Sequence record: PZ386972.1
Length of the DNA stretch: 64,000 nt
Origin: a phage
Strand: one strand, 5' to 3'
Made by a program: the position numbers and the translations under genes. Each line of letters starts with the position of its first letter. Positions within the stretch are counted from its first letter, which is position 1. Below are positions 1 to 64,000 of the stretch, piece by piece. The notes beneath the pieces are model-generated. The model was given only the letters and a program-made list of their open reading frames with translations, did no database searches and had not been told where the DNA came from.

Positions 1-115
1 TAATAGGGTATTTACTAGTCATTGTCTCTATGTGATAAGTGGTTTGCTTACTACAATAATCCCAAAGTTCATCATCGGGCTTGAAATAGGCTTTATTAGA
101 TATAACAACCTTCAT
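1..115 (-). CDS. hypothetical protein, N-terminal fragment running off the window edge
   Basis: Minus-strand ATG at 113-115 overlaps the TGA stop of the 112..609 ORF (ATGA overlap); reading frame stays open to position 1. Confidence 0.3.
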   Translation of the reverse strand, partial: MKVVISNKAYFKPDDELWDYCSKQTTYHIETMTSKYPI

Positions 116-609
116 AATTTTATTCTAAGTCTAGGAATTTCAGGCTCCTCTTGATGGACTTGATAAATAACAGGGCTATTATTTACCAGAATATAGCTTA
201 TATAAGCTGGAACATAGGATAATACAAACGGATATGGAACTTTAGCTACATAGCATTGGTATTTTCCGTTATAAATTCTAGCTGAATGCAAAACTTTAGA
301 GGTAACAACATCATAGAACGTAGTTTTCTTCCAATTAATAAGATTTCCATCAGAATCTATAAATTGGCTACGCTTTGACCCAACTAATTGGGACAACATT
401 GATATTCTACCTCTAATAGGATAGAGCTTGTATGGTAATTCTTTCCGTTTCTCAAATAGAATAAGCCTACGTTGAGAAAAAGTGCCAGGCAACTTCCTAT
501 TATCTAGCACATATTTATTATATCTTGTTGTAATTACGGAATAATCACCTTCTTGCTCAATTGATACAAACGCCCGTAAAGCATATACGGGCAATTTGAA
601 ATCAAGCAC
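112..609 (-). CDS. hypothetical protein (165 aa)
   Basis: ORF track; ends 8 nt into the DNA polymerase gene, same strand, operon-like packing. Confidence 0.5.
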   Translation of the reverse strand: MLDFKLPVYALRAFVSIEQEGDYSVITTRYNKYVLDNRKLPGTFSQRRLILFEKRKELPYKLYPIRGRISMLSQLVGSKRSQFIDSDGNLINWKKTTFYDVVTSKVLHSARIYNGKYQCYVAKVPYPFVLSYVPAYISYILVNNSPVIYQVHQEEPEIPRLRIKL

Positions 610-3169
610 CGAGAATCCTTCTCACGTTATCCAAATCTTTACATACAGCAATAAACTTATCATCCTTGTATTTGCTATGATCTGGATGCTCTTTATCCAT
701 TGCAGCTAGTTTCTTATACTCGAACTCTGCATCAAGTAATACACCCTTGACATAACGAGTATATTCATCATCATCAATACAAGCGATTGATGGGTGCTGT
801 TTCTTCATCTTACCACAAGAGTAGTCACGAGAACCTCCAGCTTCAGAATCAGAATCAATACCAATCGGACAACCAGGAATACTGATACCACGGTCTTTCT
901 GAATATTACGAATCAGGATTTCATTGTATTGGTCGATCAAGTCTTCACGAACAATAGCAACTACGGAGTCATGAACCAGCATAACAATCTTCATCTCTTG
1001 TTCTAGGCCAAGAGAAATGATCTCATTATCTGCATCTACAGCACCTAAAAGGAGACTATCAGAAGAAGCAGACTGAATGATTGCGTTAAATCCAGAACGA
1101 ATTTCTTCACCCTGAACGCCACGGTCTTCGGAGTGGATATTATGCAGACGACGTTTACGACCAAAGTGACTATAGATAAATCCATGATTCTTGATCTGGT
1201 CGTGACACTTATCAATCCAACGCTTAAGCTGTGGGAACTGACCGAAGTAAGTTTCAATATAGTCCTTCGCATCCGCAACAGTACACTCTACAAACGGTTC
1301 ACCTGTCTTAGCAGCCTGTTCCAGAAGAGCTTCGTTAACAGAATGAGCTACTTTAGCTGGGCCAGAACCATACAGAATACCGAAGGTGATTGCTTTAGCT
1401 GCTTGACGCAGAGCTGGGAACAGCTTTTTAACATCACGTGGTTCGCATTGGAGTTTAAATACCATGTGTGCGATGTTAGAGTGGAAGTCCGGGTATTTAT
1501 CAGGTTCATTTCTCATGTTGATAAATACCTGTTGCATATTTCTATCACCAGATAGAACAGCAGCATAATAAACTTCCGCAGTTGTTAAGTCCCACGCGAT
1601 TACACGATACCCCGGAAGGGCTACTACACAACCCTTGATAATAGATTCATCACGAGGTAACTGCTGCAGGTTCAGTTTACCAGAAGAACTCAGACGACCA
1701 GAAGTAGTCATGTGTTCGTGGAAACCAGTACGAATGCAACCATCAGCATCAATGCTCAGAAGAATCTTCTCAACGTAAGTAGAGATCAGCTTAGTCAGCT
1801 TACGAATCTCTAGTAGAGTCTTAGCAATTGGATGCTGCGTAGACAATTCGTTCAGAGCTTCTGCATCTGTAGAGTCTGCTCCAGTATCCGTCAATTTACC
1901 TGTTGGAGTTAAGCCAACATAGTCAAACAGAAGAACACGGAGTTGTTTAACAGAGTTTGGGTTAAACGCTTCATTCTGATCTTTCTCTAGCTGAACGACT
2001 TCTGGATAAGTATACAGCTTTTCACGGGCTTTATTCAGATTATGGGTTAACTGGTACTGAGCTTCTTTTAAACGATCAATAGAAATAGGTACACCACGAT
2101 CCTCAACACGCTGGAGAAATACACAACCAGGCATTAGGACATCATAATACAGGCTGCAAAGTTTTTCATTCTTCTCAATTTTTGGTAAGAAGAAGTTGTG
2201 CAAACGTATGGTAGCATCTGTATCTTTCGCAGCGTAAGGCCACATAATATCAAACGGAATTAAATCATAGGTGAAATCTTCTTTCTTGATTTTATGTGCT
2301 TTGCAGTAGTCCTCTTTGAACTTATCTAGTTCGAAGTCATAGTCACCCATATCGGTGTACTTCATCGCTAGAGATTTCAAGCCATGAGTACCACGACGTT
2401 CATCTAGAACATAGTGCTGCAACATGGTATCATGGAGCCTGCGTTCTTTATGCGCTTTATCAAAAGTAAGTCCCAGATGGTACTTATAAAAGTGCATATC
2501 AAACTTCAAGTTGTGAAAAACAATAGTGTGGTTTTCACTATCCAGAATTTTCTGGAGATAATATACTGCAACCTCTGTGAGACAATCAGAATCGATATAT
2601 ACACCCTGATATTCTTGGTGAGACATAGAAACACCAAGCAGATAACCATCTCGACAGTATAGTGCTGAGGTTTCGGAGTCGAATGCGACAGGTCCGATAA
2701 CCATATTATACACCATCTTGATATATTCTTCTGCCTCATCAGGGTCAGTAATAGGACGGTAATCACCAGCTTTTGCAATCTTCTCACGACCATTGATAAT
2801 ATCGTGGATATTCTCTACTGTTGCATCAAAAACTGGTTTCATTTCAGGTTTAAAGTGTAACTGGGCTGGGCTGATACTCGCAATCCAGTTAGCATATCCA
2901 TTATATTCTACACGTTTACCGGTATAATCACCAATACCTTTCTTACCTGCAAAGTACAGGAAAGGTTCGGCACCTACCAGTATAACAAAATCATAATCAT
3001 TCGGATCAAATGGGTTTTCTGGTGTTCCAATAGTAATGTGCTTTTTAAGCAAACGACCAGATAACTTCTCGTTACACATATGAAATACATCAACTTCCTC
3101 GCCGTATAGCTGGAAATGTTTATCGTAACGAGTGTTATTTAGAGCTTTATCAACTACTGCGATTTTCAA
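602..3169 (-). CDS. DNA polymerase, family A, with 3'-5' exonuclease domain
   Basis: 855-aa ORF; exo motif DSETSALY; Pol I motif B KAITFGILYGSG; motif C LVHDSVV; upstream minus-strand promoter at 3231-3259. Confidence 0.9.
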   Translation of the reverse strand: MKIAVVDKALNNTRYDKHFQLYGEEVDVFHMCNEKLSGRLLKKHITIGTPENPFDPNDYDFVILVGAEPFLYFAGKKGIGDYTGKRVEYNGYANWIASISPAQLHFKPEMKPVFDATVENIHDIINGREKIAKAGDYRPITDPDEAEEYIKMVYNMVIGPVAFDSETSALYCRDGYLLGVSMSHQEYQGVYIDSDCLTEVAVYYLQKILDSENHTIVFHNLKFDMHFYKYHLGLTFDKAHKERRLHDTMLQHYVLDERRGTHGLKSLAMKYTDMGDYDFELDKFKEDYCKAHKIKKEDFTYDLIPFDIMWPYAAKDTDATIRLHNFFLPKIEKNEKLCSLYYDVLMPGCVFLQRVEDRGVPISIDRLKEAQYQLTHNLNKAREKLYTYPEVVQLEKDQNEAFNPNSVKQLRVLLFDYVGLTPTGKLTDTGADSTDAEALNELSTQHPIAKTLLEIRKLTKLISTYVEKILLSIDADGCIRTGFHEHMTTSGRLSSSGKLNLQQLPRDESIIKGCVVALPGYRVIAWDLTTAEVYYAAVLSGDRNMQQVFINMRNEPDKYPDFHSNIAHMVFKLQCEPRDVKKLFPALRQAAKAITFGILYGSGPAKVAHSVNEALLEQAAKTGEPFVECTVADAKDYIETYFGQFPQLKRWIDKCHDQIKNHGFIYSHFGRKRRLHNIHSEDRGVQGEEIRSGFNAIIQSASSDSLLLGAVDADNEIISLGLEQEMKIVMLVHDSVVAIVREDLIDQYNEILIRNIQKDRGISIPGCPIGIDSDSEAGGSRDYSCGKMKKQHPSIACIDDDEYTRYVKGVLLDAEFEYKKLAAMDKEHPDHSKYKDDKFIAVCKDLDNVRRILGA

Positions 3170-3230
3170 ATTTAATCTCCTCTTGGTAAGTAAGTATAAC
3201 TTCAGTGTTTCTTCTCTAACTTACCAATAT

Positions 3231-3259
3231 ATTATATCAAAATATTGGGATAATAGCAA
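3231..3259 (-). promoter_or_regulatory. early promoter (-35 TTGCTA, 17-bp spacer, -10 TATAAT) reading into DNA polymerase
   Basis: Plus strand shows ATTATA at 3231-3236 and TAGCAA at 3254-3259, the reverse complement of the conserved plus-strand promoter. Confidence 0.6.
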
Positions 3260-3262
3260 ATA

Positions 3263-3592
3263 CTATTTATAGGTGTGAAGTAATTTACGCATTTCATTGC
3301 GCTGCTTTTCTAGTACCCGAAATTCTTCATCTATACGCAGAAAAGCATCTAGCGCTTTCATAGATTGCTCAGTATTTTCTACAACAGCCCAATCATATGT
3401 TAGGTATACCTCTTGACCTGTATCTTTTACTTTAAAGTAAATATAAGATGCAGGTAATTTAGGATCACCAAATAAATGGAAATTCTTTCGTTTATTAAGG
3501 GACTCCAGTGTTGTAAACCGCTCTAGTTTAACCTCTTTGTGTGTTATACTATCATACACTGGAACATCCGCATAAATATATACATATTCCAT
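3263..3592 (-). CDS. hypothetical protein (109 aa)
   Basis: ORF track; same-strand operon context between primase and polymerase. Confidence 0.5.
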   Translation of the reverse strand: MEYVYIYADVPVYDSITHKEVKLERFTTLESLNKRKNFHLFGDPKLPASYIYFKVKDTGQEVYLTYDWAVVENTEQSMKALDAFLRIDEEFRVLEKQRNEMRKLLHTYK

Positions 3593-3618
3593 AGTAGCTC
3601 CTCAGTTATTTAGGACTA

Positions 3619-4509
3619 TTATACCAAATCTTTAAGCGATTCAGCAACTAAAATTTCAATACGTTTTGCTAACATATCAATTTCTTCTTTACTTAAGTCA
3701 CCTGGGTCTTTACCTTCAGGCAGAAGAAAGTTAGCAACTACAGGTGTTAAACGCGTTTTTGTACGAATTAACTTAGCCAGTGCTTGTGCAGCTTTATTAC
3801 CAGAAGCATCATTATCTAGTAAGATAACAACAACTTTAACACCAGCAATAATATACGGACTGAACTTATCTGCAATGTTGTCTGAAGTAAACTGATGTGT
3901 ACCAAAGCAACAAGAAGCATAGTCTATACCATTATCCTCTAGATTCAGCATATCAAAGATACCTTCAACTAGAATAAGAACTGGAGTATTATATCGTACA
4001 GGAAAAATTGGCGGTGAAACTTGTTTTGGTTTTACTAGGTATTTAGGAGGGGCAGAACTGTTTATAGAACGACCCAAAAATAGGATATTGCGTCCAACAG
4101 CATCTGTGATTGGGAATACAATTCTGCCTTCCCAGTCTGCTTGGTGTTGGAAAGCAAAATATTTCTTCAAGGTCTTAGAACTTATACCTCGGAAATCACC
4201 TTCGAAAAGGTAAGCAGATTCAGGAATTGCAAGATTCGTAGATCCATTCCTAATCTCTGAAATCTTTTTACGTACCTGTGATAGTCTTGGGGACTGTCGG
4301 TACTGAGTCTCATTAAAATAATGGTAAATGCTCGGTATACCTTTACCGAAGCCACAACTCAAGCAGTGCATAATACCTGTTTCAGGATCAATACGCAAAC
4401 TTGGGTGTTTATCGTCATGATCTGGATTGAGACAACAGATGAGGATGTCCCCACCTGTGTCTTTATATTCAATGCCTTTCAGATCAAGTAGTTCTGTTAT
4501 TCTACTCAT
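3619..4509 (-). CDS. DNA primase (DnaG-like zinc finger plus TOPRIM)
   Basis: 296-aa ORF; zinc-binding CLNPDHDDKHPSLRID...CLSCGFGKG; TOPRIM-like LVEGIFDMLNL and VILLDNDASGNKAA; start overlaps helicase stop. Confidence 0.75.
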   Translation of the reverse strand: MSRITELLDLKGIEYKDTGGDILICCLNPDHDDKHPSLRIDPETGIMHCLSCGFGKGIPSIYHYFNETQYRQSPRLSQVRKKISEIRNGSTNLAIPESAYLFEGDFRGISSKTLKKYFAFQHQADWEGRIVFPITDAVGRNILFLGRSINSSAPPKYLVKPKQVSPPIFPVRYNTPVLILVEGIFDMLNLEDNGIDYASCCFGTHQFTSDNIADKFSPYIIAGVKVVVILLDNDASGNKAAQALAKLIRTKTRLTPVVANFLLPEGKDPGDLSKEEIDMLAKRIEILVAESLKDLV

Positions 4510-5978
4510 ATATCGCTGGCCTGTTCACCTGTTGAATTTTCAGCTTTGTCTTTCTTAGCACGTTTAGGTTGAGCCGGCTTATCCTTCTCAATAGGGATAA
4601 CGAACTCAGCTTCCATTTGAGATATATCTTCCATTGCTAGGTTGGTAGTGTTATCCATCCGCAGGGTTTCCCAGTTCATTTTAGGCATAAACTTCACGCT
4701 ATCAGAAGAACGAGTCTTAACGAAGTCAAACATAATAGCACCTTGACCATTATCAGCTTTTGCAGCATTAAGATTAGCAGCCATGTCTGCAGAATCAAGA
4801 ATCCCCTTTGACATACGTGTTCTACCATCTTGATCGATCTGGTAAGGAGCTACGCCAGCCACGTTATGTTTCTGGCAGATAGATTTGAAAGACGAGCTAA
4901 CAACCATCTGTTCTTTCCAGTCATACATATCAATGGTTTTAGAGTCTGGAAGTCGGGTTTGGTTAATATAGTCCAGTAAAGCTACTGTAACTTTATCTCC
5001 GTATCTAGCAACTAATTTATTTAATTCTACGTCAACTGTTGTAATGGACAGTTCAGGATCATAAACAATAATCATGGGAGTATGTAGTTCATATCCCTCT
5101 ATTAGCTTACTCTCCATATCGTAGAAATCACTCATCTTAGCCATTGTGTACTGTTTAACGAAGTTATCAAAAAGCTCTTCACCTCCATTAAACATTCTAG
5201 CTCTAGTTCTGGCCAATCTCAACAGAGCTGCACCTTCTAGAGTATTATTACGCATTGCTAGTGCTGATACACCAGCTAACATGGCTAGATTACGTCTAAA
5301 TACTTCATGTTCTTTCATCTCAATTGAGAAGTATGGAGCAATATCCCCATTCAAATATTGCTGAACCTGTATGTTTGAACAGATAATGGATTTACCAGTA
5401 CCACGCCAACCACCAAGCAGTAACGTTTCTGTGCGAGCTAAACCAATTTGAGCGTCGAACTCATTACAAATACCAAGAGCGATTAAGTTCAGTTTGGTAT
5501 CTTCTTCTCTCTGGAAAATACGCATGTTATCTGCGTTGAATACTTTTCCAGTATTCGTTACTTTCTCTTCTAATTTTAAGTGAAGGGAGGCAACTCGGTT
5601 GAGAATTTCTCCCTGATCCAGCATTGTTAAATCTTGAAGCACGTCTGTTTCTAGAAGCTTCAGGAATAAATCCTGTGTATATTCGGCCTCTAGGACTTCA
5701 AGTGCCTGTTCCATGCTCACTTCTGGAATTTGAGTGTTAGCTAAGACGACTAGAGCTTGAGAAAGGCGGGCGTTCCTATTAGCCTCAAGCATCAGTGCAT
5801 CAATGGACGGCATTGTGTTATATTTTTTATAATAATTCTGGACGGCTTGGTAAATTGAGGAGAAAGCGTCATTAAAATGATCTTTATGCAGTTTTGAGAA
5901 TGTTTCCAATGCTATTTGCTTCTGTTCAGAAGCTAGAAGCATCTTCAACACTACAGCTTGCACGTTAAACAAGGTCAT
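4506..5978 (-). CDS. DnaB-like replicative helicase
   Basis: ORF track 4506..6029; start moved to internal ATG at 5978 preceded by AAGGAGA RBS; Walker A-like GGWRGTGKS. Confidence 0.65.
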   Translation of the reverse strand: MTLFNVQAVVLKMLLASEQKQIALETFSKLHKDHFNDAFSSIYQAVQNYYKKYNTMPSIDALMLEANRNARLSQALVVLANTQIPEVSMEQALEVLEAEYTQDLFLKLLETDVLQDLTMLDQGEILNRVASLHLKLEEKVTNTGKVFNADNMRIFQREEDTKLNLIALGICNEFDAQIGLARTETLLLGGWRGTGKSIICSNIQVQQYLNGDIAPYFSIEMKEHEVFRRNLAMLAGVSALAMRNNTLEGAALLRLARTRARMFNGGEELFDNFVKQYTMAKMSDFYDMESKLIEGYELHTPMIIVYDPELSITTVDVELNKLVARYGDKVTVALLDYINQTRLPDSKTIDMYDWKEQMVVSSSFKSICQKHNVAGVAPYQIDQDGRTRMSKGILDSADMAANLNAAKADNGQGAIMFDFVKTRSSDSVKFMPKMNWETLRMDNTTNLAMEDISQMEAEFVIPIEKDKPAQPKRAKKDKAENSTGEQASDI

Positions 5979-6022
5979 TCTCCTTTGCACGCTTTCGTGC
6001 CTTCTAAATGCAAAAAGGGGAA

Positions 6023-6055
6023 GGAGCATAGCCCCCTCCCCTTAGGTTTAATTTA
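6023..6055 (-). terminator. rho-independent terminator (minus strand)
   Basis: GC-rich hairpin AGGGGAGGGGGCTATGCTCCTTCCCCT followed by a T-run when read on the minus strand. Confidence 0.5.
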
Positions 6056-6060
6056 CCAGA

Positions 6061-6828
6061 TTATTCAGCAGCCGCAGCTTTTGCATCCAGTTTAGCACGC
6101 TTAGCGGCACCATCATAGTCCTTAGCAACCAGACCACGACGAGACAGCATAGATTTAACACCGCGCTCAGATTTACCAGTTTTCTCAGCGATCTCAGCAA
6201 CAGTCATGTTAGCCAGATCCAGACCTTCTAACAGATCTTCACGAGTTTTAGCACTTGAGGTTTCCTGTACCGGCATAGCAGCGATACGACCTTCACGAAG
6301 CAGGCTCAGAGCTTTACCACGGATCTGCTTGATATTACGACCGAAGTGAGCAGCGATAGCTTCAATAGTAGCACCAGCAACAACCTGATTAACAAAATCA
6401 GTTTCTTCATCCGGAGTAAAGGAACGAACAGCAGCAGCTTTTTCAGTTGGTTTAACAGAAGCAGTCATTTCCAGACTCAGGATCTTACCCTGTACCTGTT
6501 TAGCACCGAACTGACCACCAGCTACAGCAGCAGCGATTTCAGCATAGGTATACTGACCAGCATGAGCGTTCAGGAAATCAACCAGTTCAGCTTCCTGCTC
6601 AGGAGTCCACGGGGATTTCTGTACTTCGTTAGCTTTCTGTACTTCAAAACCTTCTTTACGCAGTTTAGAGCCAACAGAGCGAGCAGTAACATCTTTGCCA
6701 GTTTCAGCAGCCAGTTCAGTAGCGATAGCAGCTACTTGTTCTTGAGAGATTACAGAAACACCCAGAGCAGTGGCTTTTGCTTTCAGAGACTCGGTTACAC
6801 CTTCTACGTTCCAGTTCAGTTTAGACAT
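6061..6828 (-). CDS. hypothetical Ala/Lys-rich protein with internal repeats (255 aa)
   Basis: ORF track; repeated GK(A/I)LSL segments; sits between ligase and helicase. Confidence 0.5.
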   Translation of the reverse strand: MSKLNWNVEGVTESLKAKATALGVSVISQEQVAAIATELAAETGKDVTARSVGSKLRKEGFEVQKANEVQKSPWTPEQEAELVDFLNAHAGQYTYAEIAAAVAGGQFGAKQVQGKILSLEMTASVKPTEKAAAVRSFTPDEETDFVNQVVAGATIEAIAAHFGRNIKQIRGKALSLLREGRIAAMPVQETSSAKTREDLLEGLDLANMTVAEIAEKTGKSERGVKSMLSRRGLVAKDYDGAAKRAKLDAKAAAAE

Positions 6829-7603
6829 TATTATTTTTCTCCAATAGTTCTTTAATCGACAGGATTTCTATCCCATTCGTTTCGGCTTTCTTATAAGATG
6901 AGGAAGAACGCTTCGATTCATCCTCACAGATTAGGTATTTGACGTCTTTGGTAACGGATTTCTTAACCGTATACCCTAGACTTTCTAAATAGTTTGTTGC
7001 ATCCGTTCGATTTGCAAAATCTTGCAAAGATCCGGTAATACATACCGCGATTCCATTTGGCTGGGCAACTAATTCATCTGTAATGATGACGTCAGCTTTA
7101 GTGCCCTTAATACCAGTTGAAAATTTCCACGGTAATTCGATAACATCCTTGCCTTGTGGGGAATTTAGCCAGGCTTTATAATTTTCTCCAGCCTTGCCGT
7201 CAGCCTTCACATCATGGAAGCTAGTGCAATTTTGGGATAATTTCTTTGCTGCAACCTCTCCAATTAGAGGGATTCCTAAAGAACCGAGAACTGAACCAAA
7301 GTCAATGTCTCCGCGAACTTTAGTATTTAATTCGCTAATTAACTTAGCGGCAACCTTGCTACCCACGGCTCTAACCAAATCTTCTTCGGTTAGGTAAAAT
7401 AGTTCTGAGATCTTCGTCAGCTCCAGCTTCTCAATAGTTTTTGGACCAAAGCCCTTTAACTTCATTTTTGTACAGAAGTTCTCAATTAACTTACTTGATT
7501 GCGCTGGACAGTTGGACTTATTCCGACAAAATAATTGTCCGTTGACAAGATCTAGCTTAGAACCACAAGAGGGACATTGTGTTGGAATTTCGATTTTCAT
7601 CAA
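6821..7603 (-). CDS. ligB: NAD-dependent DNA ligase, C-terminal subunit (Zn finger, HhH, BRCT)
   Basis: 260 aa; Cys4 zinc finger CPSCGSKLDLVNGQLFCRNKSNCPAQ; HhH GFGPKTIEKL; BRCT-like C-terminus; own promoter at 7631-7659. Confidence 0.8.
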   Translation of the reverse strand: MMKIEIPTQCPSCGSKLDLVNGQLFCRNKSNCPAQSSKLIENFCTKMKLKGFGPKTIEKLELTKISELFYLTEEDLVRAVGSKVAAKLISELNTKVRGDIDFGSVLGSLGIPLIGEVAAKKLSQNCTSFHDVKADGKAGENYKAWLNSPQGKDVIELPWKFSTGIKGTKADVIITDELVAQPNGIAVCITGSLQDFANRTDATNYLESLGYTVKKSVTKDVKYLICEDESKRSSSSYKKAETNGIEILSIKELLEKNNNV

Positions 7604-7630
7604 ATTTCTTCCTTATCAATTTATATAAAT

Positions 7631-7659
7631 ATTATAGCAAGTATTTAAGCATTTAGCAA
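7631..7659 (-). promoter_or_regulatory. early promoter inside the gap between the two ligase ORFs
   Basis: Plus strand ATTATA 7631-7636 and TAGCAA 7654-7659 (minus-strand TTGCTA, 17 bp, TATAAT). Confidence 0.6.
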
Positions 7660-7802
7660 CTACAATTTTAACTAACTTTGCTTACCCTCGCCATAACTTT
7701 CTATCCCTCAACTGAATGATAATAGTATATACCTAAGCGGCGAAAATGTCAATAACCACTTTATAATTCCGATATGGTAGATGGGTAGCAAAGGGTTATG
7801 TA

Positions 7803-8774
7803 TTAATCGTATACTCGTTCTACTATGCACGGGATTACACCACCAGCACGAATCACTCGAATCTGGCAACCGATCTCTAGATCGAGAGAGTTAATATAAT
7901 CAACGTTATTAAGAGTCGCTTTAACAATTGTAGCATCATCAATAATTACCGGTTCGAAATAACCAACTGGAGTTACTTTACCAGAAGCCCCTACCTGCCA
8001 TTCAACTTTAGTAAGAGTTGTAACCTCGCCTTCTTCATCCTCTTTAATAGCGAATGCTCCACGAGGGAATTTATTAGTCCAGCCTTCACGGAAGAATTTG
8101 TTGTTGTCATTAATACGAACAACTTTACCATCCGTCGGAATCCATTTAAAGAAGGAACGCACATTAACAACTGTTAAGAAGTTCTCATTCTCCAGCCAAA
8201 GCATATCTTTTAAATATGCTTCTGTAATACCTACAGATTCAGCAGAACACTGGATACCATATGCAACGAAGATTAAACCACCTTCTCCGATACGTTGTAC
8301 AAAATCATCACTATCTTTGAGGTTAATAGCACCAGAGGCAAAGTTACGTTTATTTTCTACTTCTTTTGTAATTAGAACTTCACCAGTGATTTGAGTAGGT
8401 ATTTTTTGGGAAATCTTTTTAGGGATATTCAGCAATCTTACGTTGCTTGTGACATCATTTCCCAGAATACCATTGCCACGAGTTAGTGCTTGAACAAATT
8501 CTCCATTAATATATAACAGAGAAATCGCACAACCATCTAACTTATCAGTTTCTACCTGACCTAATGGGTTGAATGGGGGTTTATCTCCACGATTATAATA
8601 AACTTTCTGTAAAGAATACATACGATATAGATGTGGAATATCACCCTTAGGTCCGATCTCTTCTTCTAACGGGAAGCGTTTTACCAGGCAATCATACTCC
8701 TCATCTGAGATTAAAGACATACCTTGATAATATGCTTCTTGGCAACGTTTAATAAAGTCTTTTACATTGGTCAT
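7803..8774 (-). CDS. ligA: NAD-dependent DNA ligase, N-terminal adenylation subunit
   Basis: 323 aa; adenylation KxDG motif (ETDKLDGCAI); OB-fold region; separated from the C-terminal ORF by 199 bp. Confidence 0.8.
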   Translation of the reverse strand: MTNVKDFIKRCQEAYYQGMSLISDEEYDCLVKRFPLEEEIGPKGDIPHLYRMYSLQKVYYNRGDKPPFNPLGQVETDKLDGCAISLLYINGEFVQALTRGNGILGNDVTSNVRLLNIPKKISQKIPTQITGEVLITKEVENKRNFASGAINLKDSDDFVQRIGEGGLIFVAYGIQCSAESVGITEAYLKDMLWLENENFLTVVNVRSFFKWIPTDGKVVRINDNNKFFREGWTNKFPRGAFAIKEDEEGEVTTLTKVEWQVGASGKVTPVGYFEPVIIDDATIVKATLNNVDYINSLDLEIGCQIRVIRAGGVIPCIVERVYD

Positions 8775-9047
8775 TTATTCTGCCTCATAGTATGTGGGTT
8801 GTCTAGTGGATCCGTGCCATGTATAATTTTTGCAAAGATGCAAATATGTAGTTTTTACTAGCCTATCTGACAACGGAGAGTATATTTCAGCTACTAATAC
8901 TTCTTTTTCGTAATGAAGTGAAATCAGCTTATACCCACTTCTAGTTTTAGTATACTTTTCTCCATTAATCTTCTCCTCCCACATAAGTATAAGAGGCTGT
9001 CCGATGTACGGGAAAGGTTTAAGTGTACTTATACTTATCTTTTTCAC
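8775..9047 (-). CDS. hypothetical protein (90 aa)
   Basis: ORF track; directly abuts ligA start. Confidence 0.45.
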   Translation of the reverse strand: MKKISISTLKPFPYIGQPLILMWEEKINGEKYTKTRSGYKLISLHYEKEVLVAEIYSPLSDRLVKTTYLHLCKNYTWHGSTRQPTYYEAE

Positions 9048-9077
9048 TTTGCAACCCTCTCATTAATTTATATAAAT

Positions 9078-9106
9078 ATTATATAACAAAACTGAGTTGA
9101 AAGCAA
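9078..9106 (-). promoter_or_regulatory. early promoter (minus strand)
   Basis: Plus strand ATTATA 9078-9083 and AAGCAA 9101-9106; 17-bp spacer. Confidence 0.55.
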
Positions 9107-9133
9107 GTACATTTATAAAGAAAAAGCCAAGAA

Positions 9134-9442
9134 CTAGGCATTCTTGGCTTTGAGTTCTTCAGCTCGTTTCTGTACTTCATGTAAAACCTCAGATTCGCTA
9201 AGAATCTGTGTAAACGCATAGAAAAGCTGTGATGTTGTTTCTAGGGTGTAAGGAAAAGAGAAGCCAGATTTCGTTGGAAACCATTCATCATTAATATCAA
9301 GAAGCCAGTAACGAATACCCATGTATAGATTCCCACGAAATTCAGATACTGTTAATCTTACTTGTTCCCCCTCCTTCTCCCAAAGTATGATGGACTGGTC
9401 ATCAACGTGTCCTTCATAGTTTTGATTTACCTGTTCGCTCAT
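9134..9442 (-). CDS. hypothetical protein (102 aa)
   Basis: ORF track. Confidence 0.5.
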   Translation of the reverse strand: MSEQVNQNYEGHVDDQSIILWEKEGEQVRLTVSEFRGNLYMGIRYWLLDINDEWFPTKSGFSFPYTLETTSQLFYAFTQILSESEVLHEVQKRAEELKAKNA

Positions 9443-9454
9443 TTACATATCCCA

Positions 9455-9482
9455 AATACACAAAAAGCCCCATATAGGGGCT
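9455..9482 (-). terminator. rho-independent terminator (minus strand)
   Basis: Hairpin GCCCCTATATGGGGC followed by TTTTTG on the minus strand. Confidence 0.5.
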
Positions 9483-9492
9483 AATTGGTTTC

Positions 9493-9789
9493 TTATCGGC
9501 CTACTGGAGAAGCACGATCTAACTCTGATTGGAGGCTAGTCACACGACGGACTTTCTCGACAGGAATAAAACGGAAGCTATCATTAGTACGAGAGAAGAC
9601 AAGGATTTCATCATCTTTCGCTTTACGAATACGTTCACGTTTAATACGCTCAGCCAGATATTTATCTTGGGCTGGATCAAATTCCATCGTACCCTGAAGG
9701 TACGTGGTTCCTTTCTGACGAAGTTTCTCGTAATGAAGATAAAACTCACCAAATTTTTCACATTGTGCGATAATTTCAGCTTTGGTCAT
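9493..9789 (-). CDS. hypothetical protein (98 aa)
   Basis: ORF track. Confidence 0.5.
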   Translation of the reverse strand: MTKAEIIAQCEKFGEFYLHYEKLRQKGTTYLQGTMEFDPAQDKYLAERIKRERIRKAKDDEILVFSRTNDSFRFIPVEKVRRVTSLQSELDRASPVGR

Positions 9790-9825
9790 AACTGTGTTCC
9801 TTTTGTTGGTGGATTTATCTAAAAA

Positions 9826-10236
9826 TTACTTAGTGATAGCTCGGATTGCTTCTGCCAGATGAGCAGCCGCTTTACCGGTCAGTTTGTCGATAATCGCATC
9901 ATCCAGAAAATCTGGTGCTAGGCCAGCATCAGAGAATGCTGAACGAAGATCGGCGTGAGCTTGGGCTTTGGAGGTACGAGAACCACCGGAAGCTTTTTCT
10001 CCAGTAGATGCGCTAGATTTAGAAGCAGAGCCAGCAGCTTTCTTGATATATACACCTGCTTTGGTCAGCTTCATACGAAAACCGTTCGGAGTTACACCAT
10101 TTTCCTGAGCAATTTCGCTAACAATTTCCATGCTAACACCCGGACGTTCATCCTCTGGGAATTGCTCCATACGAGCAATGTATTCGGAAGACATTTTTTC
10201 GAACAGTTCATCAGTCCACTGAGTTGGAGTAGTCAT
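9826..10236 (-). CDS. hypothetical protein (136 aa)
   Basis: ORF track. Confidence 0.5.
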   Translation of the reverse strand: MTTPTQWTDELFEKMSSEYIARMEQFPEDERPGVSMEIVSEIAQENGVTPNGFRMKLTKAGVYIKKAAGSASKSSASTGEKASGGSRTSKAQAHADLRSAFSDAGLAPDFLDDAIIDKLTGKAAAHLAEAIRAITK

Positions 10237-10293
10237 ATTTTATATTTCCTTAATTAAGAATTAAACAGAATAGTTCTTTCAAACTATGAGAAT

Positions 10294-10322
10294 ATTATAT
10301 CAAGAATTATAGGATTAAGCAA
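10294..10322 (-). promoter_or_regulatory. early promoter (minus strand)
   Basis: Plus strand ATTATA 10294-10299 and AAGCAA 10317-10322; 17-bp spacer. Confidence 0.55.
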
Positions 10323-10342
10323 CTGAAATTTTTCGGTAACTG

Positions 10343-10630
10343 CTACACATCTAGTTCAACGATCTCCCAATCATCCGCCAATGCTTCCTCTAAGGTTAGA
10401 GATGTGGTTTTCCATGTTGCGTCTTTTATATCGAACTTGGTATATCCATCTTCATTGGGCCACCAGGTAAACTCGACAATATCATTATTATCAACATCTA
10501 CTTTTATAATAGTAGAGTAACAGGTACGAACATCCCAGTTACCCCAGCTATCCCGTTGGAGATATTTTACATCTCCATCTTTAAGCAAATCTGTTAGCTT
10601 ACTCACGGCGTTTTCCTTTCTCTTTATCAA
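10343..10630 (-). CDS. hypothetical protein (95 aa)
   Basis: ORF track. Confidence 0.45.
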   Translation of the reverse strand: MIKRKENAVSKLTDLLKDGDVKYLQRDSWGNWDVRTCYSTIIKVDVDNNDIVEFTWWPNEDGYTKFDIKDATWKTTSLTLEEALADDWEIVELDV

Positions 10631-11303
10631 GTTTCAAGGCGGCCTTAACAGCTTCGTTAATCAACGTAATAATTTCTTCACGAGTCCACTTATATCCTAG
10701 AGATTTTACGTCTACCCCTAACTTTTCCAGATGTTTAACAGAAGCCAGCTCGTAATTCATATAATGAACGTTCTGTTGTTTGCCTTCTGATAGAAGCCAT
10801 ACACGGTAGCAACCAACAGGATTATCCATTGCTTTTTTGATTTCACCGATACACTGGTATCCAGGAACCCAAACAAGCTCACCAACTGCAAATTCTTCTG
10901 CTACAGCATCATCAGGAATAATCGGAGGATTCAATGGATCTACAATATCATTCAAACGAAGTAGAGCACCATAGCGTTCCAGAACAGATTTAACCATTGC
11001 TACAGAACGATAATTACGATCGGCAATCTCTTCAAAAGAATCACCAGATAAATACTGCTCAATAACGTTGGCTAACTCGATGCCTTCAATGAGTGTGCCA
11101 CGTTTCTTTTTCTTCATTTCGGCAACTTGAATCTGGCGGTCTTGCCATTCTTCAATCATCCTTTCCATAGTTGGATTGGATGATACGCCGAGCATTTCAC
11201 ATGCTGCTTTCTTAGTACCACCGTTCTCCAGATGCTCTATAACCTTTTTAAAGACTTCATCCGGGATTTCATGGATATGTTTCTTTCTGCGAGAACCAGC
11301 CAT
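10599..11303 (-). CDS. putative DNA-binding protein (N-terminal HTH-like segment)
   Basis: 234 aa; GGTKKAACEMLGVSSNPTMERMI resembles a helix-turn-helix. Confidence 0.45.
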   Translation of the reverse strand: MAGSRRKKHIHEIPDEVFKKVIEHLENGGTKKAACEMLGVSSNPTMERMIEEWQDRQIQVAEMKKKKRGTLIEGIELANVIEQYLSGDSFEEIADRNYRSVAMVKSVLERYGALLRLNDIVDPLNPPIIPDDAVAEEFAVGELVWVPGYQCIGEIKKAMDNPVGCYRVWLLSEGKQQNVHYMNYELASVKHLEKLGVDVKSLGYKWTREEIITLINEAVKAALKLDKEKGKRRE

Positions 11304-11334
11304 ATTTAAACTCCTCTCTCAAATTTATGAATCT

Positions 11335-11363
11335 ATTATACAGAAAAATTTTCCTGAAAGCAA
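11335..11363 (-). promoter_or_regulatory. early promoter (minus strand)
   Basis: Plus strand ATTATA 11335-11340 and AAGCAA 11358-11363. Confidence 0.55.
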
Positions 11364-11371
11364 ATAAATTT

Positions 11372-11614
11372 TTACGATTCCTTGAGCAAAGAAGCAAGTT
11401 CAGCATAGACTTTATCTAACTCAAAGCCGATGCGAAGAGATACGTTAGTTTTCCGTTGTTTAAGTAACCACTCGGATATGTTAGGGATGCCAGCTAATCT
11501 ATGTGGTACCACCCTACATAGCTTTTCCGAAGTGTCGTAAACAGGAACTTTACGTTCTTTTACTGGGAACTTCCTTGTTTCCCATTTTTTATTCTTCACT
11601 GTCATTTCTAGCAC
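11372..11614 (-). CDS. hypothetical protein (80 aa)
   Basis: ORF track. Confidence 0.4.
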   Translation of the reverse strand: MLEMTVKNKKWETRKFPVKERKVPVYDTSEKLCRVVPHRLAGIPNISEWLLKQRKTNVSLRIGFELDKVYAELASLLKES

Positions 11615-14456
11615 CTAGCTCTGCCATTGCTTCATCATGCATATGTTTCTCCTCATCAGTCATAAACTTATATGGAATTGGCATACACTCGATTTTACAA
11701 TAAGTTCTGTACCAGTCTACAATATTCTCCGTGTTCATATCCTTACCAATACCCATCATACCAAGATACATTCTTGCATATTTTGGGTTAGCACTCTGAC
11801 CTGTTTTAAGGAAGAAATCTTTCTTTTTACCTTTCAAAGCTTCTATGAATGGTTTGATAGTGACATTTGAACACTTCTTAATATCCTCCCAGAACATCTC
11901 GTGCATCTTATGAAAGAATGCAGCTCTATCATTCGGTTTATCTTTGATATATTGTTCAACATGCTCAACCGTTACATCTTTAATAGACTCAAGATGATAA
12001 TAGCGAACAAGAAGTAGTTTAGCTTCATACGCATCTGCATGGCGGGGGGCACAATAATCAGGAGTTGAGTACAAAATGGCTTTGATTCGCTCTTCTGTAT
12101 ACTCTTTACCTGCACCTTCGATAGTTCCCCAGCTTTCACTGAAAATATCAATAGTTGCACCCTGATCAAGCAAGTAATAACGTAAAGTACTAGTATAGTT
12201 CCTAGACTCCAGCTCCCTGCGACGTGCGTATAATTGCTGTGCTAACTCCAGCCAACCCTCATCAATGTTATATTGTTCAGAACCTGCGGAAAATCCACTC
12301 GTAGATTTATCAATAAAATAATAAATGTTCTGAGCGCCACGGTCGCGCCTGATTGCTTGAAAACGCATGTTTGGCGCTTGGTTACTAGTTCTAGTAATAA
12401 CGAATACGTTATCAAAATAGTTGAAGTCAACACCACTCGTTACGGATGGACTACATAATAAGCAATCAATTTGTTGGTCAATTAGCTCATTAGTTGTGTA
12501 ATCCAGAATACGTCGAATATCCACATCAGACGTAGAGTTTGAGTGGATTTCCTTAACTAACGCACCCGTATTACGACGCAATGCCATGCCCTTCTCATTC
12601 AGTTCATCCGGACCACAGTCAGATACTAGGATAGATTTCTCACCCATCTCTAGGGAAGTCTGAAGTGCAACCCAAATACTGGATTCATCAGGGAACTCAT
12701 AAGCATGAGCTTTTGACAGCATTTTACGATGATGATTATAAAATGCAACCGGTTTATCAAACTCAATCAAAGAACCATATGCTTCAATTGTTTCTGCACT
12801 AATATCCCCATCAGATAATATAATGATTTTTGCAGTTGCAAGAATATCCCGAAGAACCTGAATGCACTCGCGACGTTGTTTAACAACCGGGGCGAATAAT
12901 AGGTCATTCATTACTGCATCACATTCATCAATAAAGATTGCATCAATTTGACCAATAAAACTCTTGAACTTATGCAAAGAGTGAATAGTTGTGGACATAC
13001 GGTCAATAGCACCACGCTTAAAATTAAGCATATCTACAGACTTATCATATTGTCCTGCGCTAAATTTCTTAGCGTTTGAAGATACCAGCGCTCTAGTATT
13101 TGTAACTGCTAAGAAATTACCTTTAATAACTCCTGAATCTAACCAACGCACAACCGCCGTGGTTTTACCTGTACCTAGACTTGCTTTTACAAAAGTCATA
13201 TAACCTTCTGGCGGTACAGTATTTAATTTCAAAAAGTTATCAGTTTCTAGGGAATTAGTTTCTAGCTTTTTAAGTGGAATACCTTTTAAAACATCAGGTA
13301 TATCACGTTTAGAATTATTAACAAACGCTTTCAGAGCCTGTTTACGACCGTTATTAAAGTAATCTTGAATATTACGACTATTATCTTTAGTTGCAATATA
13401 TTCTGATAAGGCTGGACGGATTTCTTTTTCTAGCCATGCAAAATCAACACCATCCTCTAAAGCTCTGTGATAGAGTTTAGGTATGATACGTAGATACACT
13501 CCATCCTCAGCTTCTTCTAGTTCGCTGATAGTTTCCTCTACTTTATCAGAGGCAGCTTTTTTACCTTTAATTTGATCGAGTAAAGAGTAAAACTCCTCCT
13601 TAAACTCACCTCTAGTTGTTTCATAGTCAACCAGATTATTAGGTAAATTTACTTTAGAACCCTTAACAAATACCAGACGTGAAGCACCCTCCGCCTTAAA
13701 CGGATCTACTATACCATCAGTAAATAACGGATCTGCAAAATAATGGAGCTGTACGGAAGAGTAATAAGCTAAGTCGGCAATATCAAAGCCATACTTTTGT
13801 CTACTACTTTCGTTGATAGATGTAAATAAGAATTTGATTTGACCCTGAGTTACTTTAACATTAGATTCTAGTATTAGGTGCATTCGGATACCTGGTTTTA
13901 GCCCAGCCGAAGACGATGCATGAGCGATAAACCCTGCATCGAGAGGAAACATGTCCTCACTAATACTATTTAACATTCTAATAATATGTCGAGCCATGCC
14001 AACAAGATCAAACTTGTTACAACCACCTGTATCTACAATACCATCCACGTCCATTGCAATTATATGACTTGGATTAGATACATTAAAGTTGCCCTTCTTA
14101 CGCCGCACATTATTTTTAGGTGCAAGACATCGACCTCGTACCGCAACGATATGAGGATCAGACGTTAAACGTCTCATAAGAGGGAGCATTTCTACTAGGG
14201 TTTGAGGATCAACTTCATCAATTACATCAAACTTGAAGGGCATTGAAGCTGGTTTACCTTCAGAATGCTTTGAGGAAAATCTTTTAGCAAAAAGATAGTC
14301 TTCTGCTTTAACTTCTCGCCAAATGCCTGTGGCTAAATCGCGATGAAATCCTGCATGACCTTGTAGGATTGAGAACACAACAATACTCCTGTGTTGGAAA
14401 TGAAATAAGTTTTCTTTAGGACTATTCAGAAAGAATAGAACAACTGTTACTGTCAA
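11589..14456 (-). CDS. large helicase-like protein with Walker A/B motifs, possible origin-binding or replication helicase
   Basis: 955 aa; Walker A SLGTGKTT; Walker B IFIDECD; embedded in the replication gene block. Confidence 0.55.
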   Translation of the reverse strand: MTVTVVLFFLNSPKENLFHFQHRSIVVFSILQGHAGFHRDLATGIWREVKAEDYLFAKRFSSKHSEGKPASMPFKFDVIDEVDPQTLVEMLPLMRRLTSDPHIVAVRGRCLAPKNNVRRKKGNFNVSNPSHIIAMDVDGIVDTGGCNKFDLVGMARHIIRMLNSISEDMFPLDAGFIAHASSSAGLKPGIRMHLILESNVKVTQGQIKFLFTSINESSRQKYGFDIADLAYYSSVQLHYFADPLFTDGIVDPFKAEGASRLVFVKGSKVNLPNNLVDYETTRGEFKEEFYSLLDQIKGKKAASDKVEETISELEEAEDGVYLRIIPKLYHRALEDGVDFAWLEKEIRPALSEYIATKDNSRNIQDYFNNGRKQALKAFVNNSKRDIPDVLKGIPLKKLETNSLETDNFLKLNTVPPEGYMTFVKASLGTGKTTAVVRWLDSGVIKGNFLAVTNTRALVSSNAKKFSAGQYDKSVDMLNFKRGAIDRMSTTIHSLHKFKSFIGQIDAIFIDECDAVMNDLLFAPVVKQRRECIQVLRDILATAKIIILSDGDISAETIEAYGSLIEFDKPVAFYNHHRKMLSKAHAYEFPDESSIWVALQTSLEMGEKSILVSDCGPDELNEKGMALRRNTGALVKEIHSNSTSDVDIRRILDYTTNELIDQQIDCLLCSPSVTSGVDFNYFDNVFVITRTSNQAPNMRFQAIRRDRGAQNIYYFIDKSTSGFSAGSEQYNIDEGWLELAQQLYARRRELESRNYTSTLRYYLLDQGATIDIFSESWGTIEGAGKEYTEERIKAILYSTPDYCAPRHADAYEAKLLLVRYYHLESIKDVTVEHVEQYIKDKPNDRAAFFHKMHEMFWEDIKKCSNVTIKPFIEALKGKKKDFFLKTGQSANPKYARMYLGMMGIGKDMNTENIVDWYRTYCKIECMPIPYKFMTDEEKHMHDEAMAELGARNDSEE

Positions 14457-14877
14457 TTTCTCAACAAATTAATTGCAAATACTGAAGTGGGGTGGCAACT
14501 TCCACTTTCACGCTGCGCTGCTGCTTTGCTATATCGCACAAATCCTTGAGGATGGCCGCTAAGCCAGATTTGCTCACCTAATGCTTCATATACTAGCTCA
14601 TACTAGATGCAATATAACTTACAGAATCACGTCTCGGAGTTTTTCACTCCTCCCGTCTCACTTCACAACCACCTCTATCTAGGTTGCTTCGAGGCCTTAC
14701 CAGGGTTCCTACGGGACGCAGATCGCTAAGTATTCTATTAACTATTTGTTTAAAAACTAACACGTAACAGTTAAAACAACCCTTAATGTGGCAGCCTAAC
14801 TGTTCCGTATCGCGGATTGTAAACAAGAAAAATTAGCAAAATCAATTTTTACTAATGTCTCTCAATTCAATATAAAT

Positions 14878-14906
14878 ATTATACCAAGATTTTGGGCATC
14901 ATGCAA
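14878..14906 (-). promoter_or_regulatory. early promoter (minus strand), about 420 nt upstream of the 955-aa gene
   Basis: Plus strand ATTATA 14878-14883 and ATGCAA 14901-14906 (minus-strand TTGCAT, 17 bp, TATAAT). Confidence 0.5.
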
Positions 14907-14945
14907 GTAAAATTTTCCGGATGGTGCTATCATTGGTCTTAAGTA

Positions 14946-14975
14946 CGGATAAAACCGAGCCAAAATGACTCGGTA
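14946..14975 (-). terminator. rho-independent terminator (minus strand)
   Basis: Minus-strand hairpin CCGAGTCATTTTGGCTCGG followed by TTTTAT. Confidence 0.5.
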
Positions 14976-14997
14976 ATCAGAGTTCAGCTAATAAAAA

Positions 14998-15390
14998 TCA
15001 TTCATCATTTAATCCTGGAACATAGATCCCAACACGATTTAATTGTTCTTTAGCTTCTGCGAGAATATCTGGAGTGTACTCCCAAATATCGTCTTCCACC
15101 TGTAAAAGATGGGAAGAACAACCATCATGCGGCACACGACATATGGCCAAACCACGTGGATGGAACAAAGAGAAATTTAGGGCAACAATTAAACCCATAG
15201 CAGACAACTCATTCCAATCCAACTCCCATTCCCCCGCGTAGCCGGATAGGAAAACACCAACACAGGGATCATCTATTTGCTGCTCCGGAAAAGTGAAGGA
15301 GGCTTGTCTTACCCCCAACCAACGTTGTAGCAGCTTCTCCGCACGTTTCACCAAACTAGGATCAATCTGACGCCAATATACTTGTTCCAT
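14998..15390 (-). CDS. hypothetical protein, tandem paralog A (130 aa)
   Basis: Shares WxELxxMGLxxALNxxLFxP and C-terminal PGL motifs with the adjacent 15400..15828 ORF. Confidence 0.5.
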   Translation of the reverse strand: MEQVYWRQIDPSLVKRAEKLLQRWLGVRQASFTFPEQQIDDPCVGVFLSGYAGEWELDWNELSAMGLIVALNFSLFHPRGLAICRVPHDGCSSHLLQVEDDIWEYTPDILAEAKEQLNRVGIYVPGLNDE

Positions 15391-15399
15391 TCTGCCTCC

Positions 15400-15828
15400 T
15401 TAAGCAGTTAAACCTGGGATCATATACCCGAAACGTCGAAGTTTCTGAATCCCATCATTTACTTCTTCCGGTGAGTAAGACCAACCGTAACGTTCATTAA
15501 CCTGAAAACCAGGAGATTCACTAGTTTTATAGTTAACAACAAGGCGATGCTTAGCAGGCATAAACAGCTTATAGTTTAACGCAAAAACTAAGCCCATTTC
15601 ATCTAACTCTTTCCAGCCGACAATTTCTTCAAGACCCTCCTCTACCTGAACAATTAAACCAATACAGGGAGCCTCATCAATATCATCTTTAAAAGCAAAG
15701 GAGATTTCGTTATTCTCACACCATATTTTCAAAGAGTTAATAGCCTCATTATATAGGCTAGCTGGGAGAGTACGCCAAAAGTTAACCAAAATTGGGTTAG
15801 CTTCTTTAGAGAATACATTATTGAACAT
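15400..15828 (-). CDS. hypothetical protein, tandem paralog B (142 aa)
   Basis: Paralogous to 14998..15390. Confidence 0.5.
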   Translation of the reverse strand: MFNNVFSKEANPILVNFWRTLPASLYNEAINSLKIWCENNEISFAFKDDIDEAPCIGLIVQVEEGLEEIVGWKELDEMGLVFALNYKLFMPAKHRLVVNYKTSESPGFQVNERYGWSYSPEEVNDGIQKLRRFGYMIPGLTA

Positions 15829-15830
15829 AT

Positions 15831-16337
15831 TTACACCTTAAATTGCTGTAAGGATTTACACATTTCAAGATCCGGACTAAATTCTAGCATATAGCTAACA
15901 GCTTTTAAATCTTGAAGATTTATCCCAGTCCTACCGTTGACTATAACCGTTGGATACTGATACATCATAGCACCCGCATCATCAAGCACACACCAATGTT
16001 TGAGCTTATGCTTTTCAACGAAGCGAAGAACAGAATTACCCCTAGATAATCCACCTCCAGTAAAATCCGTTGTACCAAGAAAGCGATCGATAAGACCTAA
16101 TCCGGTCATAATCTGAACGTTCTCCATCTCATTTCTAACAGAGAACCAAGATGATACCCCAACAATCATTATTGGGGAAGGACGAATAAAGTCCTGAAAA
16201 GCCTTGAGAAGTGGTTTGAAAACCCAGTCACTTCCAAAGAAAATCTTTTCATCATCAGGTGCATGATGGTGGGAGATGCTCGAATTGAGCACCCCATCAA
16301 TATCTAGAAAAATAATTGGAGTATTACTTATTTCCAT
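15831..16337 (-). CDS. HAD-superfamily phosphatase-like protein
   Basis: 168 aa; HAD motif I IIFLDIDGVLNS; C-terminal DD motif. Confidence 0.5.
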   Translation of the reverse strand: MEISNTPIIFLDIDGVLNSSISHHHAPDDEKIFFGSDWVFKPLLKAFQDFIRPSPIMIVGVSSWFSVRNEMENVQIMTGLGLIDRFLGTTDFTGGGLSRGNSVLRFVEKHKLKHWCVLDDAGAMMYQYPTVIVNGRTGINLQDLKAVSYMLEFSPDLEMCKSLQQFKV

Positions 16338-16506
16338 TTTTGTTCCTTTCTAAGAACGTATCATACTCAACCGTATCAACATATATAACACCATAGTCAT
16401 CGGATTTATAGTCCATTTCCCACAGCTCACAGCGATAGCACCAACTACCATCAGCCCATACAAATATATCATCGGGATGTGTATAAACAGATTTAACTAT
16501 GGACAT
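16324..16506 (-). CDS. hypothetical small protein (60 aa)
   Basis: ORF track; overlapping-stop packing. Confidence 0.3.
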   Translation of the reverse strand: MSIVKSVYTHPDDIFVWADGSWCYRCELWEMDYKSDDYGVIYVDTVEYDTFLERNKNGNK

Positions 16507-16682
16507 ACCTGTTTCTCCTCATCTCCAGAGGAGAACCACATATTATCCGTAGTATAGATAATTTTATATGTGTATCCCAACCGTTTTCTTACACTAGGAA
16601 ACCTGTAGGCAAACCTATAACACCAAGTGCCAGACTCAGTTATAAAAATATCCCATTCATTATTTCTTGCTTCTCGACACAT
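16497..16682 (-). CDS. hypothetical small protein (61 aa)
   Basis: ORF track. Confidence 0.3.
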   Translation of the reverse strand: MCREARNNEWDIFITESGTWCYRFAYRFPSVRKRLGYTYKIIYTTDNMWFSSGDEEKQVCP

Positions 16683-17478
16683 AAGGTCTACCCTCTAAAT
16701 GAGCTTCTACACGAGCAATAAAATCAGGATCACTGAAAGCATCTACCGCACCCTTACTCCAATAAGGGATACTACGTTCTTCCAGCTGGTACATCTCACT
16801 ACGAGTCATACCCTGATAGCCTGGCTCCGCTGCTAGGGCACTATCATAGTAGTTAACTACCATAAATTTCGCAGCAGTCCTATTAAGAACAGGAAATAAT
16901 TCCCAGTAGAAGTTAATTACTTGGTTAGAGCAACCAACCACAACGATCATATCTTGGCTGGTAATACCATCAAAAACATTGTACATTTCTGCATATGCTG
17001 GAGCATGCTCTCCAAAGAAGATTACATTAGGTTTAACCCATTTATAATCATCTGGATCAATAGAAGTATATCCTACATCAATAACCAGTTTATTGCTACT
17101 ATTGTAGCTATCAGCTACAACAACCTCTTTTAAATATCCGTGAATGTGCAGAATGTCACTATGTGGAACGCCAGCACGCTCAATAAGGTCATCGACGTTG
17201 GTAGTCAAGTTTACTACTTGACCTGGATATTGTTTATACCATTCACCAATACGCAAATGCGCAAGATTGGGTTCAACAGTTTTTAGCTCTTCACGACGCT
17301 TGTTGTAAAACATATGGGTTTTATGATAAAAATTACCACGAAAGGCATGAATATTACATACTTCTTCTAGATCATAATCATCCCACAATGCTTTACCACT
17401 AGCAGTATCAGTACGAAAAGCTCGTACACCACTTTCAACACTCAAACCTGCACCGCTAATAATAATTAATCTACGCAT
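16660..17478 (-). CDS. Sir2 (sirtuin)-like NAD-binding protein
   Basis: 272 aa; N-terminal GAGLSVESGVRAFR matches the sirtuin Rossmann signature GAGxSxxSGIPxFR. Confidence 0.5.
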   Translation of the reverse strand: MRRLIIISGAGLSVESGVRAFRTDTASGKALWDDYDLEEVCNIHAFRGNFYHKTHMFYNKRREELKTVEPNLAHLRIGEWYKQYPGQVVNLTTNVDDLIERAGVPHSDILHIHGYLKEVVVADSYNSSNKLVIDVGYTSIDPDDYKWVKPNVIFFGEHAPAYAEMYNVFDGITSQDMIVVVGCSNQVINFYWELFPVLNRTAAKFMVVNYYDSALAAEPGYQGMTRSEMYQLEERSIPYWSKGAVDAFSDPDFIARVEAHLEGRPYVSRSKK

Positions 17479-17692
17479 TTTTCACCTGTTCTCTGAAGTT
17501 TTGCCCAATACTGTCTAATAGCTCAGCTAATTCTTTATTGCCTTTCTCCGTTAAGGTATTAGCAATAACTTCTAGCATAGTAGCGCAGGATTCAACACCG
17601 TCCTTATAGCCAGCTTCCCATTGCTGCATTAATGCGTTTTCCAAAGCAGCGTTTAAACCCTTATCTGGTAGCATCGGCTTCGAGAATGCCAT
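17471..17692 (-). CDS. hypothetical protein (73 aa)
   Basis: ORF track. Confidence 0.4.
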   Translation of the reverse strand: MAFSKPMLPDKGLNAALENALMQQWEAGYKDGVESCATMLEVIANTLTEKGNKELAELLDSIGQNFREQVKNA

Positions 17693-17879
17693 AAAGTTTC
17701 TCCTCTAGTTCCATAACACGATTTTCATAAGAGGCACGCAACTTTTCAATTGCCAGCGCACGCACTGTAACCTCATTAGAGTTAATAGCTAATTGGGCCA
17801 GATCTTCTGTTTCCATACGTCCGTTGTAAATTAAGCGATATTTAAGATGTTTTACATTCTTCATAGTTTCTCCTCTCAA
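17661..17879 (-). CDS. hypothetical protein (72 aa)
   Basis: ORF track; first gene after promoter 17892-17920. Confidence 0.4.
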   Translation of the reverse strand: MRGETMKNVKHLKYRLIYNGRMETEDLAQLAINSNEVTVRALAIEKLRASYENRVMELEEKLYGILEADATR

Positions 17880-17891
17880 ATTTATAAATCA

Positions 17892-17920
17892 ATTATACAT
17901 AAGTTTTAGCTCGAAAGCAA
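17892..17920 (-). promoter_or_regulatory. early promoter (minus strand)
   Basis: Plus strand ATTATA 17892-17897 and AAGCAA 17915-17920. Confidence 0.55.
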
Positions 17921-17962
17921 ATAAAATAAAAGCCAGGTCGACTAGCAACCCGGCTGATTAGC

Positions 17963-19837
17963 TTATTTAGCTCGAATATCCTGATGTTTCACCCTACCCA
18001 TAACTTCATGTTGTTTGCCGGGGTTAAATGGACGAGCACCCGGATTTCCAAGATACCCACAAACTCGACGAGTTACTTCAAGAGTTTCTGGGTCATGATT
18101 ACCACAGATAGGGCACTTAAATCCATCTTCGGATGCTATTGTTTCACCTAAGAATCCACATTTACCACAAGAATCTACTGGAGTATTAATACCGAAGTAA
18201 TGAACCTTACTAGCAGCATAATTAATAACCCATTCGAGTGCATCTGGGAATCGTTTCATATCCGGTAGTTCTACATAGGAAATACACCCACCAGAAGCAA
18301 TCGGAGTAAAGTTAGATTCATAATCAAATTTCACGTTAGGAGCAACTTTACGTTCTACATCAAGGTGATGCGAGTTAGTATAGTATCCTTTGGACAGAAT
18401 ATCTTCATGCTCCGGGAAATATTCACGATCTAGACGACAAAAACGGTCACATAGGGACTCTGATGGTGTAGCATACAGGCTATAACCTAACTTAGTTTCT
18501 TCCTTCTTCTGATCTACCCTATCCCGCATGTACTGCAGTACACGCTGAACAAACTTGATGCAGGTCTCGGACATTGTGTCTATATCTTTGCCAAACATGA
18601 ACTGTAGCATTTCATGGCAACCAATATACCCTAGAGATACAGAAGCACGGTTATAGAAATGATCGAATACGTATTCATCAGGCTCCAAGCGCAGTCCAAA
18701 GGCTCCTGACATATAGAGGATGGGTGCAGCTTTAGCTTGAATGTATTTTAAGCGATCAACTCTCCACTCCAATGCTTTTAACGCTGTATCCACACGTAGC
18801 TCAAGCAAATCAAAGAATAGGTCAATATTTCCTTCAGCTTCGATAGCAATTCTAGGCAAGTTTACAGAAACAACACCTAAGTTATTACGACCGGCAGTTT
18901 CACCATCTTCTGTAGCAGCTAGGAATGAACGGCAGCCCATAGAAACTTTGTAGTCTCCAGTAACTTCTACAACTTTGTCATAGCTGATATAATCTGGATA
19001 CATACGTTCAGCAGTACATTTCATAGCTAACTTCTTGATGTCATAATTAACATCTCCTGGTTTCATATTTACGCCATCACGAAGCACAAATACCAGTTTC
19101 GGGAAGATAGCTGTACGTTTATTGATACCTAAACCATCCATGCGTACTTTCAGTATTGCTTTCTGTACTAGACGTGCTTCCCAAGAAGTTCCTAGACCAA
19201 AACCAAAGGTAATAAATGGACTCTGACCATTAGAGTTGAACATCGTATTGATTTCATACTCTAGACCCTGACAAGCATCATAGACTTCTTTTTCAGTCAT
19301 CTCCGTAGCCATTACTGATGCTTTGGCTTCATCCTTAGTCCAACGTTTTGCAAAGGCATGATTTTTGTCATAGGATTTACGAACATAAGGAGCTAATACC
19401 TCATCTAATCGGTCTACAGAAGTACCACCATACTGATGGGAGCTAACCTGTGTGATAATCTGAGCTGTAATAGCCGCCGCAGTAGTAATAGAGTTTGGAG
19501 TACTAATTTCAGCATTACCAACCTTCATACCATTCTTCAACATATCTTCCAGAGCTACCAGACAACAATTAGTCATGCCTAATGCAGCATAATCAGCATC
19601 ATGGAAATGAATATCCCCAATCATATGAGCATTTCGAATCTGAATTGGCATTTCTTCTAGAATCAGATACTTACTCAATTCACCTGCAAGCATATCCCTC
19701 TGTGTAGGGAAACGTTCTGAGGGTTTATTGGCATTATTAAACAGCAGCTCTTCATCTGCTGACCCTTCGATAATCTCTTTGCAGTTTCTAATTAACGCCT
19801 GCATTTCTTTATACTTTAGTTCTTCATTGCGATTCAT
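17963..19837 (-). CDS. nrdD: anaerobic ribonucleoside-triphosphate reductase (class III, glycyl radical)
   Basis: 624 aa; C-terminal zinc ribbon CGKCGF...CPICG and glycyl-radical motif RRVCGYLG. Confidence 0.85.
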   Translation of the reverse strand: MNRNEELKYKEMQALIRNCKEIIEGSADEELLFNNANKPSERFPTQRDMLAGELSKYLILEEMPIQIRNAHMIGDIHFHDADYAALGMTNCCLVALEDMLKNGMKVGNAEISTPNSITTAAAITAQIITQVSSHQYGGTSVDRLDEVLAPYVRKSYDKNHAFAKRWTKDEAKASVMATEMTEKEVYDACQGLEYEINTMFNSNGQSPFITFGFGLGTSWEARLVQKAILKVRMDGLGINKRTAIFPKLVFVLRDGVNMKPGDVNYDIKKLAMKCTAERMYPDYISYDKVVEVTGDYKVSMGCRSFLAATEDGETAGRNNLGVVSVNLPRIAIEAEGNIDLFFDLLELRVDTALKALEWRVDRLKYIQAKAAPILYMSGAFGLRLEPDEYVFDHFYNRASVSLGYIGCHEMLQFMFGKDIDTMSETCIKFVQRVLQYMRDRVDQKKEETKLGYSLYATPSESLCDRFCRLDREYFPEHEDILSKGYYTNSHHLDVERKVAPNVKFDYESNFTPIASGGCISYVELPDMKRFPDALEWVINYAASKVHYFGINTPVDSCGKCGFLGETIASEDGFKCPICGNHDPETLEVTRRVCGYLGNPGARPFNPGKQHEVMGRVKHQDIRAK

Positions 19838-19866
19838 TATACTCTCCTTCTCTAACTAAGACTACT

Positions 19867-19895
19867 ATTATAACTCATTCGAGGGCGGATGTCAA
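19867..19895 (-). promoter_or_regulatory. consensus sigma70-type promoter for nrdD (TTGACA, 17 bp, TATAAT)
   Basis: Plus strand ATTATA 19867-19872 and TGTCAA 19890-19895. Confidence 0.6.
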
Positions 19896-19946
19896 CAATA
19901 TTTTACTATAAAGTTCTGTAACATGATCTGAGTCAAAAAATTTTAT

Positions 19947-19975
19947 TTGCCAATTTCTATTAAAAATTGTATAAT
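19947..19975 (+). promoter_or_regulatory. early promoter (TTGCCA, 17 bp, TATAAT) followed by palindromic CGTGCACG element
   Basis: -35 at 19947-19952, -10 at 19970-19975. Confidence 0.5.
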
Positions 19976-20087
19976 CACGCACTCGTGCACGCGATATAAA
20001 ATGATTATCTAGTATCACACATCTCACGTTAAAAGCAAGCAAATTTTTTATTTAAATGCAATATCATAGGCTTATTTAAAATTGTAG

Positions 20088-20116
20088 TTGCTTTTTACTG
20101 TATATATTGGTATAAT
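20088..20116 (+). promoter_or_regulatory. early promoter (TTGCTT, 17 bp, TATAAT)
   Basis: -35 at 20088-20093, -10 at 20111-20116. Confidence 0.55.
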
Positions 20117-20189
20117 ATATTTGTAAGTTGATAAACAAGATCTTTTTGTTGATCCTCTGTTAGCGAAGTACACTATAGGAGTGTTATTT

Positions 20190-20942
20190 ATGGGAAAAGC
20201 ACGTCAAAAAAGAGAGAACCGCAATGGTTCAAGAAAGCGTGGCAACAAATATGAGAATAACGTAATTCAGGCTGATTTTTCTAATGATTACGCTAACCCA
20301 GTTGCTAAATCCCTAGTAGGTAAAAACCGCGAGCAAAAATCATATATCAATATGATCAAGAACAACACAGTGACTGTGGGTATCGGTGAGCCAGGTACTG
20401 GTAAAACCTTTATTCCGTCCGTTCTTGCAGCTCAGGAACTCGTAGACATTCACTCAGATATTGAGCAAGTGATCCTCGTACGTCCTAATGAACCTCTAGG
20501 TAAGTCTCTTGGTATGCTTCCTGGTGATCTAGCAGAAAAGCTAGAGCCTTGGTTGGAGCCAATAGCTGATGGTATGAAATGGGCCATCGGCGAACATGCC
20601 TATAAGGGATATGTCGAACGTCAGAAAATTAAATTTTTGGCTATCGAACATGCTCGTGGCAGAACTTTCAACAACTCCTATGTAATTGTCGATGAAGCTC
20701 AGAATATTTCCGTTGAGGCAATGATTTGTCTCCTAACTCGTGTAGGACAAGACTGCCGTTTAATTATCTGCGGAGATATAGCTCAGAAAGACATTAAAGG
20801 TGACTCAGGTCTAGCACTCCTTATGGAAGTCTATGAGAAATACGAAAATGCCCCATTCTCAATGATCGAATTGATTGATAACGTTCGTTCTGTTGAGTCT
20901 AAAGCATTCTATGACATCTTTAAAGACATGGGGAAGGTGTAA
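20190..20942 (+). CDS. phoH: PhoH-like ATPase
   Basis: Walker A GEPGTGKTF; Walker B VIVDEAQN; start set to ATG 20190 with AGGAG RBS. Confidence 0.75.
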   Translation: MGKARQKRENRNGSRKRGNKYENNVIQADFSNDYANPVAKSLVGKNREQKSYINMIKNNTVTVGIGEPGTGKTFIPSVLAAQELVDIHSDIEQVILVRPNEPLGKSLGMLPGDLAEKLEPWLEPIADGMKWAIGEHAYKGYVERQKIKFLAIEHARGRTFNNSYVIVDEAQNISVEAMICLLTRVGQDCRLIICGDIAQKDIKGDSGLALLMEVYEKYENAPFSMIELIDNVRSVESKAFYDIFKDMGKV

Positions 20943-20943
20943 T

Positions 20944-21165
20944 ATGGGAAACGTCGTTCATCTGAGCCGTAAAACTAAAATACATCGTACTTCACTGAGT
21001 GCTGCTAATATGATTACACGTAAGGAAGGGGAAGAAAGTCCTAAGACAACCCTAGCGTGGAAAATTGTAACCTCAAATCCAAATAAACCATTCAATTATA
21101 ACGAGCTGAGCACCTCCATAGATATTCTATTAAAAGAAGTAGCTAGAGCTAAAGTAATTGAATAA
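20944..21165 (+). CDS. hypothetical protein (73 aa)
   Basis: ORF track 20875..21165, start moved to ATG 20944 immediately after the phoH stop. Confidence 0.4.
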   Translation: MGNVVHLSRKTKIHRTSLSAANMITRKEGEESPKTTLAWKIVTSNPNKPFNYNELSTSIDILLKEVARAKVIE

Positions 21166-21307
21166 GCTAAAAAGCTAGACTGGTAATATACAGGGCCTGG
21201 GTATGAAAATACTCGGGCCTTTTCTATCAGAAAATTTTATTTGCCTAATGACCGATAATAAAGTAGAATATTCCTTAAATCCTGATAACTATAAAAAGGA
21301 AAGCCAA

Positions 21308-23638
21308 ATGAGCCATCGCATTGAAAAAGTAATTAAACGTGACGGTACTGTAGAAGACTTTGCTCCTGAAAAACTCAATGGTTGGGCAGAGTATGGTTGC
21401 AAAACAGTTGATGTAAGTTGGTCCGCCATTACTATGGCTGCTCAAAAAACGCTACCTAAAGGGGTTGTAGATTCCGACACTCTGATGGACGCATTAATTA
21501 AAGCTGCTGAAAGTCTTATCAAAGATAACCCAGCATACGATGTGCCAGCAAAGGAATTACGTCTTGCGCAAATGCGTAAACGCCTTTATGACTCTTTCGA
21601 ACCGCCTTCTCTACGCTTCTTCCATGACCACATGGTTAGCGTAGGTGCATGGGAAGACATGAGTGCATGGATTACCGATGAGCAATTTGAAGCTCTGAAT
21701 CAGGTTATCGACCATGATCGTGACCGTCTTTTTACTAGTGGTGGGCTGAAGCAGTTCTTTGATAAGTATTCCCGTCGTAACATAGCCACTGGTGAAATTT
21801 ACGAAACTCCGCAGTTTGCCTACATGGGTATGGCAATGGCGATGCTATCTCAACCTAACTGGACAATTCTAGATGCAATCGACCTCTACAACGCAATGTC
21901 ACTCCACAAAATCAACGTTCCTACGCCGCCACTGGTTGGTCTGCGCTCTAGTGACCGTGGATTTGCTAGTTGCTGCCTCGTGGATTCCACTGACACGTTG
22001 GATTCAATCGACACCGCCGAGCACATCGTCTTCAAAATGGTCGCAGCCAGAGCGGGAATCGGGTATCATCTTGAAAGCCGATCAATTGCTGATCCGGTGC
22101 GAAATGGGGCATTCCCGCATTCCGGAAAACTGCCATATTATCGACACATTGACCGCTCAGTAAAGGCCAATACTCAGCAAACTCGTGGTGGTTCTGCTAC
22201 AGTATCTTATCCATACTTCGACCCTGAAATCATTCAATTGATGCAGGTTAAGCAACAACGTGCTACAGATGAGAATAAAATCGATAAGATGGATTATTCT
22301 CTGAGCTTTAACAACCTTTTGTTAAAACGTTATCTTAAAAACGAAGATATTACGCTAATGTCATACTTCTATGCTCCAGAAGTTCATGAAGCGTTTTATA
22401 GTGATGACGAGGCTAAATTTGAAGAAATCTACGTGGCAGCGGAGAAACGTGTGGCATCTCTTACAAAGATCGACCACGAAGGAAAAACAGTTCCTGCAGC
22501 TCCTAAAGTCTCTGCAAAAGAAATCCTAGATACTTGGCTACGTATCCGAATGGAAACAGGACGTATGTATGCTCACCACATTGGAGAATCTAATCGTCAC
22601 GGTAACTTCCTTGATCCGATCCGTATGACAAACCTTTGTGTTGAAATTACTCAGCCTACACGCCCGTTCCATCACATTACAGAGCTGTACAAGACAAAAG
22701 AGCAGCTTGATCAAATGAAGCCGGAGGATATTGGTGAAGTATCTCTGTGTAACTTAGGTGGTGTTGTACTTGGACGCATGGAATCTCTGGCTGAGTGGGA
22801 AAAAACTTGCTACATCCTTCTGAAATTTGTTGACACAATTATTGAAATTCAGGATTATCCGTTCCCAACTATGGAATATACGGCTAAGAAACGTCGTAAT
22901 GTTGGTATTGGCCTGATGAACGCAGCGGGTGCAATGGCAGCAGAAGGTCTGGCTTACGAAGGTATTGAAGCCCGTAACTGGATTCACCGTGAGGCTGAAA
23001 AACTGTCTTACTTCCTGCATAAAGCCTCTGTACGCCTGGCTAAAGAACAGGGTGCATGTGAGTGGTTTGATCGTACTAAACCATCTAAAGGAATTCTAGT
23101 AATCGACACGTATAAGAAAACTGTTGATGAACTGGTATCCGTAGGTCTAGAAATGGATTGGGAGTCTCTACGTGCAGATATTCTGAAATATGGTATGCGT
23201 AACTCTGTTCTGACTGCTCAGATGCCGGGAGAAAGTTCTTCTGTTCTGCTAGGAGTTACTAACTCTATTGAACCGCCTCGTAAGATTGTATCTATCAAGG
23301 GTAGTGCAGTGAATAAAGTAATTGCAATTGCTCCGGGTGCAACCGATTGGGAAACGTTAATGAGCTATAAACTGGCTTATGATGTAGATCGTATCGAGTG
23401 GATCAAATGGGTAGCAACTATGCAAAAATTCTTCAGTCAGTCTATCAGTACGAATATGTACTATGACTACACCAAGTTTGAGAATGAAATCATTCCTGGC
23501 CCAGTAGTAGTTCGTGATTTCATGACTGCTGTTAAGTATGGGTGGAAAACTTTCTACTATGCAAACTTCAATACCGCAAATGGTGGAGGTGCTGGAGAAG
23601 AAGCAGCCGGTTGTGCATCCGGTGGTTGTACTATTTAA
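21308..23638 (+). CDS. nrdA: ribonucleotide reductase class Ia large subunit
   Basis: ATP-cone start MSHRIEKVIKRDGTVEDF; active site NLCVEI; C-terminal Cys pair; start moved from 21203 to ATG 21308 with RBS. Confidence 0.85.
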   Translation: MSHRIEKVIKRDGTVEDFAPEKLNGWAEYGCKTVDVSWSAITMAAQKTLPKGVVDSDTLMDALIKAAESLIKDNPAYDVPAKELRLAQMRKRLYDSFEPPSLRFFHDHMVSVGAWEDMSAWITDEQFEALNQVIDHDRDRLFTSGGLKQFFDKYSRRNIATGEIYETPQFAYMGMAMAMLSQPNWTILDAIDLYNAMSLHKINVPTPPLVGLRSSDRGFASCCLVDSTDTLDSIDTAEHIVFKMVAARAGIGYHLESRSIADPVRNGAFPHSGKLPYYRHIDRSVKANTQQTRGGSATVSYPYFDPEIIQLMQVKQQRATDENKIDKMDYSLSFNNLLLKRYLKNEDITLMSYFYAPEVHEAFYSDDEAKFEEIYVAAEKRVASLTKIDHEGKTVPAAPKVSAKEILDTWLRIRMETGRMYAHHIGESNRHGNFLDPIRMTNLCVEITQPTRPFHHITELYKTKEQLDQMKPEDIGEVSLCNLGGVVLGRMESLAEWEKTCYILLKFVDTIIEIQDYPFPTMEYTAKKRRNVGIGLMNAAGAMAAEGLAYEGIEARNWIHREAEKLSYFLHKASVRLAKEQGACEWFDRTKPSKGILVIDTYKKTVDELVSVGLEMDWESLRADILKYGMRNSVLTAQMPGESSSVLLGVTNSIEPPRKIVSIKGSAVNKVIAIAPGATDWETLMSYKLAYDVDRIEWIKWVATMQKFFSQSISTNMYYDYTKFENEIIPGPVVVRDFMTAVKYGWKTFYYANFNTANGGGAGEEAAGCASGGCTI

Positions 23639-23647
23639 TAAAAACAA

Positions 23648-23670
23648 GGAGATCTTCGGGTCTCCTTTTT
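23648..23670 (+). terminator. rho-independent terminator after nrdA
   Basis: Hairpin GGAGATCTTCGGGTCTCC followed by TTTTT. Confidence 0.6.
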
Positions 23671-23684
23671 CTTTGAAATTTTAC

Positions 23685-23713
23685 TTGCTAATCGCTACCA
23701 GATTTGCTATAAT
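23685..23713 (+). promoter_or_regulatory. early promoter (TTGCTA, 17 bp, TATAAT)
   Basis: -35 at 23685-23690, -10 at 23708-23713. Confidence 0.55.
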
Positions 23714-23719
23714 ATTTAT

Positions 23720-24217
23720 ATGAAATTAACACAGAGTAGATTAAAAGAGCTAATCTCCTATGATCCTGAAACTGGTGAATTTACCTGGCTTCCAAGAAAA
23801 AATTTAGCAAAGCATTTATGGAACGCTAAAGCAGGAACCTACGATAAGCTAGGGTATCTTCGTATAAAAGTGGAAGGAGTTCAATACTTAGCTCATCGCC
23901 TAGCCTTCTTGTATATGACTGGAGAAATACCAGAAGGAAAAATTGACCATAAAGATACTAATCCGTCCAATTGTGCCTGGAATAATCTACGTGAAGCCAC
24001 GAGTTCCCAAAATTCTATGAACTCATGCGCAAGAGTGGATAACCAGCTTGGAATGAAAAATATTCGTGTAAAAGGCAATTCATTTCAGGTTAGGATAGGC
24101 AAAGACGGTAAATCTTATACAAAAACTTTAAAAACCATAGAAGAAGCTATAGAGTGGAGAGATACCAAACTACTAGAACTTCATGGGGACTTTGCAAACA
24201 ACGGAGAAGCTAAATGA
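23720..24217 (+). CDS. HNH homing-endonuclease-like protein
   Basis: 165 aa; HRLAFLYMTGE...IDHKDTNPSNCAWNNLREATSSQN matches the HNH signature; inserted between nrdA and nrdB. Confidence 0.7.
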   Translation: MKLTQSRLKELISYDPETGEFTWLPRKNLAKHLWNAKAGTYDKLGYLRIKVEGVQYLAHRLAFLYMTGEIPEGKIDHKDTNPSNCAWNNLREATSSQNSMNSCARVDNQLGMKNIRVKGNSFQVRIGKDGKSYTKTLKTIEEAIEWRDTKLLELHGDFANNGEAK

Positions 24218-25359
24218 CTACTTTACTTAACTTAGAATGGGATCATACTAACGCTGATCTTTTCCTCGGTGATTCTTTGGGTATCGCAGATTATGTGCGT
24301 GTGGCACATCCCGAACTGGAGCGATTAGCTCTGTTGCAGCGTTCCCAATTCTGGACTGAAACTGAAATTAGTCTTGAAGCTGATAAAAAGCAGTGGGGTA
24401 ATCTCCCGCGTGAAATTCAGGAAATTACACTCCTGAACTTAGCATGGCAAACTCAAACTGATTCCTTTATCAGTCGTGCCCCTGAAGCAGCTATTATGCC
24501 GCTTGTAAGTCGTCCAGAATTGGAAGGTATGCTCAAGCAGTGGAGCTACTTCGAAGATCTGCATAGCCGTGCATATAGTAATATTATTCGTAATGTGCTG
24601 ACTGATCCAGCAGAATTTATTGATTCTGTAACCAAAAACCAGGAAGCATTCGCACGCATCGCTGATTCTGTTGAACTATTCGATGAACTGTATCAGTTAG
24701 GTCAGTATTTCATCGCAGTACGCGATCATCGTGGTGACAATACATATCCAGAAACTGAGTTCCCTGAAGTTAAACGTGAAACTCAGGCTAAACTATTAGA
24801 CGCTTACTTTGCGATCTATGGTCTGGAAGCAATGCAGTTTTACGCATCCTTTGCATGTACCTTTGCATTAGCAGAGAACGATATTCTGCAAGGTATTGCT
24901 AAAAATCTGCAATTAATCGCTAAAGATGAAGCTCTGCACACTCAGATGTCCAAAGCAATCATCCAGATTATGTTCCAGCAGTTTGACAAAGATCTGGTGA
25001 ATGAAGCAGTGGCTAAAGCACCAGCACAGCTCCTGAAAACTCTGAAAACTGAAATTGAATGGGGTCATTTCATTTTCAAAGGTCGTAGTCTGATTGGCTT
25101 GAATGCAGAACTTCTAGAAGAATATCTGTACTTTGTGGGGCGTAATGCATTTATGCACATCGGTGTAGAATGGCCTAGTCATTTACCAGTAATCACCAAG
25201 AACCCCATTCCGTGGATCATGAACTGGCTGGATACCACTTCTTTACAGCCTGCTCCACAAGAAATCCAGATTGGTGCAGCATATCGTGTAGGTCAGGTAA
25301 CTGAGACCTCTACTGATACTCTGAAAGATCTGGGTAATGAATTTGGAGATTTCTTATGA
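24214..25359 (+). CDS. nrdB: ribonucleotide reductase class Ia small subunit
   Basis: 381 aa; ferritin-like fold with iron-ligand EALHT motif; overlaps upstream and downstream stops. Confidence 0.8.
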   Translation: MTTLLNLEWDHTNADLFLGDSLGIADYVRVAHPELERLALLQRSQFWTETEISLEADKKQWGNLPREIQEITLLNLAWQTQTDSFISRAPEAAIMPLVSRPELEGMLKQWSYFEDLHSRAYSNIIRNVLTDPAEFIDSVTKNQEAFARIADSVELFDELYQLGQYFIAVRDHRGDNTYPETEFPEVKRETQAKLLDAYFAIYGLEAMQFYASFACTFALAENDILQGIAKNLQLIAKDEALHTQMSKAIIQIMFQQFDKDLVNEAVAKAPAQLLKTLKTEIEWGHFIFKGRSLIGLNAELLEEYLYFVGRNAFMHIGVEWPSHLPVITKNPIPWIMNWLDTTSLQPAPQEIQIGAAYRVGQVTETSTDTLKDLGNEFGDFL

Positions 25360-25889
25360 TTACAGCAATGTATGCAGTTGGGCCGAATGGAGAGTTCGGC
25401 CTCCGCGGTAAACTTCCCTGGGGTTCCTTCAAAGAAGAACTAGATGCCTTCTATTCTCAACTGGACGTGTTGAATCCAGATAACATCATCATTGGTGCTG
25501 GTACTTATTTAGCTCTTCCATACGCCGTTAGGGAACGTATGATTGGAGCTTCTGATCTATTTATTCGTGCTGATCGTCCACTGCCAGACGATATTACGCA
25601 TGATATTTACACCCCAATTTCAAAGATTGGGGATACATTACCTACTTTTCTAAAAGATCAGCAAACAGTAGTTCTAGGTGGAGCTAATCTTCTTCTAGAA
25701 ATGTACCAACATGGGCATATAGAAAGTGCTTTTGTATCTACAATCTTTAGCGAACAGAAGCTAGAGGCAGATATACACCTAGATAGTATGATACTGGATT
25801 ATAACTATGAATCCACCCGATTAGTCTATGCAGTTGGCGCAAACAGTGATAACAGCCTGCGATTTGTACAGGAATTGGTTACTTATTAA
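25356..25889 (+). CDS. frd: dihydrofolate reductase
   Basis: 177 aa; N-terminal MITAMYAVGPNGEFGLRGKLPW matches the DHFR signature. Confidence 0.75.
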   Translation: MITAMYAVGPNGEFGLRGKLPWGSFKEELDAFYSQLDVLNPDNIIIGAGTYLALPYAVRERMIGASDLFIRADRPLPDDITHDIYTPISKIGDTLPTFLKDQQTVVLGGANLLLEMYQHGHIESAFVSTIFSEQKLEADIHLDSMILDYNYESTRLVYAVGANSDNSLRFVQELVTY

Positions 25890-26728
25890 TGCAACAATAT
25901 TTAAAAATTTTGACAGATGTAATTTTACTAGGTGAACCCCGTAATGACCGTACAGGAACAGGCACAGTTTCAATTTTTGATTCCTATGCTAAGTTCGACC
26001 TACGTGAAGGGTTCCCGGCTGTAACTACCAAACGCCTGGCCTGGAAATCAGTAGTAGGAGAACTTTTATGGTTCTTGTCTGGTTCCACAAATCTTCATGA
26101 TCTACGTGTATTCACATTCGGTCGTGACGAAGGACAGTGGACCATCTGGACTCCAAATTATGAAGACCAAGCCATAAGTATGGGGTATGATAAGGGTAAT
26201 CTAGGACCAGTATATGGTAAACAGTGGCGTAACTTTGGTGGGCGAGATCAGATTCTAGAACTTATTGAAGGACTCAAGAATAATCCTCATGGCCGCAGAC
26301 ATCTAGTTTCTGCATGGAACGTAGCTGAACTTGATAAAATGGCATTACCACCCTGTCACTACGGCTTCCAGTGCTATGTAAGTAACGAGGGATACCTAGA
26401 CCTTAAATGGACACAACGTTCTGTAGATTGTTTCCTCGGTTTACCTTTCAATATTGCTAGTTATGCTTTATTAACGCATATATTAGCAAAACTGACAGGG
26501 TTAAAACCTCGTTATCTTATCTTTAGTGGCGGTGATACTCATATCTATAATGACCACATGGAACAGGTAGAAGAACAGGTAAAACGTAAACCTCGTGCTT
26601 TACCTACTCTAGTAATGCCAGAGTTTGTAGATCTTTACGATTTATTAGAAAATAATACAGCAGCTTGGTCCTTCCAGCTTGAAGGATATGATCCGCATCC
26701 GGCTCTTAAAGCTAAAATGTCCTCTTAA
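25889..26728 (+). CDS. thyA: thymidylate synthase
   Basis: 279 aa; active-site LPPCHYGFQCYV. Confidence 0.85.
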   Translation: MQQYLKILTDVILLGEPRNDRTGTGTVSIFDSYAKFDLREGFPAVTTKRLAWKSVVGELLWFLSGSTNLHDLRVFTFGRDEGQWTIWTPNYEDQAISMGYDKGNLGPVYGKQWRNFGGRDQILELIEGLKNNPHGRRHLVSAWNVAELDKMALPPCHYGFQCYVSNEGYLDLKWTQRSVDCFLGLPFNIASYALLTHILAKLTGLKPRYLIFSGGDTHIYNDHMEQVEEQVKRKPRALPTLVMPEFVDLYDLLENNTAAWSFQLEGYDPHPALKAKMSS

Positions 26729-26733
26729 CTTAA

Positions 26734-26757
26734 ATAGCCCTTCGGGGCTATTATATT
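26734..26757 (+). terminator. rho-independent terminator after thyA
   Basis: Hairpin TAGCCCTTCGGGGCTA followed by a T-rich run. Confidence 0.55.
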
Positions 26758-26767
26758 TAAATTTCAT

Positions 26768-26796
26768 TTGCTTATTTAGTGAAATCTAAATATAAT
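26768..26796 (+). promoter_or_regulatory. early promoter
   Basis: TTGCTT 26768-26773, TATAAT 26791-26796, 17-bp spacer. Confidence 0.6.
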
Positions 26797-26821
26797 ATAT
26801 TTTATAAATTGGAGGTATACA

Positions 26822-27103
26822 ATGATTTCAGCCAAAGAAGCTCAAGAACTTGCAGGATTAACAGAAGTACCCGCATTTCTAAAGTTTATAGAAGAAAAGA
26901 TTGTAGAAGCTGCTAAGTCTGGAAATACAGAAGTAATTATTCGAGATAATCCTTACGCTAGGTGGCTATATAATCCTAGAGAAATGCCAGGAGCAGCTAA
27001 ATCGGTACTAAAAACCTTATCGGATAAGGGGTATCATCTCTCACAATACTACCGAGAAGCCGCCTTTGTAGACATGGGTCTTAAAATTAGTTGGGAGGTA
27101 TAA
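26822..27103 (+). CDS. hypothetical protein (93 aa)
   Basis: ORF track; GGAGG RBS. Confidence 0.5.
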   Translation: MISAKEAQELAGLTEVPAFLKFIEEKIVEAAKSGNTEVIIRDNPYARWLYNPREMPGAAKSVLKTLSDKGYHLSQYYREAAFVDMGLKISWEV

Positions 27104-27579
27104 TGTCGGTTTTCCACATTTATACAGATGGTGCTTGTAAGTCTAATCCAGGTCCAGGTGCTTGGGGTTTTATTGTCTATGATGATAACGACGATCGTTT
27201 AGGTTCTAAATCTGGATATAGTCCTAAAACTACAAATAATGAGATGGAACTCACGGCTATTGTAGAAGCTCTACGTTGGTCTGTTAAAAAAGATAATAGA
27301 CCAATTGCTATCTATACTGACTCTGCTTATTGCAAAAATGGCATGGAAAGTTGGATGTTTTCTTGGCAAAGGAAAGGCTGGAAGAAAGCAGATGGTGAAG
27401 TCCCTCTTAATCTAGAACTTTGGCAGGAAGCATTTAAATTAACACAGCAGTATATCAACTTTCACAATACTAATCCTACCTTTATTAAGGTTAAAGGACA
27501 TTCTGGTATTAGTGGTAATGAAGCTGTAGATGCATTGTGTAACACAGTTATTACTGAGGCTGAAATGGCCGAGATGTGA
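27103..27579 (+). CDS. rnh: ribonuclease H
   Basis: MSVFHIYTDGACKSNPGPGAWGF matches the RNase HI N-terminus; start set to ATG 27103 after GGGAGG. Confidence 0.75.
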   Translation: MSVFHIYTDGACKSNPGPGAWGFIVYDDNDDRLGSKSGYSPKTTNNEMELTAIVEALRWSVKKDNRPIAIYTDSAYCKNGMESWMFSWQRKGWKKADGEVPLNLELWQEAFKLTQQYINFHNTNPTFIKVKGHSGISGNEAVDALCNTVITEAEMAEM

Positions 27580-27599
27580 TAAATAAATTAAAAATTTTC

Positions 27600-27628
27600 T
27601 TGCTTAAAGCCACCTAATTTAGTATAAT
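27600..27628 (+). promoter_or_regulatory. early promoter
   Basis: TTGCTT 27600-27605, TATAAT 27623-27628. Confidence 0.6.
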
Positions 27629-27655
27629 ATTCGTATTGAAAGTGAGGAGGGCTTT

Positions 27656-27940
27656 ATGCGAATTTATAACTCAAATTCATTAGGATTTAAACCATTGAGA
27701 AAACGTGCACAATCACCTCGTCAAATAAGAAAGGCTAATATTGGTGAGCCAGAAACACGTCTTCCACCTCCTCCAGAACAACGTTTAGTTTATCTGGACG
27801 AAGAATTAGCTGAACGCGAAAGAAAAGCTCAAGAAGAGATTGAGCGTAAGAAAATGTGTACTGCCCCAGCCTACTCCAAAGGGGCTTATCAGTATATCTA
27901 TACAGCCGAAGAGGCCAAAGATGCGGGGCGTAAAAAATGA
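27656..27940 (+). CDS. hypothetical protein (94 aa)
   Basis: ORF track. Confidence 0.5.
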   Translation: MRIYNSNSLGFKPLRKRAQSPRQIRKANIGEPETRLPPPPEQRLVYLDEELAERERKAQEEIERKKMCTAPAYSKGAYQYIYTAEEAKDAGRKK

Positions 27941-28386
27941 AGATTACTGAATTTAAAGGTGCTTATAGTTTCTTATCTAACTTTTATTTATCACCAATTA
28001 CTTTCGAATATCTGAATGAAATATGGCATGCTGATACTGTAGAACATGCTTTTCAGGCTATGAAATCCGACCAAAAAGATGATGTAGCTCATGTACTACG
28101 CTCCCTAAATGCAGGAGTTGCTAAACGTAGAGGACGTAAATTAATTCTACGCTCTGACTGGGATAAGGTAAAAGATGATGTAATGTTAGAGCTTTTACGG
28201 TTAAAGTTTGCAATCCCTGATTTGAGAGACAAACTGTTAGCAACAGAAAATGCAACTTTGATTGAAGGAAATACCTGGGGGGATACATATTGGGGTGTTT
28301 GCCGAGGCATCGGGGATAATACTTTAGGAGTTCTTTTGATGCAGGTAAGGTCTGAAATTAAAAGAAGCTTACAGTTAATAAATTAA
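27937..28386 (+). CDS. NADAR (YbiA/DUF1768-like) domain protein
   Basis: 149 aa; YSFLSNFYLSPI...EHAFQAMK matches the NADAR signature. Confidence 0.6.
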   Translation: MKITEFKGAYSFLSNFYLSPITFEYLNEIWHADTVEHAFQAMKSDQKDDVAHVLRSLNAGVAKRRGRKLILRSDWDKVKDDVMLELLRLKFAIPDLRDKLLATENATLIEGNTWGDTYWGVCRGIGDNTLGVLLMQVRSEIKRSLQLIN

Positions 28387-28394
28387 AAATTCAT

Positions 28395-28423
28395 TTGCTA
28401 AACGCTTCAAATTCTCGTATAAT
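28395..28423 (+). promoter_or_regulatory. early promoter
   Basis: TTGCTA 28395-28400, TATAAT 28418-28423. Confidence 0.6.
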
Positions 28424-28461
28424 ATACTTCATAAATTGATAAACAAAAAGGAAAATAAATA

Positions 28462-28977
28462 ATGGCTAAGCAGAAAAACGCAAAAACTCAAGCAGCTCCG
28501 GCAGTTAAAACTTTCCCCCAGACTGAGGCTAACCGCAAAGCTCGTCTGGAACGCCACCTGCGTAAGCATCCTACCGATGCTCAGGCTGCGCAAGCACTGA
28601 ATAATCCGGCTCCGATTCGTCAAAAGCCGAAGGCTAAGAACGCTACTCGTTCTGTAGCCCGCCTTGTGACCTATGTACAGGGTTACGGTCACAAATCTGT
28701 TCCCGTAGCACTGAGTTTCAATGCTGGAGCAGAATTGTTCCCTCGTAATGGCATGGCCATGAAAGATTATGAGAAAGCAGTTAACCAGAAACGCAAACCA
28801 ACGGCAGATGTATTGCGTGATACTCGTGGACAGTTTGGTTCTGTTAAGCCAAATATCTTTGGCGTAGAGTATAGTAAAGATAATGTTCGTGCTCTGTGTT
28901 ACGGTGTAGGCATTAAGTTCACGGGTGATTCTGCTCGTAAATCTGCTAAACCAGCTCGTAAACGTAAAGAGAAGTAA
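28462..28977 (+). CDS. hypothetical basic (Lys/Arg-rich) protein (171 aa)
   Basis: ORF track; RBS. Confidence 0.5.
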   Translation: MAKQKNAKTQAAPAVKTFPQTEANRKARLERHLRKHPTDAQAAQALNNPAPIRQKPKAKNATRSVARLVTYVQGYGHKSVPVALSFNAGAELFPRNGMAMKDYEKAVNQKRKPTADVLRDTRGQFGSVKPNIFGVEYSKDNVRALCYGVGIKFTGDSARKSAKPARKRKEK

Positions 28978-29040
28978 TAGATAAATAGGGGCTTCTGCCC
29001 CTAGAATCTACTAATTCTCTAACTAATCAAGGATATTTTT

Positions 29041-29256
29041 ATGTTCTCTAAGAAACCACGTTCTGTTACTGAAATCGTTGCTTCCTTTACCACTATCACT
29101 GATGAGCTTCAAGCTCGTATTGAGGCTGATCAAAAAATTGCTGCGGATATTCAGAAACAGCAGGAAGAACTCGCTTTAAAGTTGGCTGAAACCAACAAGA
29201 GTGAAAAATCTGCCCAAACTATTATGGAAAATATCCTTAAACTGCTGGGCAAGTGA
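29041..29256 (+). CDS. hypothetical protein (71 aa)
   Basis: ORF track. Confidence 0.45.
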   Translation: MFSKKPRSVTEIVASFTTITDELQARIEADQKIAADIQKQQEELALKLAETNKSEKSAQTIMENILKLLGK

Positions 29257-29264
29257 TTTAAATC

Positions 29265-29288
29265 AGGGGGCGAAAGCCCCTCTTATTT
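29265..29288 (+). terminator. rho-independent terminator
   Basis: Hairpin GGGGGCGAAAGCCCC followed by TCTTATTT. Confidence 0.5.
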
Positions 29289-29297
29289 GGAGAAACT

Positions 29298-29534
29298 ATG
29301 CGTAATTTTGTAGCAAAGAATGATTTTAACCGTGCTAGCACCCATAAGTCAGCTAGGGATTATACACGACTTTCTAGTCATGAGGTAATGGATGCCTGTT
29401 ATGAAGAGCTGGAAGGTAGCTGGAATGAATGGCCCGACTTCTCTATGGAAGAGAACTGGGATGTCAGTGAGGATATGCTTCCTGGTTTTAAAGACCCCAA
29501 GAAGTGGGAGTCTATTAAAGAGACAGCTCTTTAA
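29298..29534 (+). CDS. hypothetical acidic protein (78 aa)
   Basis: ORF track. Confidence 0.45.
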   Translation: MRNFVAKNDFNRASTHKSARDYTRLSSHEVMDACYEELEGSWNEWPDFSMEENWDVSEDMLPGFKDPKKWESIKETAL

Positions 29535-29562
29535 TAGTTTTCTACACAATAAAGGATAGATT

Positions 29563-30264
29563 ATGAAAGTAAAACCATTTGGTATGCTAGATATTGAATC
29601 TCTAGGAACTCCAGGAGATTGTGGTACTACTCATATCGCAATGCCTTCTTTCGCTTTTGTGGCTATGCATGGGATTGATAAAGACCCTGACTTAGTATTT
29701 GTTACTTTGGATGTGCAGGATCAGCTTAATTCTGGTGCCAAAGTTACAGCATCTACTCTAGCATTCTGGATGGATCAAGCTAAAAATAGCCCCTCTGCTA
29801 TTCACATAATGGAAGCTATGAAGGAACGTAATCCAAAACTGATTGCCTTCCAAAATGGTAAACATCATTGCACTAATAAATTAGGCTCAAACTATGCTGC
29901 CTTCTCTATGGCGCAAAATATTATGGAGTTGGCTCTAGGCGAAAATGCTTTGTATTATGGCAATGGCCCAGAGTTTGATATGACTATCTACTCTGCAAAC
30001 ACGTTCCATGCTGGAACCAATGAAGAGGTAGTTCCGTGGAAATTCTGGAATTTAGGCAATGTTCGATCTCTTCGTAATCTCTGGATGCAAGCTGGTTATA
30101 GTTACAAAGATCTAGAGGCTGAAGGTATTAGCTGGGCAAAAGCTAAAATGGAAAAGATGGACACCATTCGTTATGGGATCTATCCGGTTAAGCACGACCC
30201 AGCATTCGATGCCCTAGTTGAGGGCTATTGTGTTGCAGCTATGATCGAAAAAATGAAAATTTGA
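29563..30264 (+). CDS. DEDDh-type 3'-5' exonuclease-like protein
   Basis: 233 aa; N-terminal LDIESLG (Exo I-like D-x-E) and C-terminal HDPAFDAL (H-x4-D). Confidence 0.4.
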   Translation: MKVKPFGMLDIESLGTPGDCGTTHIAMPSFAFVAMHGIDKDPDLVFVTLDVQDQLNSGAKVTASTLAFWMDQAKNSPSAIHIMEAMKERNPKLIAFQNGKHHCTNKLGSNYAAFSMAQNIMELALGENALYYGNGPEFDMTIYSANTFHAGTNEEVVPWKFWNLGNVRSLRNLWMQAGYSYKDLEAEGISWAKAKMEKMDTIRYGIYPVKHDPAFDALVEGYCVAAMIEKMKI

Positions 30265-30265
30265 T

Positions 30266-30294
30266 TTGCTTCCGGCTCCAAAATTCTGTATAAT
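30266..30294 (+). promoter_or_regulatory. early promoter
   Basis: TTGCTT 30266-30271, TATAAT 30289-30294. Confidence 0.6.
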
Positions 30295-30334
30295 ATATTC
30301 ATAAATTTGAGAAAACAATAAAAGGAAAACAAAT

Positions 30335-30517
30335 ATGCCAGTATCTAAAAATGTTCGTAAAAATGGTAAGAAAGCTACTCGTAATCTTGGTATCCGTCGT
30401 ATGGCTGAACGTCAATCAGGTATCCAGAAAATCTTTGATCTGCTAAATCGTGCTAATCCTAAAATTGATAACAGTAACGATACTGTTCTGCGCACTCTGC
30501 TGGCAATTGGTCTGTAA
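30335..30517 (+). CDS. hypothetical small basic protein (60 aa)
   Basis: ORF track. Confidence 0.45.
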   Translation: MPVSKNVRKNGKKATRNLGIRRMAERQSGIQKIFDLLNRANPKIDNSNDTVLRTLLAIGL

Positions 30518-30570
30518 TAGACCAAGTTTAAACAAATTCAAATCTCAAACTTCATATAAGGAAGCAAATA

Positions 30571-31209
30571 ATGACTACTCGTATTTCTAAAACTCGTGCT
30601 CTGGCAACCATCAAATCTCTGGAAGCTAAAATCCGTAAAGCTACTGAACAACAGCTCCTGATCGCTGTTGGTGAAGGTAAGGATAAAAATAAGGTTGTAG
30701 TTGGCGCTGCAATCGAAGTAGACGATCTATCTGCTCGTATTAAGGCAGATTTCCAATCTCTCCTAGATATGATGTCCCAGCGTGATCGTATAAAAGCTGC
30801 TCTGATTAAGAGCAATGCGGAAACAGTAGTTGAGATTGGTTCTCGTAAGATGACTGTTGCGGAAGCAATTGAAGCTAAGCGTTCTATGGAACTTAAAGCT
30901 CAACTGCTGGCTAACATGCGTAAACAGTTCCATGCCGCTACGGTTAAGTTTAATACGCAGAAAGCACAGTTTGATGCTAAATATGAGCGTCTGCAGGATA
31001 GCATGGCTACCCGCGATAAGAAAACTTCCGAAGATGAAGTTAAAATGCAGCTCAACCTGCTGGAACTCAAGAATACTCCATTCTTGATTGATCCGCTGGA
31101 ACTGGAAAAGCTGATTAAGCAGCATGACGAGGAATATCAGGACTTTGCAACAAATGTTGACTTTGTTCTGTCCGAGTCTAACGCCTCTACCTTCATTGAA
31201 GTAGAGTAA
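30571..31209 (+). CDS. hypothetical coiled-coil protein (212 aa)
   Basis: ORF track. Confidence 0.5.
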   Translation: MTTRISKTRALATIKSLEAKIRKATEQQLLIAVGEGKDKNKVVVGAAIEVDDLSARIKADFQSLLDMMSQRDRIKAALIKSNAETVVEIGSRKMTVAEAIEAKRSMELKAQLLANMRKQFHAATVKFNTQKAQFDAKYERLQDSMATRDKKTSEDEVKMQLNLLELKNTPFLIDPLELEKLIKQHDEEYQDFATNVDFVLSESNASTFIEVE

Positions 31210-31592
31210 TAATTTAAAAGCTAGTAAATCGGTAGACGAAAGCCCAAGCATCTTACCTCGCAGCAGCGGTTGAAATACGAGGTTAAATAAGACCGCTGAC
31301 CATACTATAAAGTATAATCTATTGGAGATTATGTTTATTACACCAGCCTTTTAAGCTGACACGTAAGAACAAAGCGTCGTTGATATTACCGACACAACTT
31401 CAAAGATCAACATTTAAGTATGAAAGCTGAAAAGTTTAAAGAACTCAAACTTCTAAACTTCTAAAGCTAAAAGATGCAAAGTATTCGTTGATGATTCAAA
31501 CCCTAGATCAAAGGTACATGGCTTATAAGATATGGCCTGTGGCGCCTCTAGGCTGTTTATCGGTTTACTAGTTTCACAATTTAAAAATGTAT

Positions 31593-31621
31593 TTGCTAAT
31601 TTACTAAGTTATTTGTATAAT
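31593..31621 (+). promoter_or_regulatory. early promoter
   Basis: TTGCTA 31593-31598, TATAAT 31616-31621. Confidence 0.6.
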
Positions 31622-31651
31622 ATATTTTTAAATTGATGAAACGAGGCTATT

Positions 31652-31969
31652 ATGACTTTTCATATTTTGATTGATGATGTGCGTAATCTTCACGGAATGG
31701 ACATTATCATTCGAACCCCAGAAGCCGCTGTAGAGTTTCTGAATAAAACTGATACCACAGGCCACTTCGTTTATATGGATAATGACTTGGCTGTAGATGG
31801 TATGGAAGGTTATCAAATTCTTCGTTTACTATTAGAATTTGGGCAGAGACCAAAGAAAGTGGTACTAGTAACCTCGAACCCAGTAGCTAAGCAAAATATG
31901 CGTAATGATTTGCTTGACTTAGGGTATAAAGAAAATCCCAATCGTGTTGAATATGATTGGCAGGAGTAA
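31652..31969 (+). CDS. hypothetical protein (105 aa)
   Basis: ORF track. Confidence 0.5.
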   Translation: MTFHILIDDVRNLHGMDIIIRTPEAAVEFLNKTDTTGHFVYMDNDLAVDGMEGYQILRLLLEFGQRPKKVVLVTSNPVAKQNMRNDLLDLGYKENPNRVEYDWQE

Positions 31970-32424
31970 AAAGAATGAAGGCAGCTTTGCTTTTAGTAGC
32001 TGCCCTTACCTTCAGCTTTAGTAGTCAGGCATCGCACGATGCAAAAGAAATAGATTGCATTGCTAAAAATATCTATTTCGAGAGTCGTGGTGAGGGCATA
32101 AAGGGAATGACGGCGATAGCACATGTTACTAAAAACCGTGTAAACTCCGGTAAATTCCCAGATTCCTACTGTAAAGTAGTATATCAGTCTAACCAGTTCT
32201 CTTGGGTATCTAAGAGACCAAAAGTTGATAAAACTGATGAGGCTTGGCAAACCGCTAAGAATTTAGCTAGAGTGATATACTACGTTGATTTACCACAAGA
32301 TCCTACACATGGAGCACTATACTTCCATAGTGGTAAAGATAAACCTTACTGGACAAAGAAGTTTAAGAAAACAACTAAGATTAAGGGACATACGTTTTAT
32401 AAACCTGTTGTCACTAAAACTTAA
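31957..32424 (+). CDS. secreted SleB-like cell wall hydrolase (Hydrolase_2 family)
   Basis: 155 aa; signal peptide MKAALLLVAALTFSFSSQA; NIYFESRGE...AHVTKNRV...QSNQFSW matches the SleB signature. Confidence 0.6.
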   Translation: MAGVKRMKAALLLVAALTFSFSSQASHDAKEIDCIAKNIYFESRGEGIKGMTAIAHVTKNRVNSGKFPDSYCKVVYQSNQFSWVSKRPKVDKTDEAWQTAKNLARVIYYVDLPQDPTHGALYFHSGKDKPYWTKKFKKTTKIKGHTFYKPVVTKT

Positions 32425-32433
32425 AAATTTACT

Positions 32434-32461
32434 TGCTTAAATACTTAAATTTCTGTATAAT
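32434..32461 (+). promoter_or_regulatory. early promoter
   Basis: TTGCTT 32434-32439, TATAAT 32456-32461. Confidence 0.55.
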
Positions 32462-32492
32462 ACTTTCATAAATTAATGAGAGGAAGCGAATT

Positions 32493-32663
32493 ATGAAATC
32501 AGTTGTAATTATTGGTGTTAACACTCGCGGTATTCGTACTACGAAAACTGTTAAAACTTCTAACGTTGCTGAAATCACTACGAACCCTAAAAAGTTTGAT
32601 TTCGCCAAAGTCTCAGCAGTTATGACAGAACAATCTTTTAACCAAGCATTGGGGATGAAATAA
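32493..32663 (+). CDS. hypothetical small protein (56 aa), below the ORF-track size cutoff
   Basis: ATG 10 nt after GAGAGGAAG RBS, directly downstream of promoter 32434-32461; stop overlaps next start. Confidence 0.35.
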   Translation: MKSVVIIGVNTRGIRTTKTVKTSNVAEITTNPKKFDFAKVSAVMTEQSFNQALGMK

Positions 32664-33097
32664 TGGGTACGAATATGCTTCGTGTGCTGCGAGAATTAAT
32701 TGAAAAAGCTCGCAAACACGGTGATACTGTGTCAGTCAAGCACCTTAGTACGATTTTAGGCGACTTACAACGAATTGATAAAGATTGCGTATCTAGACTA
32801 GAGTTTACTAACTGGGTTAAATCACAGTTCAAAGCAATTGAGAATACAATGACTTCTGCTGCAAAAGCAAATATCGAATATACTCCAGATGCTGAATATC
32901 TCGACTTGTTAGCAGGTCTAGAGCATGAATATGCTCTGGAGCAGTTAACTGAAGTTCAGATTCGTGAGTATTTTGCAGAACTGGTTAAATTAAACCCAGG
33001 TATTACCAAAGCTCTATTAATGAAAACTATTAAGGCAGAATTTCCTGGACGTTATGATGGTAAAACAACTGCTTTGATTGCTAGTGAATTTTTCTAA
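32663..33097 (+). CDS. hypothetical protein (144 aa)
   Basis: ORF track. Confidence 0.5.
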   Translation: MGTNMLRVLRELIEKARKHGDTVSVKHLSTILGDLQRIDKDCVSRLEFTNWVKSQFKAIENTMTSAAKANIEYTPDAEYLDLLAGLEHEYALEQLTEVQIREYFAELVKLNPGITKALLMKTIKAEFPGRYDGKTTALIASEFF

Positions 33098-33105
33098 AAA
33101 TTCAT

Positions 33106-33134
33106 TTGCTAAATACTTATAAATTCTGTATAAT
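33106..33134 (+). promoter_or_regulatory. early promoter driving an ~0.8 kb non-coding transcript
   Basis: TTGCTA 33106-33111, TATAAT 33129-33134. Confidence 0.6.
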
Positions 33135-33357
33135 ATATTCATAAATTAGGGAACAGCGAGCCGATTACGCTGAGTGCAGAATCCCAACCGGAGCGCATTG
33201 AATAGAGTCGGTGGGTTAGTTGTAAAACTAGTACACAGGGGGCGGCAATCCCGGTTAGTGGCTAGAACGTGTAAAATGAGGCGTCTGAAACCTCTCCCCT
33301 AAACTCTTCTCTGATTTATAAATAGTGGGGTGTGGAAATCACTTATGTAGTAACACT

Positions 33358-33429
33358 GCCGTCCTAGTATAATTGGTATTATCAAGCCGTAACTGGTGGA
33401 AGATGTAGGTTCGAATCCTACGGTCGGTA
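33358..33429 (+). ncRNA. tRNA-like element with canonical T-arm but no anticodon arm found by hand
   Basis: T-arm GTAGGTTCGAATCCTAC at 33405-33421; 5' segment GCCGTCC pairs to 3' GGTCGGT with one mismatch. Confidence 0.3.
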
Positions 33430-33931
33430 AGAACTGGATAACTGATGCTTTTAACGTAAAAGCTTCCTAGGTTAGTTGCGCACTGCCTAAACCACGCGGT
33501 AGTTGGTTCCAGACTAACCAACCAGTCTGCTGAATAGTTTTATTACGATTTAACTATGTCCAGGCTAAAGAAGAACTTTAGAAGGTATTCTAGGATAGTG
33601 AAGTTCTTTCTCCATATCGGAGTAGTTTTTCAAGCTATCCACAAAGTGGGAAATGCTGACATGAGAGATGTCACTAATGGTGCACAATAGCACAGGTAAT
33701 TCGCGATAACTCCTGTTGAGTAGCAGCAAAAGGTGGGAAGTCATGACCCCAAGCCTAACCGAGTCCTCAATATACCGCAGGACATAACCACTAAGTCACC
33801 CTGACTTAAACTGGAAAATAATAGACGTTACTGTATTTTGTCTTGAAATACTTAATGAGTGAGACTTATGACTCTCCCGGTATCGTCTGTATTTTTAAGA
33901 GTTTTTACGAGAGTTCTTAAAAATACTTAAA

Positions 33932-34006
33932 CGGGGTGTAGTCTAAGGGAGAGGCAGGAGTCTTCTAAATTCCTTTATGCAGGTTCGAATCCTGTCACCT
34001 CGGCCA
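33932..34006 (+). tRNA. tRNA-Arg (anticodon UCU)
   Basis: Acceptor CGGGGTG/CACCTCG; D-stem; anticodon loop CTTCTAA; T-arm GCAGGTTCGAATCCTGT; encoded CCA. Confidence 0.6.
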
Positions 34007-34040
34007 ATTTTATTAACTGTAACTAAAACAAAGGAAATAT

Positions 34041-34988
34041 ATGTTTAATACTAAAAATATGAAAGAACTGACTTCTGAGCAGAAAGTAATTCGTACTATT
34101 AAACGTTGGGGTATTGGTGCTGTAGTTGGTTTAGCAGGCTTGATTCTAGCCTTTAATTCATATACTATTGTTTCTGATGGTACGGTTAAAACTCAAACAT
34201 TCCTGGGTAAAGTAGATCCTAATCCAGTATTGCCGGGTTTCCATCTTGTAAACCCGTTTGCATCTTTCGATACTTTTAGTACAAAAGATATTGCTGTAAA
34301 ATTAGATAAACTTCAGGTTCCTAGTCAGGATAAGTTTAAATCCACTGTTGACCTGACTGTTATGTTGCAATTTGATGGTTCTAAGGCACCGATTAACCGT
34401 ATTAACGCAGGTACTCAGGATCAGGCACTAGACAAGTATGTAACTGAAAAATTACTGTCTACTATTCGTGAGTTTGGTAAGTCTGTACCTAAAGCACAAG
34501 ATTTGTTTGATGCTAAAATTCAGGCTCAATTGCAAACTGCAATTCAACAGGAAGTTGAAGAGTATGCGCGCCCATATGGTTACACAGTTAAGCAGGTATT
34601 CCTTCAGGATATTACCTTGCCGCCAGTAATCATGGAACAGGTACAGAATACCAAAGTTCGTGAAGAGCAAGTTAATGCTGCGAAAGCTGAACTTGCTCGC
34701 GTTGAACAGGAAGCACAGCAAAAAGTTAAACAAGCAGAAGCAGATCGTGAAGCTCGTAACAACCAAGCTATTGCTAATGAACGTGACGCAGATGCTAAAC
34801 TGTACGCAGCTAAGAAAGAAGCTGAAGCTAACGCCGCATTGCAACGTACCATTACTCCTGAAATGATTCGTTGGAAACAACTGGAAGTTGAAATGATCCG
34901 TGCTCAGAAGTATCAAGGTGGTGTACCTCAGACTGTGGTAGGTACTGGCTACGATGGTCAAATGATCATGGATATGCGTAATAAATAA
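34041..34988 (+). CDS. SPFH/band-7 (stomatin/prohibitin-like) membrane protein
   Basis: 315 aa; N-terminal TM helix; SPFH-like core (GFHLVNPF...); C-terminal Ala/Glu/Lys-rich coiled coil. Confidence 0.55.
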   Translation: MFNTKNMKELTSEQKVIRTIKRWGIGAVVGLAGLILAFNSYTIVSDGTVKTQTFLGKVDPNPVLPGFHLVNPFASFDTFSTKDIAVKLDKLQVPSQDKFKSTVDLTVMLQFDGSKAPINRINAGTQDQALDKYVTEKLLSTIREFGKSVPKAQDLFDAKIQAQLQTAIQQEVEEYARPYGYTVKQVFLQDITLPPVIMEQVQNTKVREEQVNAAKAELARVEQEAQQKVKQAEADREARNNQAIANERDADAKLYAAKKEAEANAALQRTITPEMIRWKQLEVEMIRAQKYQGGVPQTVVGTGYDGQMIMDMRNK

Positions 34989-35013
34989 TACCCGCATGTA
35001 ACATCTGAAGTAA

Positions 35014-35046
35014 GCCCTGCGTTTCCTGGAGAGCGCAGGGCTTTTC
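35014..35046 (+). terminator. rho-independent terminator
   Basis: Hairpin GCCCTGCGTTTCCTGGAGAGCGCAGGGC followed by TTTTCT. Confidence 0.6.
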
Positions 35047-35084
35047 TATATAATGTAATTATAAAACTAACTAGGAGATTAAAC

Positions 35085-35603
35085 ATGGGTGTTGATGAAT
35101 TAACACAGCATCTTCTATCTAGAGGATTTGATGCGGATAAATATCATTGCTGGTTAAGTCCGGAAGGATGGCTAACAGTCCCGTTGTATGATTTCTCTGG
35201 GATGTTGAGGGGCTATCAAACTTATAATCCTTCTGCTCCAAAAGGTCATGGTAAGTGTCCCTTTGAAGCTAAATATTTTACCTATTCTACTACCCAGTGT
35301 GTATGGGGATTAGAAACTCTCAATGGAGATGAAAAAGTAGTATTGATCGCTGAATCTGTATTTAAGGCAGTTGCGTTACATAATGCTGGTTATCCAGCCC
35401 TAGCAATGTTGGGTTCTTCTCCAGGAAAAGCGTTATTAAAGCAACTGAAATTATTACCTTTTAAATTGGTAGCTGTCGGGGATAACGATCCTGCGGGTGA
35501 AAAATTTGCTAGAAAATTAAACGGCTTTGTTTCTCCTGTAGATGTGGATGAGATGTCTACAGAAAACTTGAAAAATTTTCTTGCTATGAAGCTAAATTTC
35601 TAA
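35085..35603 (+). CDS. TOPRIM-like domain protein
   Basis: 172 aa; VVLIAESVFKAVAL...VAVGDNDPAGEKFA resembles a TOPRIM fold. Confidence 0.4.
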   Translation: MGVDELTQHLLSRGFDADKYHCWLSPEGWLTVPLYDFSGMLRGYQTYNPSAPKGHGKCPFEAKYFTYSTTQCVWGLETLNGDEKVVLIAESVFKAVALHNAGYPALAMLGSSPGKALLKQLKLLPFKLVAVGDNDPAGEKFARKLNGFVSPVDVDEMSTENLKNFLAMKLNF

Positions 35604-35609
35604 TATAAT
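35581..35609 (+). promoter_or_regulatory. early promoter embedded in the 3' end of the 35085..35603 CDS
   Basis: TTGCTA 35581-35586, TATAAT 35604-35609. Confidence 0.55.
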
Positions 35610-35624
35610 ATATCTTATAAATTC

Positions 35625-35713
35625 GGAAGAATAGCATAACGGTATTGCAGCAGATTGCTAATCTGTCGGTTTGAAATATAGCCTTGTGGGTTCGATTCCC
35701 ACTTCTTCCACCA
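35625..35713 (+). tRNA. tRNA-Ser (anticodon GCU), long variable arm
   Basis: Acceptor GGAAGAA/TTCTTCC; anticodon loop TTGCTAA; T-arm GTGGGTTCGATTCCCAC; CCA encoded; 89 nt. Confidence 0.6.
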
Positions 35714-35719
35714 AATTCT

Positions 35720-35797
35720 GGTTCTCAAGCTCATATGGTATGAGCACCCGGCTCATAACCGGAAGGTACGTAGGTTCGAATCCTCGGGGAGCCACCA
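35720..35797 (+). tRNA. tRNA with CAU anticodon (Met, fMet or Ile2)
   Basis: Acceptor GGTTCTC/GGGAGCC; D-arm GCTC/GAGC; anticodon loop CTCATAA; weak T-stem; CCA. Confidence 0.5.
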
Positions 35798-35816
35798 AAT
35801 TAAATAAGGACAACTA

Positions 35817-36005
35817 ATGGAATTATTCATAGTTTCTGTTAAATTTGCACAAGATAGAGAACGTTCGGATGAGTTTAAACAAGGGTACAGACTAGTAAAG
35901 GCTACATCTGAACTCCATGCTATGGACAAAGTAGTAGACTATATGTATAATGTAGAAGATGTTTACTACGTCAATGCTTTAGAAGCCTCAAAAGTAATTA
36001 ACTAG
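35817..36005 (+). CDS. hypothetical protein (62 aa)
   Basis: ORF track. Confidence 0.4.
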   Translation: MELFIVSVKFAQDRERSDEFKQGYRLVKATSELHAMDKVVDYMYNVEDVYYVNALEASKVIN

Positions 36006-36014
36006 GGAGACTAT

Positions 36015-36191
36015 ATGTCTAAGTTTCAAGAACTCAAGCAAGAGCTAGAAGAGTGTGCCTGCCCTGAGTGTAGGGGAATTGGTGAAAGTTCTGATGCAGA
36101 AGCAGGAGATACTTTTTGCAATATCTGGGTTTGCCCAAATTGCAGTGGTACAGGTATTAATCCTAACTGCGGTATTTCCCCTAGATATTGA
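36015..36191 (+). CDS. small Cys-rich zinc-ribbon-like protein (58 aa), below the ORF-track cutoff
   Basis: CPECRG...CNIWVCPNCSG Cys pairs; GGGAGA RBS. Confidence 0.35.
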   Translation: MSKFQELKQELEECACPECRGIGESSDAEAGDTFCNIWVCPNCSGTGINPNCGISPRY

Positions 36192-36302
36192 ACGAGGGTA
36201 ACACCTGTGAAACTAAAAGATTATTATATTGGTTGGTTTGTGGGACTAGTAGTAGGATTTTCACTAGGCTATAATATGTATCAACTAATAAACTGATTAC
36301 AT

Positions 36303-36379
36303 GGGGGTGTAATCGAATTGGCATAGGTACTGGACTTAAAATTCAGGTTTTGTGGGTTCGAATCCCACCACCCCTACCA
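36303..36379 (+). tRNA. tRNA, anticodon uncertain (hand fold gives UAA)
   Basis: Acceptor GGGGGTG/CACCCCT; T-arm GTGGGTTCGAATCCCAC; CCA; D-arm not resolved. Confidence 0.45.
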
Positions 36380-36554
36380 ACTTAAGGAAATAAGATGTAT
36401 AGACATCCACCTCCGCCAACACGTCGTTCTAGAGAAGTTATCCTCATGGAATTGACGAAAAACTTCAAGGCAACTCTTGAAGATAGAGATCTAGGCACGG
36501 ATGAAGACATTGATTTTATTTGTAGACTATTAAAGATGAAACTGGAGAAACAAC

Positions 36555-36761
36555 ATGGCTAATCCTGAAATTACCGCACAACGTTTCATGCTTAAAGGCA
36601 TGATTGCTGAGGCAGGTATGACCCAAGAGGTTGCAGACTTTCATAAGCAATTTCTTGATATTATAACTCTAGCTAAAGAGACAGGAGAAAGAGAACACGG
36701 AGCAGCAATTATGGCTATATCTCTTATTAGCCTAGACTTAGCTGAAGAATCTGGAGTTTAG
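36555..36761 (+). CDS. hypothetical protein (68 aa)
   Basis: ORF track. Confidence 0.4.
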   Translation: MANPEITAQRFMLKGMIAEAGMTQEVADFHKQFLDIITLAKETGEREHGAAIMAISLISLDLAEESGV

Positions 36762-36791
36762 CTCCTCCAAACAGAATTTTTAAAAATGTAC

Positions 36792-36821
36792 TTGCCTTTT
36801 GCTTTAAATTTCTGGTATAAT
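36792..36821 (+). promoter_or_regulatory. early promoter
   Basis: TTGCCT 36792-36797, TATAAT 36816-36821, 18-bp spacer. Confidence 0.55.
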
Positions 36822-36851
36822 AGTTATATAAATTGATGAAGGAGTTAACGA

Positions 36852-37127
36852 ATGCAAAATCGTGTTATAGCAACTGGTATTGAAAGTGCAATCTGTAAAT
36901 CCTGGGAAGGCTGGGAAGGTGAGATTGAATGGCTTTATTTCTACGATGTAGAACTTCTGCCGGAAGTTAAAGCTAAATGTGTTGAAGCTGGCATGGCTCC
37001 AGATGCAAAAGCTGATATTGATATTTCAATGTCTGAACTTAAAGGTCGTGTAATTACTGTTAGTGATGAGGGCGAAGAAGTTTTCGAACTTCCATTCTCC
37101 TTAACTGTCGCTCCTAAGTTCGACTAA
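36852..37127 (+). CDS. hypothetical protein (91 aa)
   Basis: ORF track; GGAG RBS. Confidence 0.45.
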   Translation: MQNRVIATGIESAICKSWEGWEGEIEWLYFYDVELLPEVKAKCVEAGMAPDAKADIDISMSELKGRVITVSDEGEEVFELPFSLTVAPKFD

Positions 37128-37132
37128 CTAAT

Positions 37133-37173
37133 ACAGCACTGAGCAAGTTCTTTAAAATTTGACTTGCTCAGTG
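37133..37173 (+). terminator. 12-bp-stem hairpin whose 3' arm overlaps the next promoter's -35
   Basis: GCACTGAGCAAG ... CTTGCTCAGTGC inverted repeat. Confidence 0.4.
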
Positions 37174-37192
37174 CCATAAAACTTGATATAAT
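37164..37192 (+). promoter_or_regulatory. early promoter
   Basis: TTGCTC 37164-37169, TATAAT 37187-37192. Confidence 0.5.
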
Positions 37193-37255
37193 AGTTATCT
37201 AATTTGGAAACATATCTAAAAGTGTTTAAACTAGTATTTGAATACTTTTAAATAT

Positions 37256-37343
37256 GGGCGTTTATTCCGTAGATGGTAGCGGAGGGGATTGTAAATCCCT
37301 GGTCATTGCGACTCGAGTGGTTCGACTCCATTAACGCCCACCA
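37256..37343 (+). tRNA. tRNA-Tyr (anticodon GUA), long variable arm
   Basis: Acceptor GGGCGTT/AACGCCC; anticodon stem GGGGA/TCCCT with loop TTGTAAA; variable stem-loop; CCA. Confidence 0.65.
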
Positions 37344-37361
37344 AATTTAAAGGTAAAATAT

Positions 37362-37844
37362 ATGTACACTGATAGAATTGTTCAAGAAGCTGCAAACAGA
37401 GGTCTTATTGATCTGGGATCACCAGTTGATATAACTAAAGAGCTAATAACAGAGAGCCTTACGTTTGGCACAGCTAACTTTGGCCGAGATAGTAACCGTC
37501 GGTATAGCTTGAAACTATCAGCATTATCTTTTATTAAGTACAATAAGAGTATTGGAGAAAAATCAAGTTGTGGTTTTATCTACGCGATAACTAATCCAGC
37601 TTGGACTGATTATGTAAAAATTGGCATGTCTTCTGACCCAAAAACAAGATTAGCCAATTACCAGACATATTCTCCACTACGTGACTATAAGTTAATACAT
37701 TGGTCATTTTGGTTTAATGCTAGAGAAGCAGAGAAAATGCTTCATAATAGCTTTCCAAAAAGAATTAATGAATGGGTAGTTTTGGACAGAAGTGTAGATG
37801 AAACACTTGCTGATTTTAATAAACTATCTAATAAACAATTTTAA
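37362..37844 (+). CDS. GIY-YIG-like (T5orf172-type) domain protein within the tRNA cluster
   Basis: 160 aa; GFIYAITNPAWTDYVKIGMSSDPKTRLANYQT resembles the GIY-YIG/T5orf172 core. Confidence 0.5.
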   Translation: MYTDRIVQEAANRGLIDLGSPVDITKELITESLTFGTANFGRDSNRRYSLKLSALSFIKYNKSIGEKSSCGFIYAITNPAWTDYVKIGMSSDPKTRLANYQTYSPLRDYKLIHWSFWFNAREAEKMLHNSFPKRINEWVVLDRSVDETLADFNKLSNKQF

Positions 37845-37845
37845 T

Positions 37846-37920
37846 GCACCTATCATCTATCGGTTAGGACATCAGGTTTTCAACCTGAGAAGCTTGGTTC
37901 GATTCCGTGTGGGTGTACCA
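37846..37920 (+). tRNA. tRNA-Glu (anticodon UUC)
   Basis: Acceptor GCACCTA/TGGGTGT; anticodon stem TCAGG/CCTGA with loop TTTTCAA; CCA. Confidence 0.55.
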
Positions 37921-37928
37921 AATTCTGC

Positions 37929-38005
37929 ATTCCTAGAGTGTTACTGGACAGCATGTCGGTCTCCAAAACCGTACGGTCTAGGTTCGAGTCCTAGTAGGTT
38001 TGCCA
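37929..38005 (+). tRNA. tRNA candidate, anticodon uncertain (possibly CCA/Trp)
   Basis: T-arm CTAGGTTCGAGTCCTAG and CCA end are clear; acceptor pairing needs two U-U mismatches. Confidence 0.35.
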
Positions 38006-38011
38006 AAATTT

Positions 38012-38086
38012 GCACCTTTAGCTGAGATGGATTAGCGCTTGCCTGAAGAGCTTGAGAGGTTCGTTCGATACGAACAGGGTGCACCA
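38012..38086 (+). tRNA. tRNA candidate, anticodon uncertain (possibly GAA/Phe)
   Basis: Acceptor GCACCTT/AGGGTGC; D-arm GCTG/TAGC; T-arm GTTCGTTCGATACGAAC; CCA; loop CTGAAGA with weak stem. Confidence 0.4.
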
Positions 38087-38088
38087 AA

Positions 38089-38376
38089 TTGAGGGAGCTG
38101 CTGATGCATCCTGAAAACTTCTTTATTTACTGCGCGGATAAGTTGCTGAAACGTAGAATTAACAAAGTCTATCATTATCGTGCTAGTCAACAGCCTTATG
38201 TATACGCTTTTGACGGTGATCACATCCCATTAGAACAACTATCTTGTGATTACATGATATTGAAGAACTTTGACGAGACAAAGATCTCAAGCGTTCATAA
38301 TCGACAGAATCCCTTAACGTGGAAATATAAGAAGAAAAAGAAAGGCATCAAATTCTTAAAAAATGTAGTTGCTTAG
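38089..38376 (+). CDS. hypothetical protein (95 aa)
   Basis: ORF track. Confidence 0.4.
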   Translation: MRELLMHPENFFIYCADKLLKRRINKVYHYRASQQPYVYAFDGDHIPLEQLSCDYMILKNFDETKISSVHNRQNPLTWKYKKKKKGIKFLKNVVA

Positions 38377-38397
38377 TTTCCAAAAGTTCTGTATAAT
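38369..38397 (+). promoter_or_regulatory. early promoter
   Basis: TTGCTT 38369-38374, TATAAT 38392-38397. Confidence 0.55.
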
Positions 38398-38425
38398 AAT
38401 TACATAAATTGAACTGGAGAAGCAA

Positions 38426-38713
38426 ATGAAACGATTAGTTAGATTTAAGTGTTGTGGTTCTGAACATATTTTCACACATCTTCGTGAATTTAAAATGTGT
38501 GATTGTGGTAAATCAGGCTATGACTCAGGAGATGGGTTCTACACCCGTACTCTAGGGAACTTCAATGATCTAGAATTTGAAGATCTCGAAAAACAAGAAA
38601 AAGAATTATGTATCTGTTATGAATGTGGTGATCAAGATTACTACTCTAAAACAGGTAAGAAAGTGTGTAGCAATTGTGGTTCCGATCATGTAGCTACACA
38701 TTATGAAAGATAA
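38426..38713 (+). CDS. Cys-rich zinc-finger-like protein (95 aa)
   Basis: Multiple CxxC pairs (CDCGKSG, CYECGD, CSNCGSDH). Confidence 0.45.
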   Translation: MKRLVRFKCCGSEHIFTHLREFKMCDCGKSGYDSGDGFYTRTLGNFNDLEFEDLEKQEKELCICYECGDQDYYSKTGKKVCSNCGSDHVATHYER

Positions 38714-38718
38714 TAAAC

Positions 38719-38794
38719 CGACCGTTGGCTGAATGGCTTAGGCGAAGGATTGCAAATCCTTTTTATGTGAGTTCAAATCTCATGCGGTCGTCCA
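38719..38794 (+). tRNA. tRNA-Cys (anticodon GCA)
   Basis: Acceptor CGACCGT/GCGGTCG; anticodon stem AAGGA/TCCTT with loop TTGCAAA; T-arm GTGAGTTCAAATCTCAT; CCA. Confidence 0.6.
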
Positions 38795-38796
38795 AT

Positions 38797-38936
38797 TTGC
38801 TGAAAGAATTGTTAAATCAATTCAGGCACGCGTAGGAACACTGTCTCCGTAATTGAAAGATGAGACACGGTTTGGAGAGGTATGCCGCTACACGCTACGG
38901 TGCTAACTCCGTCTAGGTGAAAATCCTAGTCAGCAA
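38797..38936 (+). ncRNA. structured RNA (~140 nt) with terminal pairing and T-arm-like hairpin, not a canonical tRNA
   Basis: 5' TTGCTGA pairs with 3' TCAGCAA; hairpins GTCTC...GAGAC and CTAGGTGAAAATCCTAG. Confidence 0.3.
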
Positions 38937-38946
38937 TATAAATTTA

Positions 38947-39029
38947 GGGTCGTTAGCCAAGCGGTTTGGCGGTGGACTGTTAATCCATGTCGAAAGACAA
39001 CGTAGGTTCGAATCCTACACGGCCCGCCA
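38947..39029 (+). tRNA. tRNA with GUU anticodon (Asn-like) and an atypical 13-nt variable stem-loop
   Basis: Acceptor GGGTCGT/ACGGCCC; anticodon stem GTGGA/TCCAT with loop CTGTTAA; variable GTCGAAAGACAAC; CCA. Confidence 0.45.
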
Positions 39030-39131
39030 AATTCTGTGTAGAGTTAAGTAAACCGGTAGCCAACCAGCTATCATTGCTGACATCGAATTCAGCCACAGAT
39101 ACCATTTTCATTAATAACTGAGGAAACAAGC

Positions 39132-39317
39132 ATGTCCAAGAATGTAATTGCACAGTTAGAAGTTCATCGTGATAACACAGCTAATAACATTAAGTGCCGA
39201 CAAAAAGATATTGAAGCTCAAAAGGCTGATCTTTTAATGAGTATTCGAGAGCTTAATGTACGAAAAGAGTTTCTTAAAGAACTTAATGCAGCTATTGAAA
39301 AACTCAAAGCTGAGTAA
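39132..39317 (+). CDS. hypothetical protein (61 aa)
   Basis: ORF track; AGGAAACAAGC RBS. Confidence 0.35.
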   Translation: MSKNVIAQLEVHRDNTANNIKCRQKDIEAQKADLLMSIRELNVRKEFLKELNAAIEKLKAE

Positions 39318-39326
39318 ATGAATTAT

Positions 39327-39403
39327 GCGACCGGGGCTGGCTTGGTAATGGTACTCCCCTGTCACGGGAGGGAATGTGGGTTCGAATCCCATCGGTCGCG
39401 CCA
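39327..39403 (+). tRNA. tRNA-Asp (anticodon GUC)
   Basis: Acceptor GCGACCG/CGGTCGC; anticodon stem CTCCC/GGGAG with loop CTGTCAC; CCA. Confidence 0.6.
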
Positions 39404-39420
39404 AATAAGGTAGGTTAGCT

Positions 39421-39579
39421 ATGGAACGTAGGGAGTTTACTCCGGAAGAGATAGAGCAGATAAAAGAATCTGCTATGAAAAATGCTAGAATATCTCTGTC
39501 ACTGGAAGGTATCATTATAAGTGATGTAAACTTTGAAAAAATCAAAGCCATAGCTGATGAACTGGAAAAAGTAATTTAA
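39421..39579 (+). CDS. hypothetical small protein (52 aa), below the ORF-track cutoff
   Basis: ATG after AAGGTAGG; fills the gap between two tRNAs. Confidence 0.3.
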   Translation: MERREFTPEEIEQIKESAMKNARISLSLEGIIISDVNFEKIKAIADELEKVI

Positions 39580-39580
39580 T

Positions 39581-39656
39581 ACATCCATAGCTCAATGGTT
39601 AGAGCTACCGCCTCTTAAGCGGAGGGTTCTAGGTTCAAGTCCTAGTGGGTGTACCA
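39581..39656 (+). tRNA. tRNA-Lys (anticodon CUU)
   Basis: Acceptor ACATCCA/TGGGTGT; D-arm GCTC/GAGC; anticodon loop CTCTTAA; T-arm CTAGGTTCAAGTCCTAG; CCA. Confidence 0.55.
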
Positions 39657-39682
39657 AACTAAACTAGCACGAGAAATATGCT

Positions 39683-40030
39683 ATGATTAATGCTAAAGAA
39701 GAGTTGTTACTTGCCCTAAAGAATACTAAGTCTGAAGTTAAGTGTATTAAGATAGAATTCGGTTATTATGGGAACAAAGAAGTTTGGATATTACCCGTAG
39801 GTTATACAGAAAAAGATATTGAAGATTTTCTAAATAATCTAGACTTCAAATATGATTCTGGTTTCGGTGGACAATTGCTTTACGGTAACGTATGGTTTAC
39901 TGATGGAACTTGGTTAGAGCGTGGTGAATATGATGGTTCTGAATGGTGGGAGTATAAGACTACACCAGCAATCCCAGAAGAATGCCGAACAATTAATGGT
40001 GAAGTAGATCGTACTTTACTATTAAATTAA
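39683..40030 (+). CDS. hypothetical protein (115 aa)
   Basis: ORF track. Confidence 0.45.
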   Translation: MINAKEELLLALKNTKSEVKCIKIEFGYYGNKEVWILPVGYTEKDIEDFLNNLDFKYDSGFGGQLLYGNVWFTDGTWLERGEYDGSEWWEYKTTPAIPEECRTINGEVDRTLLLN

Positions 40031-40038
40031 CAAAATTT

Positions 40039-40277
40039 CAGTGCAGAACACGGAGCTAGCAATTCGGAAGTGCTGACTCATGATAGGCTGCCTATGTACT
40101 TGCGAAGCGGTCGTGTCCAAGACTCGGACTCTTGCACTGAAAACAATCAAACATTCTAGCGTGGTTGATGGGGAAACCAGCTTGGCTAGGGCAGAAGCTC
40201 GTTCGATTCGAGTGAAAGAATGGTTCTCGTAAGTCCGCACAAGTGATAACAGGTTCGAGTCCTGTCTAGAATGACAC
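40039..40277 (+). ncRNA. composite structured RNA region with closing stems and two T-arm-like hairpins, unresolved
   Basis: CAGTGCAG (40039-46) pairs CTGCACTG (40132-39); ATTCTAG (40153-59) pairs CTAGAAT (40267-73); T-arm-like hairpins at 40197-40213 and 40250-40266. Confidence 0.3.
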
Positions 40278-40422
40278 TATAAAGTTTACTTATTATGTAG
40301 GTTCCGATAGATCGGCGGGTCTATTCTGGCATTTAAGAGAGGTCTCGCAAACTTCTTTGTCAGCCGTGGGGTTGATAGCCTCCAGGTGGCCTACACAATA
40401 AGTAAATTTATTAAAAATTCAT

Positions 40423-40451
40423 TTGCTATTCTGCTTAATTATCTGTATAAT
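40423..40451 (+). promoter_or_regulatory. early promoter
   Basis: TTGCTA 40423-40428, TATAAT 40446-40451. Confidence 0.6.
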
Positions 40452-40481
40452 ATATTTTATAAAGTGAGTTAACAAAATTAA

Positions 40482-40557
40482 CAGTGCGTAGCGCAGTTGG
40501 TAGCGTGGGAGCCTTGGATGCTTCGGGTCGCAGGTTCGAGTCCTGCCGCACTGACCA
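40482..40557 (+). tRNA. tRNA-Pro (anticodon UGG)
   Basis: Acceptor CAGTGCG/CGCACTG; anticodon stem GGAGC/GCTTC with loop CTTGGAT; T-arm GCAGGTTCGAGTCCTGC; CCA. Confidence 0.65.
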
Positions 40558-40563
40558 AACAAT

Positions 40564-40641
40564 TGCGGGTTAGATCTCTGGTAGAGATCGCTAGTCTCAT
40601 AAGCTAGAAAGAGGTAGGTTCGATTCCTGCACCCGCTTCCA
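40564..40641 (+). tRNA. tRNA with CAU anticodon and a 1:72 mismatch (initiator- or Ile2-like)
   Basis: D-arm GATC/GATC; anticodon stem CTAGT/GCTAG with loop CTCATAA; T-arm with TTCGATT loop; CCA. Confidence 0.55.
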
Positions 40642-40661
40642 TTTTAATAGAGGATTTCGAA

Positions 40662-40829
40662 ATGAAAGTATTTCGATTAGTAGTAAGTGACAAACGTTTA
40701 GGTAAGAATACCTCAAAATCCTTACTTGCTCATTATGGAAAAGATGAGAAAGAAGTAATGGCGGAGTTTGGGATTAATCACCCTTACTTGAAAGTTCACT
40801 CTATTAAAGAAGTATATAATGGTTACTAA
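40662..40829 (+). CDS. hypothetical small protein (55 aa), below the ORF-track cutoff
   Basis: ATG after GAGGA; between two tRNAs. Confidence 0.3.
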   Translation: MKVFRLVVSDKRLGKNTSKSLLAHYGKDEKEVMAEFGINHPYLKVHSIKEVYNGY

Positions 40830-40830
40830 T

Positions 40831-40909
40831 AGATCGCTAGCTCAATAGGTTTAGTAGCATCCGACTTTTAATCGGAAGGTTCTGGGTTCGAGTCCCAGGC
40901 GATCTACCA
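40831..40909 (+). tRNA. tRNA-Lys (anticodon UUU)
   Basis: Acceptor AGATCGC/GCGATCT; anticodon stem TCCGA/TCGGA with loop CTTTTAA; T-arm CTGGGTTCGAGTCCCAG; CCA. Confidence 0.55.
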
Positions 40910-40927
40910 ATTTCAAGAAAAACGCAG

Positions 40928-40956
40928 TTGCTTGATGCTTAATTTCTTGTTATAAT
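40928..40956 (+). promoter_or_regulatory. early promoter followed by a 9-bp-stem leader hairpin
   Basis: TTGCTT 40928-40933, TATAAT 40951-40956; hairpin TGATGAGGA-TTT-TCCTCATCA at 40969-40989. Confidence 0.55.
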
Positions 40957-41194
40957 ATTTATATAAATTGATGAGGATTTCTCCTCATCATAGTTCACTA
41001 AGGTATTAGCTCGACCTAGGACTGGCTGCCAAAAAGCACGATCCCTACGATTCGGGAGAAGTTCTAGATTAGTCCACTAGATTCAGCGGCAACTGAATAG
41101 TGTATCGGGTTTGCGAGATGACGCGGTTCCTTCCGCTCGAAGCGAAGGTGCTGTAGTTACGCCGAGCTAATAGCCTTAGTAAACTAAAGAATTT

Positions 41195-41273
41195 GGGGAA
41201 TGGGTCTGCATGGAGTGGACACCTCGCTTGCACCGAGGACATCAGAACGGTTCGATTCCGTTATTCTCCACCA
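41195..41273 (+). tRNA. tRNA-Ala (anticodon UGC)
   Basis: Acceptor GGGGAAT/ATTCTCC; anticodon stem CCTCG/CGAGG with loop CTTGCAC; T-arm AACGGTTCGATTCCGTT; CCA. Confidence 0.6.
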
Positions 41274-41278
41274 AATAC

Positions 41279-41355
41279 GCGTGATTGATGGAATTGGCAT
41301 ACATACCGTCCTTAGAAGTCGGGTTTTGAGGGTTCGAATCCCTTGTCACGCACCA
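41279..41355 (+). tRNA. tRNA, anticodon uncertain (hand fold gives UAG)
   Basis: Acceptor GCGTGAT/GTCACGC; D-arm ATG/CAT; T-arm GAGGGTTCGAATCCCTT; CCA; anticodon stem has a U-U mismatch. Confidence 0.4.
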
Positions 41356-41440
41356 AATTTGATGGTCAGAGTAAATTAAACCTACTATCTCGGTTGAGCT
41401 GTTTTAATGGGTTCGAATCCCAGCGAGGCGTAACTGCCTG
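41356..41440 (+). ncRNA. orphan T-arm-like hairpin plus adjacent hairpin; possible tRNA remnant or small RNA
   Basis: TGGGTTCGAATCCCA at 41408-41422 and AGGCGTAACTGCCT at 41427-41440; no acceptor partner found. Confidence 0.25.
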
Positions 41441-41467
41441 GCGTGATAGAGGCATCATCTTATTATT

Positions 41468-41558
41468 GGAAGAGCAAATCGAATTGGCGACGAAAACCGC
41501 TTGGAAAGTGGCTGACTGGTAAAACGGCTTGAGAGTTCAAATCTCTCCTCTTCCGCCA
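41468..41558 (+). tRNA. tRNA-Ser (anticodon GGA), long variable arm
   Basis: Acceptor GGAAGAG/CTCTTCC; anticodon loop TTGGAAA; T-arm GAGAGTTCAAATCTCTC; CCA; 91 nt. Confidence 0.55.
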
Positions 41559-41570
41559 AACAATTTATAT

Positions 41571-41665
41571 GGTAGGTCAATCCAATGGCTGGCGCTGGAC
41601 TCCGACTTGAAATCGGTTGATCGTAGTGATACGGTGTAAGGGTTCGATCCCCTTACCTACCTCCA
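41571..41665 (+). tRNA. tRNA-Ser (anticodon UGA), long variable arm
   Basis: Acceptor GGTAGGT/ACCTACC; anticodon loop CTTGAAA; variable stem CGTA/TACG; T-arm AAGGGTTCGATCCCCTT; CCA; 95 nt. Confidence 0.55.
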
Positions 41666-41670
41666 AGTCT

Positions 41671-41802
41671 TGAAGTATGCCGGAATCGGTAGACGGGGCT
41701 GCCTAAAAGGTTTATAGGGAACATCCACTCCCTACAACATACCTCATAAAGCGGCTGAGATAAATGGTCTATCTCGTGAAGGTTCAAGTCCTTCTGCTTC
41801 TT
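41671..41802 (+). ncRNA. structured region with terminal T-arm (GAAGGTTCAAGTCCTTC) and internal hairpins, unresolved
   Basis: Hairpins TAGGGA...TCCCTA (41714-41734) and GAGATA...TATCTC (41757-41775); T-arm 41778-41794; no CCA. Confidence 0.25.
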
Positions 41803-42031
41803 GATACATCTATGGCTCAAAGTGTAACGGTGCTATTTGATGCTCTTAGTAAGACTTTCCCGACATGCGTTCGGGAGTAAGCTGCTAAGGCTAGAATAGA
41901 AGAGTTTCTGAGAGCCGCCACAATTGAAAATTCGTACTCGTCTTGAGCTGCGTGCAATAGGAGATAACTTGATTAGTATTCTAGAACATGCTAATTGAGG
42001 ATGGTTTCGCTAACCCTGCGAGTTTTCAATT

Positions 42032-42108
42032 GTGGCTATATCATAATTGGTTAATGATCCTGATTGTGAATCAGGCCTATGTGGATTCGAATTCCACTAG
42101 CCACCCCA
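42032..42108 (+). tRNA. tRNA-His (anticodon GUG)
   Basis: Acceptor GTGGCTA/TAGCCAC; D-arm TCAT/ATGA; anticodon stem CCTGA/TCAGG with loop TTGTGAA; T-arm GTGGATTCGAATTCCAC; CCA. Confidence 0.65.
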
Positions 42109-42133
42109 AATTAACTTAAATAGGAAATAAAAT

Positions 42134-42331
42134 ATGGCTGATTTCTGCAAACAATGCTCCATTGATATGTGGGGCAGAGATACTGGTGATCTTTCTGGTT
42201 TGATTACAGAAGCTGAGGTCAAAGAAGGTTATGGTGCAGTTGTGATTTGCGAAGGATGCGGAGTTATTCGAGTAGATCATGAAGGCAAACGTTTAGAAGA
42301 ACAGGAAAACTTAGGAGAAACAAATGAGTAA
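42134..42331 (+). CDS. hypothetical Cys-containing protein (65 aa)
   Basis: ORF track; RBS. Confidence 0.4.
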   Translation: MADFCKQCSIDMWGRDTGDLSGLITEAEVKEGYGAVVICEGCGVIRVDHEGKRLEEQENLGETNE

Positions 42332-42560
42332 TGCTTTAATTAGTGAAATTATGTTAACACGTCTTGCAGAACTGCAAACTCTTCGAGATGAATCTCAGAA
42401 TAACTTAGCCTACCATAAACAGATGGTAGATACTCTTACTACTCGTATTGATACTTACGAGCGTGATATTGCAGCATTACAAGCTCTTTTCTCTGTATCA
42501 GCACCAGATACGTTAGAACAGCCTGCTGTATCTCAGCCAGTAGAAACAGCATCTAGCTAA
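42324..42560 (+). CDS. hypothetical protein (78 aa)
   Basis: ORF track; overlapping start and stop. Confidence 0.4.
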   Translation: MSNALISEIMLTRLAELQTLRDESQNNLAYHKQMVDTLTTRIDTYERDIAALQALFSVSAPDTLEQPAVSQPVETASS

Positions 42561-42569
42561 TAGCATTCT

Positions 42570-42645
42570 TGGGATGTAGATCAATTGGCAGATCGTCGGC
42601 CTCTGACTCCGAAGGTTCCACGTTCGATCCGTGGCATCCCAGCCA
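42570..42645 (+). tRNA. tRNA-Gln (anticodon CUG)
   Basis: U1-A72 acceptor TGGGATG/CATCCCA; D-arm GATC/GATC; anticodon loop CTCTGAC; T-arm CCACGTTCGATCCGTGG; CCA. Confidence 0.6.
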
Positions 42646-42651
42646 AACAAT

Positions 42652-42727
42652 TGGAGAGTAGTGTAACGGTTAGCACAACGGCCTTTGACTCCGTTAATGG
42701 TAGGTTCGATTCCTCCTTCTCCAGCCA
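42652..42727 (+). tRNA. tRNA-Gln (anticodon UUG)
   Basis: U1-A72 acceptor TGGAGAG/TTCTCCA; D-arm GTGT/GCAC; anticodon loop CTTTGAC; CCA. Confidence 0.6.
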
Positions 42728-42735
42728 AGTAATAA

Positions 42736-42811
42736 GCGGTTAAGCACACGGGTTGTGTCGCAGGCCTTCCAAGCCTCGCTGAGTAGGGTTCGATTCCCTC
42801 TAGCCGCTCCA
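42736..42811 (+). tRNA. tRNA-Gly (anticodon UCC)
   Basis: Acceptor GCGGTTA/TAGCCGC; anticodon stem AGGC/GCCT with loop CTTCCAA; T-loop TTCGATT; CCA. Confidence 0.55.
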
Positions 42812-42827
42812 ACTTTAAGGAAACATT

Positions 42828-43079
42828 ATGCACGTTTTTGAGTTTCGTAATAAAAGTACCGATAAACGAGTTATTGTTATTGGAGAAACATACCGAGCAT
42901 ACGAACAAACTGACGGCTCTGTTATCCTAAACGATGAGAAAGGAGGTTTTAGCTTTTATCCAGAAGAACCTTATGAAGAGTTTCGAAAACAATTTAACCT
43001 AGACTGGAGAAAGCATTTAAACACTGTTGCTTCATCTGTAGTATTGCCAACTACCAGTACTGTACTCTCTAATGGCTGA
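42828..43079 (+). CDS. hypothetical protein (83 aa)
   Basis: ORF track; AAGGAAACA RBS. Confidence 0.4.
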   Translation: MHVFEFRNKSTDKRVIVIGETYRAYEQTDGSVILNDEKGGFSFYPEEPYEEFRKQFNLDWRKHLNTVASSVVLPTTSTVLSNG

Positions 43080-43236
43080 TAACCTAAAAGTCAAGATCGA
43101 TAAACAAAAGAAACGTGTAGAAGTAGAGATTGGTGAAGAACGTGTAGCCTTCACCTTTGAATTTCTACAACAAATGGCAATGGCGGTTATGACTGATAAG
43201 TCTCCTGTTATTGAAAAAGAAATCCCGTTGAAATAA
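43072..43236 (+). CDS. hypothetical small protein (54 aa), below the ORF-track cutoff
   Basis: ATG overlapping the upstream stop region. Confidence 0.3.
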   Translation: MADNLKVKIDKQKKRVEVEIGEERVAFTFEFLQQMAMAVMTDKSPVIEKEIPLK

Positions 43237-43244
43237 CGGGTTCT

Positions 43245-43331
43245 GCTGGGTTGGCAGAATGGTTGAATGCACCTGATTTGTAATCAGGAGGAGTAATCCC
43301 GTTGCAGGTTCGAATCCTGTGCCCAGCACCA
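43245..43331 (+). tRNA. tRNA with UGU anticodon (Thr-like) and an atypical 15-nt variable region
   Basis: Acceptor GCTGGGT/GCCCAGC; anticodon stem CCTGA/TCAGG with loop TTTGTAA; T-arm GCAGGTTCGAATCCTGT; CCA. Confidence 0.5.
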
Positions 43332-43345
43332 ACTTAAGGACTATT

Positions 43346-43513
43346 ATGTTTAAATTATTAGTAGTTATCTGGTATAGTCAATCAAATAGAGCGAATACCT
43401 CCCACGTTATAGACTTTAATACTAAAAATGAAGCTGAAAAAGCATATTCTAATTTAATAGAACGTAATAAAGAATCTCGTAGTATAGTTTATGAAGTGAC
43501 TAAACTTTATTAA
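43346..43513 (+). CDS. hypothetical protein (55 aa)
   Basis: ORF track 43319..43513, start moved to ATG 43346 after AAGGA so it no longer overlaps the tRNA. Confidence 0.35.
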   Translation: MFKLLVVIWYSQSNRANTSHVIDFNTKNEAEKAYSNLIERNKESRSIVYEVTKLY

Positions 43514-43521
43514 AAATTCAT

Positions 43522-43550
43522 TTGCTTTCTCTCTTATTTATTGTTATAAT
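43522..43550 (+). promoter_or_regulatory. early promoter
   Basis: TTGCTT 43522-43527, TATAAT 43545-43550. Confidence 0.6.
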
Positions 43551-43580
43551 ATTTATATAAATTAATGAGAGGGAAGCCAA

Positions 43581-43874
43581 ATGAAACGTTATCTTTCTGT
43601 TGTGTTCCAAACTGGTGGTCAACGCTATACCTATGAATTTCCTGGCTCTTGGAAGATCAAAGAGGGTGATCAAGTAGTAGTGTTAACACCGCGTGAGGGT
43701 TTCAAGGTAGTAACGGTTAAGCAAGTATTTCCAAAAGAGCATGAACCAGCTAAAGGCATTCGCTATAAGATGATTCATGGTGTAGTTCGTCAAGTACCAC
43801 GAGCGGAAGTCGAAATCAAAGTAGATAAAGATGGTAGACTTAAATATACCTCTTGCTTAGATGAGCTGCTATAA
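43581..43874 (+). CDS. hypothetical protein (97 aa)
   Basis: ORF track; GAGGGAAG RBS. Confidence 0.45.
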   Translation: MKRYLSVVFQTGGQRYTYEFPGSWKIKEGDQVVVLTPREGFKVVTVKQVFPKEHEPAKGIRYKMIHGVVRQVPRAEVEIKVDKDGRLKYTSCLDELL

Positions 43875-44080
43875 TGAGGATTACTTTCACAGAAAAGATC
43901 ATGAGTAATGGTGTTATGATCATTACTGCATGGGATGGCAATCAGTGGTGTAGTGTTTCAGGTATTAAGCCTGAAGAACAAACACTAGAAAATATCTCAA
44001 AGATTAAGCGAAGAATGGCAGAACGTGCACGACTTCCAGGTGCACCTAGAAATGGCAAACGTTCTGCTGCAAAATGTTAA
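43874..44080 (+). CDS. hypothetical protein (68 aa)
   Basis: ORF track. Confidence 0.45.
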   Translation: MRITFTEKIMSNGVMIITAWDGNQWCSVSGIKPEEQTLENISKIKRRMAERARLPGAPRNGKRSAAKC

Positions 44081-44081
44081 T

Positions 44082-44158
44082 GCTTCGGTAGCTTAGCGAT
44101 CTAAAGCACTCGGCTGATAACCGAGAGATCGGGGGTTTAAATCCCTCCCGGAGTACCA
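44082..44158 (+). tRNA. tRNA-Ile (anticodon GAU)
   Basis: Acceptor GCTTCGG/CCGGAGT; D-arm GCTT/AAGC; anticodon stem CTCGG/CCGAG with loop CTGATAA; T-loop TTTAAAT; CCA. Confidence 0.6.
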
Positions 44159-44244
44159 AATTTAGGAATTAAGACTATGCGTCCAGGAAAGTTTAAAAAA
44201 GCTAATTGGTCTAAAGAGTATAAAGAATACTTACTTAGTCTAGT

Positions 44245-44320
44245 AAAACATAACAGTTAGTTGGCAGAGTGGTTATGCACCTCCTTCATACGGAGCGACT
44301 ACAGTGGTTCAAATCCACTA
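44245..44320 (+). tRNA. tRNA with CAU anticodon (third CAU tRNA in the cluster)
   Basis: Acceptor AGTTAGT/ACTAACT; anticodon loop TTCATAC; T-arm AGTGGTTCAAATCCACT; CCA. Confidence 0.55.
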
Positions 44321-44367
44321 CTAACTACCATTAAAAGAGCTAGAGATAGCTAAATTTAGGAGCAGCT

Positions 44368-44562
44368 ATGTTAACAATTAAAATAATGTCAGCCAAGAAT
44401 GGTGAACATATCCATACAGGCAAAAGTGTGAGCTTTAATCCTAGAAATAAAAGATTGGCTATAGTTGGAGTAGACCAAGCCATCTTTTTAAAAGAAGATG
44501 AAGTAGCATATGTCATGAACCAAACTGGTAAGACAGTTTCCGTATACTATGGAAAAGTATAA
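44368..44562 (+). CDS. hypothetical protein (64 aa)
   Basis: ORF track; GGAG RBS. Confidence 0.4.
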   Translation: MLTIKIMSAKNGEHIHTGKSVSFNPRNKRLAIVGVDQAIFLKEDEVAYVMNQTGKTVSVYYGKV

Positions 44563-44604
44563 AGAATAAATAGCTGAGCCAAATTCTAACATCTGGGAGA
44601 TCTA

Positions 44605-44973
44605 ATGAAAGCATATCAAAATCTTAAATCTGGCGTAATTAACCTTGTTCATGAAAATCAGATTATTCAGCTATACTCCGACAACGGTGAACTTAAACAG
44701 AAAGTTCTAGTTGAAGATCTAGAAGGTATCACACCACAATTCGATCCCGAAGCCTTCCGTGAAGTCAAAGTGGAAGTCGCCCCTCAAATCGAAGGTGGTC
44801 AGCACCTAAATGTCAATGTGTTAAGCCGTGATCAGCTTTTGGATGCGCAGAAACATCCTGAAAAATATCCTCAGTTGACCATCCGTGTCTCTGGCTACGC
44901 TGTTCGATTTAACGCACTGACTCGTGAACAACAGAACGACGTTATTAGTCGTACATTTACTCAGGCGATGTAA
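44605..44973 (+). CDS. grcA: GrcA/YfiD-like autonomous glycyl radical cofactor
   Basis: 122 aa; [11 protein letters not shown]...[21 protein letters not shown]...[11 protein letters not shown] closely matches the GrcA family and its RVSGY glycyl-radical motif. Confidence 0.75.
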
Positions 44974-45054
44974 TGGGGTTTGGGTACGATTTCTCCGAAC
45001 TACGTGAGGTAGTCGAGCAAACTCCATTTATCTCCCAAGTTTTAGGAGAAATGT

Positions 45055-45369
45055 GTGGATCGAGCATTAAGACGCCATCACCGGCAACGTGTGAAGAACA
45101 ACCGCAGGAAGTATTGGACAGTCTTCCCACATGAAGAAAGCCCTAAGCGGTTAGGTATTATCACTACTACTCCTTGCATCTGTTCTTGTTGGATGTGTGG
45201 GAACCCTCGCAAATACTATAAGAATAGTAAAGCAGGCATGAAAATTTCGGAGATTAGAAAAATGGAAGCAATGATTATGGGCATCTCAAATGATGAATTT
45301 GATGGCTTTGTAGGATTCGGAGAAGGAATCAGCTCAAGCTGTTTCGAAGATGAACGCCCCGATCTGTGA
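45055..45369 (+). CDS. hypothetical Arg-rich protein (104 aa, GTG start)
   Basis: ORF track; an alternative 52-aa ORF at 44973..45131 in another frame is equally plausible. Confidence 0.3.
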   Translation: MDRALRRHHRQRVKNNRRKYWTVFPHEESPKRLGIITTTPCICSCWMCGNPRKYYKNSKAGMKISEIRKMEAMIMGISNDEFDGFVGFGEGISSSCFEDERPDL

Positions 45370-45380
45370 TTAATAACAAA

Positions 45381-45414
45381 CCCCAGCTATTGAATAAGTA
45401 GTCTGGGGTTTTTC
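45381..45414 (+). terminator. rho-independent terminator
   Basis: Stem CCCCAG/CTGGGG followed by TTTTTCT. Confidence 0.55.
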
Positions 45415-45490
45415 TGTATATAGGTAAATAATTTATGTATAACAAAATTCATCCACATTAGGTTAATTTAAAAGACTTAATGGAGGTAAT

Positions 45491-45838
45491 ATGAGCCGTA
45501 CTTATCGTAAACAATCTGGTGATCAGTGGTGGAAGTCTAAAGAACAATTCTCTCAAGAATATTCTTTCTTCAAAGAAAATGGCTACTGGATTCGTGTTAT
45601 TTATGCTAAATCCTGGGATGATATAAGACAGGAAATGAAGGAAGCAACCATTCGTAATGAGAAAAAGGATGGTTATAACTGGAATTCTATTAGTAAGAAT
45701 GTTAAGTGGCATTCTAATAAAATGGTTCGTCAAGGGAATCGTCAAGAACTCCACCGCGTGATGAAAGATCCAGAAAATTACGACTATAATCGCGATCATG
45801 ACATGCGTAAGCGTGGATTATGGTGGTGCTATGACTAA
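45491..45838 (+). CDS. hypothetical Trp-rich protein (115 aa)
   Basis: ORF track; GGAGG RBS; preferred over the antisense ORF 45458..45799. Confidence 0.45.
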   Translation: MSRTYRKQSGDQWWKSKEQFSQEYSFFKENGYWIRVIYAKSWDDIRQEMKEATIRNEKKDGYNWNSISKNVKWHSNKMVRQGNRQELHRVMKDPENYDYNRDHDMRKRGLWWCYD

Positions 45839-45855
45839 ATTCTGAAATAATTCAT

Positions 45856-45884
45856 TTGCTAAACCTCTCTTTTCTTGATATAAT
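45856..45884 (+). promoter_or_regulatory. early promoter
   Basis: TTGCTA 45856-45861, TATAAT 45879-45884. Confidence 0.6.
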
Positions 45885-45914
45885 ATATTTATAAATTGAT
45901 GAGAGAGGTTTGAA

Positions 45915-46196
45915 ATGAAAAATCGCCTAGACTGTGCTGTTCATGTTCTTGAACATGATGTTGTGGGAACCTGTATGTCTTACCATGAAGCAGGTCGTTT
46001 AATTAAAGAACGTGTGGCAGATGTGTGCGGGTTGAAGATTACTGCTGAGGAAGCTGATGATCTCTTAGGTCAAGCACTGGAGAAAACCGAAATGTTCCTC
46101 TGCGATTCTTGTTCTTGGTGGTGTGAAGCTCACGAACGTTCTTTCAACGATTATGATGTATGTCGTGATTGTAGCGGGGAGGATGAAGATGAATAA
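45915..46196 (+). CDS. hypothetical Cys-rich protein (93 aa)
   Basis: ORF track; CDSCSWWC...CRDCSG. Confidence 0.45.
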   Translation: MKNRLDCAVHVLEHDVVGTCMSYHEAGRLIKERVADVCGLKITAEEADDLLGQALEKTEMFLCDSCSWWCEAHERSFNDYDVCRDCSGEDEDE

Positions 46197-46488
46197 GTTT
46201 ATTATTGCACTGATGATCTCCGCAGTTAGTTTCGGTTCTCTGGCATCTACCAAAGTTTCTATGAAAAATGGTAATGTTAAAGTCCAACAGAACGGCATTA
46301 TTACTGAATATGGTAAAGTTCGTGATGTTAAGGAACGTAATGGTAAAGTAGAAATATATACTAATAAAAACTTCTCTACTCCAGCCGTTACTATTAGCAA
46401 ACGCGGTGAAATAACCACTCAACGTACTAATAGCTCTAGTTCTTTTACTTGTCGTTATGATTGCGACTTTGAAGGTGAAGATGAATAA
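46189..46488 (+). CDS. hypothetical exported protein with signal peptide (99 aa)
   Basis: ORF track 46123..46488, start moved to ATG 46189 after GGGGAGG; N-terminus MNKFIIALMISAVSFGSLAS. Confidence 0.4.
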   Translation: MNKFIIALMISAVSFGSLASTKVSMKNGNVKVQQNGIITEYGKVRDVKERNGKVEIYTNKNFSTPAVTISKRGEITTQRTNSSSSFTCRYDCDFEGEDE

Positions 46489-46900
46489 TTTAGACCCTAG
46501 AATTAAATTTGCAATTACAGAAATCCAAGATCAAATTGATGAGGACTTCACTGTTTGGTCAAGGTCTGGTAATGGAGAATATTGCCAGCTTTATAGCATG
46601 AAAATGGGTATCTCAATTGAGCTTAATATCAACTCTGAAGGTAGAGTAGAAGCCCAACCCATGTTCAGTGTTCCAGGCTTCTCTGGATTTGTTTCAGGTA
46701 TAAAATTGTGTCTACCAAATAACCATCTTCATCGAGTTATTTGTCAGCTAGAGACTATCAAGCATTTCTTGCCAGAAGATAACATTAATGACTACTACCA
46801 CGAAGTTATAGCAGCTCATATGATGAAAGAATGTAAACGTCGGAGAGAAGAACGTGAAAAGGCTAAACATCAACAGCACGGTGCAGATTCCAGCAACTAA
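46481..46900 (+). CDS. hypothetical protein (139 aa)
   Basis: ORF track 46457..46900, start moved to ATG 46481. Confidence 0.4.
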   Translation: MNNLDPRIKFAITEIQDQIDEDFTVWSRSGNGEYCQLYSMKMGISIELNINSEGRVEAQPMFSVPGFSGFVSGIKLCLPNNHLHRVICQLETIKHFLPEDNINDYYHEVIAAHMMKECKRRREEREKAKHQQHGADSSN

Positions 46901-47150
46901 GGATATTTTAACATTCCTACGTAGTGAGAATACCCAGTTTTGGCATGACTATATTCAGGAAAATAAAAATAATCCAGATATAGTTGCTTTTGCCAAGAAA
47001 CGTATTGGGGAGTATAAAGATCCAGAGATTAAAGATGGGATGATTACTATGCAGTTATGGATAGCTATGAAAACCTTTGGACCCACTATGAGTCTAGGAT
47101 TTACTCCACTGTTTACTGATATTCTAATTAATGAAAAGGATCTGAAATGA
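46854..47150 (+). CDS. hypothetical protein (98 aa, non-ATG start)
   Basis: ORF track only; overlaps the upstream gene end. Confidence 0.3.
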   Translation: MKRLNINSTVQIPATKDILTFLRSENTQFWHDYIQENKNNPDIVAFAKKRIGEYKDPEIKDGMITMQLWIAMKTFGPTMSLGFTPLFTDILINEKDLK

Positions 47151-47431
47151 TTATCTCTCCCTTTGCTCTTTGGTTCGTCATCGGGTCTGTGGTTGCTATT
47201 TACAGCTTGATTGATGATCTATATATTTCTAAGAATAAAGATGTAATATTATACGTTATACATAAAACCCGACCATTAGACCTACCACCTCTTGATGATA
47301 AAACATTACTCAGGTGTGCTAGATCTATGATATTTATTATGGATATTCTTTTAGGGCCAGCATCTGTACTTTTCTTTTATAGAAAAACTCGTAATATGAA
47401 AAAGTTTAAAGCTGAAATGCGGAATATTTAA
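47147..47431 (+). CDS. hypothetical membrane protein (94 aa)
   Basis: ORF track; hydrophobic N-terminus. Confidence 0.4.
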   Translation: MIISPFALWFVIGSVVAIYSLIDDLYISKNKDVILYVIHKTRPLDLPPLDDKTLLRCARSMIFIMDILLGPASVLFFYRKTRNMKKFKAEMRNI

Positions 47432-47541
47432 AGAACTCGCGTAGGACCGAGTTGCGTCACCTGCAACTGTTACGGATAAGGGAGTCGTGCCCCTTAGTGC
47501 GGTAAGTGGTGAGGTGGCTGCTAGCCATAACTGGAGATGAT

Positions 47542-47886
47542 ATGACTATATTACTAATTCTTGTTACAACTTGGTTTTTAATTGGTGCTGGATATGCGAT
47601 AGCTATTATTAGACATTTGGACGAATATTCTGCTGAATGGTTTGTTAAGTATCTACGTATTGATGATCAGGAACATGAATTTAAGGATGAAAAGCAGAAA
47701 AAGGCAGTAGAGAAAATGACAGGCAAAGAATGTTTATTCTACATGCGTATTGTAGGATTCTTTGGGTTATTAATTGCTGGCCCAATTGGTTCTACTATTG
47801 CTCCGTACAAAGAAACAGTTGCTGACATCAAATTATGGAGAAATGCAGGGGTACTACGCAAAGCTAGAGAAACTAATATCACATAA
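47542..47886 (+). CDS. hypothetical membrane protein (114 aa)
   Basis: ORF track 47506..47886, start moved to ATG 47542 after GGAG; two hydrophobic segments. Confidence 0.4.
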   Translation: MTILLILVTTWFLIGAGYAIAIIRHLDEYSAEWFVKYLRIDDQEHEFKDEKQKKAVEKMTGKECLFYMRIVGFFGLLIAGPIGSTIAPYKETVADIKLWRNAGVLRKARETNIT

Positions 47887-47980
47887 GATTGACACTAAGT
47901 CAACTTACTAGCAAAAGCAAATAATGACAAAGCCCAGCCTGCACTTTTGCGACTGGGCTATTTTTGTAATAAAATTTTAG

Positions 47981-48009
47981 TTGCATAGATGCCCGAACTT
48001 TTGTATAAT
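47981..48009 (+). promoter_or_regulatory. early promoter
   Basis: TTGCAT 47981-47986, TATAAT 48004-48009. Confidence 0.55.
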
Positions 48010-48040
48010 ATATTCATAGATTGAGGCAAGAGGATTAAAT

Positions 48041-48739
48041 ATGAGGATTATTTCTAAATTCGCAGATGTATATGATTTGCAGAACAGTTTGTTTGATCCC
48101 GATCGTGTTTGGGAGCGTAAAACTGAAGAGTTACTGGTTAAAGTAACTGATGATGCAGAAAAGAACATCGTGCATAGTCGCCAGGTATTTCGTGAAGATT
48201 CACTATCTTTCCGTGGAGACTTCGAATACTTTGTAAATCCATTGTTCGTTGCAGGTGAAGTTTACTGGTTACACGAGCTGTACTGCTGGCATCCAGAGTT
48301 TAGCTTCAAAACGTTCGACCTCGACACTATGTTCGATAAAATGGAAGAGATGGGATTGCATGCTCGCTCTTACTTAATGGATAAGAGTCGTGGAGATGTT
48401 CGTGAAACAATGCGTGATTTGCTCGTTGAAGCAAAACCTAAAGCAGAACGTATCTTGTCCGAACTGCGTGTACCGATTGCATATGTGAAAGGTATCAAGA
48501 AGAACGATAACGATGATGTTCGTAACTTCGTGATTCAGACTAACATTCGTTTCCATCAGTCAGGTATTCCGTGGCAGGAAATTGAAAGTAACTTATACCG
48601 TTTACACCAAGTTCTCGAACAGTATATCTTCGGTGTACTAGGAACTGGTGAGCCTGATATGATTAAAGTATCAGATAAAGATAGGTTAGCAGCGCATGGA
48701 TTTGATACAAAAACTTCTTTCAGGAATATGGCATGGTAA
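48041..48739 (+). CDS. hypothetical protein (232 aa)
   Basis: ORF track; AGGATTAAAT RBS. Confidence 0.5.
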   Translation: MRIISKFADVYDLQNSLFDPDRVWERKTEELLVKVTDDAEKNIVHSRQVFREDSLSFRGDFEYFVNPLFVAGEVYWLHELYCWHPEFSFKTFDLDTMFDKMEEMGLHARSYLMDKSRGDVRETMRDLLVEAKPKAERILSELRVPIAYVKGIKKNDNDDVRNFVIQTNIRFHQSGIPWQEIESNLYRLHQVLEQYIFGVLGTGEPDMIKVSDKDRLAAHGFDTKTSFRNMAW

Positions 48740-49145
48740 GTGGTATATCCTGGGAGCAGGTCTAGCGATAGGCATCGGATTCGGTGCTTATCACTTAGTA
48801 GATAAAGTGGAGACTTTAGCGGGAGATCTTGCAGTAGCTACTAAAAAGATCTCTTCTCTAGAGACTTCCCTTAATAAGGTGAAAGCTGAAAGCGAACTTC
48901 GTGAGACTAGAATGAATCAGTATTTCACGATGAATAATATTTCTCAAGCAGATCTAGACAAAAAGATTAAGCAGCTAGATAAAGCTCTTAGTCGTCAAGA
49001 TGTTATCGCTGCAAAACCTGGATTGGTAACATTAATTGCTAAAAAGCAGAATAAAGAGTTCGAGGAAAGATTAGCGTGTTTAACTGGAAACTTGGAGTAC
49101 TGCTCGCAGCCACAATCACAATCACAGGCTGTGCAGAAGAAATAA
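48696..49145 (+). CDS. i-spanin-like protein (N-terminal TM anchor plus coiled coil)
   Basis: 149 aa; TM WYILGAGLAIGIGFGAYHL; coiled-coil body; C-terminal Cys residues. Confidence 0.4.
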   Translation: MDLIQKLLSGIWHGKWYILGAGLAIGIGFGAYHLVDKVETLAGDLAVATKKISSLETSLNKVKAESELRETRMNQYFTMNNISQADLDKKIKQLDKALSRQDVIAAKPGLVTLIAKKQNKEFEERLACLTGNLEYCSQPQSQSQAVQKK

Positions 49146-49429
49146 AACCAGAGCCATCTCATGAGTTAAAGCAAGCTCATGTAGATTGGCCTAAAGGACT
49201 TCAACCTTGTAGCTTTGACTTTAAATTTGAAAAGAAATTAGCTACAAATGGGGAAGATGGCGTAGTAGTTGTTATACCATACAAAGATTGGAATGCAAAA
49301 GCAAAATGTGAGGAAGCAGTTTACTCTTACATTTCACGACTGACTGGTATGGTCTGCTTTTATCGTCAAGATTTACAAGAAAAACGTTGCTTAGTTTACT
49401 ATCCACCAATTAACAATAGGAAAGATTAA
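49076..49429 (+). CDS. o-spanin-like outer-membrane lipoprotein, start overlapping the i-spanin-like gene
   Basis: GTG start after GAGGA; lipoprotein signal with lipobox ITGC (MFNWKLGVLLAATITITGC). Confidence 0.45.
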   Translation: MFNWKLGVLLAATITITGCAEEIKPEPSHELKQAHVDWPKGLQPCSFDFKFEKKLATNGEDGVVVVIPYKDWNAKAKCEEAVYSYISRLTGMVCFYRQDLQEKRCLVYYPPINNRKD

Positions 49430-50181
49430 TGTCAGTATTAGTCGGTTTACATGGTGAAGCTGGTTCGGGAAAAGATACCGTTGCAAAATTAATTATCGAT
49501 TGGTGTAATGACACGTATCCAACGTGTTTATCTCGTCGTTATAGTTTTGCTAAGCCCGTTTATGAACTTGCATCCGTAATCCTCGGTGTAACTCCAGAGT
49601 TTCTAGGAGAGCGCAGGGGGAAAGAGATTGACCAATGGTTTACGGTCACACAATCTCAGTTGGAACGAGCCAGGGATGTGTGGTTTAAGTACGGTATCGA
49701 TAAGTTTGAAGACTTCTCGTACGTTTGGCCTATTTTTGAGGAAAAATATCTTAATCCTCAACAACTTATCTCAGAGAATAAAGAAGACGGACTTTATAGT
49801 TTATTTATTTCTCCGAGAAAAATGTTACAGCTCGTAGGGACAGAGCTAGGAAGGCAGCTGGTGCATGAACGCATTTGGCTCATAATTCTGGAGCAATCCA
49901 TCGCTAAAGACGACCCAGACGTCGCCGTAATAACAGATGTTAGATTCCCCAATGAAGGAGAGCTACTCAGAGAAACAAACCATTTAGATATGGATTCTTT
50001 GATAGTAAATGTAGTACCCGCTGAGCAGAAGTTTACTATTAAATCAGATCATCCATCTGAAAGTGGTATTCCTGCAAAATATATTACCCACGAATTAGTT
50101 AATAAATTCGATGGTATCAATAACCTTAAACTAGAAGTTTATAACTTCTGTGACTTAGAGCTAGAACCACTAGTTGAATAA
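49429..50181 (+). CDS. deoxynucleoside monophosphate kinase-like protein
   Basis: 250 aa; N-terminal P-loop LHGEAGSGKDT as in phage dNMP kinases. Confidence 0.55.
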   Translation: MSVLVGLHGEAGSGKDTVAKLIIDWCNDTYPTCLSRRYSFAKPVYELASVILGVTPEFLGERRGKEIDQWFTVTQSQLERARDVWFKYGIDKFEDFSYVWPIFEEKYLNPQQLISENKEDGLYSLFISPRKMLQLVGTELGRQLVHERIWLIILEQSIAKDDPDVAVITDVRFPNEGELLRETNHLDMDSLIVNVVPAEQKFTIKSDHPSESGIPAKYITHELVNKFDGINNLKLEVYNFCDLELEPLVE

Positions 50182-50193
50182 TCAAGGATCGCT

Positions 50194-50793
50194 ATGACTA
50201 ATAAAAAAGAAGAAAAGACTAACCTGTTTCACTCCATTCGCCAATCTAATGAGTATACCTTTTTCTTTGATGAAGAATTAGGCCCGCCGGATGAATACCG
50301 TGATTTATCAATGGTACTTATGCAGGCAAATGAGGACGACGAAATTAATCTGATGATTAATGGCCCGGGTGGTTATGTTGATACTGCTGCACAGTTATCT
50401 AACTTAATTGCTAATTGCCGTGGAACAGTTATAGGACATCTGGTTGGTCCTAGTGCTTCTGCTTACTGCACAATTTTCCTATCCTGTCATGGATGGGTGG
50501 TACATCCACATGCTACGCTAATGGGACACACGTTCTCTGGCGGATTCTGTGAGAAAGGTCAAGAAATCAAGAAAGCCTATGAATCTTACAACAAGTTCGT
50601 AGAAGATATGATGCTAGATGTCTACTATCCGTTCTTCTCAATAGATGAAATCGACGAGATGGTAAAAGACAACAAAAATATCTATCTAGATAGCAAGGAA
50701 ATCCATAAGCGTATTGAAATCTTGGCAAAATATCGATCTGAGCAATATAATAAAGCCCATTTACCTAAATCCGAGAAGCACAACGAAGAGTAA
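50194..50793 (+). CDS. ClpP-like (S14-fold) protease family protein
   Basis: 199 aa; INLMINGPGGYV resembles the ClpP YINSPGG motif; downstream Ser and His in register. Confidence 0.45.
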   Translation: MTNKKEEKTNLFHSIRQSNEYTFFFDEELGPPDEYRDLSMVLMQANEDDEINLMINGPGGYVDTAAQLSNLIANCRGTVIGHLVGPSASAYCTIFLSCHGWVVHPHATLMGHTFSGGFCEKGQEIKKAYESYNKFVEDMMLDVYYPFFSIDEIDEMVKDNKNIYLDSKEIHKRIEILAKYRSEQYNKAHLPKSEKHNEE

Positions 50794-50803
50794 GTAATTT
50801 TAA

Positions 50804-50833
50804 GCCAGGGTTTAACGACCCTGGCTTTTCTTT
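50804..50833 (+). terminator. rho-independent terminator
   Basis: Hairpin GCCAGGGTTTAACGACCCTGGC followed by a T-run. Confidence 0.6.
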
Positions 50834-50896
50834 TATCTAAAATTCTTCTTGACAACGACAAAATTTTATGCTCCAGAAGTGATCTTTAAAAACACA

Positions 50897-50925
50897 TTGT
50901 AATTTTCCTCCAAAATTAGTATAAT
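50897..50925 (+). promoter_or_regulatory. promoter (TTGTAA, 17 bp, TATAAT) for the holin-endolysin operon
   Basis: -35 at 50897-50902, -10 at 50920-50925; an additional TTGACA at 50849-50854. Confidence 0.5.
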
Positions 50926-50949
50926 GGTAATGGTTAGAGGAGGTTACAA

Positions 50950-51606
50950 TTGGAAAAGTTCTTACAATTATTAACAGTACTGCTCCAAGAAGCGAAAGAT
51001 CCAGCATCGCTTCTTAAACGTCTGCTAACTATCTTAGTTGCTGTCATTATTTTCTTATTTGTTAGTAATACTAGCGAGGTGATGTCATTCTTAAAGACTT
51101 TCTCCACGTCTGCGGTTCTACAGGATGTTCAAACTCAAAGGATAGATAACTTTCCCAATGTAGCTAGAGAAAAGAGCATGGTACTCTTTTCTCAAACGGG
51201 TGCGGATGCTGTTTTTGTCGTCAAGTATAAACCCGATGCCATTAATGATTATTCTAACATTATTGCATGGGAAAGCAATGCGCAATTAGATAGGGCTGAC
51301 TTGGCCGATAAAGCGGTAAATAAAACGTCTGAGCTATATAGACGTCACTTGGAAGGCTTTAACTACGCATCGGATTTAAGTGTAAAAGTAAATAAATACA
51401 TGGGGTTAAATATACCTGCGTTTAAGAACGTTACTTTTAATTACATATACACTTGTCCGTATTTCAATCTAAACAATATCTATGCTGGATATATTGGTAT
51501 TGCTTGGAAAGATAATCCTGTAGATGCGGCCGATTCTGAGAAATTTAACGAGTATTTAACAAAGCTCTGTTCTCCACAACAGAGATCTTTAGGTAGATCA
51601 ATATGA
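50950..51606 (+). CDS. holin-like membrane protein
   Basis: 218 aa; strong TM segment LLTILVAVIIFLFV; immediately upstream of and overlapping the endolysin. Confidence 0.5.
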   Translation: MEKFLQLLTVLLQEAKDPASLLKRLLTILVAVIIFLFVSNTSEVMSFLKTFSTSAVLQDVQTQRIDNFPNVAREKSMVLFSQTGADAVFVVKYKPDAINDYSNIIAWESNAQLDRADLADKAVNKTSELYRRHLEGFNYASDLSVKVNKYMGLNIPAFKNVTFNYIYTCPYFNLNNIYAGYIGIAWKDNPVDAADSEKFNEYLTKLCSPQQRSLGRSI

Positions 51607-52016
51607 GTTTTAAATTTGGTAAAAATAGCGAAAAACAATTAGCTACCGTTAAGCCAGAGCTACAAAAAGTAGCTCGTAGAGCTTTAGAATTATCTCCATA
51701 TGATTTCACGATCGTACAGGGTATTCGTACAGTAGCACAAAGTGCCCAGAATATTGCTAATGGTACTTCATTTTTAAAAGATCCTAGTAAAAGCAAGCAT
51801 ATTACTGGGGATGCCCTTGATTTTGCTCCATACATTAATGGCAAAATTGATTGGAATGATTTAGAAGCATTTTGGGCAGTTAAAAAGGCTTTTGAACAAG
51901 CTGGTAAAGAACTGGGCATTAAACTTCGTTTTGGTGCTGATTGGAATGCTTCGGGAGATTATCACGACGAAATAAAACGTGGTACCTATGATGGTGGTCA
52001 TGTCGAACTAGTTTAA
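51603..52016 (+). CDS. endolysin, L-alanyl-D-glutamate peptidase (peptidase M15-like)
   Basis: 137 aa; HITGDALDFAP...DWNASGDYHDE...GGHVELV zinc-peptidase motifs. Confidence 0.8.
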   Translation: MSFKFGKNSEKQLATVKPELQKVARRALELSPYDFTIVQGIRTVAQSAQNIANGTSFLKDPSKSKHITGDALDFAPYINGKIDWNDLEAFWAVKKAFEQAGKELGIKLRFGADWNASGDYHDEIKRGTYDGGHVELV

Positions 52017-52026
52017 TTAATAACTG

Positions 52027-52050
52027 AGGCGGGGATATTCCCGCCTTTTT
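52027..52050 (+). terminator. rho-independent terminator after the endolysin
   Basis: Hairpin AGGCGGGGATATTCCCGCCT followed by TTTTT. Confidence 0.65.
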
Positions 52051-52093
52051 AGGCAAAGGGGGCTTTAATAATTTTTGAAGATAGGAGAAAGCC

Positions 52094-52510
52094 ATGTTTG
52101 CAGAACTATTCACTATGATGCTGCTAGGTATCTGGAAAATAAGTCTAGTAGTATTCGTTTTAATGATAGTCTTTACTATCATTGCATTAACTACCCGAAA
52201 TAGCTTATTAATAAAGGTTATTCACGGACTAGAGTATATAATTATGGGTTCATTCGGCGTTTGTAAATGCAATTGCCATAGAGATACGAAATATTGTTGG
52301 TTATGGATGGAACTAGAGAATCCTATATCCATAGCTTTGGCTGTTTCATTCGGTATGATTCTTATGGCCCTTACTCTAGCATTAATACCTTTGATGTTAG
52401 CTGGGGGAGTTACAGCGTATTTCACCCTTTTCTCCCCGATACTTATGTACTCAATTTACCCAATAACTATGTATCTAGTTAGGAAAAAATTTATACATAC
52501 AGTAGATTAA
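52094..52510 (+). CDS. hypothetical multi-pass membrane protein (138 aa)
   Basis: ORF track; several hydrophobic segments. Confidence 0.4.
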   Translation: MFAELFTMMLLGIWKISLVVFVLMIVFTIIALTTRNSLLIKVIHGLEYIIMGSFGVCKCNCHRDTKYCWLWMELENPISIALAVSFGMILMALTLALIPLMLAGGVTAYFTLFSPILMYSIYPITMYLVRKKFIHTVD

Positions 52511-52523
52511 GATAAAAAAGTAG

Positions 52524-52552
52524 TTGACTTTTAGCCCTAGTTATTATATAAT
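52524..52552 (+). promoter_or_regulatory. promoter (TTGACT, 17 bp, TATAAT)
   Basis: -35 at 52524-52529, -10 at 52547-52552. Confidence 0.55.
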
Positions 52553-52585
52553 ATATACATAAATTAGTTAAGAGAGGTATATATT

Positions 52586-53017
52586 ATGTCTGATCGTTTC
52601 TATACTCAAATGGCGGAACATTTTCGTATACCACATTACGAGCTAAACATTGCACTCCGTGATCATGACTCTCCTGAGTACAAAAAGCTCGAAAAGAAAG
52701 CGGAAAAATCTATTGATACAAAGGTAGGTGCATCTATGTCTAAGGGCAAAAAGTTAACTCGTCTTGATCTTAATAAAATTTTAACTGAACTTTTGGGTAC
52801 TGATATTGAAGGTGCTAAATTACCGCTTCTTGTATTAGAGACTATGATTAAAAAGGTCAAAAATAAAGAATATAAGAAGGTAGAAGTGCCAGAAGGCAGA
52901 TTAAAGGCTCCTTATCAGGAAGCATTAACCGAGTGTTTGGGTGTAAATCTTGATCTGAGCACCGCAACCGTAAAAACTATGAAAAACTTCTTAGAGGCCA
53001 TTAATAACTATGAGTAA
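52586..53017 (+). CDS. hypothetical protein (143 aa)
   Basis: ORF track; GAGAGG RBS. Confidence 0.45.
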   Translation: MSDRFYTQMAEHFRIPHYELNIALRDHDSPEYKKLEKKAEKSIDTKVGASMSKGKKLTRLDLNKILTELLGTDIEGAKLPLLVLETMIKKVKNKEYKKVEVPEGRLKAPYQEALTECLGVNLDLSTATVKTMKNFLEAINNYE

Positions 53018-53300
53018 ACTAGTATATCTATTGAAAGGTTCCACTTGCAATCCTTGCAAAATGTTTGAGCCAGTATTTGATAAAGTAGTCAATGACTATA
53101 ATTTGGAAATCCATAAAGAGACTGATAACACAGAATTAATGCAGAAATTTGGTGTGCGCCAAGTTCCTGTAGTAGTTCTGGCGGATCGCTTACCTAATGG
53201 TCGAGTAGAAGCTAATCATATTCTGATTGGACGTCAGCTTCGTAAAGAAACTATGCACGAAGCTATTAAAAATTTCCTGGATGATAATCCAGAGGACTAA
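53010..53300 (+). CDS. thioredoxin/glutaredoxin-like protein
   Basis: 96 aa; CxxC active-site-like STCNPCKMF; cis-Pro-like VRQVPVVV. Confidence 0.5.
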   Translation: MSKLVYLLKGSTCNPCKMFEPVFDKVVNDYNLEIHKETDNTELMQKFGVRQVPVVVLADRLPNGRVEANHILIGRQLRKETMHEAIKNFLDDNPED

Positions 53301-53308
53301 TAAACAAA

Positions 53309-53337
53309 GCCTGATCTTAGCGGATCAGGCTTTTATT
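53309..53337 (+). terminator. rho-independent terminator
   Basis: Hairpin GCCTGATCTTAGCGGATCAGGC followed by TTTTATTTT. Confidence 0.65.
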
Positions 53338-53341
53338 TTAC

Positions 53342-53370
53342 TTGCTTTTTGCTAAAAATTTTGGTATAAT
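53342..53370 (+). promoter_or_regulatory. early promoter
   Basis: TTGCTT 53342-53347, TATAAT 53365-53370. Confidence 0.6.
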
Positions 53371-53397
53371 ATTTATATAAATTGACCGGAGGATTAA

Positions 53398-53643
53398 ATG
53401 TTAGCGGAACAGGCAAAACGTTTAGCCAGAATAAATAGAGCTGCACTTCTTAAAAGCAGAAAGAAACAATATAAGTATGTTAAAAAGAGAATAGTTTCTT
53501 CTGTGGGGATTGGAGGTTCTTTTGTACAGTTTAATCGTGATGAAATTAGTTATGAAGCTATAAAAGCCCTCTATAAAGAGGGTTATACCCTCCAACTATC
53601 TAATGATTATGGTACAACTATTTTAACTGTTATTTGGGAATAA
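53398..53643 (+). CDS. hypothetical protein (81 aa)
   Basis: ORF track; GGAGG RBS. Confidence 0.4.
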   Translation: MLAEQAKRLARINRAALLKSRKKQYKYVKKRIVSSVGIGGSFVQFNRDEISYEAIKALYKEGYTLQLSNDYGTTILTVIWE

Positions 53644-54509
53644 TTATGAAAAAAGAATTTAATGTACATAAAACTCTAGTAGTGCCGGATGATGCCAACT
53701 TGTTTTTCGTTGGTGATATTCATGGATGCAACGATTTGCTAGAAGATGCGTTGAAATTAGCTGGGTATAATAGCAAAAAAGATTGCGTAGTATGTGTTGG
53801 TGATTTAATTGACCGAGGCACGCAAAACCTACAAGTTTTAGCCAAATTCCTGTATAATCCACGCTTTATCAGTGTCCGTGGTAATCATGACCAATTTATG
53901 ATTGTGGGAGATTGGGCTAATTGGATGTATAATGGCGGTATGTGGGCCATGAATGAACTAGATGCAGACACCATTAAAAATATTGCCGAAGATATGGCTG
54001 AAAAAATGCCAGTATTCCTAACTGTTAGACATCGTGGTAAGAAGTTTGGTGTTGTTCATGGTGGTGTACCTTTTACATACAAAGAATGTGGTAATGAAGT
54101 AGAAACCCCAGTATGGGATAATCTTATTGCACAAGTAGAAGCAACTAAGGAAGACCCACATGACCATCCGGGATACCATGTTGAACCATATTTATGGGAT
54201 CGAGATGTAATCCAAGAAATAGGCTTCTACTTGTCCAAAAATGGTGAGGAACACCCATATTTCCAGCGTTATGCAGGATTTAAAGAAAAATACATGGTAG
54301 AAGTGCCAGAAGTTAAAGGGGTAGATTTCGTATTTCACGGGCATACTGGGGTCCCTTACCCGCTTCTTTATAAAAACCGTGTTTATCTTGATACTGGCGG
54401 TGTTTTCAACGGGCAGTTGACGGTTGCGCAGGTTAATGATGAAACGGGCAAAATCACCACATTTACTACACTCCGGGAAGATAGCTGTGGTGTACAGAGG
54501 ATTCTTTAA
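53634..54509 (+). CDS. Ser/Thr protein phosphatase (PPP-family metallophosphatase)
   Basis: 291 aa; GDIHG...GDLIDRG...RGNHD signature. Confidence 0.7.
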   Translation: MGIIMKKEFNVHKTLVVPDDANLFFVGDIHGCNDLLEDALKLAGYNSKKDCVVCVGDLIDRGTQNLQVLAKFLYNPRFISVRGNHDQFMIVGDWANWMYNGGMWAMNELDADTIKNIAEDMAEKMPVFLTVRHRGKKFGVVHGGVPFTYKECGNEVETPVWDNLIAQVEATKEDPHDHPGYHVEPYLWDRDVIQEIGFYLSKNGEEHPYFQRYAGFKEKYMVEVPEVKGVDFVFHGHTGVPYPLLYKNRVYLDTGGVFNGQLTVAQVNDETGKITTFTTLREDSCGVQRIL

Positions 54510-54808
54510 TGAATGATAGAATGAAAGAAGTACGAGAAGAATTACGAGCAATGCGTATTGATGCCCTTCGTTGGAGGGCATTAGTTAATGCTTTCGTCAA
54601 AGGAGATACTGGGGTAATATATTCTGGGATAGCAGTCAATTTTTGTTTTAATTCTCCTACTGAAATAGAGGTAGAAACAAGGCTTACTACCTATCTTAAT
54701 GAGGTAGACCTTAAGGAAGGAGAGACTTCCGAGGAGTTTAAAACCAAAGTGTTAACCTCTTGGGTTGATAGTTTAATACAGAATAAGGAAAAGAGTAATG
54801 AAAGTTAA
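54509..54808 (+). CDS. hypothetical protein (99 aa)
   Basis: ORF track. Confidence 0.4.
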   Translation: MNDRMKEVREELRAMRIDALRWRALVNAFVKGDTGVIYSGIAVNFCFNSPTEIEVETRLTTYLNEVDLKEGETSEEFKTKVLTSWVDSLIQNKEKSNES

Positions 54809-55388
54809 ATTCTGGTCAGACTTGCACCTAGACCACCCTGGAGCGTTACGTTTCCGTCCGTGGTTTAAGAACATGAAGGAGCACGATGAGTATATTCTAG
54901 ACACTTTGTCCAAGCATATTGGTAAACGAACAAAACTTATTTTGCTAGGGGATATTGCAGTAGGTCGTGAAGGTCTGGCCAAATTAAAGTCGGTTATCCA
55001 CAATGTTCCTAACCAACTTATAATGGGCAACCACGATGCGGAACGTCAAGGACTGAGTATTAGGGACTTAGCAGAAGTTTATGACGATATTCAGGCTCTA
55101 GGTAAACAGACTGGAGGCGGCAAAAAGTTTTGGCTATCTCACTGCCCTTTGCACCATAATGAACTTCGTGGCAAACTAAATATTCACGGACACGTACATA
55201 CTACTTCTCTACGTGATCCACGTTATATCAATGTCTCATTTGAAATGAGTAAAACTCCAATTCCACTAGAAGATATTGTGTCTGGTAAGTTTACTAGTTA
55301 TGATAGAGTAGTTAATTGTACTACCGGCGAGGTATTACAAATAGGGGAAGACGTAGCTGCTGTATTGCGTGGTGATATAAATGTCTGA
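54798..55388 (+). CDS. calcineurin-like metallophosphoesterase
   Basis: 196 aa; SDLHLDHP, LLGDIAVGREG, MGNHD, GHVH motifs. Confidence 0.6.
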   Translation: MKVKFWSDLHLDHPGALRFRPWFKNMKEHDEYILDTLSKHIGKRTKLILLGDIAVGREGLAKLKSVIHNVPNQLIMGNHDAERQGLSIRDLAEVYDDIQALGKQTGGGKKFWLSHCPLHHNELRGKLNIHGHVHTTSLRDPRYINVSFEMSKTPIPLEDIVSGKFTSYDRVVNCTTGEVLQIGEDVAAVLRGDINV

Positions 55389-55496
55389 GTATATAGCTGA
55401 GGCTATTATTAAACGAATTATACAAGCGGTAGCAATACTTATAATCATTTGTATTGCTATTGGCACAGGATTAGGCATTTTAATTAAAAGTTTTAT

Positions 55497-55525
55497 TTGC
55501 TAAAATGCTTAAGTTTCTGTATAAT
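55497..55525 (+). promoter_or_regulatory. early promoter overlapping the end of a 39-aa hydrophobic mini-ORF (55384..55503)
   Basis: TTGCTA 55497-55502, TATAAT 55520-55525. Confidence 0.55.
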
Positions 55526-55555
55526 TACTTTATAAATTGATGAGAAGGAATCAAA

Positions 55556-55984
55556 ATGAACAAAGTTGATAAAGCTCTAGTTTTCGCAGCAGCAGATAAG
55601 TTTGAACAAGTTAAGGCAACTTTCCGAACCTTGTTCCAGTCTTACGTTCAGGATAAGTCTAACCCTATCTCTGAACGTTTGATGGTCTGGGAATGTTACG
55701 CAACTGATGCCCTATTAATGGCAGATTACAGAGGTGAGGCAGACGAAGAGATCGAAGAACTCTTTGCTGAAGAAGCACCACGTTACCAGGCAGTTTATTT
55801 CCAGGATCTAGCTGAACGCATCATTCCTGATGATCTTTGGGACAAATACTATGGCAATCCTGAAGATGATGGAATGACACCAGAAGCGTGTATTGAGCTG
55901 ATCTGCAAAGATCATCCTGAAATCGCAGAAAAATTTGAGCAAGTATTGGCTTCTGAGTTTTCAGGTTTCGTTAACGATTGGTAA
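55556..55984 (+). CDS. hypothetical acidic protein (142 aa)
   Basis: ORF track; GAAGGAA RBS. Confidence 0.45.
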   Translation: MNKVDKALVFAAADKFEQVKATFRTLFQSYVQDKSNPISERLMVWECYATDALLMADYRGEADEEIEELFAEEAPRYQAVYFQDLAERIIPDDLWDKYYGNPEDDGMTPEACIELICKDHPEIAEKFEQVLASEFSGFVNDW

Positions 55985-56001
55985 GTAATTAAAAAATTCA
56001 G

Positions 56002-56030
56002 TTGCTTTAAGCCTTAAAATTCTGTATAAT
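56002..56030 (+). promoter_or_regulatory. early promoter
   Basis: TTGCTT 56002-56007, TATAAT 56025-56030. Confidence 0.6.
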
Positions 56031-56062
56031 AAGTTCATAAATTAATGAGAGAGGAAATTCTA

Positions 56063-56314
56063 ATGGAAAACATGACTAAAAATGAAATGGCTAACGTTCT
56101 GGCAATTCTCCTCGACATGCAGGGTTTTGAGGGCCAGCTCATGAAGATGTCTATTCCGGCAATGAAAAAGATGTATGATTCCCTGAATAAGAATGCTATG
56201 GCGTTCAACCTCGCAAAACAGGAAGCACGTTTTGCGAAAGAACATCAGGCGACTGCCGAACGCCGTGCAGCATCTTTTGAGCGTGAAGTTAAGCAACTGA
56301 AAGGTAAGAAATAA
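56063..56314 (+). CDS. hypothetical protein (83 aa)
   Basis: ORF track 56045..56314, start moved to ATG 56063. Confidence 0.4.
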   Translation: MENMTKNEMANVLAILLDMQGFEGQLMKMSIPAMKKMYDSLNKNAMAFNLAKQEARFAKEHQATAERRAASFEREVKQLKGKK

Positions 56315-56478
56315 TGGAAAGAGTATCAATTTCAATACTGTCATTCCTTATAGGAGTACTAATATATAATATGGTTGCTCTTAACATACACTTAACTGAA
56401 GTAGACAAGTCTCTTCATGAGCTAAATGTAGAGATTTGCAAAGTAACTCCAAATAACGAAAAATGTAAGGGTATTTAA
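56314..56478 (+). CDS. hypothetical small membrane protein (54 aa), below the ORF-track cutoff
   Basis: Overlapping start and stop with neighbours; hydrophobic N-terminus. Confidence 0.3.
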   Translation: MERVSISILSFLIGVLIYNMVALNIHLTEVDKSLHELNVEICKVTPNNEKCKGI

Positions 56479-56759
56479 TGTTAATTGAAATTCTTATTGG
56501 ACTGCTAGTGCTTATGACACTAGCAGCGATTGGTGGAATTATTGGTATTGTAAGCATACGAAAAAATATGGAAGGTATGCTCATTACTAACAGCGGATTG
56601 CACCACCGTTTACTAGAGCAAGAACAAGATATTGAACTGGCCCAAAGACGCTCAGATATTCTTAAAGAAAAGTTAAATAATATTGAAGTAATAGTTGGAA
56701 ATAATAAATTACCTGCTAAAGTAATGCGTGCGCAGATAATTACGGAGATTAAAAAATGA
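56478..56759 (+). CDS. hypothetical membrane protein (93 aa)
   Basis: ORF track; N-terminal TM. Confidence 0.4.
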   Translation: MLIEILIGLLVLMTLAAIGGIIGIVSIRKNMEGMLITNSGLHHRLLEQEQDIELAQRRSDILKEKLNNIEVIVGNNKLPAKVMRAQIITEIKK

Positions 56760-57001
56760 TGATGTTTATTCTCGCATTTTATTTAGTTGTGGTTGGTGTA
56801 CTAGTTACTAAATACCACACATGGACACCAAAGAATGTAGCTAAGGTAGCTTTATTTGTTATTCCAGTACCTTTTATTATCTTCTCTATGTTACTGGTAA
56901 TGCTAATTGGTAAAGTAACAAAAACCGATGTTAAACGTATTGCTGATGAATTGCAACAGTCTTGTGATATGGTAGAGGATATTATTAAAGATGAAGCTTA
57001 A
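56756..57001 (+). CDS. hypothetical membrane protein (81 aa)
   Basis: ORF track; two hydrophobic segments. Confidence 0.4.
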   Translation: MMMFILAFYLVVVGVLVTKYHTWTPKNVAKVALFVIPVPFIIFSMLLVMLIGKVTKTDVKRIADELQQSCDMVEDIIKDEA

Positions 57002-57317
57002 TTTTAATGAATTAAATACCTTACATGAGATATTACAGTTTGTGAATAATAATATTAGTATTCCGGATGATACAGTAGAAGTTCTCAAGATAATTGAGAA
57101 AAAAGTAGGAATTGAGATTGAGGACTCCTGGAAGCCACTTTCTGTATTAACACCTCTTAATATGAAAGTGATAGTTAAAAATATTGATACTGGTGAAGAA
57201 TGTGAAATGATTCGTAAAGAACTAGCTGATAGCTATTCACCAAAGTCTGTAGTAATGTACCATGATGATACCGCTAAGATTCTACAGACAGCTAATTACG
57301 TATGGCGTCTCCCATGA
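56991..57317 (+). CDS. hypothetical protein (108 aa)
   Basis: ORF track. Confidence 0.4.
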   Translation: MKLNFNELNTLHEILQFVNNNISIPDDTVEVLKIIEKKVGIEIEDSWKPLSVLTPLNMKVIVKNIDTGEECEMIRKELADSYSPKSVVMYHDDTAKILQTANYVWRLP

Positions 57318-57416
57318 TTGATTTAGTACCAATTACTGCGGGGCTAATAGCACTATTAGTGCTCGCAGTTTTTATTATTGTGGAGCAGGCCAAAGTAATA
57401 AGGAGACTTAAAAACA

Positions 57417-57617
57417 ATGATTGATTTTTATAACCCTAACATTCCCACAGCAGCAACAGAGTATTGTGTATTGCTCCCTTTTGCCGCTCTGTTAGCAGCA
57501 CTCTTTAATATAGTTTTTAAAACAATAGGTCTAGATGTTCCTCCATATTATATTTCTGACCTCATTCCTTATATGTATGAGATGCTTCCAGTAGCGTTTA
57601 ATGGAGTTCGTAAATGA
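57417..57617 (+). CDS. hypothetical protein (66 aa)
   Basis: ORF track. Confidence 0.35.
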   Translation: MIDFYNPNIPTAATEYCVLLPFAALLAALFNIVFKTIGLDVPPYYISDLIPYMYEMLPVAFNGVRK

Positions 57618-58075
57618 CAGCACTACAACAACTACAGAATTACTGGTTTGATAATCAATTTAACGATCTCTTTATCCAGTTATTTGTCGAAACGAACGGA
57701 CGCTTCAACTACCGATTCTTTAATAAGTTTCACGAAACAAAATTCTCTCATACAGAAATTAATGCAGCGATCCAAGACCTAACGGGTTCTAAAGTAATTC
57801 AGTATCGTGAAGTAGACTTCACACCAGATTGTTTTGGGTTTGAATTGTTTAAGAAAGCGTATAAATTTGGTAAGTTTGAGGATGCTCGTCAATGGGTTCA
57901 CGATTTCTGGTACAACACTGATATTGTTCCTAGTCGTGTACTGATTCTTAACTGGATTGCTAAACAACATCCACCTAAAATGCAGTCATCCTTCTTACCA
58001 ACTGACACAGGAAACCTCTACCATGACAGAAAAGAAAAATCCATTGCTGGAGCAGATGAAGGAATGGGAGAGTAA
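57614..58075 (+). CDS. hypothetical protein (153 aa)
   Basis: ORF track. Confidence 0.45.
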   Translation: MTALQQLQNYWFDNQFNDLFIQLFVETNGRFNYRFFNKFHETKFSHTEINAAIQDLTGSKVIQYREVDFTPDCFGFELFKKAYKFGKFEDARQWVHDFWYNTDIVPSRVLILNWIAKQHPPKMQSSFLPTDTGNLYHDRKEKSIAGADEGMGE

Positions 58076-58394
58076 TATTGAATCTGGTCTAGTAGACGGA
58101 GAAGATATTGTTAACTCTATGCTAGAAATAACAATAGATAATGTTAACCCTATCTTGGCCAGTGAAACCTCAGATCTTATAGGACTTTCTAGTACTTTCG
58201 ATTCTTTAGCTAAATTAGCTTTAGATAATGAAGAGATAACCAAAGAAGATCTCGCCTCAGCTATGAATATGGCTATTAACGCTTACATTGGCAAACGTAC
58301 CGATGAACTTGACAAACAAATCAAAAAGCGTGATACAACGTTAAATCTTATGGAAACGGCCACTATTTTAAGAAGTGGTAAACAACTTCATTAA
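58023..58394 (+). CDS. hypothetical protein (123 aa)
   Basis: ORF track 57957..58394, start moved to internal ATG 58023. Confidence 0.4.
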   Translation: MTEKKNPLLEQMKEWESNIESGLVDGEDIVNSMLEITIDNVNPILASETSDLIGLSSTFDSLAKLALDNEEITKEDLASAMNMAINAYIGKRTDELDKQIKKRDTTLNLMETATILRSGKQLH

Positions 58395-58401
58395 TTTTAG
58401 A

Positions 58402-58430
58402 GGCCAGGACTTAATTGTTCTGGCCTTTTG
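58402..58430 (+). terminator. rho-independent terminator
   Basis: Stem GGCCAG/CTGGCC followed by TTTTG. Confidence 0.55.
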
Positions 58431-58448
58431 TGTTTCAAGGAACTTCAA

Positions 58449-58652
58449 ATGCAAGTATATGTCCTTACTAGAGATATAAATGAGTATAATCAGGATGGTG
58501 AGTATTTTGTAAAAGTATTCGCTGAAAAGCCAAGTAAACAACAATTATTAGATGCTGGAGTACCAGAAGACCAGGCTAAGTGTATACTACAAGATAAAGA
58601 GTTTACTGGTGATGCTTACGAATGTTTCTACCTTAGCTGTGAGAATATCTAA
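58449..58652 (+). CDS. hypothetical protein (67 aa)
   Basis: ORF track 58428..58652, start moved to ATG 58449 after AAGGA. Confidence 0.4.
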   Translation: MQVYVLTRDINEYNQDGEYFVKVFAEKPSKQQLLDAGVPEDQAKCILQDKEFTGDAYECFYLSCENI

Positions 58653-58653
58653 T

Positions 58654-59094
58654 ATGAGAGAAAAAGTAAATGAATTACTAATCAAGGAAGCTAACAACTT
58701 TCCAATAAATAGATTCATCAAATCGGATGGATCTATTAATAGAACTAAGATTAAGCAGCTACATCCCGACTTTCAACAAGAAGCACTAAACCTTATATTT
58801 ATCAAGAAAGCTGTTGCAGCTCATGGAGCTTTCTTTGGGTATGAGCGTGTAAATTACAAAACAATGCAACAGCAAGTAGAAATCTATTGTCCAGATCATG
58901 AAGGATATTACTGGCAAACTGCTAGATCTCATTTAGAAGGGCACGGTTGTCGACTGTGTGCACACAAGGTTGTGCAGCGTGTCACGGATTATGGAACTTA
59001 TACCGTACCAGCATGTTATCATAAATTTGTAATTGACGATAATCACATAGTTTGGTATAATAAGTTTTCAAAGTTAAGAATGGAGATAAAATAA
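58654..59094 (+). CDS. hypothetical Cys/His-containing protein (146 aa)
   Basis: ORF track 58552..59094, start moved to ATG 58654; CPDHEGYYW...GHGCRLCAH. Confidence 0.4.
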   Translation: MREKVNELLIKEANNFPINRFIKSDGSINRTKIKQLHPDFQQEALNLIFIKKAVAAHGAFFGYERVNYKTMQQQVEIYCPDHEGYYWQTARSHLEGHGCRLCAHKVVQRVTDYGTYTVPACYHKFVIDDNHIVWYNKFSKLRMEIK

Positions 59095-59279
59095 TGGAAA
59101 CTCTTTTTATTTTAATGCTAGTAGGTTCCTTGCTAGTTATACTAGCACTTCTATTTATTTGCAGTCTTCTTAATAAAGAGAACCTAGAGTTAAAGTGTGA
59201 GAACCAAATCCTTAATCGTGAACTTGAACAATATAACCTAGCAGCCCATAAACTGTTAGACAAACTGGAGAATAAATAA
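59094..59279 (+). CDS. hypothetical small membrane protein (61 aa)
   Basis: ORF track; N-terminal TM. Confidence 0.4.
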   Translation: METLFILMLVGSLLVILALLFICSLLNKENLELKCENQILNRELEQYNLAAHKLLDKLENK

Positions 59280-59884
59280 TGACTTTTAATGCACAACAAT
59301 CTATTCAAGTAGTACCGGATCATGAATTGAATACGTGGGATTATAGCTTTAAAGATTTAACTGCTACTGTACAATTCAAATCTATGAAGCTAACATTTGC
59401 ACACGCTGACATTAGCGCCTGTAAAGATCTTGAAAGTAAGCTCGAAGATGCTCGTAAGATTTTTGGTACGGCTCGCATCCCCGCTGATAACCTGATTAAT
59501 GCACTGATCGATGCAGGGTACAAACTCGTGAAGACCGAGGTGAACCGCCCTAGTACTCCAGTGACTATTAGAGATCCGTGGCAATCAGGGTCAATCGCAC
59601 TGTTAAATAAATCATCGGATTTGCACAATATTCCATGCGGTGGTACGCTGTCATCTAACCAATCCTATCGAGTTGGGGAAGATTATGGCCCTTCTGTACA
59701 GTTGAAACATACTCAAGAAGCTTTTGAATCTGATATGCGAAGCGTAGCACCTGCGGATGCTGGAGTTTCTAGGAGTTCTGTTTGTACTATTCATTTTAAT
59801 AATCCTGGTAAACATGGAAGTTTAGAGGATGCTATTATGGAGGCGTTGGGAGCTGCTATTAACGAGAGTAAAAAAGATCAATAA
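59279..59884 (+). CDS. hypothetical protein (201 aa)
   Basis: ORF track. Confidence 0.45.
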   Translation: MTFNAQQSIQVVPDHELNTWDYSFKDLTATVQFKSMKLTFAHADISACKDLESKLEDARKIFGTARIPADNLINALIDAGYKLVKTEVNRPSTPVTIRDPWQSGSIALLNKSSDLHNIPCGGTLSSNQSYRVGEDYGPSVQLKHTQEAFESDMRSVAPADAGVSRSSVCTIHFNNPGKHGSLEDAIMEALGAAINESKKDQ

Positions 59885-59903
59885 AGATCGTTAACTAATT
59901 TAT

Positions 59904-59929
59904 AGGTCTACGCCTCTCCAGACCTTTTA
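59904..59929 (+). terminator. rho-independent terminator
   Basis: Stem GGTCT/AGACC followed by TTTTATT. Confidence 0.5.
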
Positions 59930-59956
59930 TTAGGGGAGGCACATTAGGAGAATAAT

Positions 59957-60340
59957 ATGTTACATTACACAATCGCATTAAATCGTCAAATAACTAGTCA
60001 AACTCGTGTTATCATTCGTGAGCTGGATGCAAATAGAGTCCATCCAGAAGAGGAGGGAATAATCATAGAAGTATCTTTAGTTACTAATGGAGTGGATGAA
60101 GTAATCTATGAATCTCAAGCCTTAGCTGTACATCAGGTTGAAGATGCAAAAAAGATCCTAGAGATTTTGGTAGAAGAAATCATAAAGCTCAAACCTAATC
60201 GTAAGATCTTCAAAGAGTCTTTTATTAATGAACTGCGTTATATCCAGAATACTGCTGATTACTTAAGTTTTGAGTTCTTTACTGCTCACTACAATTCACT
60301 AGAAGATTTCTATCCGGCAGACAAAGTTCAGGAGGCTTAA
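59957..60340 (+). CDS. hypothetical protein (127 aa)
   Basis: ORF track; GGGGAGG RBS. Confidence 0.45.
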   Translation: MLHYTIALNRQITSQTRVIIRELDANRVHPEEEGIIIEVSLVTNGVDEVIYESQALAVHQVEDAKKILEILVEEIIKLKPNRKIFKESFINELRYIQNTADYLSFEFFTAHYNSLEDFYPADKVQEA

Positions 60341-60341
60341 T

Positions 60342-61073
60342 ATGAGTATTAGTGAGAATTTAAAGACTATTATTAAGCTGGCTAAGAATGCAGACGGCAA
60401 ATGTGTTTCTGAACTAACTCCTGATGAAGCTCATGCAGTAGCATTCTGTTCTGAGTTTCATCCCGCAGCTTATACAGAAGCTGGAATTGTTAAATATAAT
60501 AAAGAAGAAAAATTCGTAACTCTATCTCCTTCTTATATTGCAATGAGAAAGATCATCAATTCTGTTGGTGATAAGATTGTAGGGTTCAAGGCAGATTCAT
60601 ATCATGTCTTTGCAGATCAGGAACTTCCAGTATTTAAAGAAGGAAATGTTAGAGTTGCACTAGAATTATATCCCGAGGAAAAGTTCATTCCACCTAAACG
60701 TTGTGAATATGATCATCTTCCTAGACTCCAAAGAAAAGATACTGGATTCCCTTATACAAAAGATGAAGTGTTGCTAGGGATTGCTTCTACGATTGCGCAG
60801 GTTCATCTATGTCTCGAAAAGAACCTAGAGATGCCATTAATCTTACAGTCTGCACATAAAGCAATGTTAAATGACTGGGATCAATTCTTTAAGATTATAG
60901 GAGCTGTCGGATTAGCACGTTTACTTCCTGCATTTGAGAACTCTGAAGTATTTGGCGAAGGTTCTTTCGGAACTGTAGATTATGATGCGCTAAAATCCCC
61001 ACACTCCTATCTTGCAACTTTTCTCTTCATGGTCTCGAAGGGTATCGTTCTCAAATACAAGCGGAAGGAATAA
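60342..61073 (+). CDS. hypothetical protein (243 aa)
   Basis: ORF track; last plus-strand gene before the repeat region. Confidence 0.5.
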   Translation: MSISENLKTIIKLAKNADGKCVSELTPDEAHAVAFCSEFHPAAYTEAGIVKYNKEEKFVTLSPSYIAMRKIINSVGDKIVGFKADSYHVFADQELPVFKEGNVRVALELYPEEKFIPPKRCEYDHLPRLQRKDTGFPYTKDEVLLGIASTIAQVHLCLEKNLEMPLILQSAHKAMLNDWDQFFKIIGAVGLARLLPAFENSEVFGEGSFGTVDYDALKSPHSYLATFLFMVSKGIVLKYKRKE

Positions 61074-61090
61074 ACGTTAACAAAATCTTC

Positions 61091-61120
61091 TTGACAACTC
61101 ATTAAGGTACATGTTATAAT
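61091..61120 (+). promoter_or_regulatory. consensus sigma70-type promoter (TTGACA, 18 bp, TATAAT) pointing into the repeat region
   Basis: -35 at 61091-61096, -10 at 61115-61120; no plus-strand ORF downstream. Confidence 0.5.
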
Positions 61121-61156
61121 AATCTCATAGATTAAAAACAACTTCTGTTTTTAGCT

Positions 61157-61438
61157 CTAGGCAACAAGATTATTGCTATCCCAACTCGAAGAGTACACCA
61201 GAGCCCCTGGCGCTAGGATGTATTCTGCAGCAGTTTTCACGGGATTAGCATACAGATCTTGAACGCCTAGAGCAGCAGACTTACGAGATTGGGGGATCTT
61301 ATATTTAAAATAAAAGTAAAACTTTTGACCACATAATTTACATTCAAGATGATACACCTGTTGCCGCTCATCTGCTAGGATGGCACAACACTTTCCTAGA
61401 AACTCCAGAGTTCTCACGAAATAATCACGAGATACCAC
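61157..61438 (-). CDS. hypothetical protein (93 aa)
   Basis: ORF track only; no promoter or RBS support found. Confidence 0.3.
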   Translation of the reverse strand: MVSRDYFVRTLEFLGKCCAILADERQQVYHLECKLCGQKFYFYFKYKIPQSRKSAALGVQDLYANPVKTAAEYILAPGALVYSSSWDSNNLVA

Positions 61439-61446
61439 TCTTTCTA

Positions 61447-61518
61447 GGGCGGTTCTCCTAAGTTTCTAGGAACATATACTAGGCGGTTTAATACAGGGCG
61501 GTTATTGGGAGGGCGGTT
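61447..61518. repeat. four direct copies of GGGCGGTT
   Basis: Copies at 61447, 61482 (GGCGGTT), 61496 and 61511. Confidence 0.7.
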
Positions 61519-61636
61519 ATTTCTAGGAGACATTTTTTGAAAACACATTTCCAGAAATTACTGTCGGATTTGCACATTGTGTTTCTAGAAATTTATGGTC
61601 GGATTTGCACAATCGCCTAAGTTTTTAGGAACATAT
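61456..61636. repeat. 22-bp direct repeat CCTAAGTTT(C/T)TAGGAACATATA, two copies
   Basis: Copies at 61456-61477 and 61615-61636, one mismatch. Confidence 0.7.
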
Positions 61637-62161
61637 AATCTCTTGAAAATGGCAGCATTATTTCGGGCCGAAGGCCCATGATTGCCTGAGTTTTTAGAGC
61701 CACAAGAATTTTCACTTGTCAAGCTATTTTGCCCCATTTTGCTAATAAAATTTTACTTTATCTGCACTTATCTCAAATTAACCCAAATCTTCTCAACTCT
61801 TCTCCAAAATCCCCGCAAATCAGGTGCTCCGCACCAAACATGCGCCCCTCCCGCAGTTCCCCCAAATTTCTCTCGCTCTCTCAACTTCTCCCCAAACTCA
61901 CACAATCACACACCCTCTAATCGAAGTCACAAAAATCTTGTCGGATTCGCACATCTTAATCCTAGAAAAACCATGTCGGATTTGCACATACCCCACAGGA
62001 TTCGAACGCAGTTCGTGATTGCTGGAGTTTTTAGGAAAATTCATTGTCGGATTTGCACACTATAAAAATTTTTCGGGTCGGATTTGCACACTACCAAAAA
62101 TTGTCGGATTTGCACATACACGCCCCCGCGTAATCCATGGGGGCAAATGTCGGTTTTGCAC
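61563..62161. repeat. eight direct copies of the 15-mer TGTCGGATTTGCACA, irregularly spaced
   Basis: Copies at 61563, 61597, 61939, 61974, 62044, 62075, 62101 and 62147; variants GGTCGG, GATTCG, GGTTTTG. Confidence 0.8.
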
Positions 62162-62167
62162 AAAAGC

Positions 62168-62185
62168 GCAGGGCAATTGCCCTGC
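62168..62185. repeat. perfect 18-bp palindrome GCAGGGCAATTGCCCTGC
   Basis: Self-complementary sequence read directly. Confidence 0.8.
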
Positions 62186-62191
62186 CCACCT

Positions 62192-62345
62192 GAATGCAAA
62201 TAAAAATGAGAATCGTTTGCATTTAAAAAGTGAAATGAGAATGATAATGATTCGCATTTAGAAAGTGAAATGATTCTCATTTAGAAAGTGGAATGATTCT
62301 CATTTAGATAGTGAAATACAAATGATAATGATTCGCATTTAAGAA
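62192..62345. repeat. array of AATGAGAAT / ATTCTCATT and AATGATAATGATT (Fur-box-like) palindromic repeats
   Basis: AATGATAATGATTCGCATTT twice (62242, 62320); GAAATGATTCTCATTTAGA twice; inverted partner AATGAGAATCG at 62205. Confidence 0.7.
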
Positions 62346-62372
62346 CGGAAGTGAGAAACACTATTATTTAAG

Positions 62373-62381
62373 TTATCCACA
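62373..62381. promoter_or_regulatory. perfect DnaA box TTATCCACA
   Basis: Exact 9-mer match. Confidence 0.6.
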
Positions 62382-62445
62382 GACTTATTAACAGCACGAT
62401 TTGACTTGACAGAATCCTAGCCATTTTGAGGCGTTATTAACAGAC

Positions 62446-62454
62446 TTATCCACA
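62446..62454. promoter_or_regulatory. perfect DnaA box TTATCCACA (second copy, 73 bp from the first)
   Basis: Exact 9-mer match within repeated CAGACTTAT context. Confidence 0.6.
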
Positions 62455-62462
62455 GCTTATCC

Positions 62463-62482
62463 TACTGTATAAATATACAGTA
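62463..62482. promoter_or_regulatory. LexA (SOS) box-like palindrome TACTGTATAAATATACAGTA
   Basis: Matches CTGT-N8-ACAG with AT-rich core. Confidence 0.55.
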
Positions 62483-62847
62483 TTCCTACGCAGTGAATAA
62501 TTCTAATATAGCGTTAAAACGTCCTAGATCGCATTCTAACGCGTTTAATTTTGGTGGGGATACTAAAACAAGGGCAAAATTGGAGGAGGCTTGAAAATTA
62601 GTTAGCTCGCTAACGATCACACAAGGCGACACGTAACATCCTAATCATTAGCAGGCTAACCATCGCGGGCGCGGTCAAATAAGAATGATTCTCATTTGAG
62701 AATTGGGGCACTTCCTGATAGTTGCGCCCCGTGATTATTACAGTAGTGGGCAACCGTTACGCTTTGCCCATTCCCGCCACTCATCTTGATGTCTAGACTT
62801 GCGACGGCGTACTAAAAACCGTTTATACCAGTGATTAAACCATCGTT

Positions 62848-63081
62848 TCATAAATCCTCCTCCGGTAGTCGATGCGTGATTTTTTCCTCCTCCCCATAGG
62901 AATCCGCCAAATGCTGATAATAACCCTCGTGATCATAAATCACTTTATCATACTCGCCACGCTCGACCGCTTGCCGATTCTCTGGCGTATCGGGCACGTA
63001 AAAAACGTCTACCATCGTAGTAGTTTTGGTCACAATAATTTTATTGCTCATAGTAACTCCTAGTAAATATATTTTTGCCAA
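62848..63081 (-). CDS. hypothetical protein (77 aa)
   Basis: ORF track; GGAGG RBS on the minus strand upstream of ATG. Confidence 0.4.
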   Translation of the reverse strand: MAKIYLLGVTMSNKIIVTKTTTMVDVFYVPDTPENRQAVERGEYDKVIYDHEGYYQHLADSYGEEEKITHRLPEEDL

Positions 63082-63151
63082 TAGTGGCGAACGTTATCGC
63101 CACCAGCGGAATCATTAGCTGCCTCAACATTACCAACGAAAATATATAATT

Positions 63152-63511
63152 TCATTGCGCCACCTTTCGAAACGCTGTTTCAATACTATCAGCCGTGGAT
63201 TGAATATACGCGCCTTTCATTATCAGGCGCTCGGTGCATACCTTGCGGAAAATATTAATAAAATCCTCTTCATTTTCTGCAATCAATGCTTCCCCCATGA
63301 CCTGAATATCACAAGATGCAAAGGTCAAAAATTGAAATGCTAGTTCACGGGCAACGACCGCATTGATTTTATAATGCGCCTTGCCCTCATAAATATTAAT
63401 AACGCCCTTGTAAGCTGGGGAAAGCTGATTTAAGTAATTTGCTAGTAATGCCGGACGGCAATTAGCAACAAAGCGATTGCCTTCATAAATTATCATTTGC
63501 ATAGCTCCCAA
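63152..63511 (-). CDS. hypothetical protein (119 aa)
   Basis: ORF track; GGAGCTATGCAA start context. Confidence 0.45.
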   Translation of the reverse strand: MGAMQMIIYEGNRFVANCRPALLANYLNQLSPAYKGVINIYEGKAHYKINAVVARELAFQFLTFASCDIQVMGEALIAENEEDFINIFRKVCTERLIMKGAYIQSTADSIETAFRKVAQ

Positions 63512-63738
63512 ATAGTTCCGCCGATGATCATTAGCTGACTAATAATTATCAGAATAAAACCAATTGAAGGCAGGACGCCCCAATATTGGAACGCCCTTTT
63601 AATTTGTTGAATCATTTGTTAGCCTCCCAATCAGATAGCCAGATAAAAGCATAAAAATCCCCAATGAAAGGGGATCATTTTTAAATAAGGTGGCGGTAAA
63701 ACCGCCAACCATTGCAAGGATAATAATAATAACGCTTT

Positions 63739-63951
63739 TCATAGTACCCCACGAAAGGCCGCGTAAAAGGTGGCAAAGTGTTTAACCGTTTCAGCGATAA
63801 CGTTGCCGCGCTTATCAAATTTCTTTTCTGTAACACGGAAGGCGTTTTTATTCCGCGCTACATATTCGATTTTACAATCAGGACGCTCAAACGTGTTTAC
63901 ATCCACCAGCTTAAAGCCTTTCGAACGTGCAAGGGAAACGTTGCGAATCAT
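63739..63951 (-). CDS. hypothetical protein (70 aa)
   Basis: ORF track; AGGAGAATAAAAAATG start context. Confidence 0.4.
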   Translation of the reverse strand: MIRNVSLARSKGFKLVDVNTFERPDCKIEYVARNKNAFRVTEKKFDKRGNVIAETVKHFATFYAAFRGVL

Positions 63952-64000
63952 TTTTTATTCTCCTTTACTAGTCATGCAGCCCAGCAGATAAGAAAATGCA

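What the first reader, a model, noticed from the sequence alone, without database searches (positions are those of the whole stretch)
27937..28386. NADAR-domain protein in the early nucleotide-metabolism operon
The ORF carries the YbiA/NADAR signature (FLSNFY...EHAFQAxK). NADAR enzymes have been reported to reverse ADP-ribosylation of guanine in DNA, so a phage copy expressed early is a candidate counter-defence against DarT-type toxins, or a nucleotide-salvage enzyme.
Basis: partly seen in the sequence, partly recalled or inferred. Interest (0 to 1): 0.5.

Follow-up and report, generated by a model that had tools for sequence, protein, structure and literature searches.

The report
Known phage anti-DarT NADAR enzyme (AdfN)

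Summary
The ORF is real: 27937-28386 (+), 149 aa, with the quoted motifs. It matches Pfam NADAR at 77 bits against a cut-off of 35. The AlphaFold model (pLDDT 97.8) superposes on E. coli YbiA and on Phytophthora NADAR bound to ADP-ribose. All eight ADP-ribose-contacting residues are kept.

The window is a T5-like phage (Markadamsvirinae). The protein is 148/149 identical to bas32_0066, the only NADAR ORF in phage Bas32. That protein is therefore AdfN-Bas32. A 2025 paper (PMC11825919) reported that it neutralises DarT1 in E. coli and rescues T5, RB69 and Bas25 from DarTG1, but not from DarTG2.

The counter-defence reading is supported and already known. The nucleotide-salvage alternative is not supported: the riboflavin N-glycosidase model scores below its cut-off and there is no riboflavin context.

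New details found here:
- The gene is a clean 450-bp accessory cassette, present in 96 of about 448 T5-like records and absent from T5.
- It is under strong purifying selection (dN/dS about 0.06).
- It is translationally coupled to the T5.090 homologue and ends just upstream of the P-H207 promoter homologue.
- One T5-like phage carries a 60%-identical NADAR in the adjacent slot.
- The active-site residue is Glu. This type also removes cytidine-linked ADP-ribose in other NADARs, which is untested here.

Interest is low.

The parts
27937..28386 (+). adfN-type NADAR gene (149 aa): a DNA ADP-ribosyl-guanine glycohydrolase that acts as an orphan antitoxin-like counter-defence factor
   Evidence: The ORF is. 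Pfam NADAR scores 77.2 bits. It is 148/149 identical to Bas32 bas32_0066, i.e. AdfN-Bas32. The AF2 model and fold matches are. dN/dS is 0.06.
27970..27987 (+). N-terminal FLSNFY motif (F12-Y17) of the NADAR core; L13, S14 and N15 are invariant among the 55 aligned sequences
28042..28065 (+). E36-HAFQAM-K43. E36 corresponds to P. nicotianae E43 and E. coli C7 E88 (distal-ribose contact). K43 corresponds to K50 and K95 (pyrophosphate contact, essential in C7 NADAR).
   Evidence: Alignments are. Residue roles come from PMC11543638. Both residues are invariant in the 55-sequence alignment and in 11 T5-like alleles.
28264..28293 (+). E110-GNTWG-D116-TY-W119. E110 is the glutamate of the last beta-strand, equivalent to P. 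nicotianae E125; this position is Asp in DarG1 and His in T4 AdfN. D116 and W119 correspond to D130 and W133.
27656..27940 (+). orf94, the homologue of T5.090 (PHROG 4593, function unknown). Its stop overlaps the NADAR start (ATGA), which implies translational coupling. Its last ~40 nt differ from NADAR-less phages, so they belong to the cassette.
   Evidence: It is present in 448 T5-like records with or without NADAR, so it is not a dedicated partner.
27600..27628 (+). Promoter-like site TTGCTT-17 nt-TATAAT between rnh and orf94. It is identical to the promoter annotated upstream of T5.090 in T5 and is the likely start of the orf94-NADAR transcript.
   Evidence: Alignment A4 and the T5 annotation. 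It was not picked up by the consensus scan because the -35 hexamer matches only 3 of 6 positions.
28395..28423 (+). Promoter TTGCTA-17 nt-TATAAT, the homologue of T5 promoter P-H207. It starts the next unit (DUF7022 gene at 28462) and marks the 3' edge of the NADAR cassette. No terminator lies between the NADAR stop and this promoter.
   Evidence: The sequence from 28386 onward is identical between T5, Bas32 and the window.

Best explanation
The gene encodes an AdfN-type NADAR enzyme, an 'orphan antitoxin' carried by a lytic T5-like phage. It is made from an early transcript, together with the upstream T5.090 homologue. It binds the ADP-ribose attached to the N2 of guanine in single-stranded phage DNA by DarT1-type ADP-ribosyltransferases of the host DarTG1 toxin-antitoxin defence. 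By homology, E36 and E110 hold the distal ribose, and K43, R67, W75, K79, D116 and W119 hold the pyrophosphate. The enzyme hydrolyses the N-glycosidic bond, restoring unmodified guanine so that replication and transcription can continue. It does not act on thymidine-linked ADP-ribose (DarTG2). What is shown here: the ORF, the domain, the fold, residue conservation, near-identity to AdfN-Bas32, cassette structure, purifying selection and promoter context. What is shown in the literature for the T70 allele: DarT1 neutralisation and rescue of three phages. What is inferred: that the I70 allele behaves the same, that the chemistry is hydrolytic as in other NADARs, and that the gene protects its own phage in nature.
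For: The protein matches Pfam NADAR well above threshold. The AF2 model has pLDDT 97.8 and matches YbiA and the ADP-ribose-bound P. nicotianae NADAR. All eight ADP-ribose contacts of P. nicotianae NADAR map onto the window protein, seven identical and one R to K: E43/K50/R79/W89/R93/E125/D130/W133 correspond to E36/K43/R67/W75/K79/E110/D116/W119. K63 sits at the same spacing from K43 as K115 does from K95 in E. coli C7 NADAR. The protein is 148/149 identical to bas32_0066, the single NADAR ORF in Bas32. Published tests of AdfN-Bas32 show that it neutralises DarT1 without phage, rescues RB69, T5 and Bas25 on DarTG1, and has no effect on DarTG2 (PMC11825919). T5, used there as a DarTG1-sensitive phage, lacks the gene at this locus and elsewhere in the 38-78 kb region examined. 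dN/dS is about 0.06, and every mapped active-site residue is invariant in 11 alleles. Position 70 is variable in the wider family. The gene has an early-region location with T5-type promoters.
Against: The published tests used ectopic expression. I found no deletion of the gene in a T5-like phage and no report that Bas32 or Bas33 are themselves DarTG1-resistant. In the text available to me, no in vitro assay or catalytic mutant is described for the Bas32 allele specifically. The window allele carries I70, whereas the ten other alleles examined carry T70. Residue conservation alone does not predict in vivo protection: E. coli YbiA and T4 gp30.3 hydrolyse G-ADPr in vitro yet fail to rescue cells from DarT1 (PMC11125620). 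Only about a fifth of T5-like genomes carry the gene, so it is dispensable in many hosts.
Confidence: 0.85

Rival explanations
1. It is a broad-spectrum base-ADP-ribose hydrolase. Besides guanine-ADPr made by DarT1, it would remove cytidine-linked ADP-ribose and act on RNA as well as DNA, so its real targets could include ADP-ribosyltransferase toxins other than DarT1. This extends the best explanation rather than excluding it.
For: The last-strand catalytic residue is Glu (E110), as in the NADAR and YbiA families. PMC12945103 reports that Glu-type NADARs (SCO5665, sponge NADAR, YbiA types) remove both G- and C-ADPr in DNA and RNA. It reports that Asp-type DarG1 and His-type T4 NADAR remove only G-ADPr. 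PMC11833690 reports that all tested NADARs reverse guanosine-ADPr on RNA.
Against: No assay exists for this clade. According, the E. coli sigma70-linked NADAR, placed in the 'NADAR family', was listed among the enzymes unable to remove C-ADPr, so Glu is not sufficient. No cytidine-modifying anti-phage toxin is known in enterobacteria.
Confidence: 0.3
2. It neutralises DarT by binding it stoichiometrically, as ICP1 AdfB and DarG's C-terminal domain do. Hydrolytic activity would then be dispensable.
For: AdfB of ICP1 counters DarT through direct interaction (PMC11481870). In the text I could read, no catalytic mutant of AdfN-Bas32 is described.
Against: All active-site residues are invariant under strong purifying selection. 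The authors state that these phage NADARs depend on enzymatic activity and 'exhibit DNA ADP-ribosylglycohydrolase activity'. A hydrolase explains why a protein from a non-cognate lineage works against DarT1.
Confidence: 0.05
3. It is a YbiA-like housekeeping N-glycosidase that destroys reactive riboflavin-pathway intermediates, or otherwise serves nucleotide salvage.
For: The closest solved structure by sequence is E. coli YbiA (E=7e-15; 41% identity). It has the YbiA-type glutamate E110. The gene sits next to nucleotide-metabolism genes. Many database records call it 'N-glycosidase', 'GTP cyclohydrolase II' or 'swarming motility protein YbiA'.
Against: TIGR02464 scores 65.4 bits, below its 73.7 cut-off. 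There are no riboflavin genes in the window or in Bas32. The gene is an accessory cassette absent from most T5-like phages, including T5. The near-identical protein has a demonstrated anti-DarT1 phenotype, which YbiA lacks.
Confidence: 0.04
4. It degrades low-molecular-weight ADP-ribose-derived immune signals or RNA-repair by-products with N-glycosidic ribosyl bonds, rather than adducts on DNA.
For: This is the general proposal for phage NADARs in PMC9503650. The phage also encodes Sir2, HAD_SAK_2 and cREC_REC domain proteins, which are linked to NAD and RNA-repair networks.
Against: That proposal predates the experiments. The DarT1 and DarTG1 rescue by the near-identical protein is explained directly by DNA de-ADP-ribosylation. 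The other NAD-linked genes are core T5 genes, while NADAR is accessory.
Confidence: 0.04

Closest known systems
AdfN-Bas32 (bas32_0066, QXV80247.1) of Escherichia phage IrisVonRoten/Bas32, anti-DarT factor NADAR (PMC11825919)
   Same: It is 148/149 aa identical and 98.9% identical in nucleotides. It occupies the same locus, between the T5.090 homologue and the P-H207-type promoter, with the same ATGA overlap.
   Different: One residue differs: I70 here, T70 in Bas32, at a family-variable position. The window phage also has an HNH endonuclease gene between nrdA and nrdB that Bas32 lacks.
AdfN-T4 (gp30.3) of phage T4
   Same: It is a stand-alone NADAR core without an N-terminal extension, encoded by a lytic phage. 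It shares the proposed chemistry (guanine-ADPr hydrolysis) and the target defence (DarTG1).
   Different: It is only 23% identical. It has His where this protein has E110 and lacks the W119 equivalent. T4 AdfN needs T-even infection to work and does not rescue uninfected cells, whereas AdfN-Bas32 does. The two were acquired independently.
E. coli YbiA (PDB 2B3W), riboflavin-intermediate N-glycosidase
   Same: It is the best structural and sequence match among solved structures (TM 0.82; E=7e-15). It has the same minimal core and the same Glu in the last strand.
   Different: The window protein scores below the TIGR02464 equivalog cut-off. YbiA is chromosomal, lies in a LexA-controlled operon and does not protect against DarT1.
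DarG1 / DarT1-associated NADAR antitoxin (E. coli C7, Geobacter lovleyi; BC4488 family)
   Same: It has the same enzymatic reaction and the same toxin is neutralised. E88/K95/K115 correspond to E36/K43/K63.
   Different: DarG1 has an N-terminal beta1-beta2-alpha1 DNA-binding extension, Asp instead of Glu at the last-strand position, and an adjacent darT1 gene. None of these is present here.
NADAR of Salmonella phage vB_SenS_UTK0009 (OQ359889.1)
   Same: It is also from a T5-like phage, is 149 aa long, keeps the same catalytic residues and lies in the same genomic region.
   Different: It is only 60% identical. It is inserted one slot upstream, between rnh and the T5.090 homologue rather than after it, and was found in a single phage (two records).

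Membership tests
NADAR superfamily (Pfam PF08719) | Match to the family HMM above the curated gathering score | tested here: met
   77.2 bits against 35.1, E=2.3e-21, covering nearly the whole profile.
NADAR superfamily (Pfam PF08719) | Alpha-helical core flanked by two small beta-sheets (YbiA-like fold) | tested here: met
   AF2 model with pLDDT 97.8. Foldseek TM 0.82 to 2B3W and 0.78 to 8BAU, with no other significant hit.
NADAR superfamily (Pfam PF08719) | Conserved ADP-ribose-binding and catalytic residues (P. nicotianae E43, K50, R79, W89, R93, E125, D130, W133) | tested here: met
   These correspond to E36, K43, R67, W75, K79 (K for R), E110, D116 and W119. Seven of the nine mapped residues are invariant or nearly invariant in the 55-sequence alignment; R67 and K79 are not listed there. 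All nine (these eight plus K63) are invariant across the 11 T5-like alleles.
NADAR superfamily (Pfam PF08719) | Hydrolysis of ADP-ribose from guanine bases | not testable with these tools
   This needs a biochemical assay. [quoted passage not shown]
AdfN (phage anti-DarT factor NADAR), Bas32 type | Sequence identity with the experimentally tested AdfN-Bas32 | tested here: met
   148/149 identical to bas32_0066, which is the only NADAR ORF in the complete Bas32 genome.
AdfN (phage anti-DarT factor NADAR), Bas32 type | Orphan gene in a lytic phage, with no adjacent DarT toxin gene | tested here: met
   Its neighbours are rnh, the T5.090 homologue and a DUF7022 gene. I saw no ADP-ribosyltransferase among the neighbours scanned.
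AdfN (phage anti-DarT factor NADAR), Bas32 type | Neutralises DarT1 and restores phage growth on a DarTG1 host | not testable with these tools
   Published for the T70 allele by ectopic expression. The I70 allele and the native phage context are untested.
YbiA-type riboflavin-intermediate N-glycosidase (NCBIfam TIGR02464 equivalog domain) | HMM score above the curated cut-off | tested here: not met
   65.4 bits against a cut-off of 73.7.
YbiA-type riboflavin-intermediate N-glycosidase (NCBIfam TIGR02464 equivalog domain) | Glutamate in the last beta-strand (YbiA-family signature of de Souza and Aravind, as cited) | tested here: met
   E110 aligns with the YbiA glutamate and with P. nicotianae E125.
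YbiA-type riboflavin-intermediate N-glycosidase (NCBIfam TIGR02464 equivalog domain) | Fusion to, or neighbourhood with, riboflavin biosynthesis genes, or a housekeeping chromosomal context | tested here: not met
   It is a phage accessory cassette, and I saw no rib genes in the window or in Bas32.
DarG1 / BC4488-type DarT1-linked NADAR antitoxin | Encoded next to darT1 | tested here: not met
   There is no toxin gene beside it.
DarG1 / BC4488-type DarT1-linked NADAR antitoxin | N-terminal beta1-beta2-alpha1 extension preceding the YbiA-like core | tested here: not met
   The core motif starts at residue 12 of a 149-aa protein, and the model shows no extra N-terminal element.
DarG1 / BC4488-type DarT1-linked NADAR antitoxin | Aspartate at the last-strand catalytic position (D171 in E. 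coli C7) | tested here: not met
   Glu (E110) is present instead.
T4-type phage NADAR (gp30.3 clade) | Histidine at the last-strand catalytic position, and clustering with T4-superfamily NADARs | tested here: not met
   Glu is present, not His. Identity to gp30.3 is 23%. phmmer with gp30.3 does not find this ORF.

The most novel reading that the evidence does not exclude
Because its catalytic position is Glu (E110) rather than the His of T4 AdfN or the Asp of DarG1, the T5-like AdfN may strip ADP-ribose from cytosine as well as guanine, and from RNA as well as DNA. That would make it a general antidote to base-ADP-ribosylating toxins, not just to DarT1. A 60%-identical NADAR allele has been inserted independently one slot away in another T5-like phage. 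This would then mark the rnh-to-T5.089 interval as a small hot spot where counter-defence genes are swapped in and out.
Probability: 0.3. Interest if true: 0.4.

Novelty: already known. Interest (0 to 1): 0.2.

Why it matters
The gene explains why some T5-like phages should escape DarTG1 while T5 itself does not, which is useful when choosing or engineering therapeutic phages. Most database records still mislabel it as 'swarming motility protein', 'GTP cyclohydrolase II' or 'hypothetical', so correct annotation as AdfN is a practical gain. The function itself was published in 2025, so this is confirmation and not discovery. Three questions remain open: the native phenotype, the I70 allele, and whether this Glu-type enzyme has a broader substrate range than T4 AdfN.

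Tried and rejected
- I looked for a second NADAR that could be the 'real' AdfN-Bas32. HMMs built from close and diverse NADARs, plus YbiA and gp30.3 as single queries, were run against all stop-to-stop segments of the full Bas32 genome, the window and 40 kb of T5. Only bas32_0066 and the window ORF were found.
- I tried to obtain accession numbers from the supplement of PMC11825919. None is held.
- I searched for any report of DarTG1 sensitivity of Markadamsvirinae other than that paper. There was none.
- I checked the HIDEN-SEQ preprint for T5-like essentiality data. It deals only with T4 adfN.
- I asked whether the upstream orf94 is a dedicated partner of NADAR. It is not: it occurs in about 448 T5-like records, with or without NADAR.
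- I asked whether overall charge explains why this minimal NADAR works on DNA in vivo when YbiA and T4 AdfN do not. It does not: this protein is the least basic of the three, with pI 7.9 against 9.4 and 9.0.
- I considered the riboflavin or salvage reading and rejected it (and the gene context).
- The generic sigma-70 scan gave no more promoter-like sites than shuffled sequence does (20 against 23.7). I therefore relied on identity to promoters annotated in T5 instead.

Full report
**Observation.** The window holds an ATG-started ORF at 27937-28386 on the + strand (149 aa). The protein matches Pfam NADAR (PF08719) at 77.2 bits against a gathering score of 35.1 (E=2.3e-21), covering almost the whole profile. 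It also matches PHROG 1017, of unknown function. An AlphaFold2 model built on 55 homologues has mean pLDDT 97.8. Its only significant matches among solved structures are E. coli YbiA (2B3W, TM 0.82) and Phytophthora nicotianae NADAR bound to ADP-ribose (8BAU, TM 0.78).

**Genomic setting.** The window is a T5-like phage of the Demerecviridae, subfamily Markadamsvirinae. It is 95-97% identical in nucleotides to many Salmonella and Escherichia phages but identical to none. The local gene order is:
- HNH endonuclease (23720-24217)
- nrdB
- frd
- td
- orf93
- rnh (27091-27579)
- orf94 (27656-27940, homologue of T5.090)
- NADAR
- a DUF7022 gene (28462-28977, homologue of T5.089)

**Transcription context.** The stop of orf94 overlaps the NADAR start (ATGA), which implies translational coupling. 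Between rnh and orf94 lies TTGCTT-17 nt-TATAAT (27600-27628), identical to the promoter annotated upstream of T5.090 in the T5 record. Nine bases after the NADAR stop begins TTGCTA-17 nt-TATAAT (28395-28423). This region is base-for-base identical to the one annotated in T5 as promoter P-H207. It is most likely the last gene of a short orf94-NADAR unit rather than part of one long nucleotide-metabolism operon. The early timing itself is inferred from the T5 annotation and from general knowledge of T5 gene classes. It was not measured.

**Identity with a characterised protein.** The protein is 148/149 identical to bas32_0066 of Escherichia phage IrisVonRoten (Bas32), which lies at the same locus. 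I fetched the complete Bas32 genome and searched every stop-to-stop segment. The queries were HMMs built from close and from diverse NADARs, plus YbiA and T4 gp30.3 as single sequences. bas32_0066 was the only hit, and the window likewise holds only this one NADAR. bas32_0066 is therefore the 'AdfN-Bas32' of PMC11825919 (Nat Commun 2025). That paper reports three results:
- AdfN-Bas32 neutralises DarT1 toxicity in uninfected E. coli.
- Its ectopic expression restores plaquing of RB69, T5 and Bas25 on a DarTG1 host.
- It does not help T5 against the thymidine-modifying DarTG2.

**Active site.** PMC11543638 lists the P. nicotianae residues that contact ADP-ribose as E43, K50, R79, W89, R93, E125, D130 and W133. 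Chain numbering in 8BAU is offset by +2, which I verified on all eight residues in the alignment. That paper shows E88, K95 and D171 of E. coli C7 NADAR to be needed for function and also implicates K115. In the window protein the P. nicotianae contacts correspond to E36, K43, R67, W75, K79 (K for R), E110, D116 and W119. K63 sits at the spacing of C7 K115. E36, K43, K63, E110, D116 and W119 are invariant, and W75 nearly so, among the 55 aligned sequences. All of the mapped residues are invariant in 11 T5-like alleles. The last-strand catalytic position is Glu, as in the YbiA and stand-alone NADAR families. It is not Asp as in DarG1 or His as in T4 gp30.3.

**What it is not.**
- It is not a YbiA equivalog. 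TIGR02464, the riboflavin-intermediate N-glycosidase model, scores 65.4 bits, below its 73.7 cut-off. I saw no riboflavin genes in the phage.
- It is not a DarG1. There is no adjacent darT1, no N-terminal extension, and Glu instead of Asp.
- It is not of the T4 gp30.3 clade. Identity is 23%, and there is no His.

**Population genetics and cassette structure (new here, but minor).**
- The NADAR DNA occurs in 96 phage records, all at least 95.8% identical. The neighbouring orf94 occurs in 448. About a fifth of sequenced T5-like phages therefore carry the gene.
- T5 lacks it. In T5, T5.090 is followed directly by P-H207 and T5.089. This fits its use as a DarTG1-sensitive test phage.
- The alignment shows a clean indel of about 450 bp. 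Its right edge is the A-rich stretch before the promoter. Its left edge lies within the last ~40 nt of orf94, whose C-terminus differs between phages with and without NADAR.
- Eleven alleles give mean dS 0.136 and mean dN 0.008, a ratio of about 0.06, which indicates strong purifying selection.
- The window's I70 is a minority variant. The ten other alleles examined carry T70, and phage HASG4 is 100% identical to the window protein. The position is variable in the wider family.
- The closest relatives outside T5-like phages (48-60% identity) also sit on phage or phage-like contigs.

**A second allele.** Salmonella phage vB_SenS_UTK0009, also T5-like, carries a NADAR that is only 60% identical. 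It sits in the adjacent slot: rnh-NADAR-T5.090 homologue-DUF7022. This points to an independent acquisition in the same short interval.

**Mechanism and rivals.** The best-supported mechanism is enzymatic removal of ADP-ribose from the N2 of guanine in phage DNA modified by DarT1 (confidence 0.85).

The main caveats are these:
- All functional data come from ectopic expression of the T70 allele.
- I found no native deletion phenotype.
- Conservation of catalytic residues alone does not guarantee in vivo protection. YbiA and T4 gp30.3 hydrolyse G-ADPr in vitro but do not rescue cells from DarT1.

The rivals are:
- A broader substrate range that includes cytidine-ADPr and RNA. PMC12945103 found Glu-type NADARs to act on both G- and C-ADPr, and His- and Asp-type enzymes to act on G only. 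This is untested for this clade.
- Stoichiometric inhibition of DarT, as for ICP1 AdfB. This is unlikely given the selected active site and the authors' statements.
- Riboflavin damage control or salvage, which I rejected above.
- Degradation of small ADP-ribose-derived signals (PMC9503650), which has no specific support.

**Verdict.** The novelty class is 'already known' and interest is low (0.2). The modest open points are the native phenotype, the I70 allele, the possible G+C and DNA+RNA range implied by the Glu-type site, and the apparent hot spot for NADAR insertion between rnh and T5.089.

Noticed in passing
L010:4001-4450 (Salmonella phage vB_SenS_UTK0009, OQ359889.1): A second NADAR allele, only 60% identical to the window's, sits in the same region of another T5-like phage but one slot upstream, between rnh and the T5.090 homologue. 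It was found in a single phage (two records). This suggests independent acquisition and a local hot spot for this kind of gene.
   Followed up: partly
L001:4938-5387 versus L006:4807-5256 (Bas32 and Bas33): PMC11825919 says Bas32 and Bas33 encode identical NADAR proteins. The GenBank records differ at two residues, A9T and E104K. Both are common polymorphisms among T5-like alleles.
   Followed up: yes
window 27937-28386 and flanks, as annotated in public records: The same gene is labelled 'swarming motility protein YbiA', 'GTP cyclohydrolase II', 'N-glycosidase', 'DUF1768', 'NADAR' or 'hypothetical'. Only one record (PV844355.1) calls it 'antitoxin-like enzyme'. Neighbouring small genes are labelled 'baseplate wedge subunit' or 'tail tape measure protein' in several records, which looks like annotation error.
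   Followed up: no
window 23720-24217 (+): An HNH_3 homing-endonuclease gene lies between nrdA and nrdB. T5 (hegH) and Bas33 have one at this position and Bas32 does not, so this is another presence/absence polymorphism.
   Followed up: no
window 16660-17478 (-), 15831-16337 (-), 31652-31969 (+): There is a Sir2-family protein, a HAD_SAK_2 protein (HAD domain of 'Swiss Army Knife' RNA-repair proteins; its T5 homologue T5.105 is annotated as Sir2) and a cREC_REC receiver-like protein. These are further NAD- or RNA-repair-linked domains in the same early region. They appear to be core T5 genes, unlike NADAR.
   Followed up: no
window 33932-44330 (+): A cluster of 22 tRNA genes is interspersed with small ORFs. 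One of these is a T5orf172/MUG113 (GIY-YIG-like) ORF at 37362-37844. This is typical of T5-like phages.
   Followed up: no
window 23685-23713, 28395-28423, 31593-31621 (+): Three promoter-like sites share exactly the same hexamers and spacing (TTGCTA-17 nt-TATAAT). The middle one is the homologue of T5 P-H207. The overall count of promoter-like sites is not above the shuffled expectation.
   Followed up: partly
window 29563-30264 (+): This ORF is annotated 'putative metallopeptidase' in Bas32 and Bas33 and 'exonuclease' in T5 (T5.087). It matches the Rv2179c-like 3'-5' exoribonuclease domain and an exonuclease PHROG, so the peptidase label is probably wrong.
   Followed up: no

What the first reader, a model, noticed from the sequence alone, without database searches (positions are those of the whole stretch)
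31957..32424. Secreted SleB-like cell-wall hydrolase encoded far from the lysis cassette
The ORF has a signal peptide and the Hydrolase_2 (SleB) motif and is expressed from an early promoter about 19 kb from the holin and endolysin. It could remodel peptidoglycan during infection or entry, not at lysis.
Basis: partly seen in the sequence, partly recalled or inferred. Interest (0 to 1): 0.45.

Follow-up and report, generated by a model that had tools for sequence, protein, structure and literature searches.

The report
Exported SleB-type wall hydrolase of T5
This is the already-annotated T5.083 gene of T5-like phages, a small exported peptidoglycan-cutting enzyme encoded 18.5 kb from the holin-endolysin pair. 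The gene is real and strongly conserved, but its role has never been tested and it is most likely a second, lysis-related wall-degrading enzyme.

Summary
The window is a T5-like phage (Tequintavirus). The ORF is the ortholog of T5.083: 97% identical to T5 and 100% identical to many deposited phages.

- **Coding sequence:** the real CDS is 31975-32424 (ATG, AGGAG ribosome-binding site, 149 aa), not the mechanical TTG start at 31957.
- **Domain:** it matches Pfam Hydrolase_2 (E 2e-25). An AlphaFold model superposes on the SleB catalytic domains (TM 0.7-0.8), and the catalytic Glu (E36) is invariant.
- **Export:** a Sec-type signal peptide (cleavage SQA|S) keeps its -3/-1 rule across diverged orthologs. 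Two invariant cysteines fit a periplasmic disulfide.
- **Conservation:** dN/dS is about 0.08-0.10, and nearly all Markadamsvirinae genomes carry the gene.
- **Transcription:** it is the second gene of a two-gene unit behind a conserved sigma-70 promoter.
- **Position:** it lies 18.5 kb upstream of the T-type holin and M15 endolysin.

A role in entry is excluded, because the gene lies on second-step-transfer DNA in the early region. "Not at lysis" is unsupported: the lysis cassette is itself in the early region, and exported SleB-type enzymes sit in or beside the lysis genes of other Gram-negative phages.

The far-from-holin position is already published. No functional study of this protein was found in the searchable library. 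Interest is low to moderate.

The parts
31593..31621 (+). Sigma-70-type promoter (-35 TTGCTA, 17-nt spacer, -10 TATAAT) driving the two-gene unit cREC gene + SleB-like gene
   Evidence: Promoter scan gives 10/12 matches. The hexamers are invariant and the spacer varies in window/T5/STG2/Elw. The site coincides with a 'regulatory promoter' feature of NC_005859 at 43067-43141. Activity was not measured here.
31652..31969 (+). Upstream co-oriented gene, the T5.084 ortholog, 105 aa, with a cREC_REC (cyclic-phosphate processing receiver) domain
   Evidence: Pfam PF20274 at E 3.8e-15 and PHROG 1479. It ends 5 nt before the SleB-like ATG. It is absent next to the SleB-like gene in Sugarlandvirus and Kamaji, so it is probably not a functional partner.
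31962..31966 (+). Shine-Dalgarno sequence AGGAG, 8 nt before the ATG
   Evidence: Read directly from the sequence.
31975..32424 (+). CDS of the exported SleB-type (Hydrolase_2) peptidoglycan-cleaving enzyme, the T5.083 ortholog, 149 aa plus stop
   Evidence: dN/dS is 0.08-0.10 against T5 and STG2. The protein is 100% identical to proteins of several deposited T5-like phages.
31975..32031 (+). Signal peptide, residues 1-19 (MKAALLLVAALTFSFSSQA), predicted signal peptidase I cleavage before S20
   Evidence: Hydropathy and n/h/c layout. The -3/-1 rule is conserved across orthologs. Every family member in alignment A1 has an N-terminal hydrophobic segment, and the cellular relatives have one with one exception. 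No SignalP run was possible.
32080..32082 (+). Codon of Glu36, the predicted catalytic glutamate (motif YFESRGE)
   Evidence: Invariant in 32 family members. It aligns with the Glu of YGESRGE in B. cereus and B. anthracis SleB. The catalytic role in SleB comes from the literature (Li et al. 2012, quoted in PMC11148199).
32056..32058 (+). Codon of Cys28, one of the only two cysteines in the protein
   Evidence: C28 and C66 are invariant in A1 and conserved in 12 of the 13 cellular relatives. Bacillus SleB has Met/Gly at these positions. A periplasmic disulfide is inferred; the geometry was not checked.
32170..32172 (+). Codon of Cys66, the second invariant cysteine
32433..32461 (+). Next promoter (TTGCTT-17-TATAAT) just after the stop codon; it starts the following transcription unit (T5.082/T5.081 orthologs)
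   Evidence: Read from the sequence. It corresponds to the annotated T5 promoter 'P-D/E 33' at 42227-42301. No terminator-like site lies between the two units.
50950..51606 (+). Holin of the lysis cassette (T4 T-type), for reference
   Evidence: Pfam Phage_holin_T at E 8e-114.
51603..52016 (+). Canonical endolysin (M15 L-alanyl-D-glutamate peptidase, EndoT5 ortholog), for reference
   Evidence: Pfam Peptidase_M15_4 at E 1e-4, 23.2 bits, below the 25-bit cutoff. tblastn hits are annotated lys / L-alanyl-D-glutamate peptidase.

Best explanation
The gene encodes a small (about 15 kDa mature, pI 9.7) single-domain enzyme with the SleB fold.

**Proposed steps**
1. The gene is transcribed with the upstream cREC gene from a conserved sigma-70 promoter of the T5 early region.
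2. The protein is exported by the Sec pathway.
3. Signal peptidase I cleaves it after Ala19.
4. It is oxidised in the periplasm, forming a Cys28-Cys66 disulfide.
5. It cleaves the glycan strands of the host's peptidoglycan, using Glu36 as the catalytic acid.

It therefore reaches the wall without needing the holin. I think it most likely acts as an auxiliary, second muralytic enzyme that supports host lysis alongside the holin-dependent M15 endopeptidase. It may be pre-positioned in the periplasm and become effective when the membrane is de-energised at holin triggering. I consider an entry factor excluded, and a dedicated 'remodelling' enzyme less likely.

**Shown here:** domain, fold, conserved catalytic residue, export-signal features, purifying selection, near-universal retention, gene position.

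**Inferred:** actual export and cleavage, the disulfide, lytic-transglycosylase chemistry, timing, and the lysis-related role.
For: **Domain and fold**
- Hydrolase_2 at 89.7 bits.
- Foldseek top hits are the SleB catalytic domains, TM 0.71-0.80, probability 1.0, on a model with pLDDT 89.6.
- E36 is invariant.

**Export**
- Sec-type n/h/c signal with -3/-1 small residues conserved through sequence change.
- The protein has only two cysteines. Both are invariant in the phage and metagenome family and conserved in 12 of the 13 cellular relatives, but absent from cytoplasm-made Bacillus SleB at the aligned positions.
- Cellular relatives in Gram-negative genomes carry N-terminal signals or anchors, with one exception (L009).

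**Selection and retention**
- dN/dS is 0.08-0.10.
- The gene is found at >=80% identity in 436 phage records, against 444 for the DNA polymerase of the same phages.

**Activity of the fold on ordinary Gram-negative walls (literature)**
- A SleB-fold T6SS effector is toxic in the E. coli periplasm, and this depends on its catalytic Glu (PMC11148199).
- The signal-peptide-bearing SleB-like CB7_83 is toxic when expressed in E. coli (PMC7344957).

**Link to lysis**
- ST32 gp78, a SleB-type protein with an N-terminal signal, lies directly after the holin.
- Vequintavirinae and Pakpunavirus homologs also carry N-terminal signals or TM segments.
- In the T5 CRISPRi-ART screen the holin is 'Fit', while both lys and T5.083 are 'Not Fit'. 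This is compatible with redundancy between two muralytic enzymes (PMC11879866 supplement).
Against: - No experiment on this protein was found: no main-text mention of T5.083, and the characterised T5-like 'LysSTG2' is the M15 enzyme.
- A freely active periplasmic glycan-cleaving enzyme made from early times should cause premature lysis. Some restraint must therefore be assumed, and no inhibitor, anchor or SAR-type tether is evident.
- There is no holin, pinholin or membrane-protein gene beside it.
- The CRISPRi-ART 'Not Fit' call is weak evidence. Several classically essential T5 genes (for example D10 and D13) are also 'Not Fit' in that screen.
- SignalP was not run, and cleavage versus signal-anchor behaviour is unproven.
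- The Cys-Cys distance in the model could not be inspected.
Confidence: 0.55

Rival explanations
1. **Peptidoglycan remodelling during the latent period.** The exported enzyme acts at low level from early times to loosen or reshape the sacculus. Possible purposes are to allow cell enlargement, to alter envelope turnover, or to release anhydromuropeptides. Under this reading it has no direct role in the final lysis step.
For: - The gene has its own promoter in the early region, 18.5 kb from the lysis cassette.
- Export does not depend on the holin.
- Cellular homologs are housekeeping remodelling enzymes. Loss of Zymomonas SleB alters growth, shape and cross-linking (bioRxiv 10.64898/2026.07.21.739787).
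- The gene is strongly retained yet shows no fitness cost on knock-down in rich laboratory culture.
Against: - T5's holin and endolysin are also early-region genes, so timing does not separate the two roles.
- Homologs in other phages are lysis-cassette or proposed endolysins.
- No benefit of remodelling to a virulent phage with a short cycle has been demonstrated.
Confidence: 0.2
2. **SAR-type or membrane-tethered endolysin.** The N-terminal segment is not cleaved. It holds the enzyme inactive on the inner membrane until depolarisation releases it, as in P1 Lyz or phage 21 R.
For: - The hydrophobic segment is rich in Ala/Ser/Thr (AALLLVAALTFSFSS), a composition reminiscent of SAR domains.
- The Pakpunavirus homolog has an N-terminal TM-like segment without an obvious AXA site.
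- Tethering would explain the absence of premature lysis.
Against: - The hydrophobic core is only about 13-15 residues, short for a TM helix.
- It is followed by a conserved signal-peptidase-type -3/-1 site in all five diverged orthologs.
- The partner holin is a large-hole T4 T-type holin, not a pinholin.
- Both cysteines lie in the mature domain, not in the N-terminal segment.
Confidence: 0.12
3. **Dispensable relic or moron.** The gene is an inherited second 'endolysin' with no significant function in present-day T5-like phages.
For: - 'Not Fit' in CRISPRi-ART.
- At least one Klebsiella T5-like phage, vB_Kpn_3, carries a broken copy: two BLAST pieces and a 96-aa annotated product.
Against: - dN/dS is 0.08-0.10.
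- The catalytic Glu and both Cys are invariant.
- The signal-peptide logic is conserved.
- The gene is present in about 98% of close relatives and in more distant Demerecviridae.
Confidence: 0.08
4. **Virion-associated or entry lysin** that digests peptidoglycan during DNA injection.
For: Only the muralytic domain itself supports this.
Against: - The gene lies among early genes next to the tRNA cluster, not in the late structural module.
- It carries a Sec signal, which a virion protein would not need.
- It is not among the four AKFV33 virion proteins identified by mass spectrometry.
- It lies on second-step-transfer DNA.
- From my own knowledge, T5 pb2 carries the entry muralytic activity.
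Confidence: 0.02

Closest known systems
Phage T5 gene T5.083 (YP_006911.1; RefSeq 'endolysin', elsewhere 'SleB putative cell wall hydrolase' or 'spore cortex-lytic enzyme precursor')
   Same: It is the ortholog: 149 aa with 4 amino-acid differences. It has the same neighbours (T5.084 cREC gene upstream, T5.082/T5.081 downstream), the same flanking promoters, and the same distance from lys/hol. Several deposited T5-like phages encode a 100% identical protein.
   Different: Nothing of substance differs. T5.083 is itself functionally uncharacterised, and no paper text mentions it.
SleB-like, signal-peptide-bearing proteins of Vequintavirinae/Certrevirus (CB7_83, CR3_087, CR9 gp095, nomo_28) and the Chaseviridae ST32 gp78 endolysin
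   Same: All are single Hydrolase_2 domains preceded by an N-terminal Sec-type signal, at 35-46% identity. CB7_83 is reported to have a signal peptide and to be toxic in E. coli.
   Different: In those phages the enzyme is the proposed or annotated main endolysin and can sit next to a holin or holin candidate. In T5-like phages it coexists with a canonical holin plus M15 endolysin and has no membrane-protein neighbour. The cysteine positions differ in the Vequintavirinae proteins.
Bacillus spore cortex-lytic enzyme SleB (PDB 4F55, 4FET)
   Same: The catalytic-domain fold is the same (TM 0.71-0.80) at about 28-31% identity, and the YxESRGE catalytic Glu motif is conserved.
   Different: The phage protein has no N-terminal PG_binding_1 domain. 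It scores 50 bits against the 236.5-bit cutoff of the TIGR02869 equivalog. It has a signal peptide and two family-specific cysteines. The host wall has no muramic-delta-lactam, the feature SleB recognises in spore cortex (established knowledge).
Small periplasmic Hydrolase_2 proteins of Gram-negative bacteria (e.g. Zymomonas mobilis SleB) and the SleB-fold T6SS effector T6EC3
   Same: They share the catalytic domain and act in the Gram-negative periplasm. The cellular relatives found here are 30-43% identical and carry signal peptides or anchors and the same two cysteines, with one exception (L009). T6EC3 toxicity depends on the equivalent Glu.
   Different: Those are housekeeping enzymes or inter-bacterial toxins with immunity proteins. 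The phage gene has no adjacent periplasmic immunity candidate.
Exported endolysins: Sec-signal Lys44 of oenophage fOg44, and SAR endolysins P1 Lyz and phage 21 R (own knowledge)
   Same: The concept is the same: a muralytic enzyme reaches the wall compartment without the holin pore and is unleashed by membrane de-energisation.
   Different: They have different catalytic folds (lysozyme-type). Latency and activation have not been tested for T5.083. T5 also keeps a classical cytoplasmic endolysin.

Membership tests
Pfam Hydrolase_2 (PF07486) / SleB-type catalytic domain | Profile score above the curated gathering threshold over the whole domain | tested here: met
   89.7 bits against a cutoff of 27; model positions 1-100 of 100.
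Pfam Hydrolase_2 (PF07486) / SleB-type catalytic domain | Conserved catalytic glutamate in the N-terminal helix motif (Y-x-E-[SA]-R-G-E) | tested here: met
   E36 is invariant in 32 sequences and aligns with the Glu of YGESRGE in 4f55/4fet.
Pfam Hydrolase_2 (PF07486) / SleB-type catalytic domain | SleB catalytic-domain fold | tested here: met
   AF2 model pLDDT 89.6. The only significant Foldseek PDB hits are 4f55 and 4fet, TM 0.71-0.80, rmsd 2.3-2.9 A.
Pfam Hydrolase_2 (PF07486) / SleB-type catalytic domain | Lytic transglycosylase chemistry (1,6-anhydroMurNAc products) | not testable with these tools
   This needs sacculus digestion and LC-MS.
Spore cortex-lytic enzyme SleB proper (NCBIfam TIGR02869 equivalog) | Score above the equivalog cutoff | tested here: not met
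   50.3 bits against a cutoff of 236.5; only model positions 79-201 (the catalytic half) are matched.
Spore cortex-lytic enzyme SleB proper (NCBIfam TIGR02869 equivalog) | N-terminal peptidoglycan-binding domain | tested here: not met
   Hydrolase_2 is the only Pfam domain; the 149-aa protein has just a signal peptide before it.
Canonical holin-dependent phage endolysin | Encoded in a lysis cassette next to the holin | tested here: not met
   The holin and M15 endolysin lie 18.5 kb away. No membrane-protein ORF flanks the gene.
Canonical holin-dependent phage endolysin | Cytoplasmic accumulation (no export signal) | tested here: not met
   An N-terminal Sec-type signal is present and conserved.
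Canonical holin-dependent phage endolysin | Required for host lysis | tested here: inconclusive
   Literature only. T5.083 is 'Not Fit' in CRISPRi-ART, but so are lys and several essential genes.
Exported (Sec-signal) endolysins | Cleavable N-terminal signal peptide: positive n-region, hydrophobic h-region, small residues at -3/-1 | tested here: met
   MK / AALLLVAALTFSF / SSQA|S. The -3/-1 rule holds in T5, STG2, PWKp9S and Kamaji. This is rule-based only; SignalP is not available.
Exported (Sec-signal) endolysins | Latency until membrane depolarisation | not testable with these tools
   This needs expression with and without energy poisons.
SAR endolysins | Uncleaved, weakly hydrophobic Gly/Ala-rich TM segment of about 20 residues, usually with a pinholin partner | tested here: not met
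   The hydrophobic core is about 13-15 residues and is followed by a conserved AXA-type site. The holin is T4 T-type. This is not excluded experimentally.
Virion-associated lysin | Encoded in the structural (late) module and present in virions | tested here: not met
   The gene lies among early genes beside the tRNA cluster. It is not among the virion proteins reported for AKFV33.

The most novel reading that the evidence does not exclude
T5-like phages may run a two-track lysis system. In this reading a Sec-exported SleB-type lytic transglycosylase is loaded into the periplasm from early times and is held latent by the energised membrane. Holin triggering unleashes it in parallel with the cytoplasmic M15 endopeptidase. 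The two enzymes would be mutually redundant, which would explain why knock-down of either lys or T5.083 has no fitness cost in T5 while the holin is required. The exported enzyme would become important on hosts or growth states where one bond type is protected.
Probability: 0.25. Interest if true: 0.5.

Novelty: already known. Interest (0 to 1): 0.25.

Why it matters
T5 is a model phage, and T5-like phages are widely used for biocontrol. Almost all of them keep, under strong purifying selection, an exported wall-cleaving enzyme in addition to the classical holin-endolysin pair, and no functional test of it was found.

Knowing whether it is a redundant endolysin, a conditional lysis aid or a remodelling enzyme would:
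- complete the T5 lysis pathway;
- show how an exported glycan-cleaving enzyme is kept harmless until lysis;
- possibly provide a small, basic, naturally periplasm-adapted enzyme for antibacterial use.

As a genomic observation it adds nothing new. The gene is annotated in hundreds of genomes, and its distance from the holin has been pointed out in print (PMC11180984).

Tried and rejected
- **LysSTG2.** I suspected that this enzyme, from a T5-like Salmonella phage whose SleB-like gene is annotated 'endolysin', might be a characterised ortholog. It is the M15C peptidase instead.
- **Literature.** I searched for T5.083/YP_006911 (no hits), for T5 transcriptome time courses (nothing usable), and for virion or lysate proteomics of a T5-like phage (supplement not held).
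- **Adjacent partner gene.** I looked for a holin, immunity or membrane-protein partner.
  - T5.082 (DUF7616, 56 aa) has no signal or TM segment.
  - The ORF overlapping the Kamaji homolog is acidic and soluble.
  - The cREC neighbour is not conserved next to the gene in Sugarlandvirus or Kamaji.
- **Alternative signals.** I considered a lipoprotein or Tat signal. There is no Cys in the signal and no RR motif.
- **TTG start.** I considered the TTG start at 31957. It has no Shine-Dalgarno sequence upstream, and annotation practice uses the ATG.
- **Antisense ORF.** I treated the 85-aa antisense ORF at 31993-32250 as spurious, but it was not searched against any family library.
- **Disulfide geometry.** The model's coordinates are not exposed, so it could not be measured.
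Full report
**What the window is.** A 2.5-kb stretch around the finding is 98.8% identical to Escherichia phage vB_EcoD-Elw. It matches 448 phage records, almost all T5-like Salmonella and Escherichia phages. Against the reference T5 genome (NC_005859) the window is in reverse-complement orientation. The ORF corresponds to T5.083 (YP_006911.1), which RefSeq labels 'endolysin'. Other records call it 'SleB putative cell wall hydrolase', 'spore cortex-lytic enzyme precursor' or 'hypothetical protein'.

**Checking the observation.**

- *ORF and start.* The ORF lister gives 31957-32424 from a TTG. That start overlaps the stop codon of the upstream gene and has no ribosome-binding site. The ATG at 31975 follows AGGAG at 31962-31966 and is the start annotated in T5 and Elw. 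The CDS is therefore 31975-32424, 149 aa.
- *Domain.* The protein matches Pfam Hydrolase_2 over the whole model (E 2.2e-25, 89.7 bits, cutoff 27) and PHROG 938 'endolysin'. By sequence it finds only the SleB catalytic domains in the PDB (4f55 and 4fet, E about 1e-8).
- *Fold.* An AlphaFold2 model built on a 32-sequence alignment (pLDDT 89.6) has only those structures as significant Foldseek hits (TM 0.71-0.80).
- *Catalytic residue.* The glutamate of the YFESRGE motif (E36) is invariant across the family. It aligns with the SleB catalytic glutamate (role quoted from Li et al. 2012 in PMC11148199).

**Export signal.** The N-terminus has the textbook layout:

- a positive n-region (MK);
- a 13-residue hydrophobic core (AALLLVAALTFSF, Kyte-Doolittle 2.0-2.6);
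- a polar c-region ending SQA, followed by Ser20.

There is no lipobox cysteine and no twin-arginine. Five orthologs range from T5 to Klebsiella Sugarlandvirus and Serratia phage Kamaji (57-97% identity). In them the signal region evolves faster than the mature part (dN 0.13 against 0.05 for window versus STG2), yet it always keeps small residues at -3/-1: SQA|S, SHA|T, AQA|K, AIA|S.

Independent support comes from the cysteines. The protein has only two, C28 and C66. Both are invariant in 32 family members and conserved in 12 of the 13 cellular relatives from Gram-negative genomes. Those relatives also start with a signal peptide or membrane anchor, with one exception, L009. Bacillus SleB has Met and Gly at the aligned positions. 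I read this as a periplasmic disulfide. It is an inference, because the model coordinates could not be examined. SignalP could not be run.

**Selection and distribution.** dN/dS is 0.08-0.10 against T5 and the Epseptimavirus STG2. tblastn finds the protein at >=80% identity in 436 phage records, against 444 for the DNA polymerase of the same phages. At 60-80% identity the counts are 85 and 104. It is therefore nearly a core gene of Markadamsvirinae, and it is present in Sugarlandvirus and other Demerecviridae. One Klebsiella phage has a broken copy.

**Transcription context.** A TTGCTA-17-TATAAT site lies at 31593-31621, upstream of the preceding 105-aa gene. That gene carries a cREC_REC domain (PF20274).

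- The two hexamers are invariant while the spacer varies among four phages.
- The site coincides with a promoter feature of the T5 record.
- A second promoter (TTGCTT-17-TATAAT, 32433-32461) starts the next unit right after the stop codon. It corresponds to T5 'P-D/E 33'.

The SleB-like gene is thus the distal gene of a two-gene unit. The cREC gene is not next to it in Sugarlandvirus or Kamaji, where the SleB-like gene has its own upstream region. I therefore do not consider the two genes functional partners. Expression timing was not measured, and I found no usable time-course data.

**Distance from the lysis cassette.** The holin (Phage_holin_T, E 8e-114) is at 50950-51606. The overlapping endolysin, the EndoT5 ortholog, is at 51603-52016. 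It gives only a weak Peptidase_M15_4 hit at 23.2 bits, below the 25-bit cutoff. Both are on the same strand, 18.5 kb downstream, and 22 tRNA genes lie in between.

**What it most likely does.** The sequence-level picture is a small basic enzyme (mature about 15 kDa, pI 9.7). It is exported by Sec and cleaves peptidoglycan glycan strands from the periplasmic side, independently of the holin.

Two reports show that SleB-fold enzymes can attack ordinary Gram-negative walls:

- A SleB-fold T6SS effector rounds and bursts E. coli when active in the periplasm, and an E-to-Q change at the equivalent glutamate abolishes this (PMC11148199).
- The signal-peptide-bearing SleB-like protein CB7_83 of a Pectobacterium phage is toxic when expressed in E. 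coli (PMC7344957).

Comparison with other phages is informative. N-terminal export signals are the rule for this domain in phages of Gram-negative hosts: CR9 gp095, Vequintavirus nomo_28, Pakpunavirus ORF33 and Chaseviridae ST32 gp78 all have one. In ST32 the gene lies directly behind the holin. In Certrevirus it is the proposed endolysin, with a candidate holin overlapping it.

By analogy, my best explanation is that T5.083 is an exported, auxiliary muralytic enzyme serving lysis alongside the M15 endopeptidase. The two enzymes cut different bonds: glycan versus L-Ala-D-Glu.

A genome-wide dCas13d knock-down screen of T5 scored three relevant genes (PMC11879866 supplement):

| Gene | Call |
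|---|---|
| Holin | 'Fit' |
| lys | 'Not Fit' |
| T5.083 (mean -3.97, p 0.73, 5 guides) | 'Not Fit' |

This fits redundancy, but it is weak evidence. Several classically essential genes are also 'Not Fit' in that screen.

**What is not supported.** An entry role is excluded on positional grounds. The gene is at about 35% of the T5 map, on DNA delivered only in the second transfer step, among early genes and not in the structural module. It also carries a secretion signal, which a virion protein would not need. T5's entry muralytic activity is attributed to tail protein pb2 (own knowledge). 'Not at lysis' does not follow from the early promoter, because T5's holin and endolysin are themselves early-region genes. 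A remodelling role during the latent period remains possible. Cellular homologs such as Zymomonas SleB are remodelling enzymes. Nothing here favours that role over a lysis role, however.

**Open problem.** An unrestrained periplasmic glycan-cleaving enzyme made early should lyse cells prematurely. There is no evident inhibitor, tether or partner gene. Either its activity or amount is low, or it is latent until the membrane is de-energised, as described for other exported endolysins (own knowledge: fOg44 Lys44, SAR endolysins). The SAR alternative is less likely, because the hydrophobic core is short and is followed by a conserved cleavage-type site.

**Family membership.** The protein is a member of Pfam Hydrolase_2 by score, motif and fold. 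It is not a SleB ortholog in the strict sense: it scores 50 bits against the 236.5-bit cutoff of TIGR02869 and has no peptidoglycan-binding domain. It fails the positional and topological criteria of a canonical holin-dependent endolysin, and it meets the sequence criteria of an exported endolysin.

**Novelty.** None at the level of the observation.

- The identical protein is in public records.
- AKFV33 ORF81 was described as 'cell wall hydrolase SleB' among early genes in 2012 (PMC3326045).
- A 2024 paper explicitly noted that T5-like Salmonella phages have an M15 endolysin next to the holin and a SleB-domain 'endolysin' far from it (PMC11180984).

The function is experimentally open. No paper text mentions T5.083, and the characterised 'LysSTG2' is the M15 enzyme.

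**Seen in passing.** The about 380-nt non-coding stretch just upstream of the promoter (31213-31590) is unusually conserved. It is nearly identical between Tequintavirus and Epseptimavirus, although synonymous sites in the adjacent gene have diverged (dS about 0.67). It is still alignable to Serratia phage Kamaji.

On the + strand it folds with z = -4.1. Its long closing helix keeps pairing through about eight double changes in Kamaji: CTAGTAAA/TTTACTAG becomes TGCTGGGA/TTCCAGCA. It has no Rfam match and no annotation in the T5 record. It also contains repeated GATCAAAG-like motifs. This may be an undescribed structured RNA or a cis element, and it could merit a look of its own.

Noticed in passing
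window 31213-31590 (+), between the T5.085-like ORF and the promoter at 31593: An about 380-nt non-coding element is far more conserved than neighbouring synonymous sites. It is nearly identical in Tequintavirus and Epseptimavirus and alignable to Serratia phage Kamaji. The + strand folds at -96.6 kcal/mol, z = -4.09, against z = -2.06 for the - strand. A roughly 25-bp closing helix keeps pairing through about 8 double substitutions in Kamaji, and a small hairpin (CAGCC..GCTG versus CAGAC..TCTG) covaries within T5-likes. There is no Rfam hit and no annotation in NC_005859. It contains repeated GATCAAAG-like motifs. It is a candidate structured RNA or cis element.
   Followed up: partly
window 31652-31969 (+): The gene co-transcribed upstream of the hydrolase encodes a cREC_REC domain (cyclic-phosphate processing receiver; PF20274, E 3.8e-15), a domain associated with RNA-repair systems. 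It sits beside the tRNA cluster and a 'tRNA amidotransferase'-like gene (32663-33097, PHROG 1460). Its function in T5 is unknown.
   Followed up: partly
window 52094-52510 (+): The ORF immediately downstream of the M15 endolysin (T5.039 ortholog, 138 aa, PHROG 5944 'unknown') looks like a polytopic membrane protein with several long hydrophobic stretches. No obvious Rz/Rz1-type spanin pair was seen next to the cassette. It may be an unrecognised lysis accessory.
   Followed up: no
window 33358-33429 (+): Rfam gives a weak tRNA match (35.5 bits) that ARAGORN does not call. It lies inside the stretch corresponding to T5's annotated 'RNAX, stable RNA with unknown functions', between the T5.081 ortholog and tRNA-Arg(tct) at 33932-34006. 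It may be a degenerate tRNA-like module within RNAX.
   Followed up: partly
literature: T5 CRISPRi-ART data (PMC11879866, supplementary file 16): In the T5 knock-down screen the holin is 'Fit' but the canonical endolysin lys is 'Not Fit', as is T5.083. This could reflect redundancy of the two muralytic enzymes or simply low screen sensitivity, since D10 and D13 are also 'Not Fit'.
   Followed up: partly
window 31975-32424 compared with DNA polymerase (602-3169) and lys (51603-52016): Between Tequintavirus and Epseptimavirus the SleB-like protein is clearly more diverged (a bimodal distribution, >=99% or 80-90% identity) than the DNA polymerase or the M15 endolysin (mostly 95-99%). Much of the difference lies in the signal peptide and the first residues of the mature protein.
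   Followed up: partly
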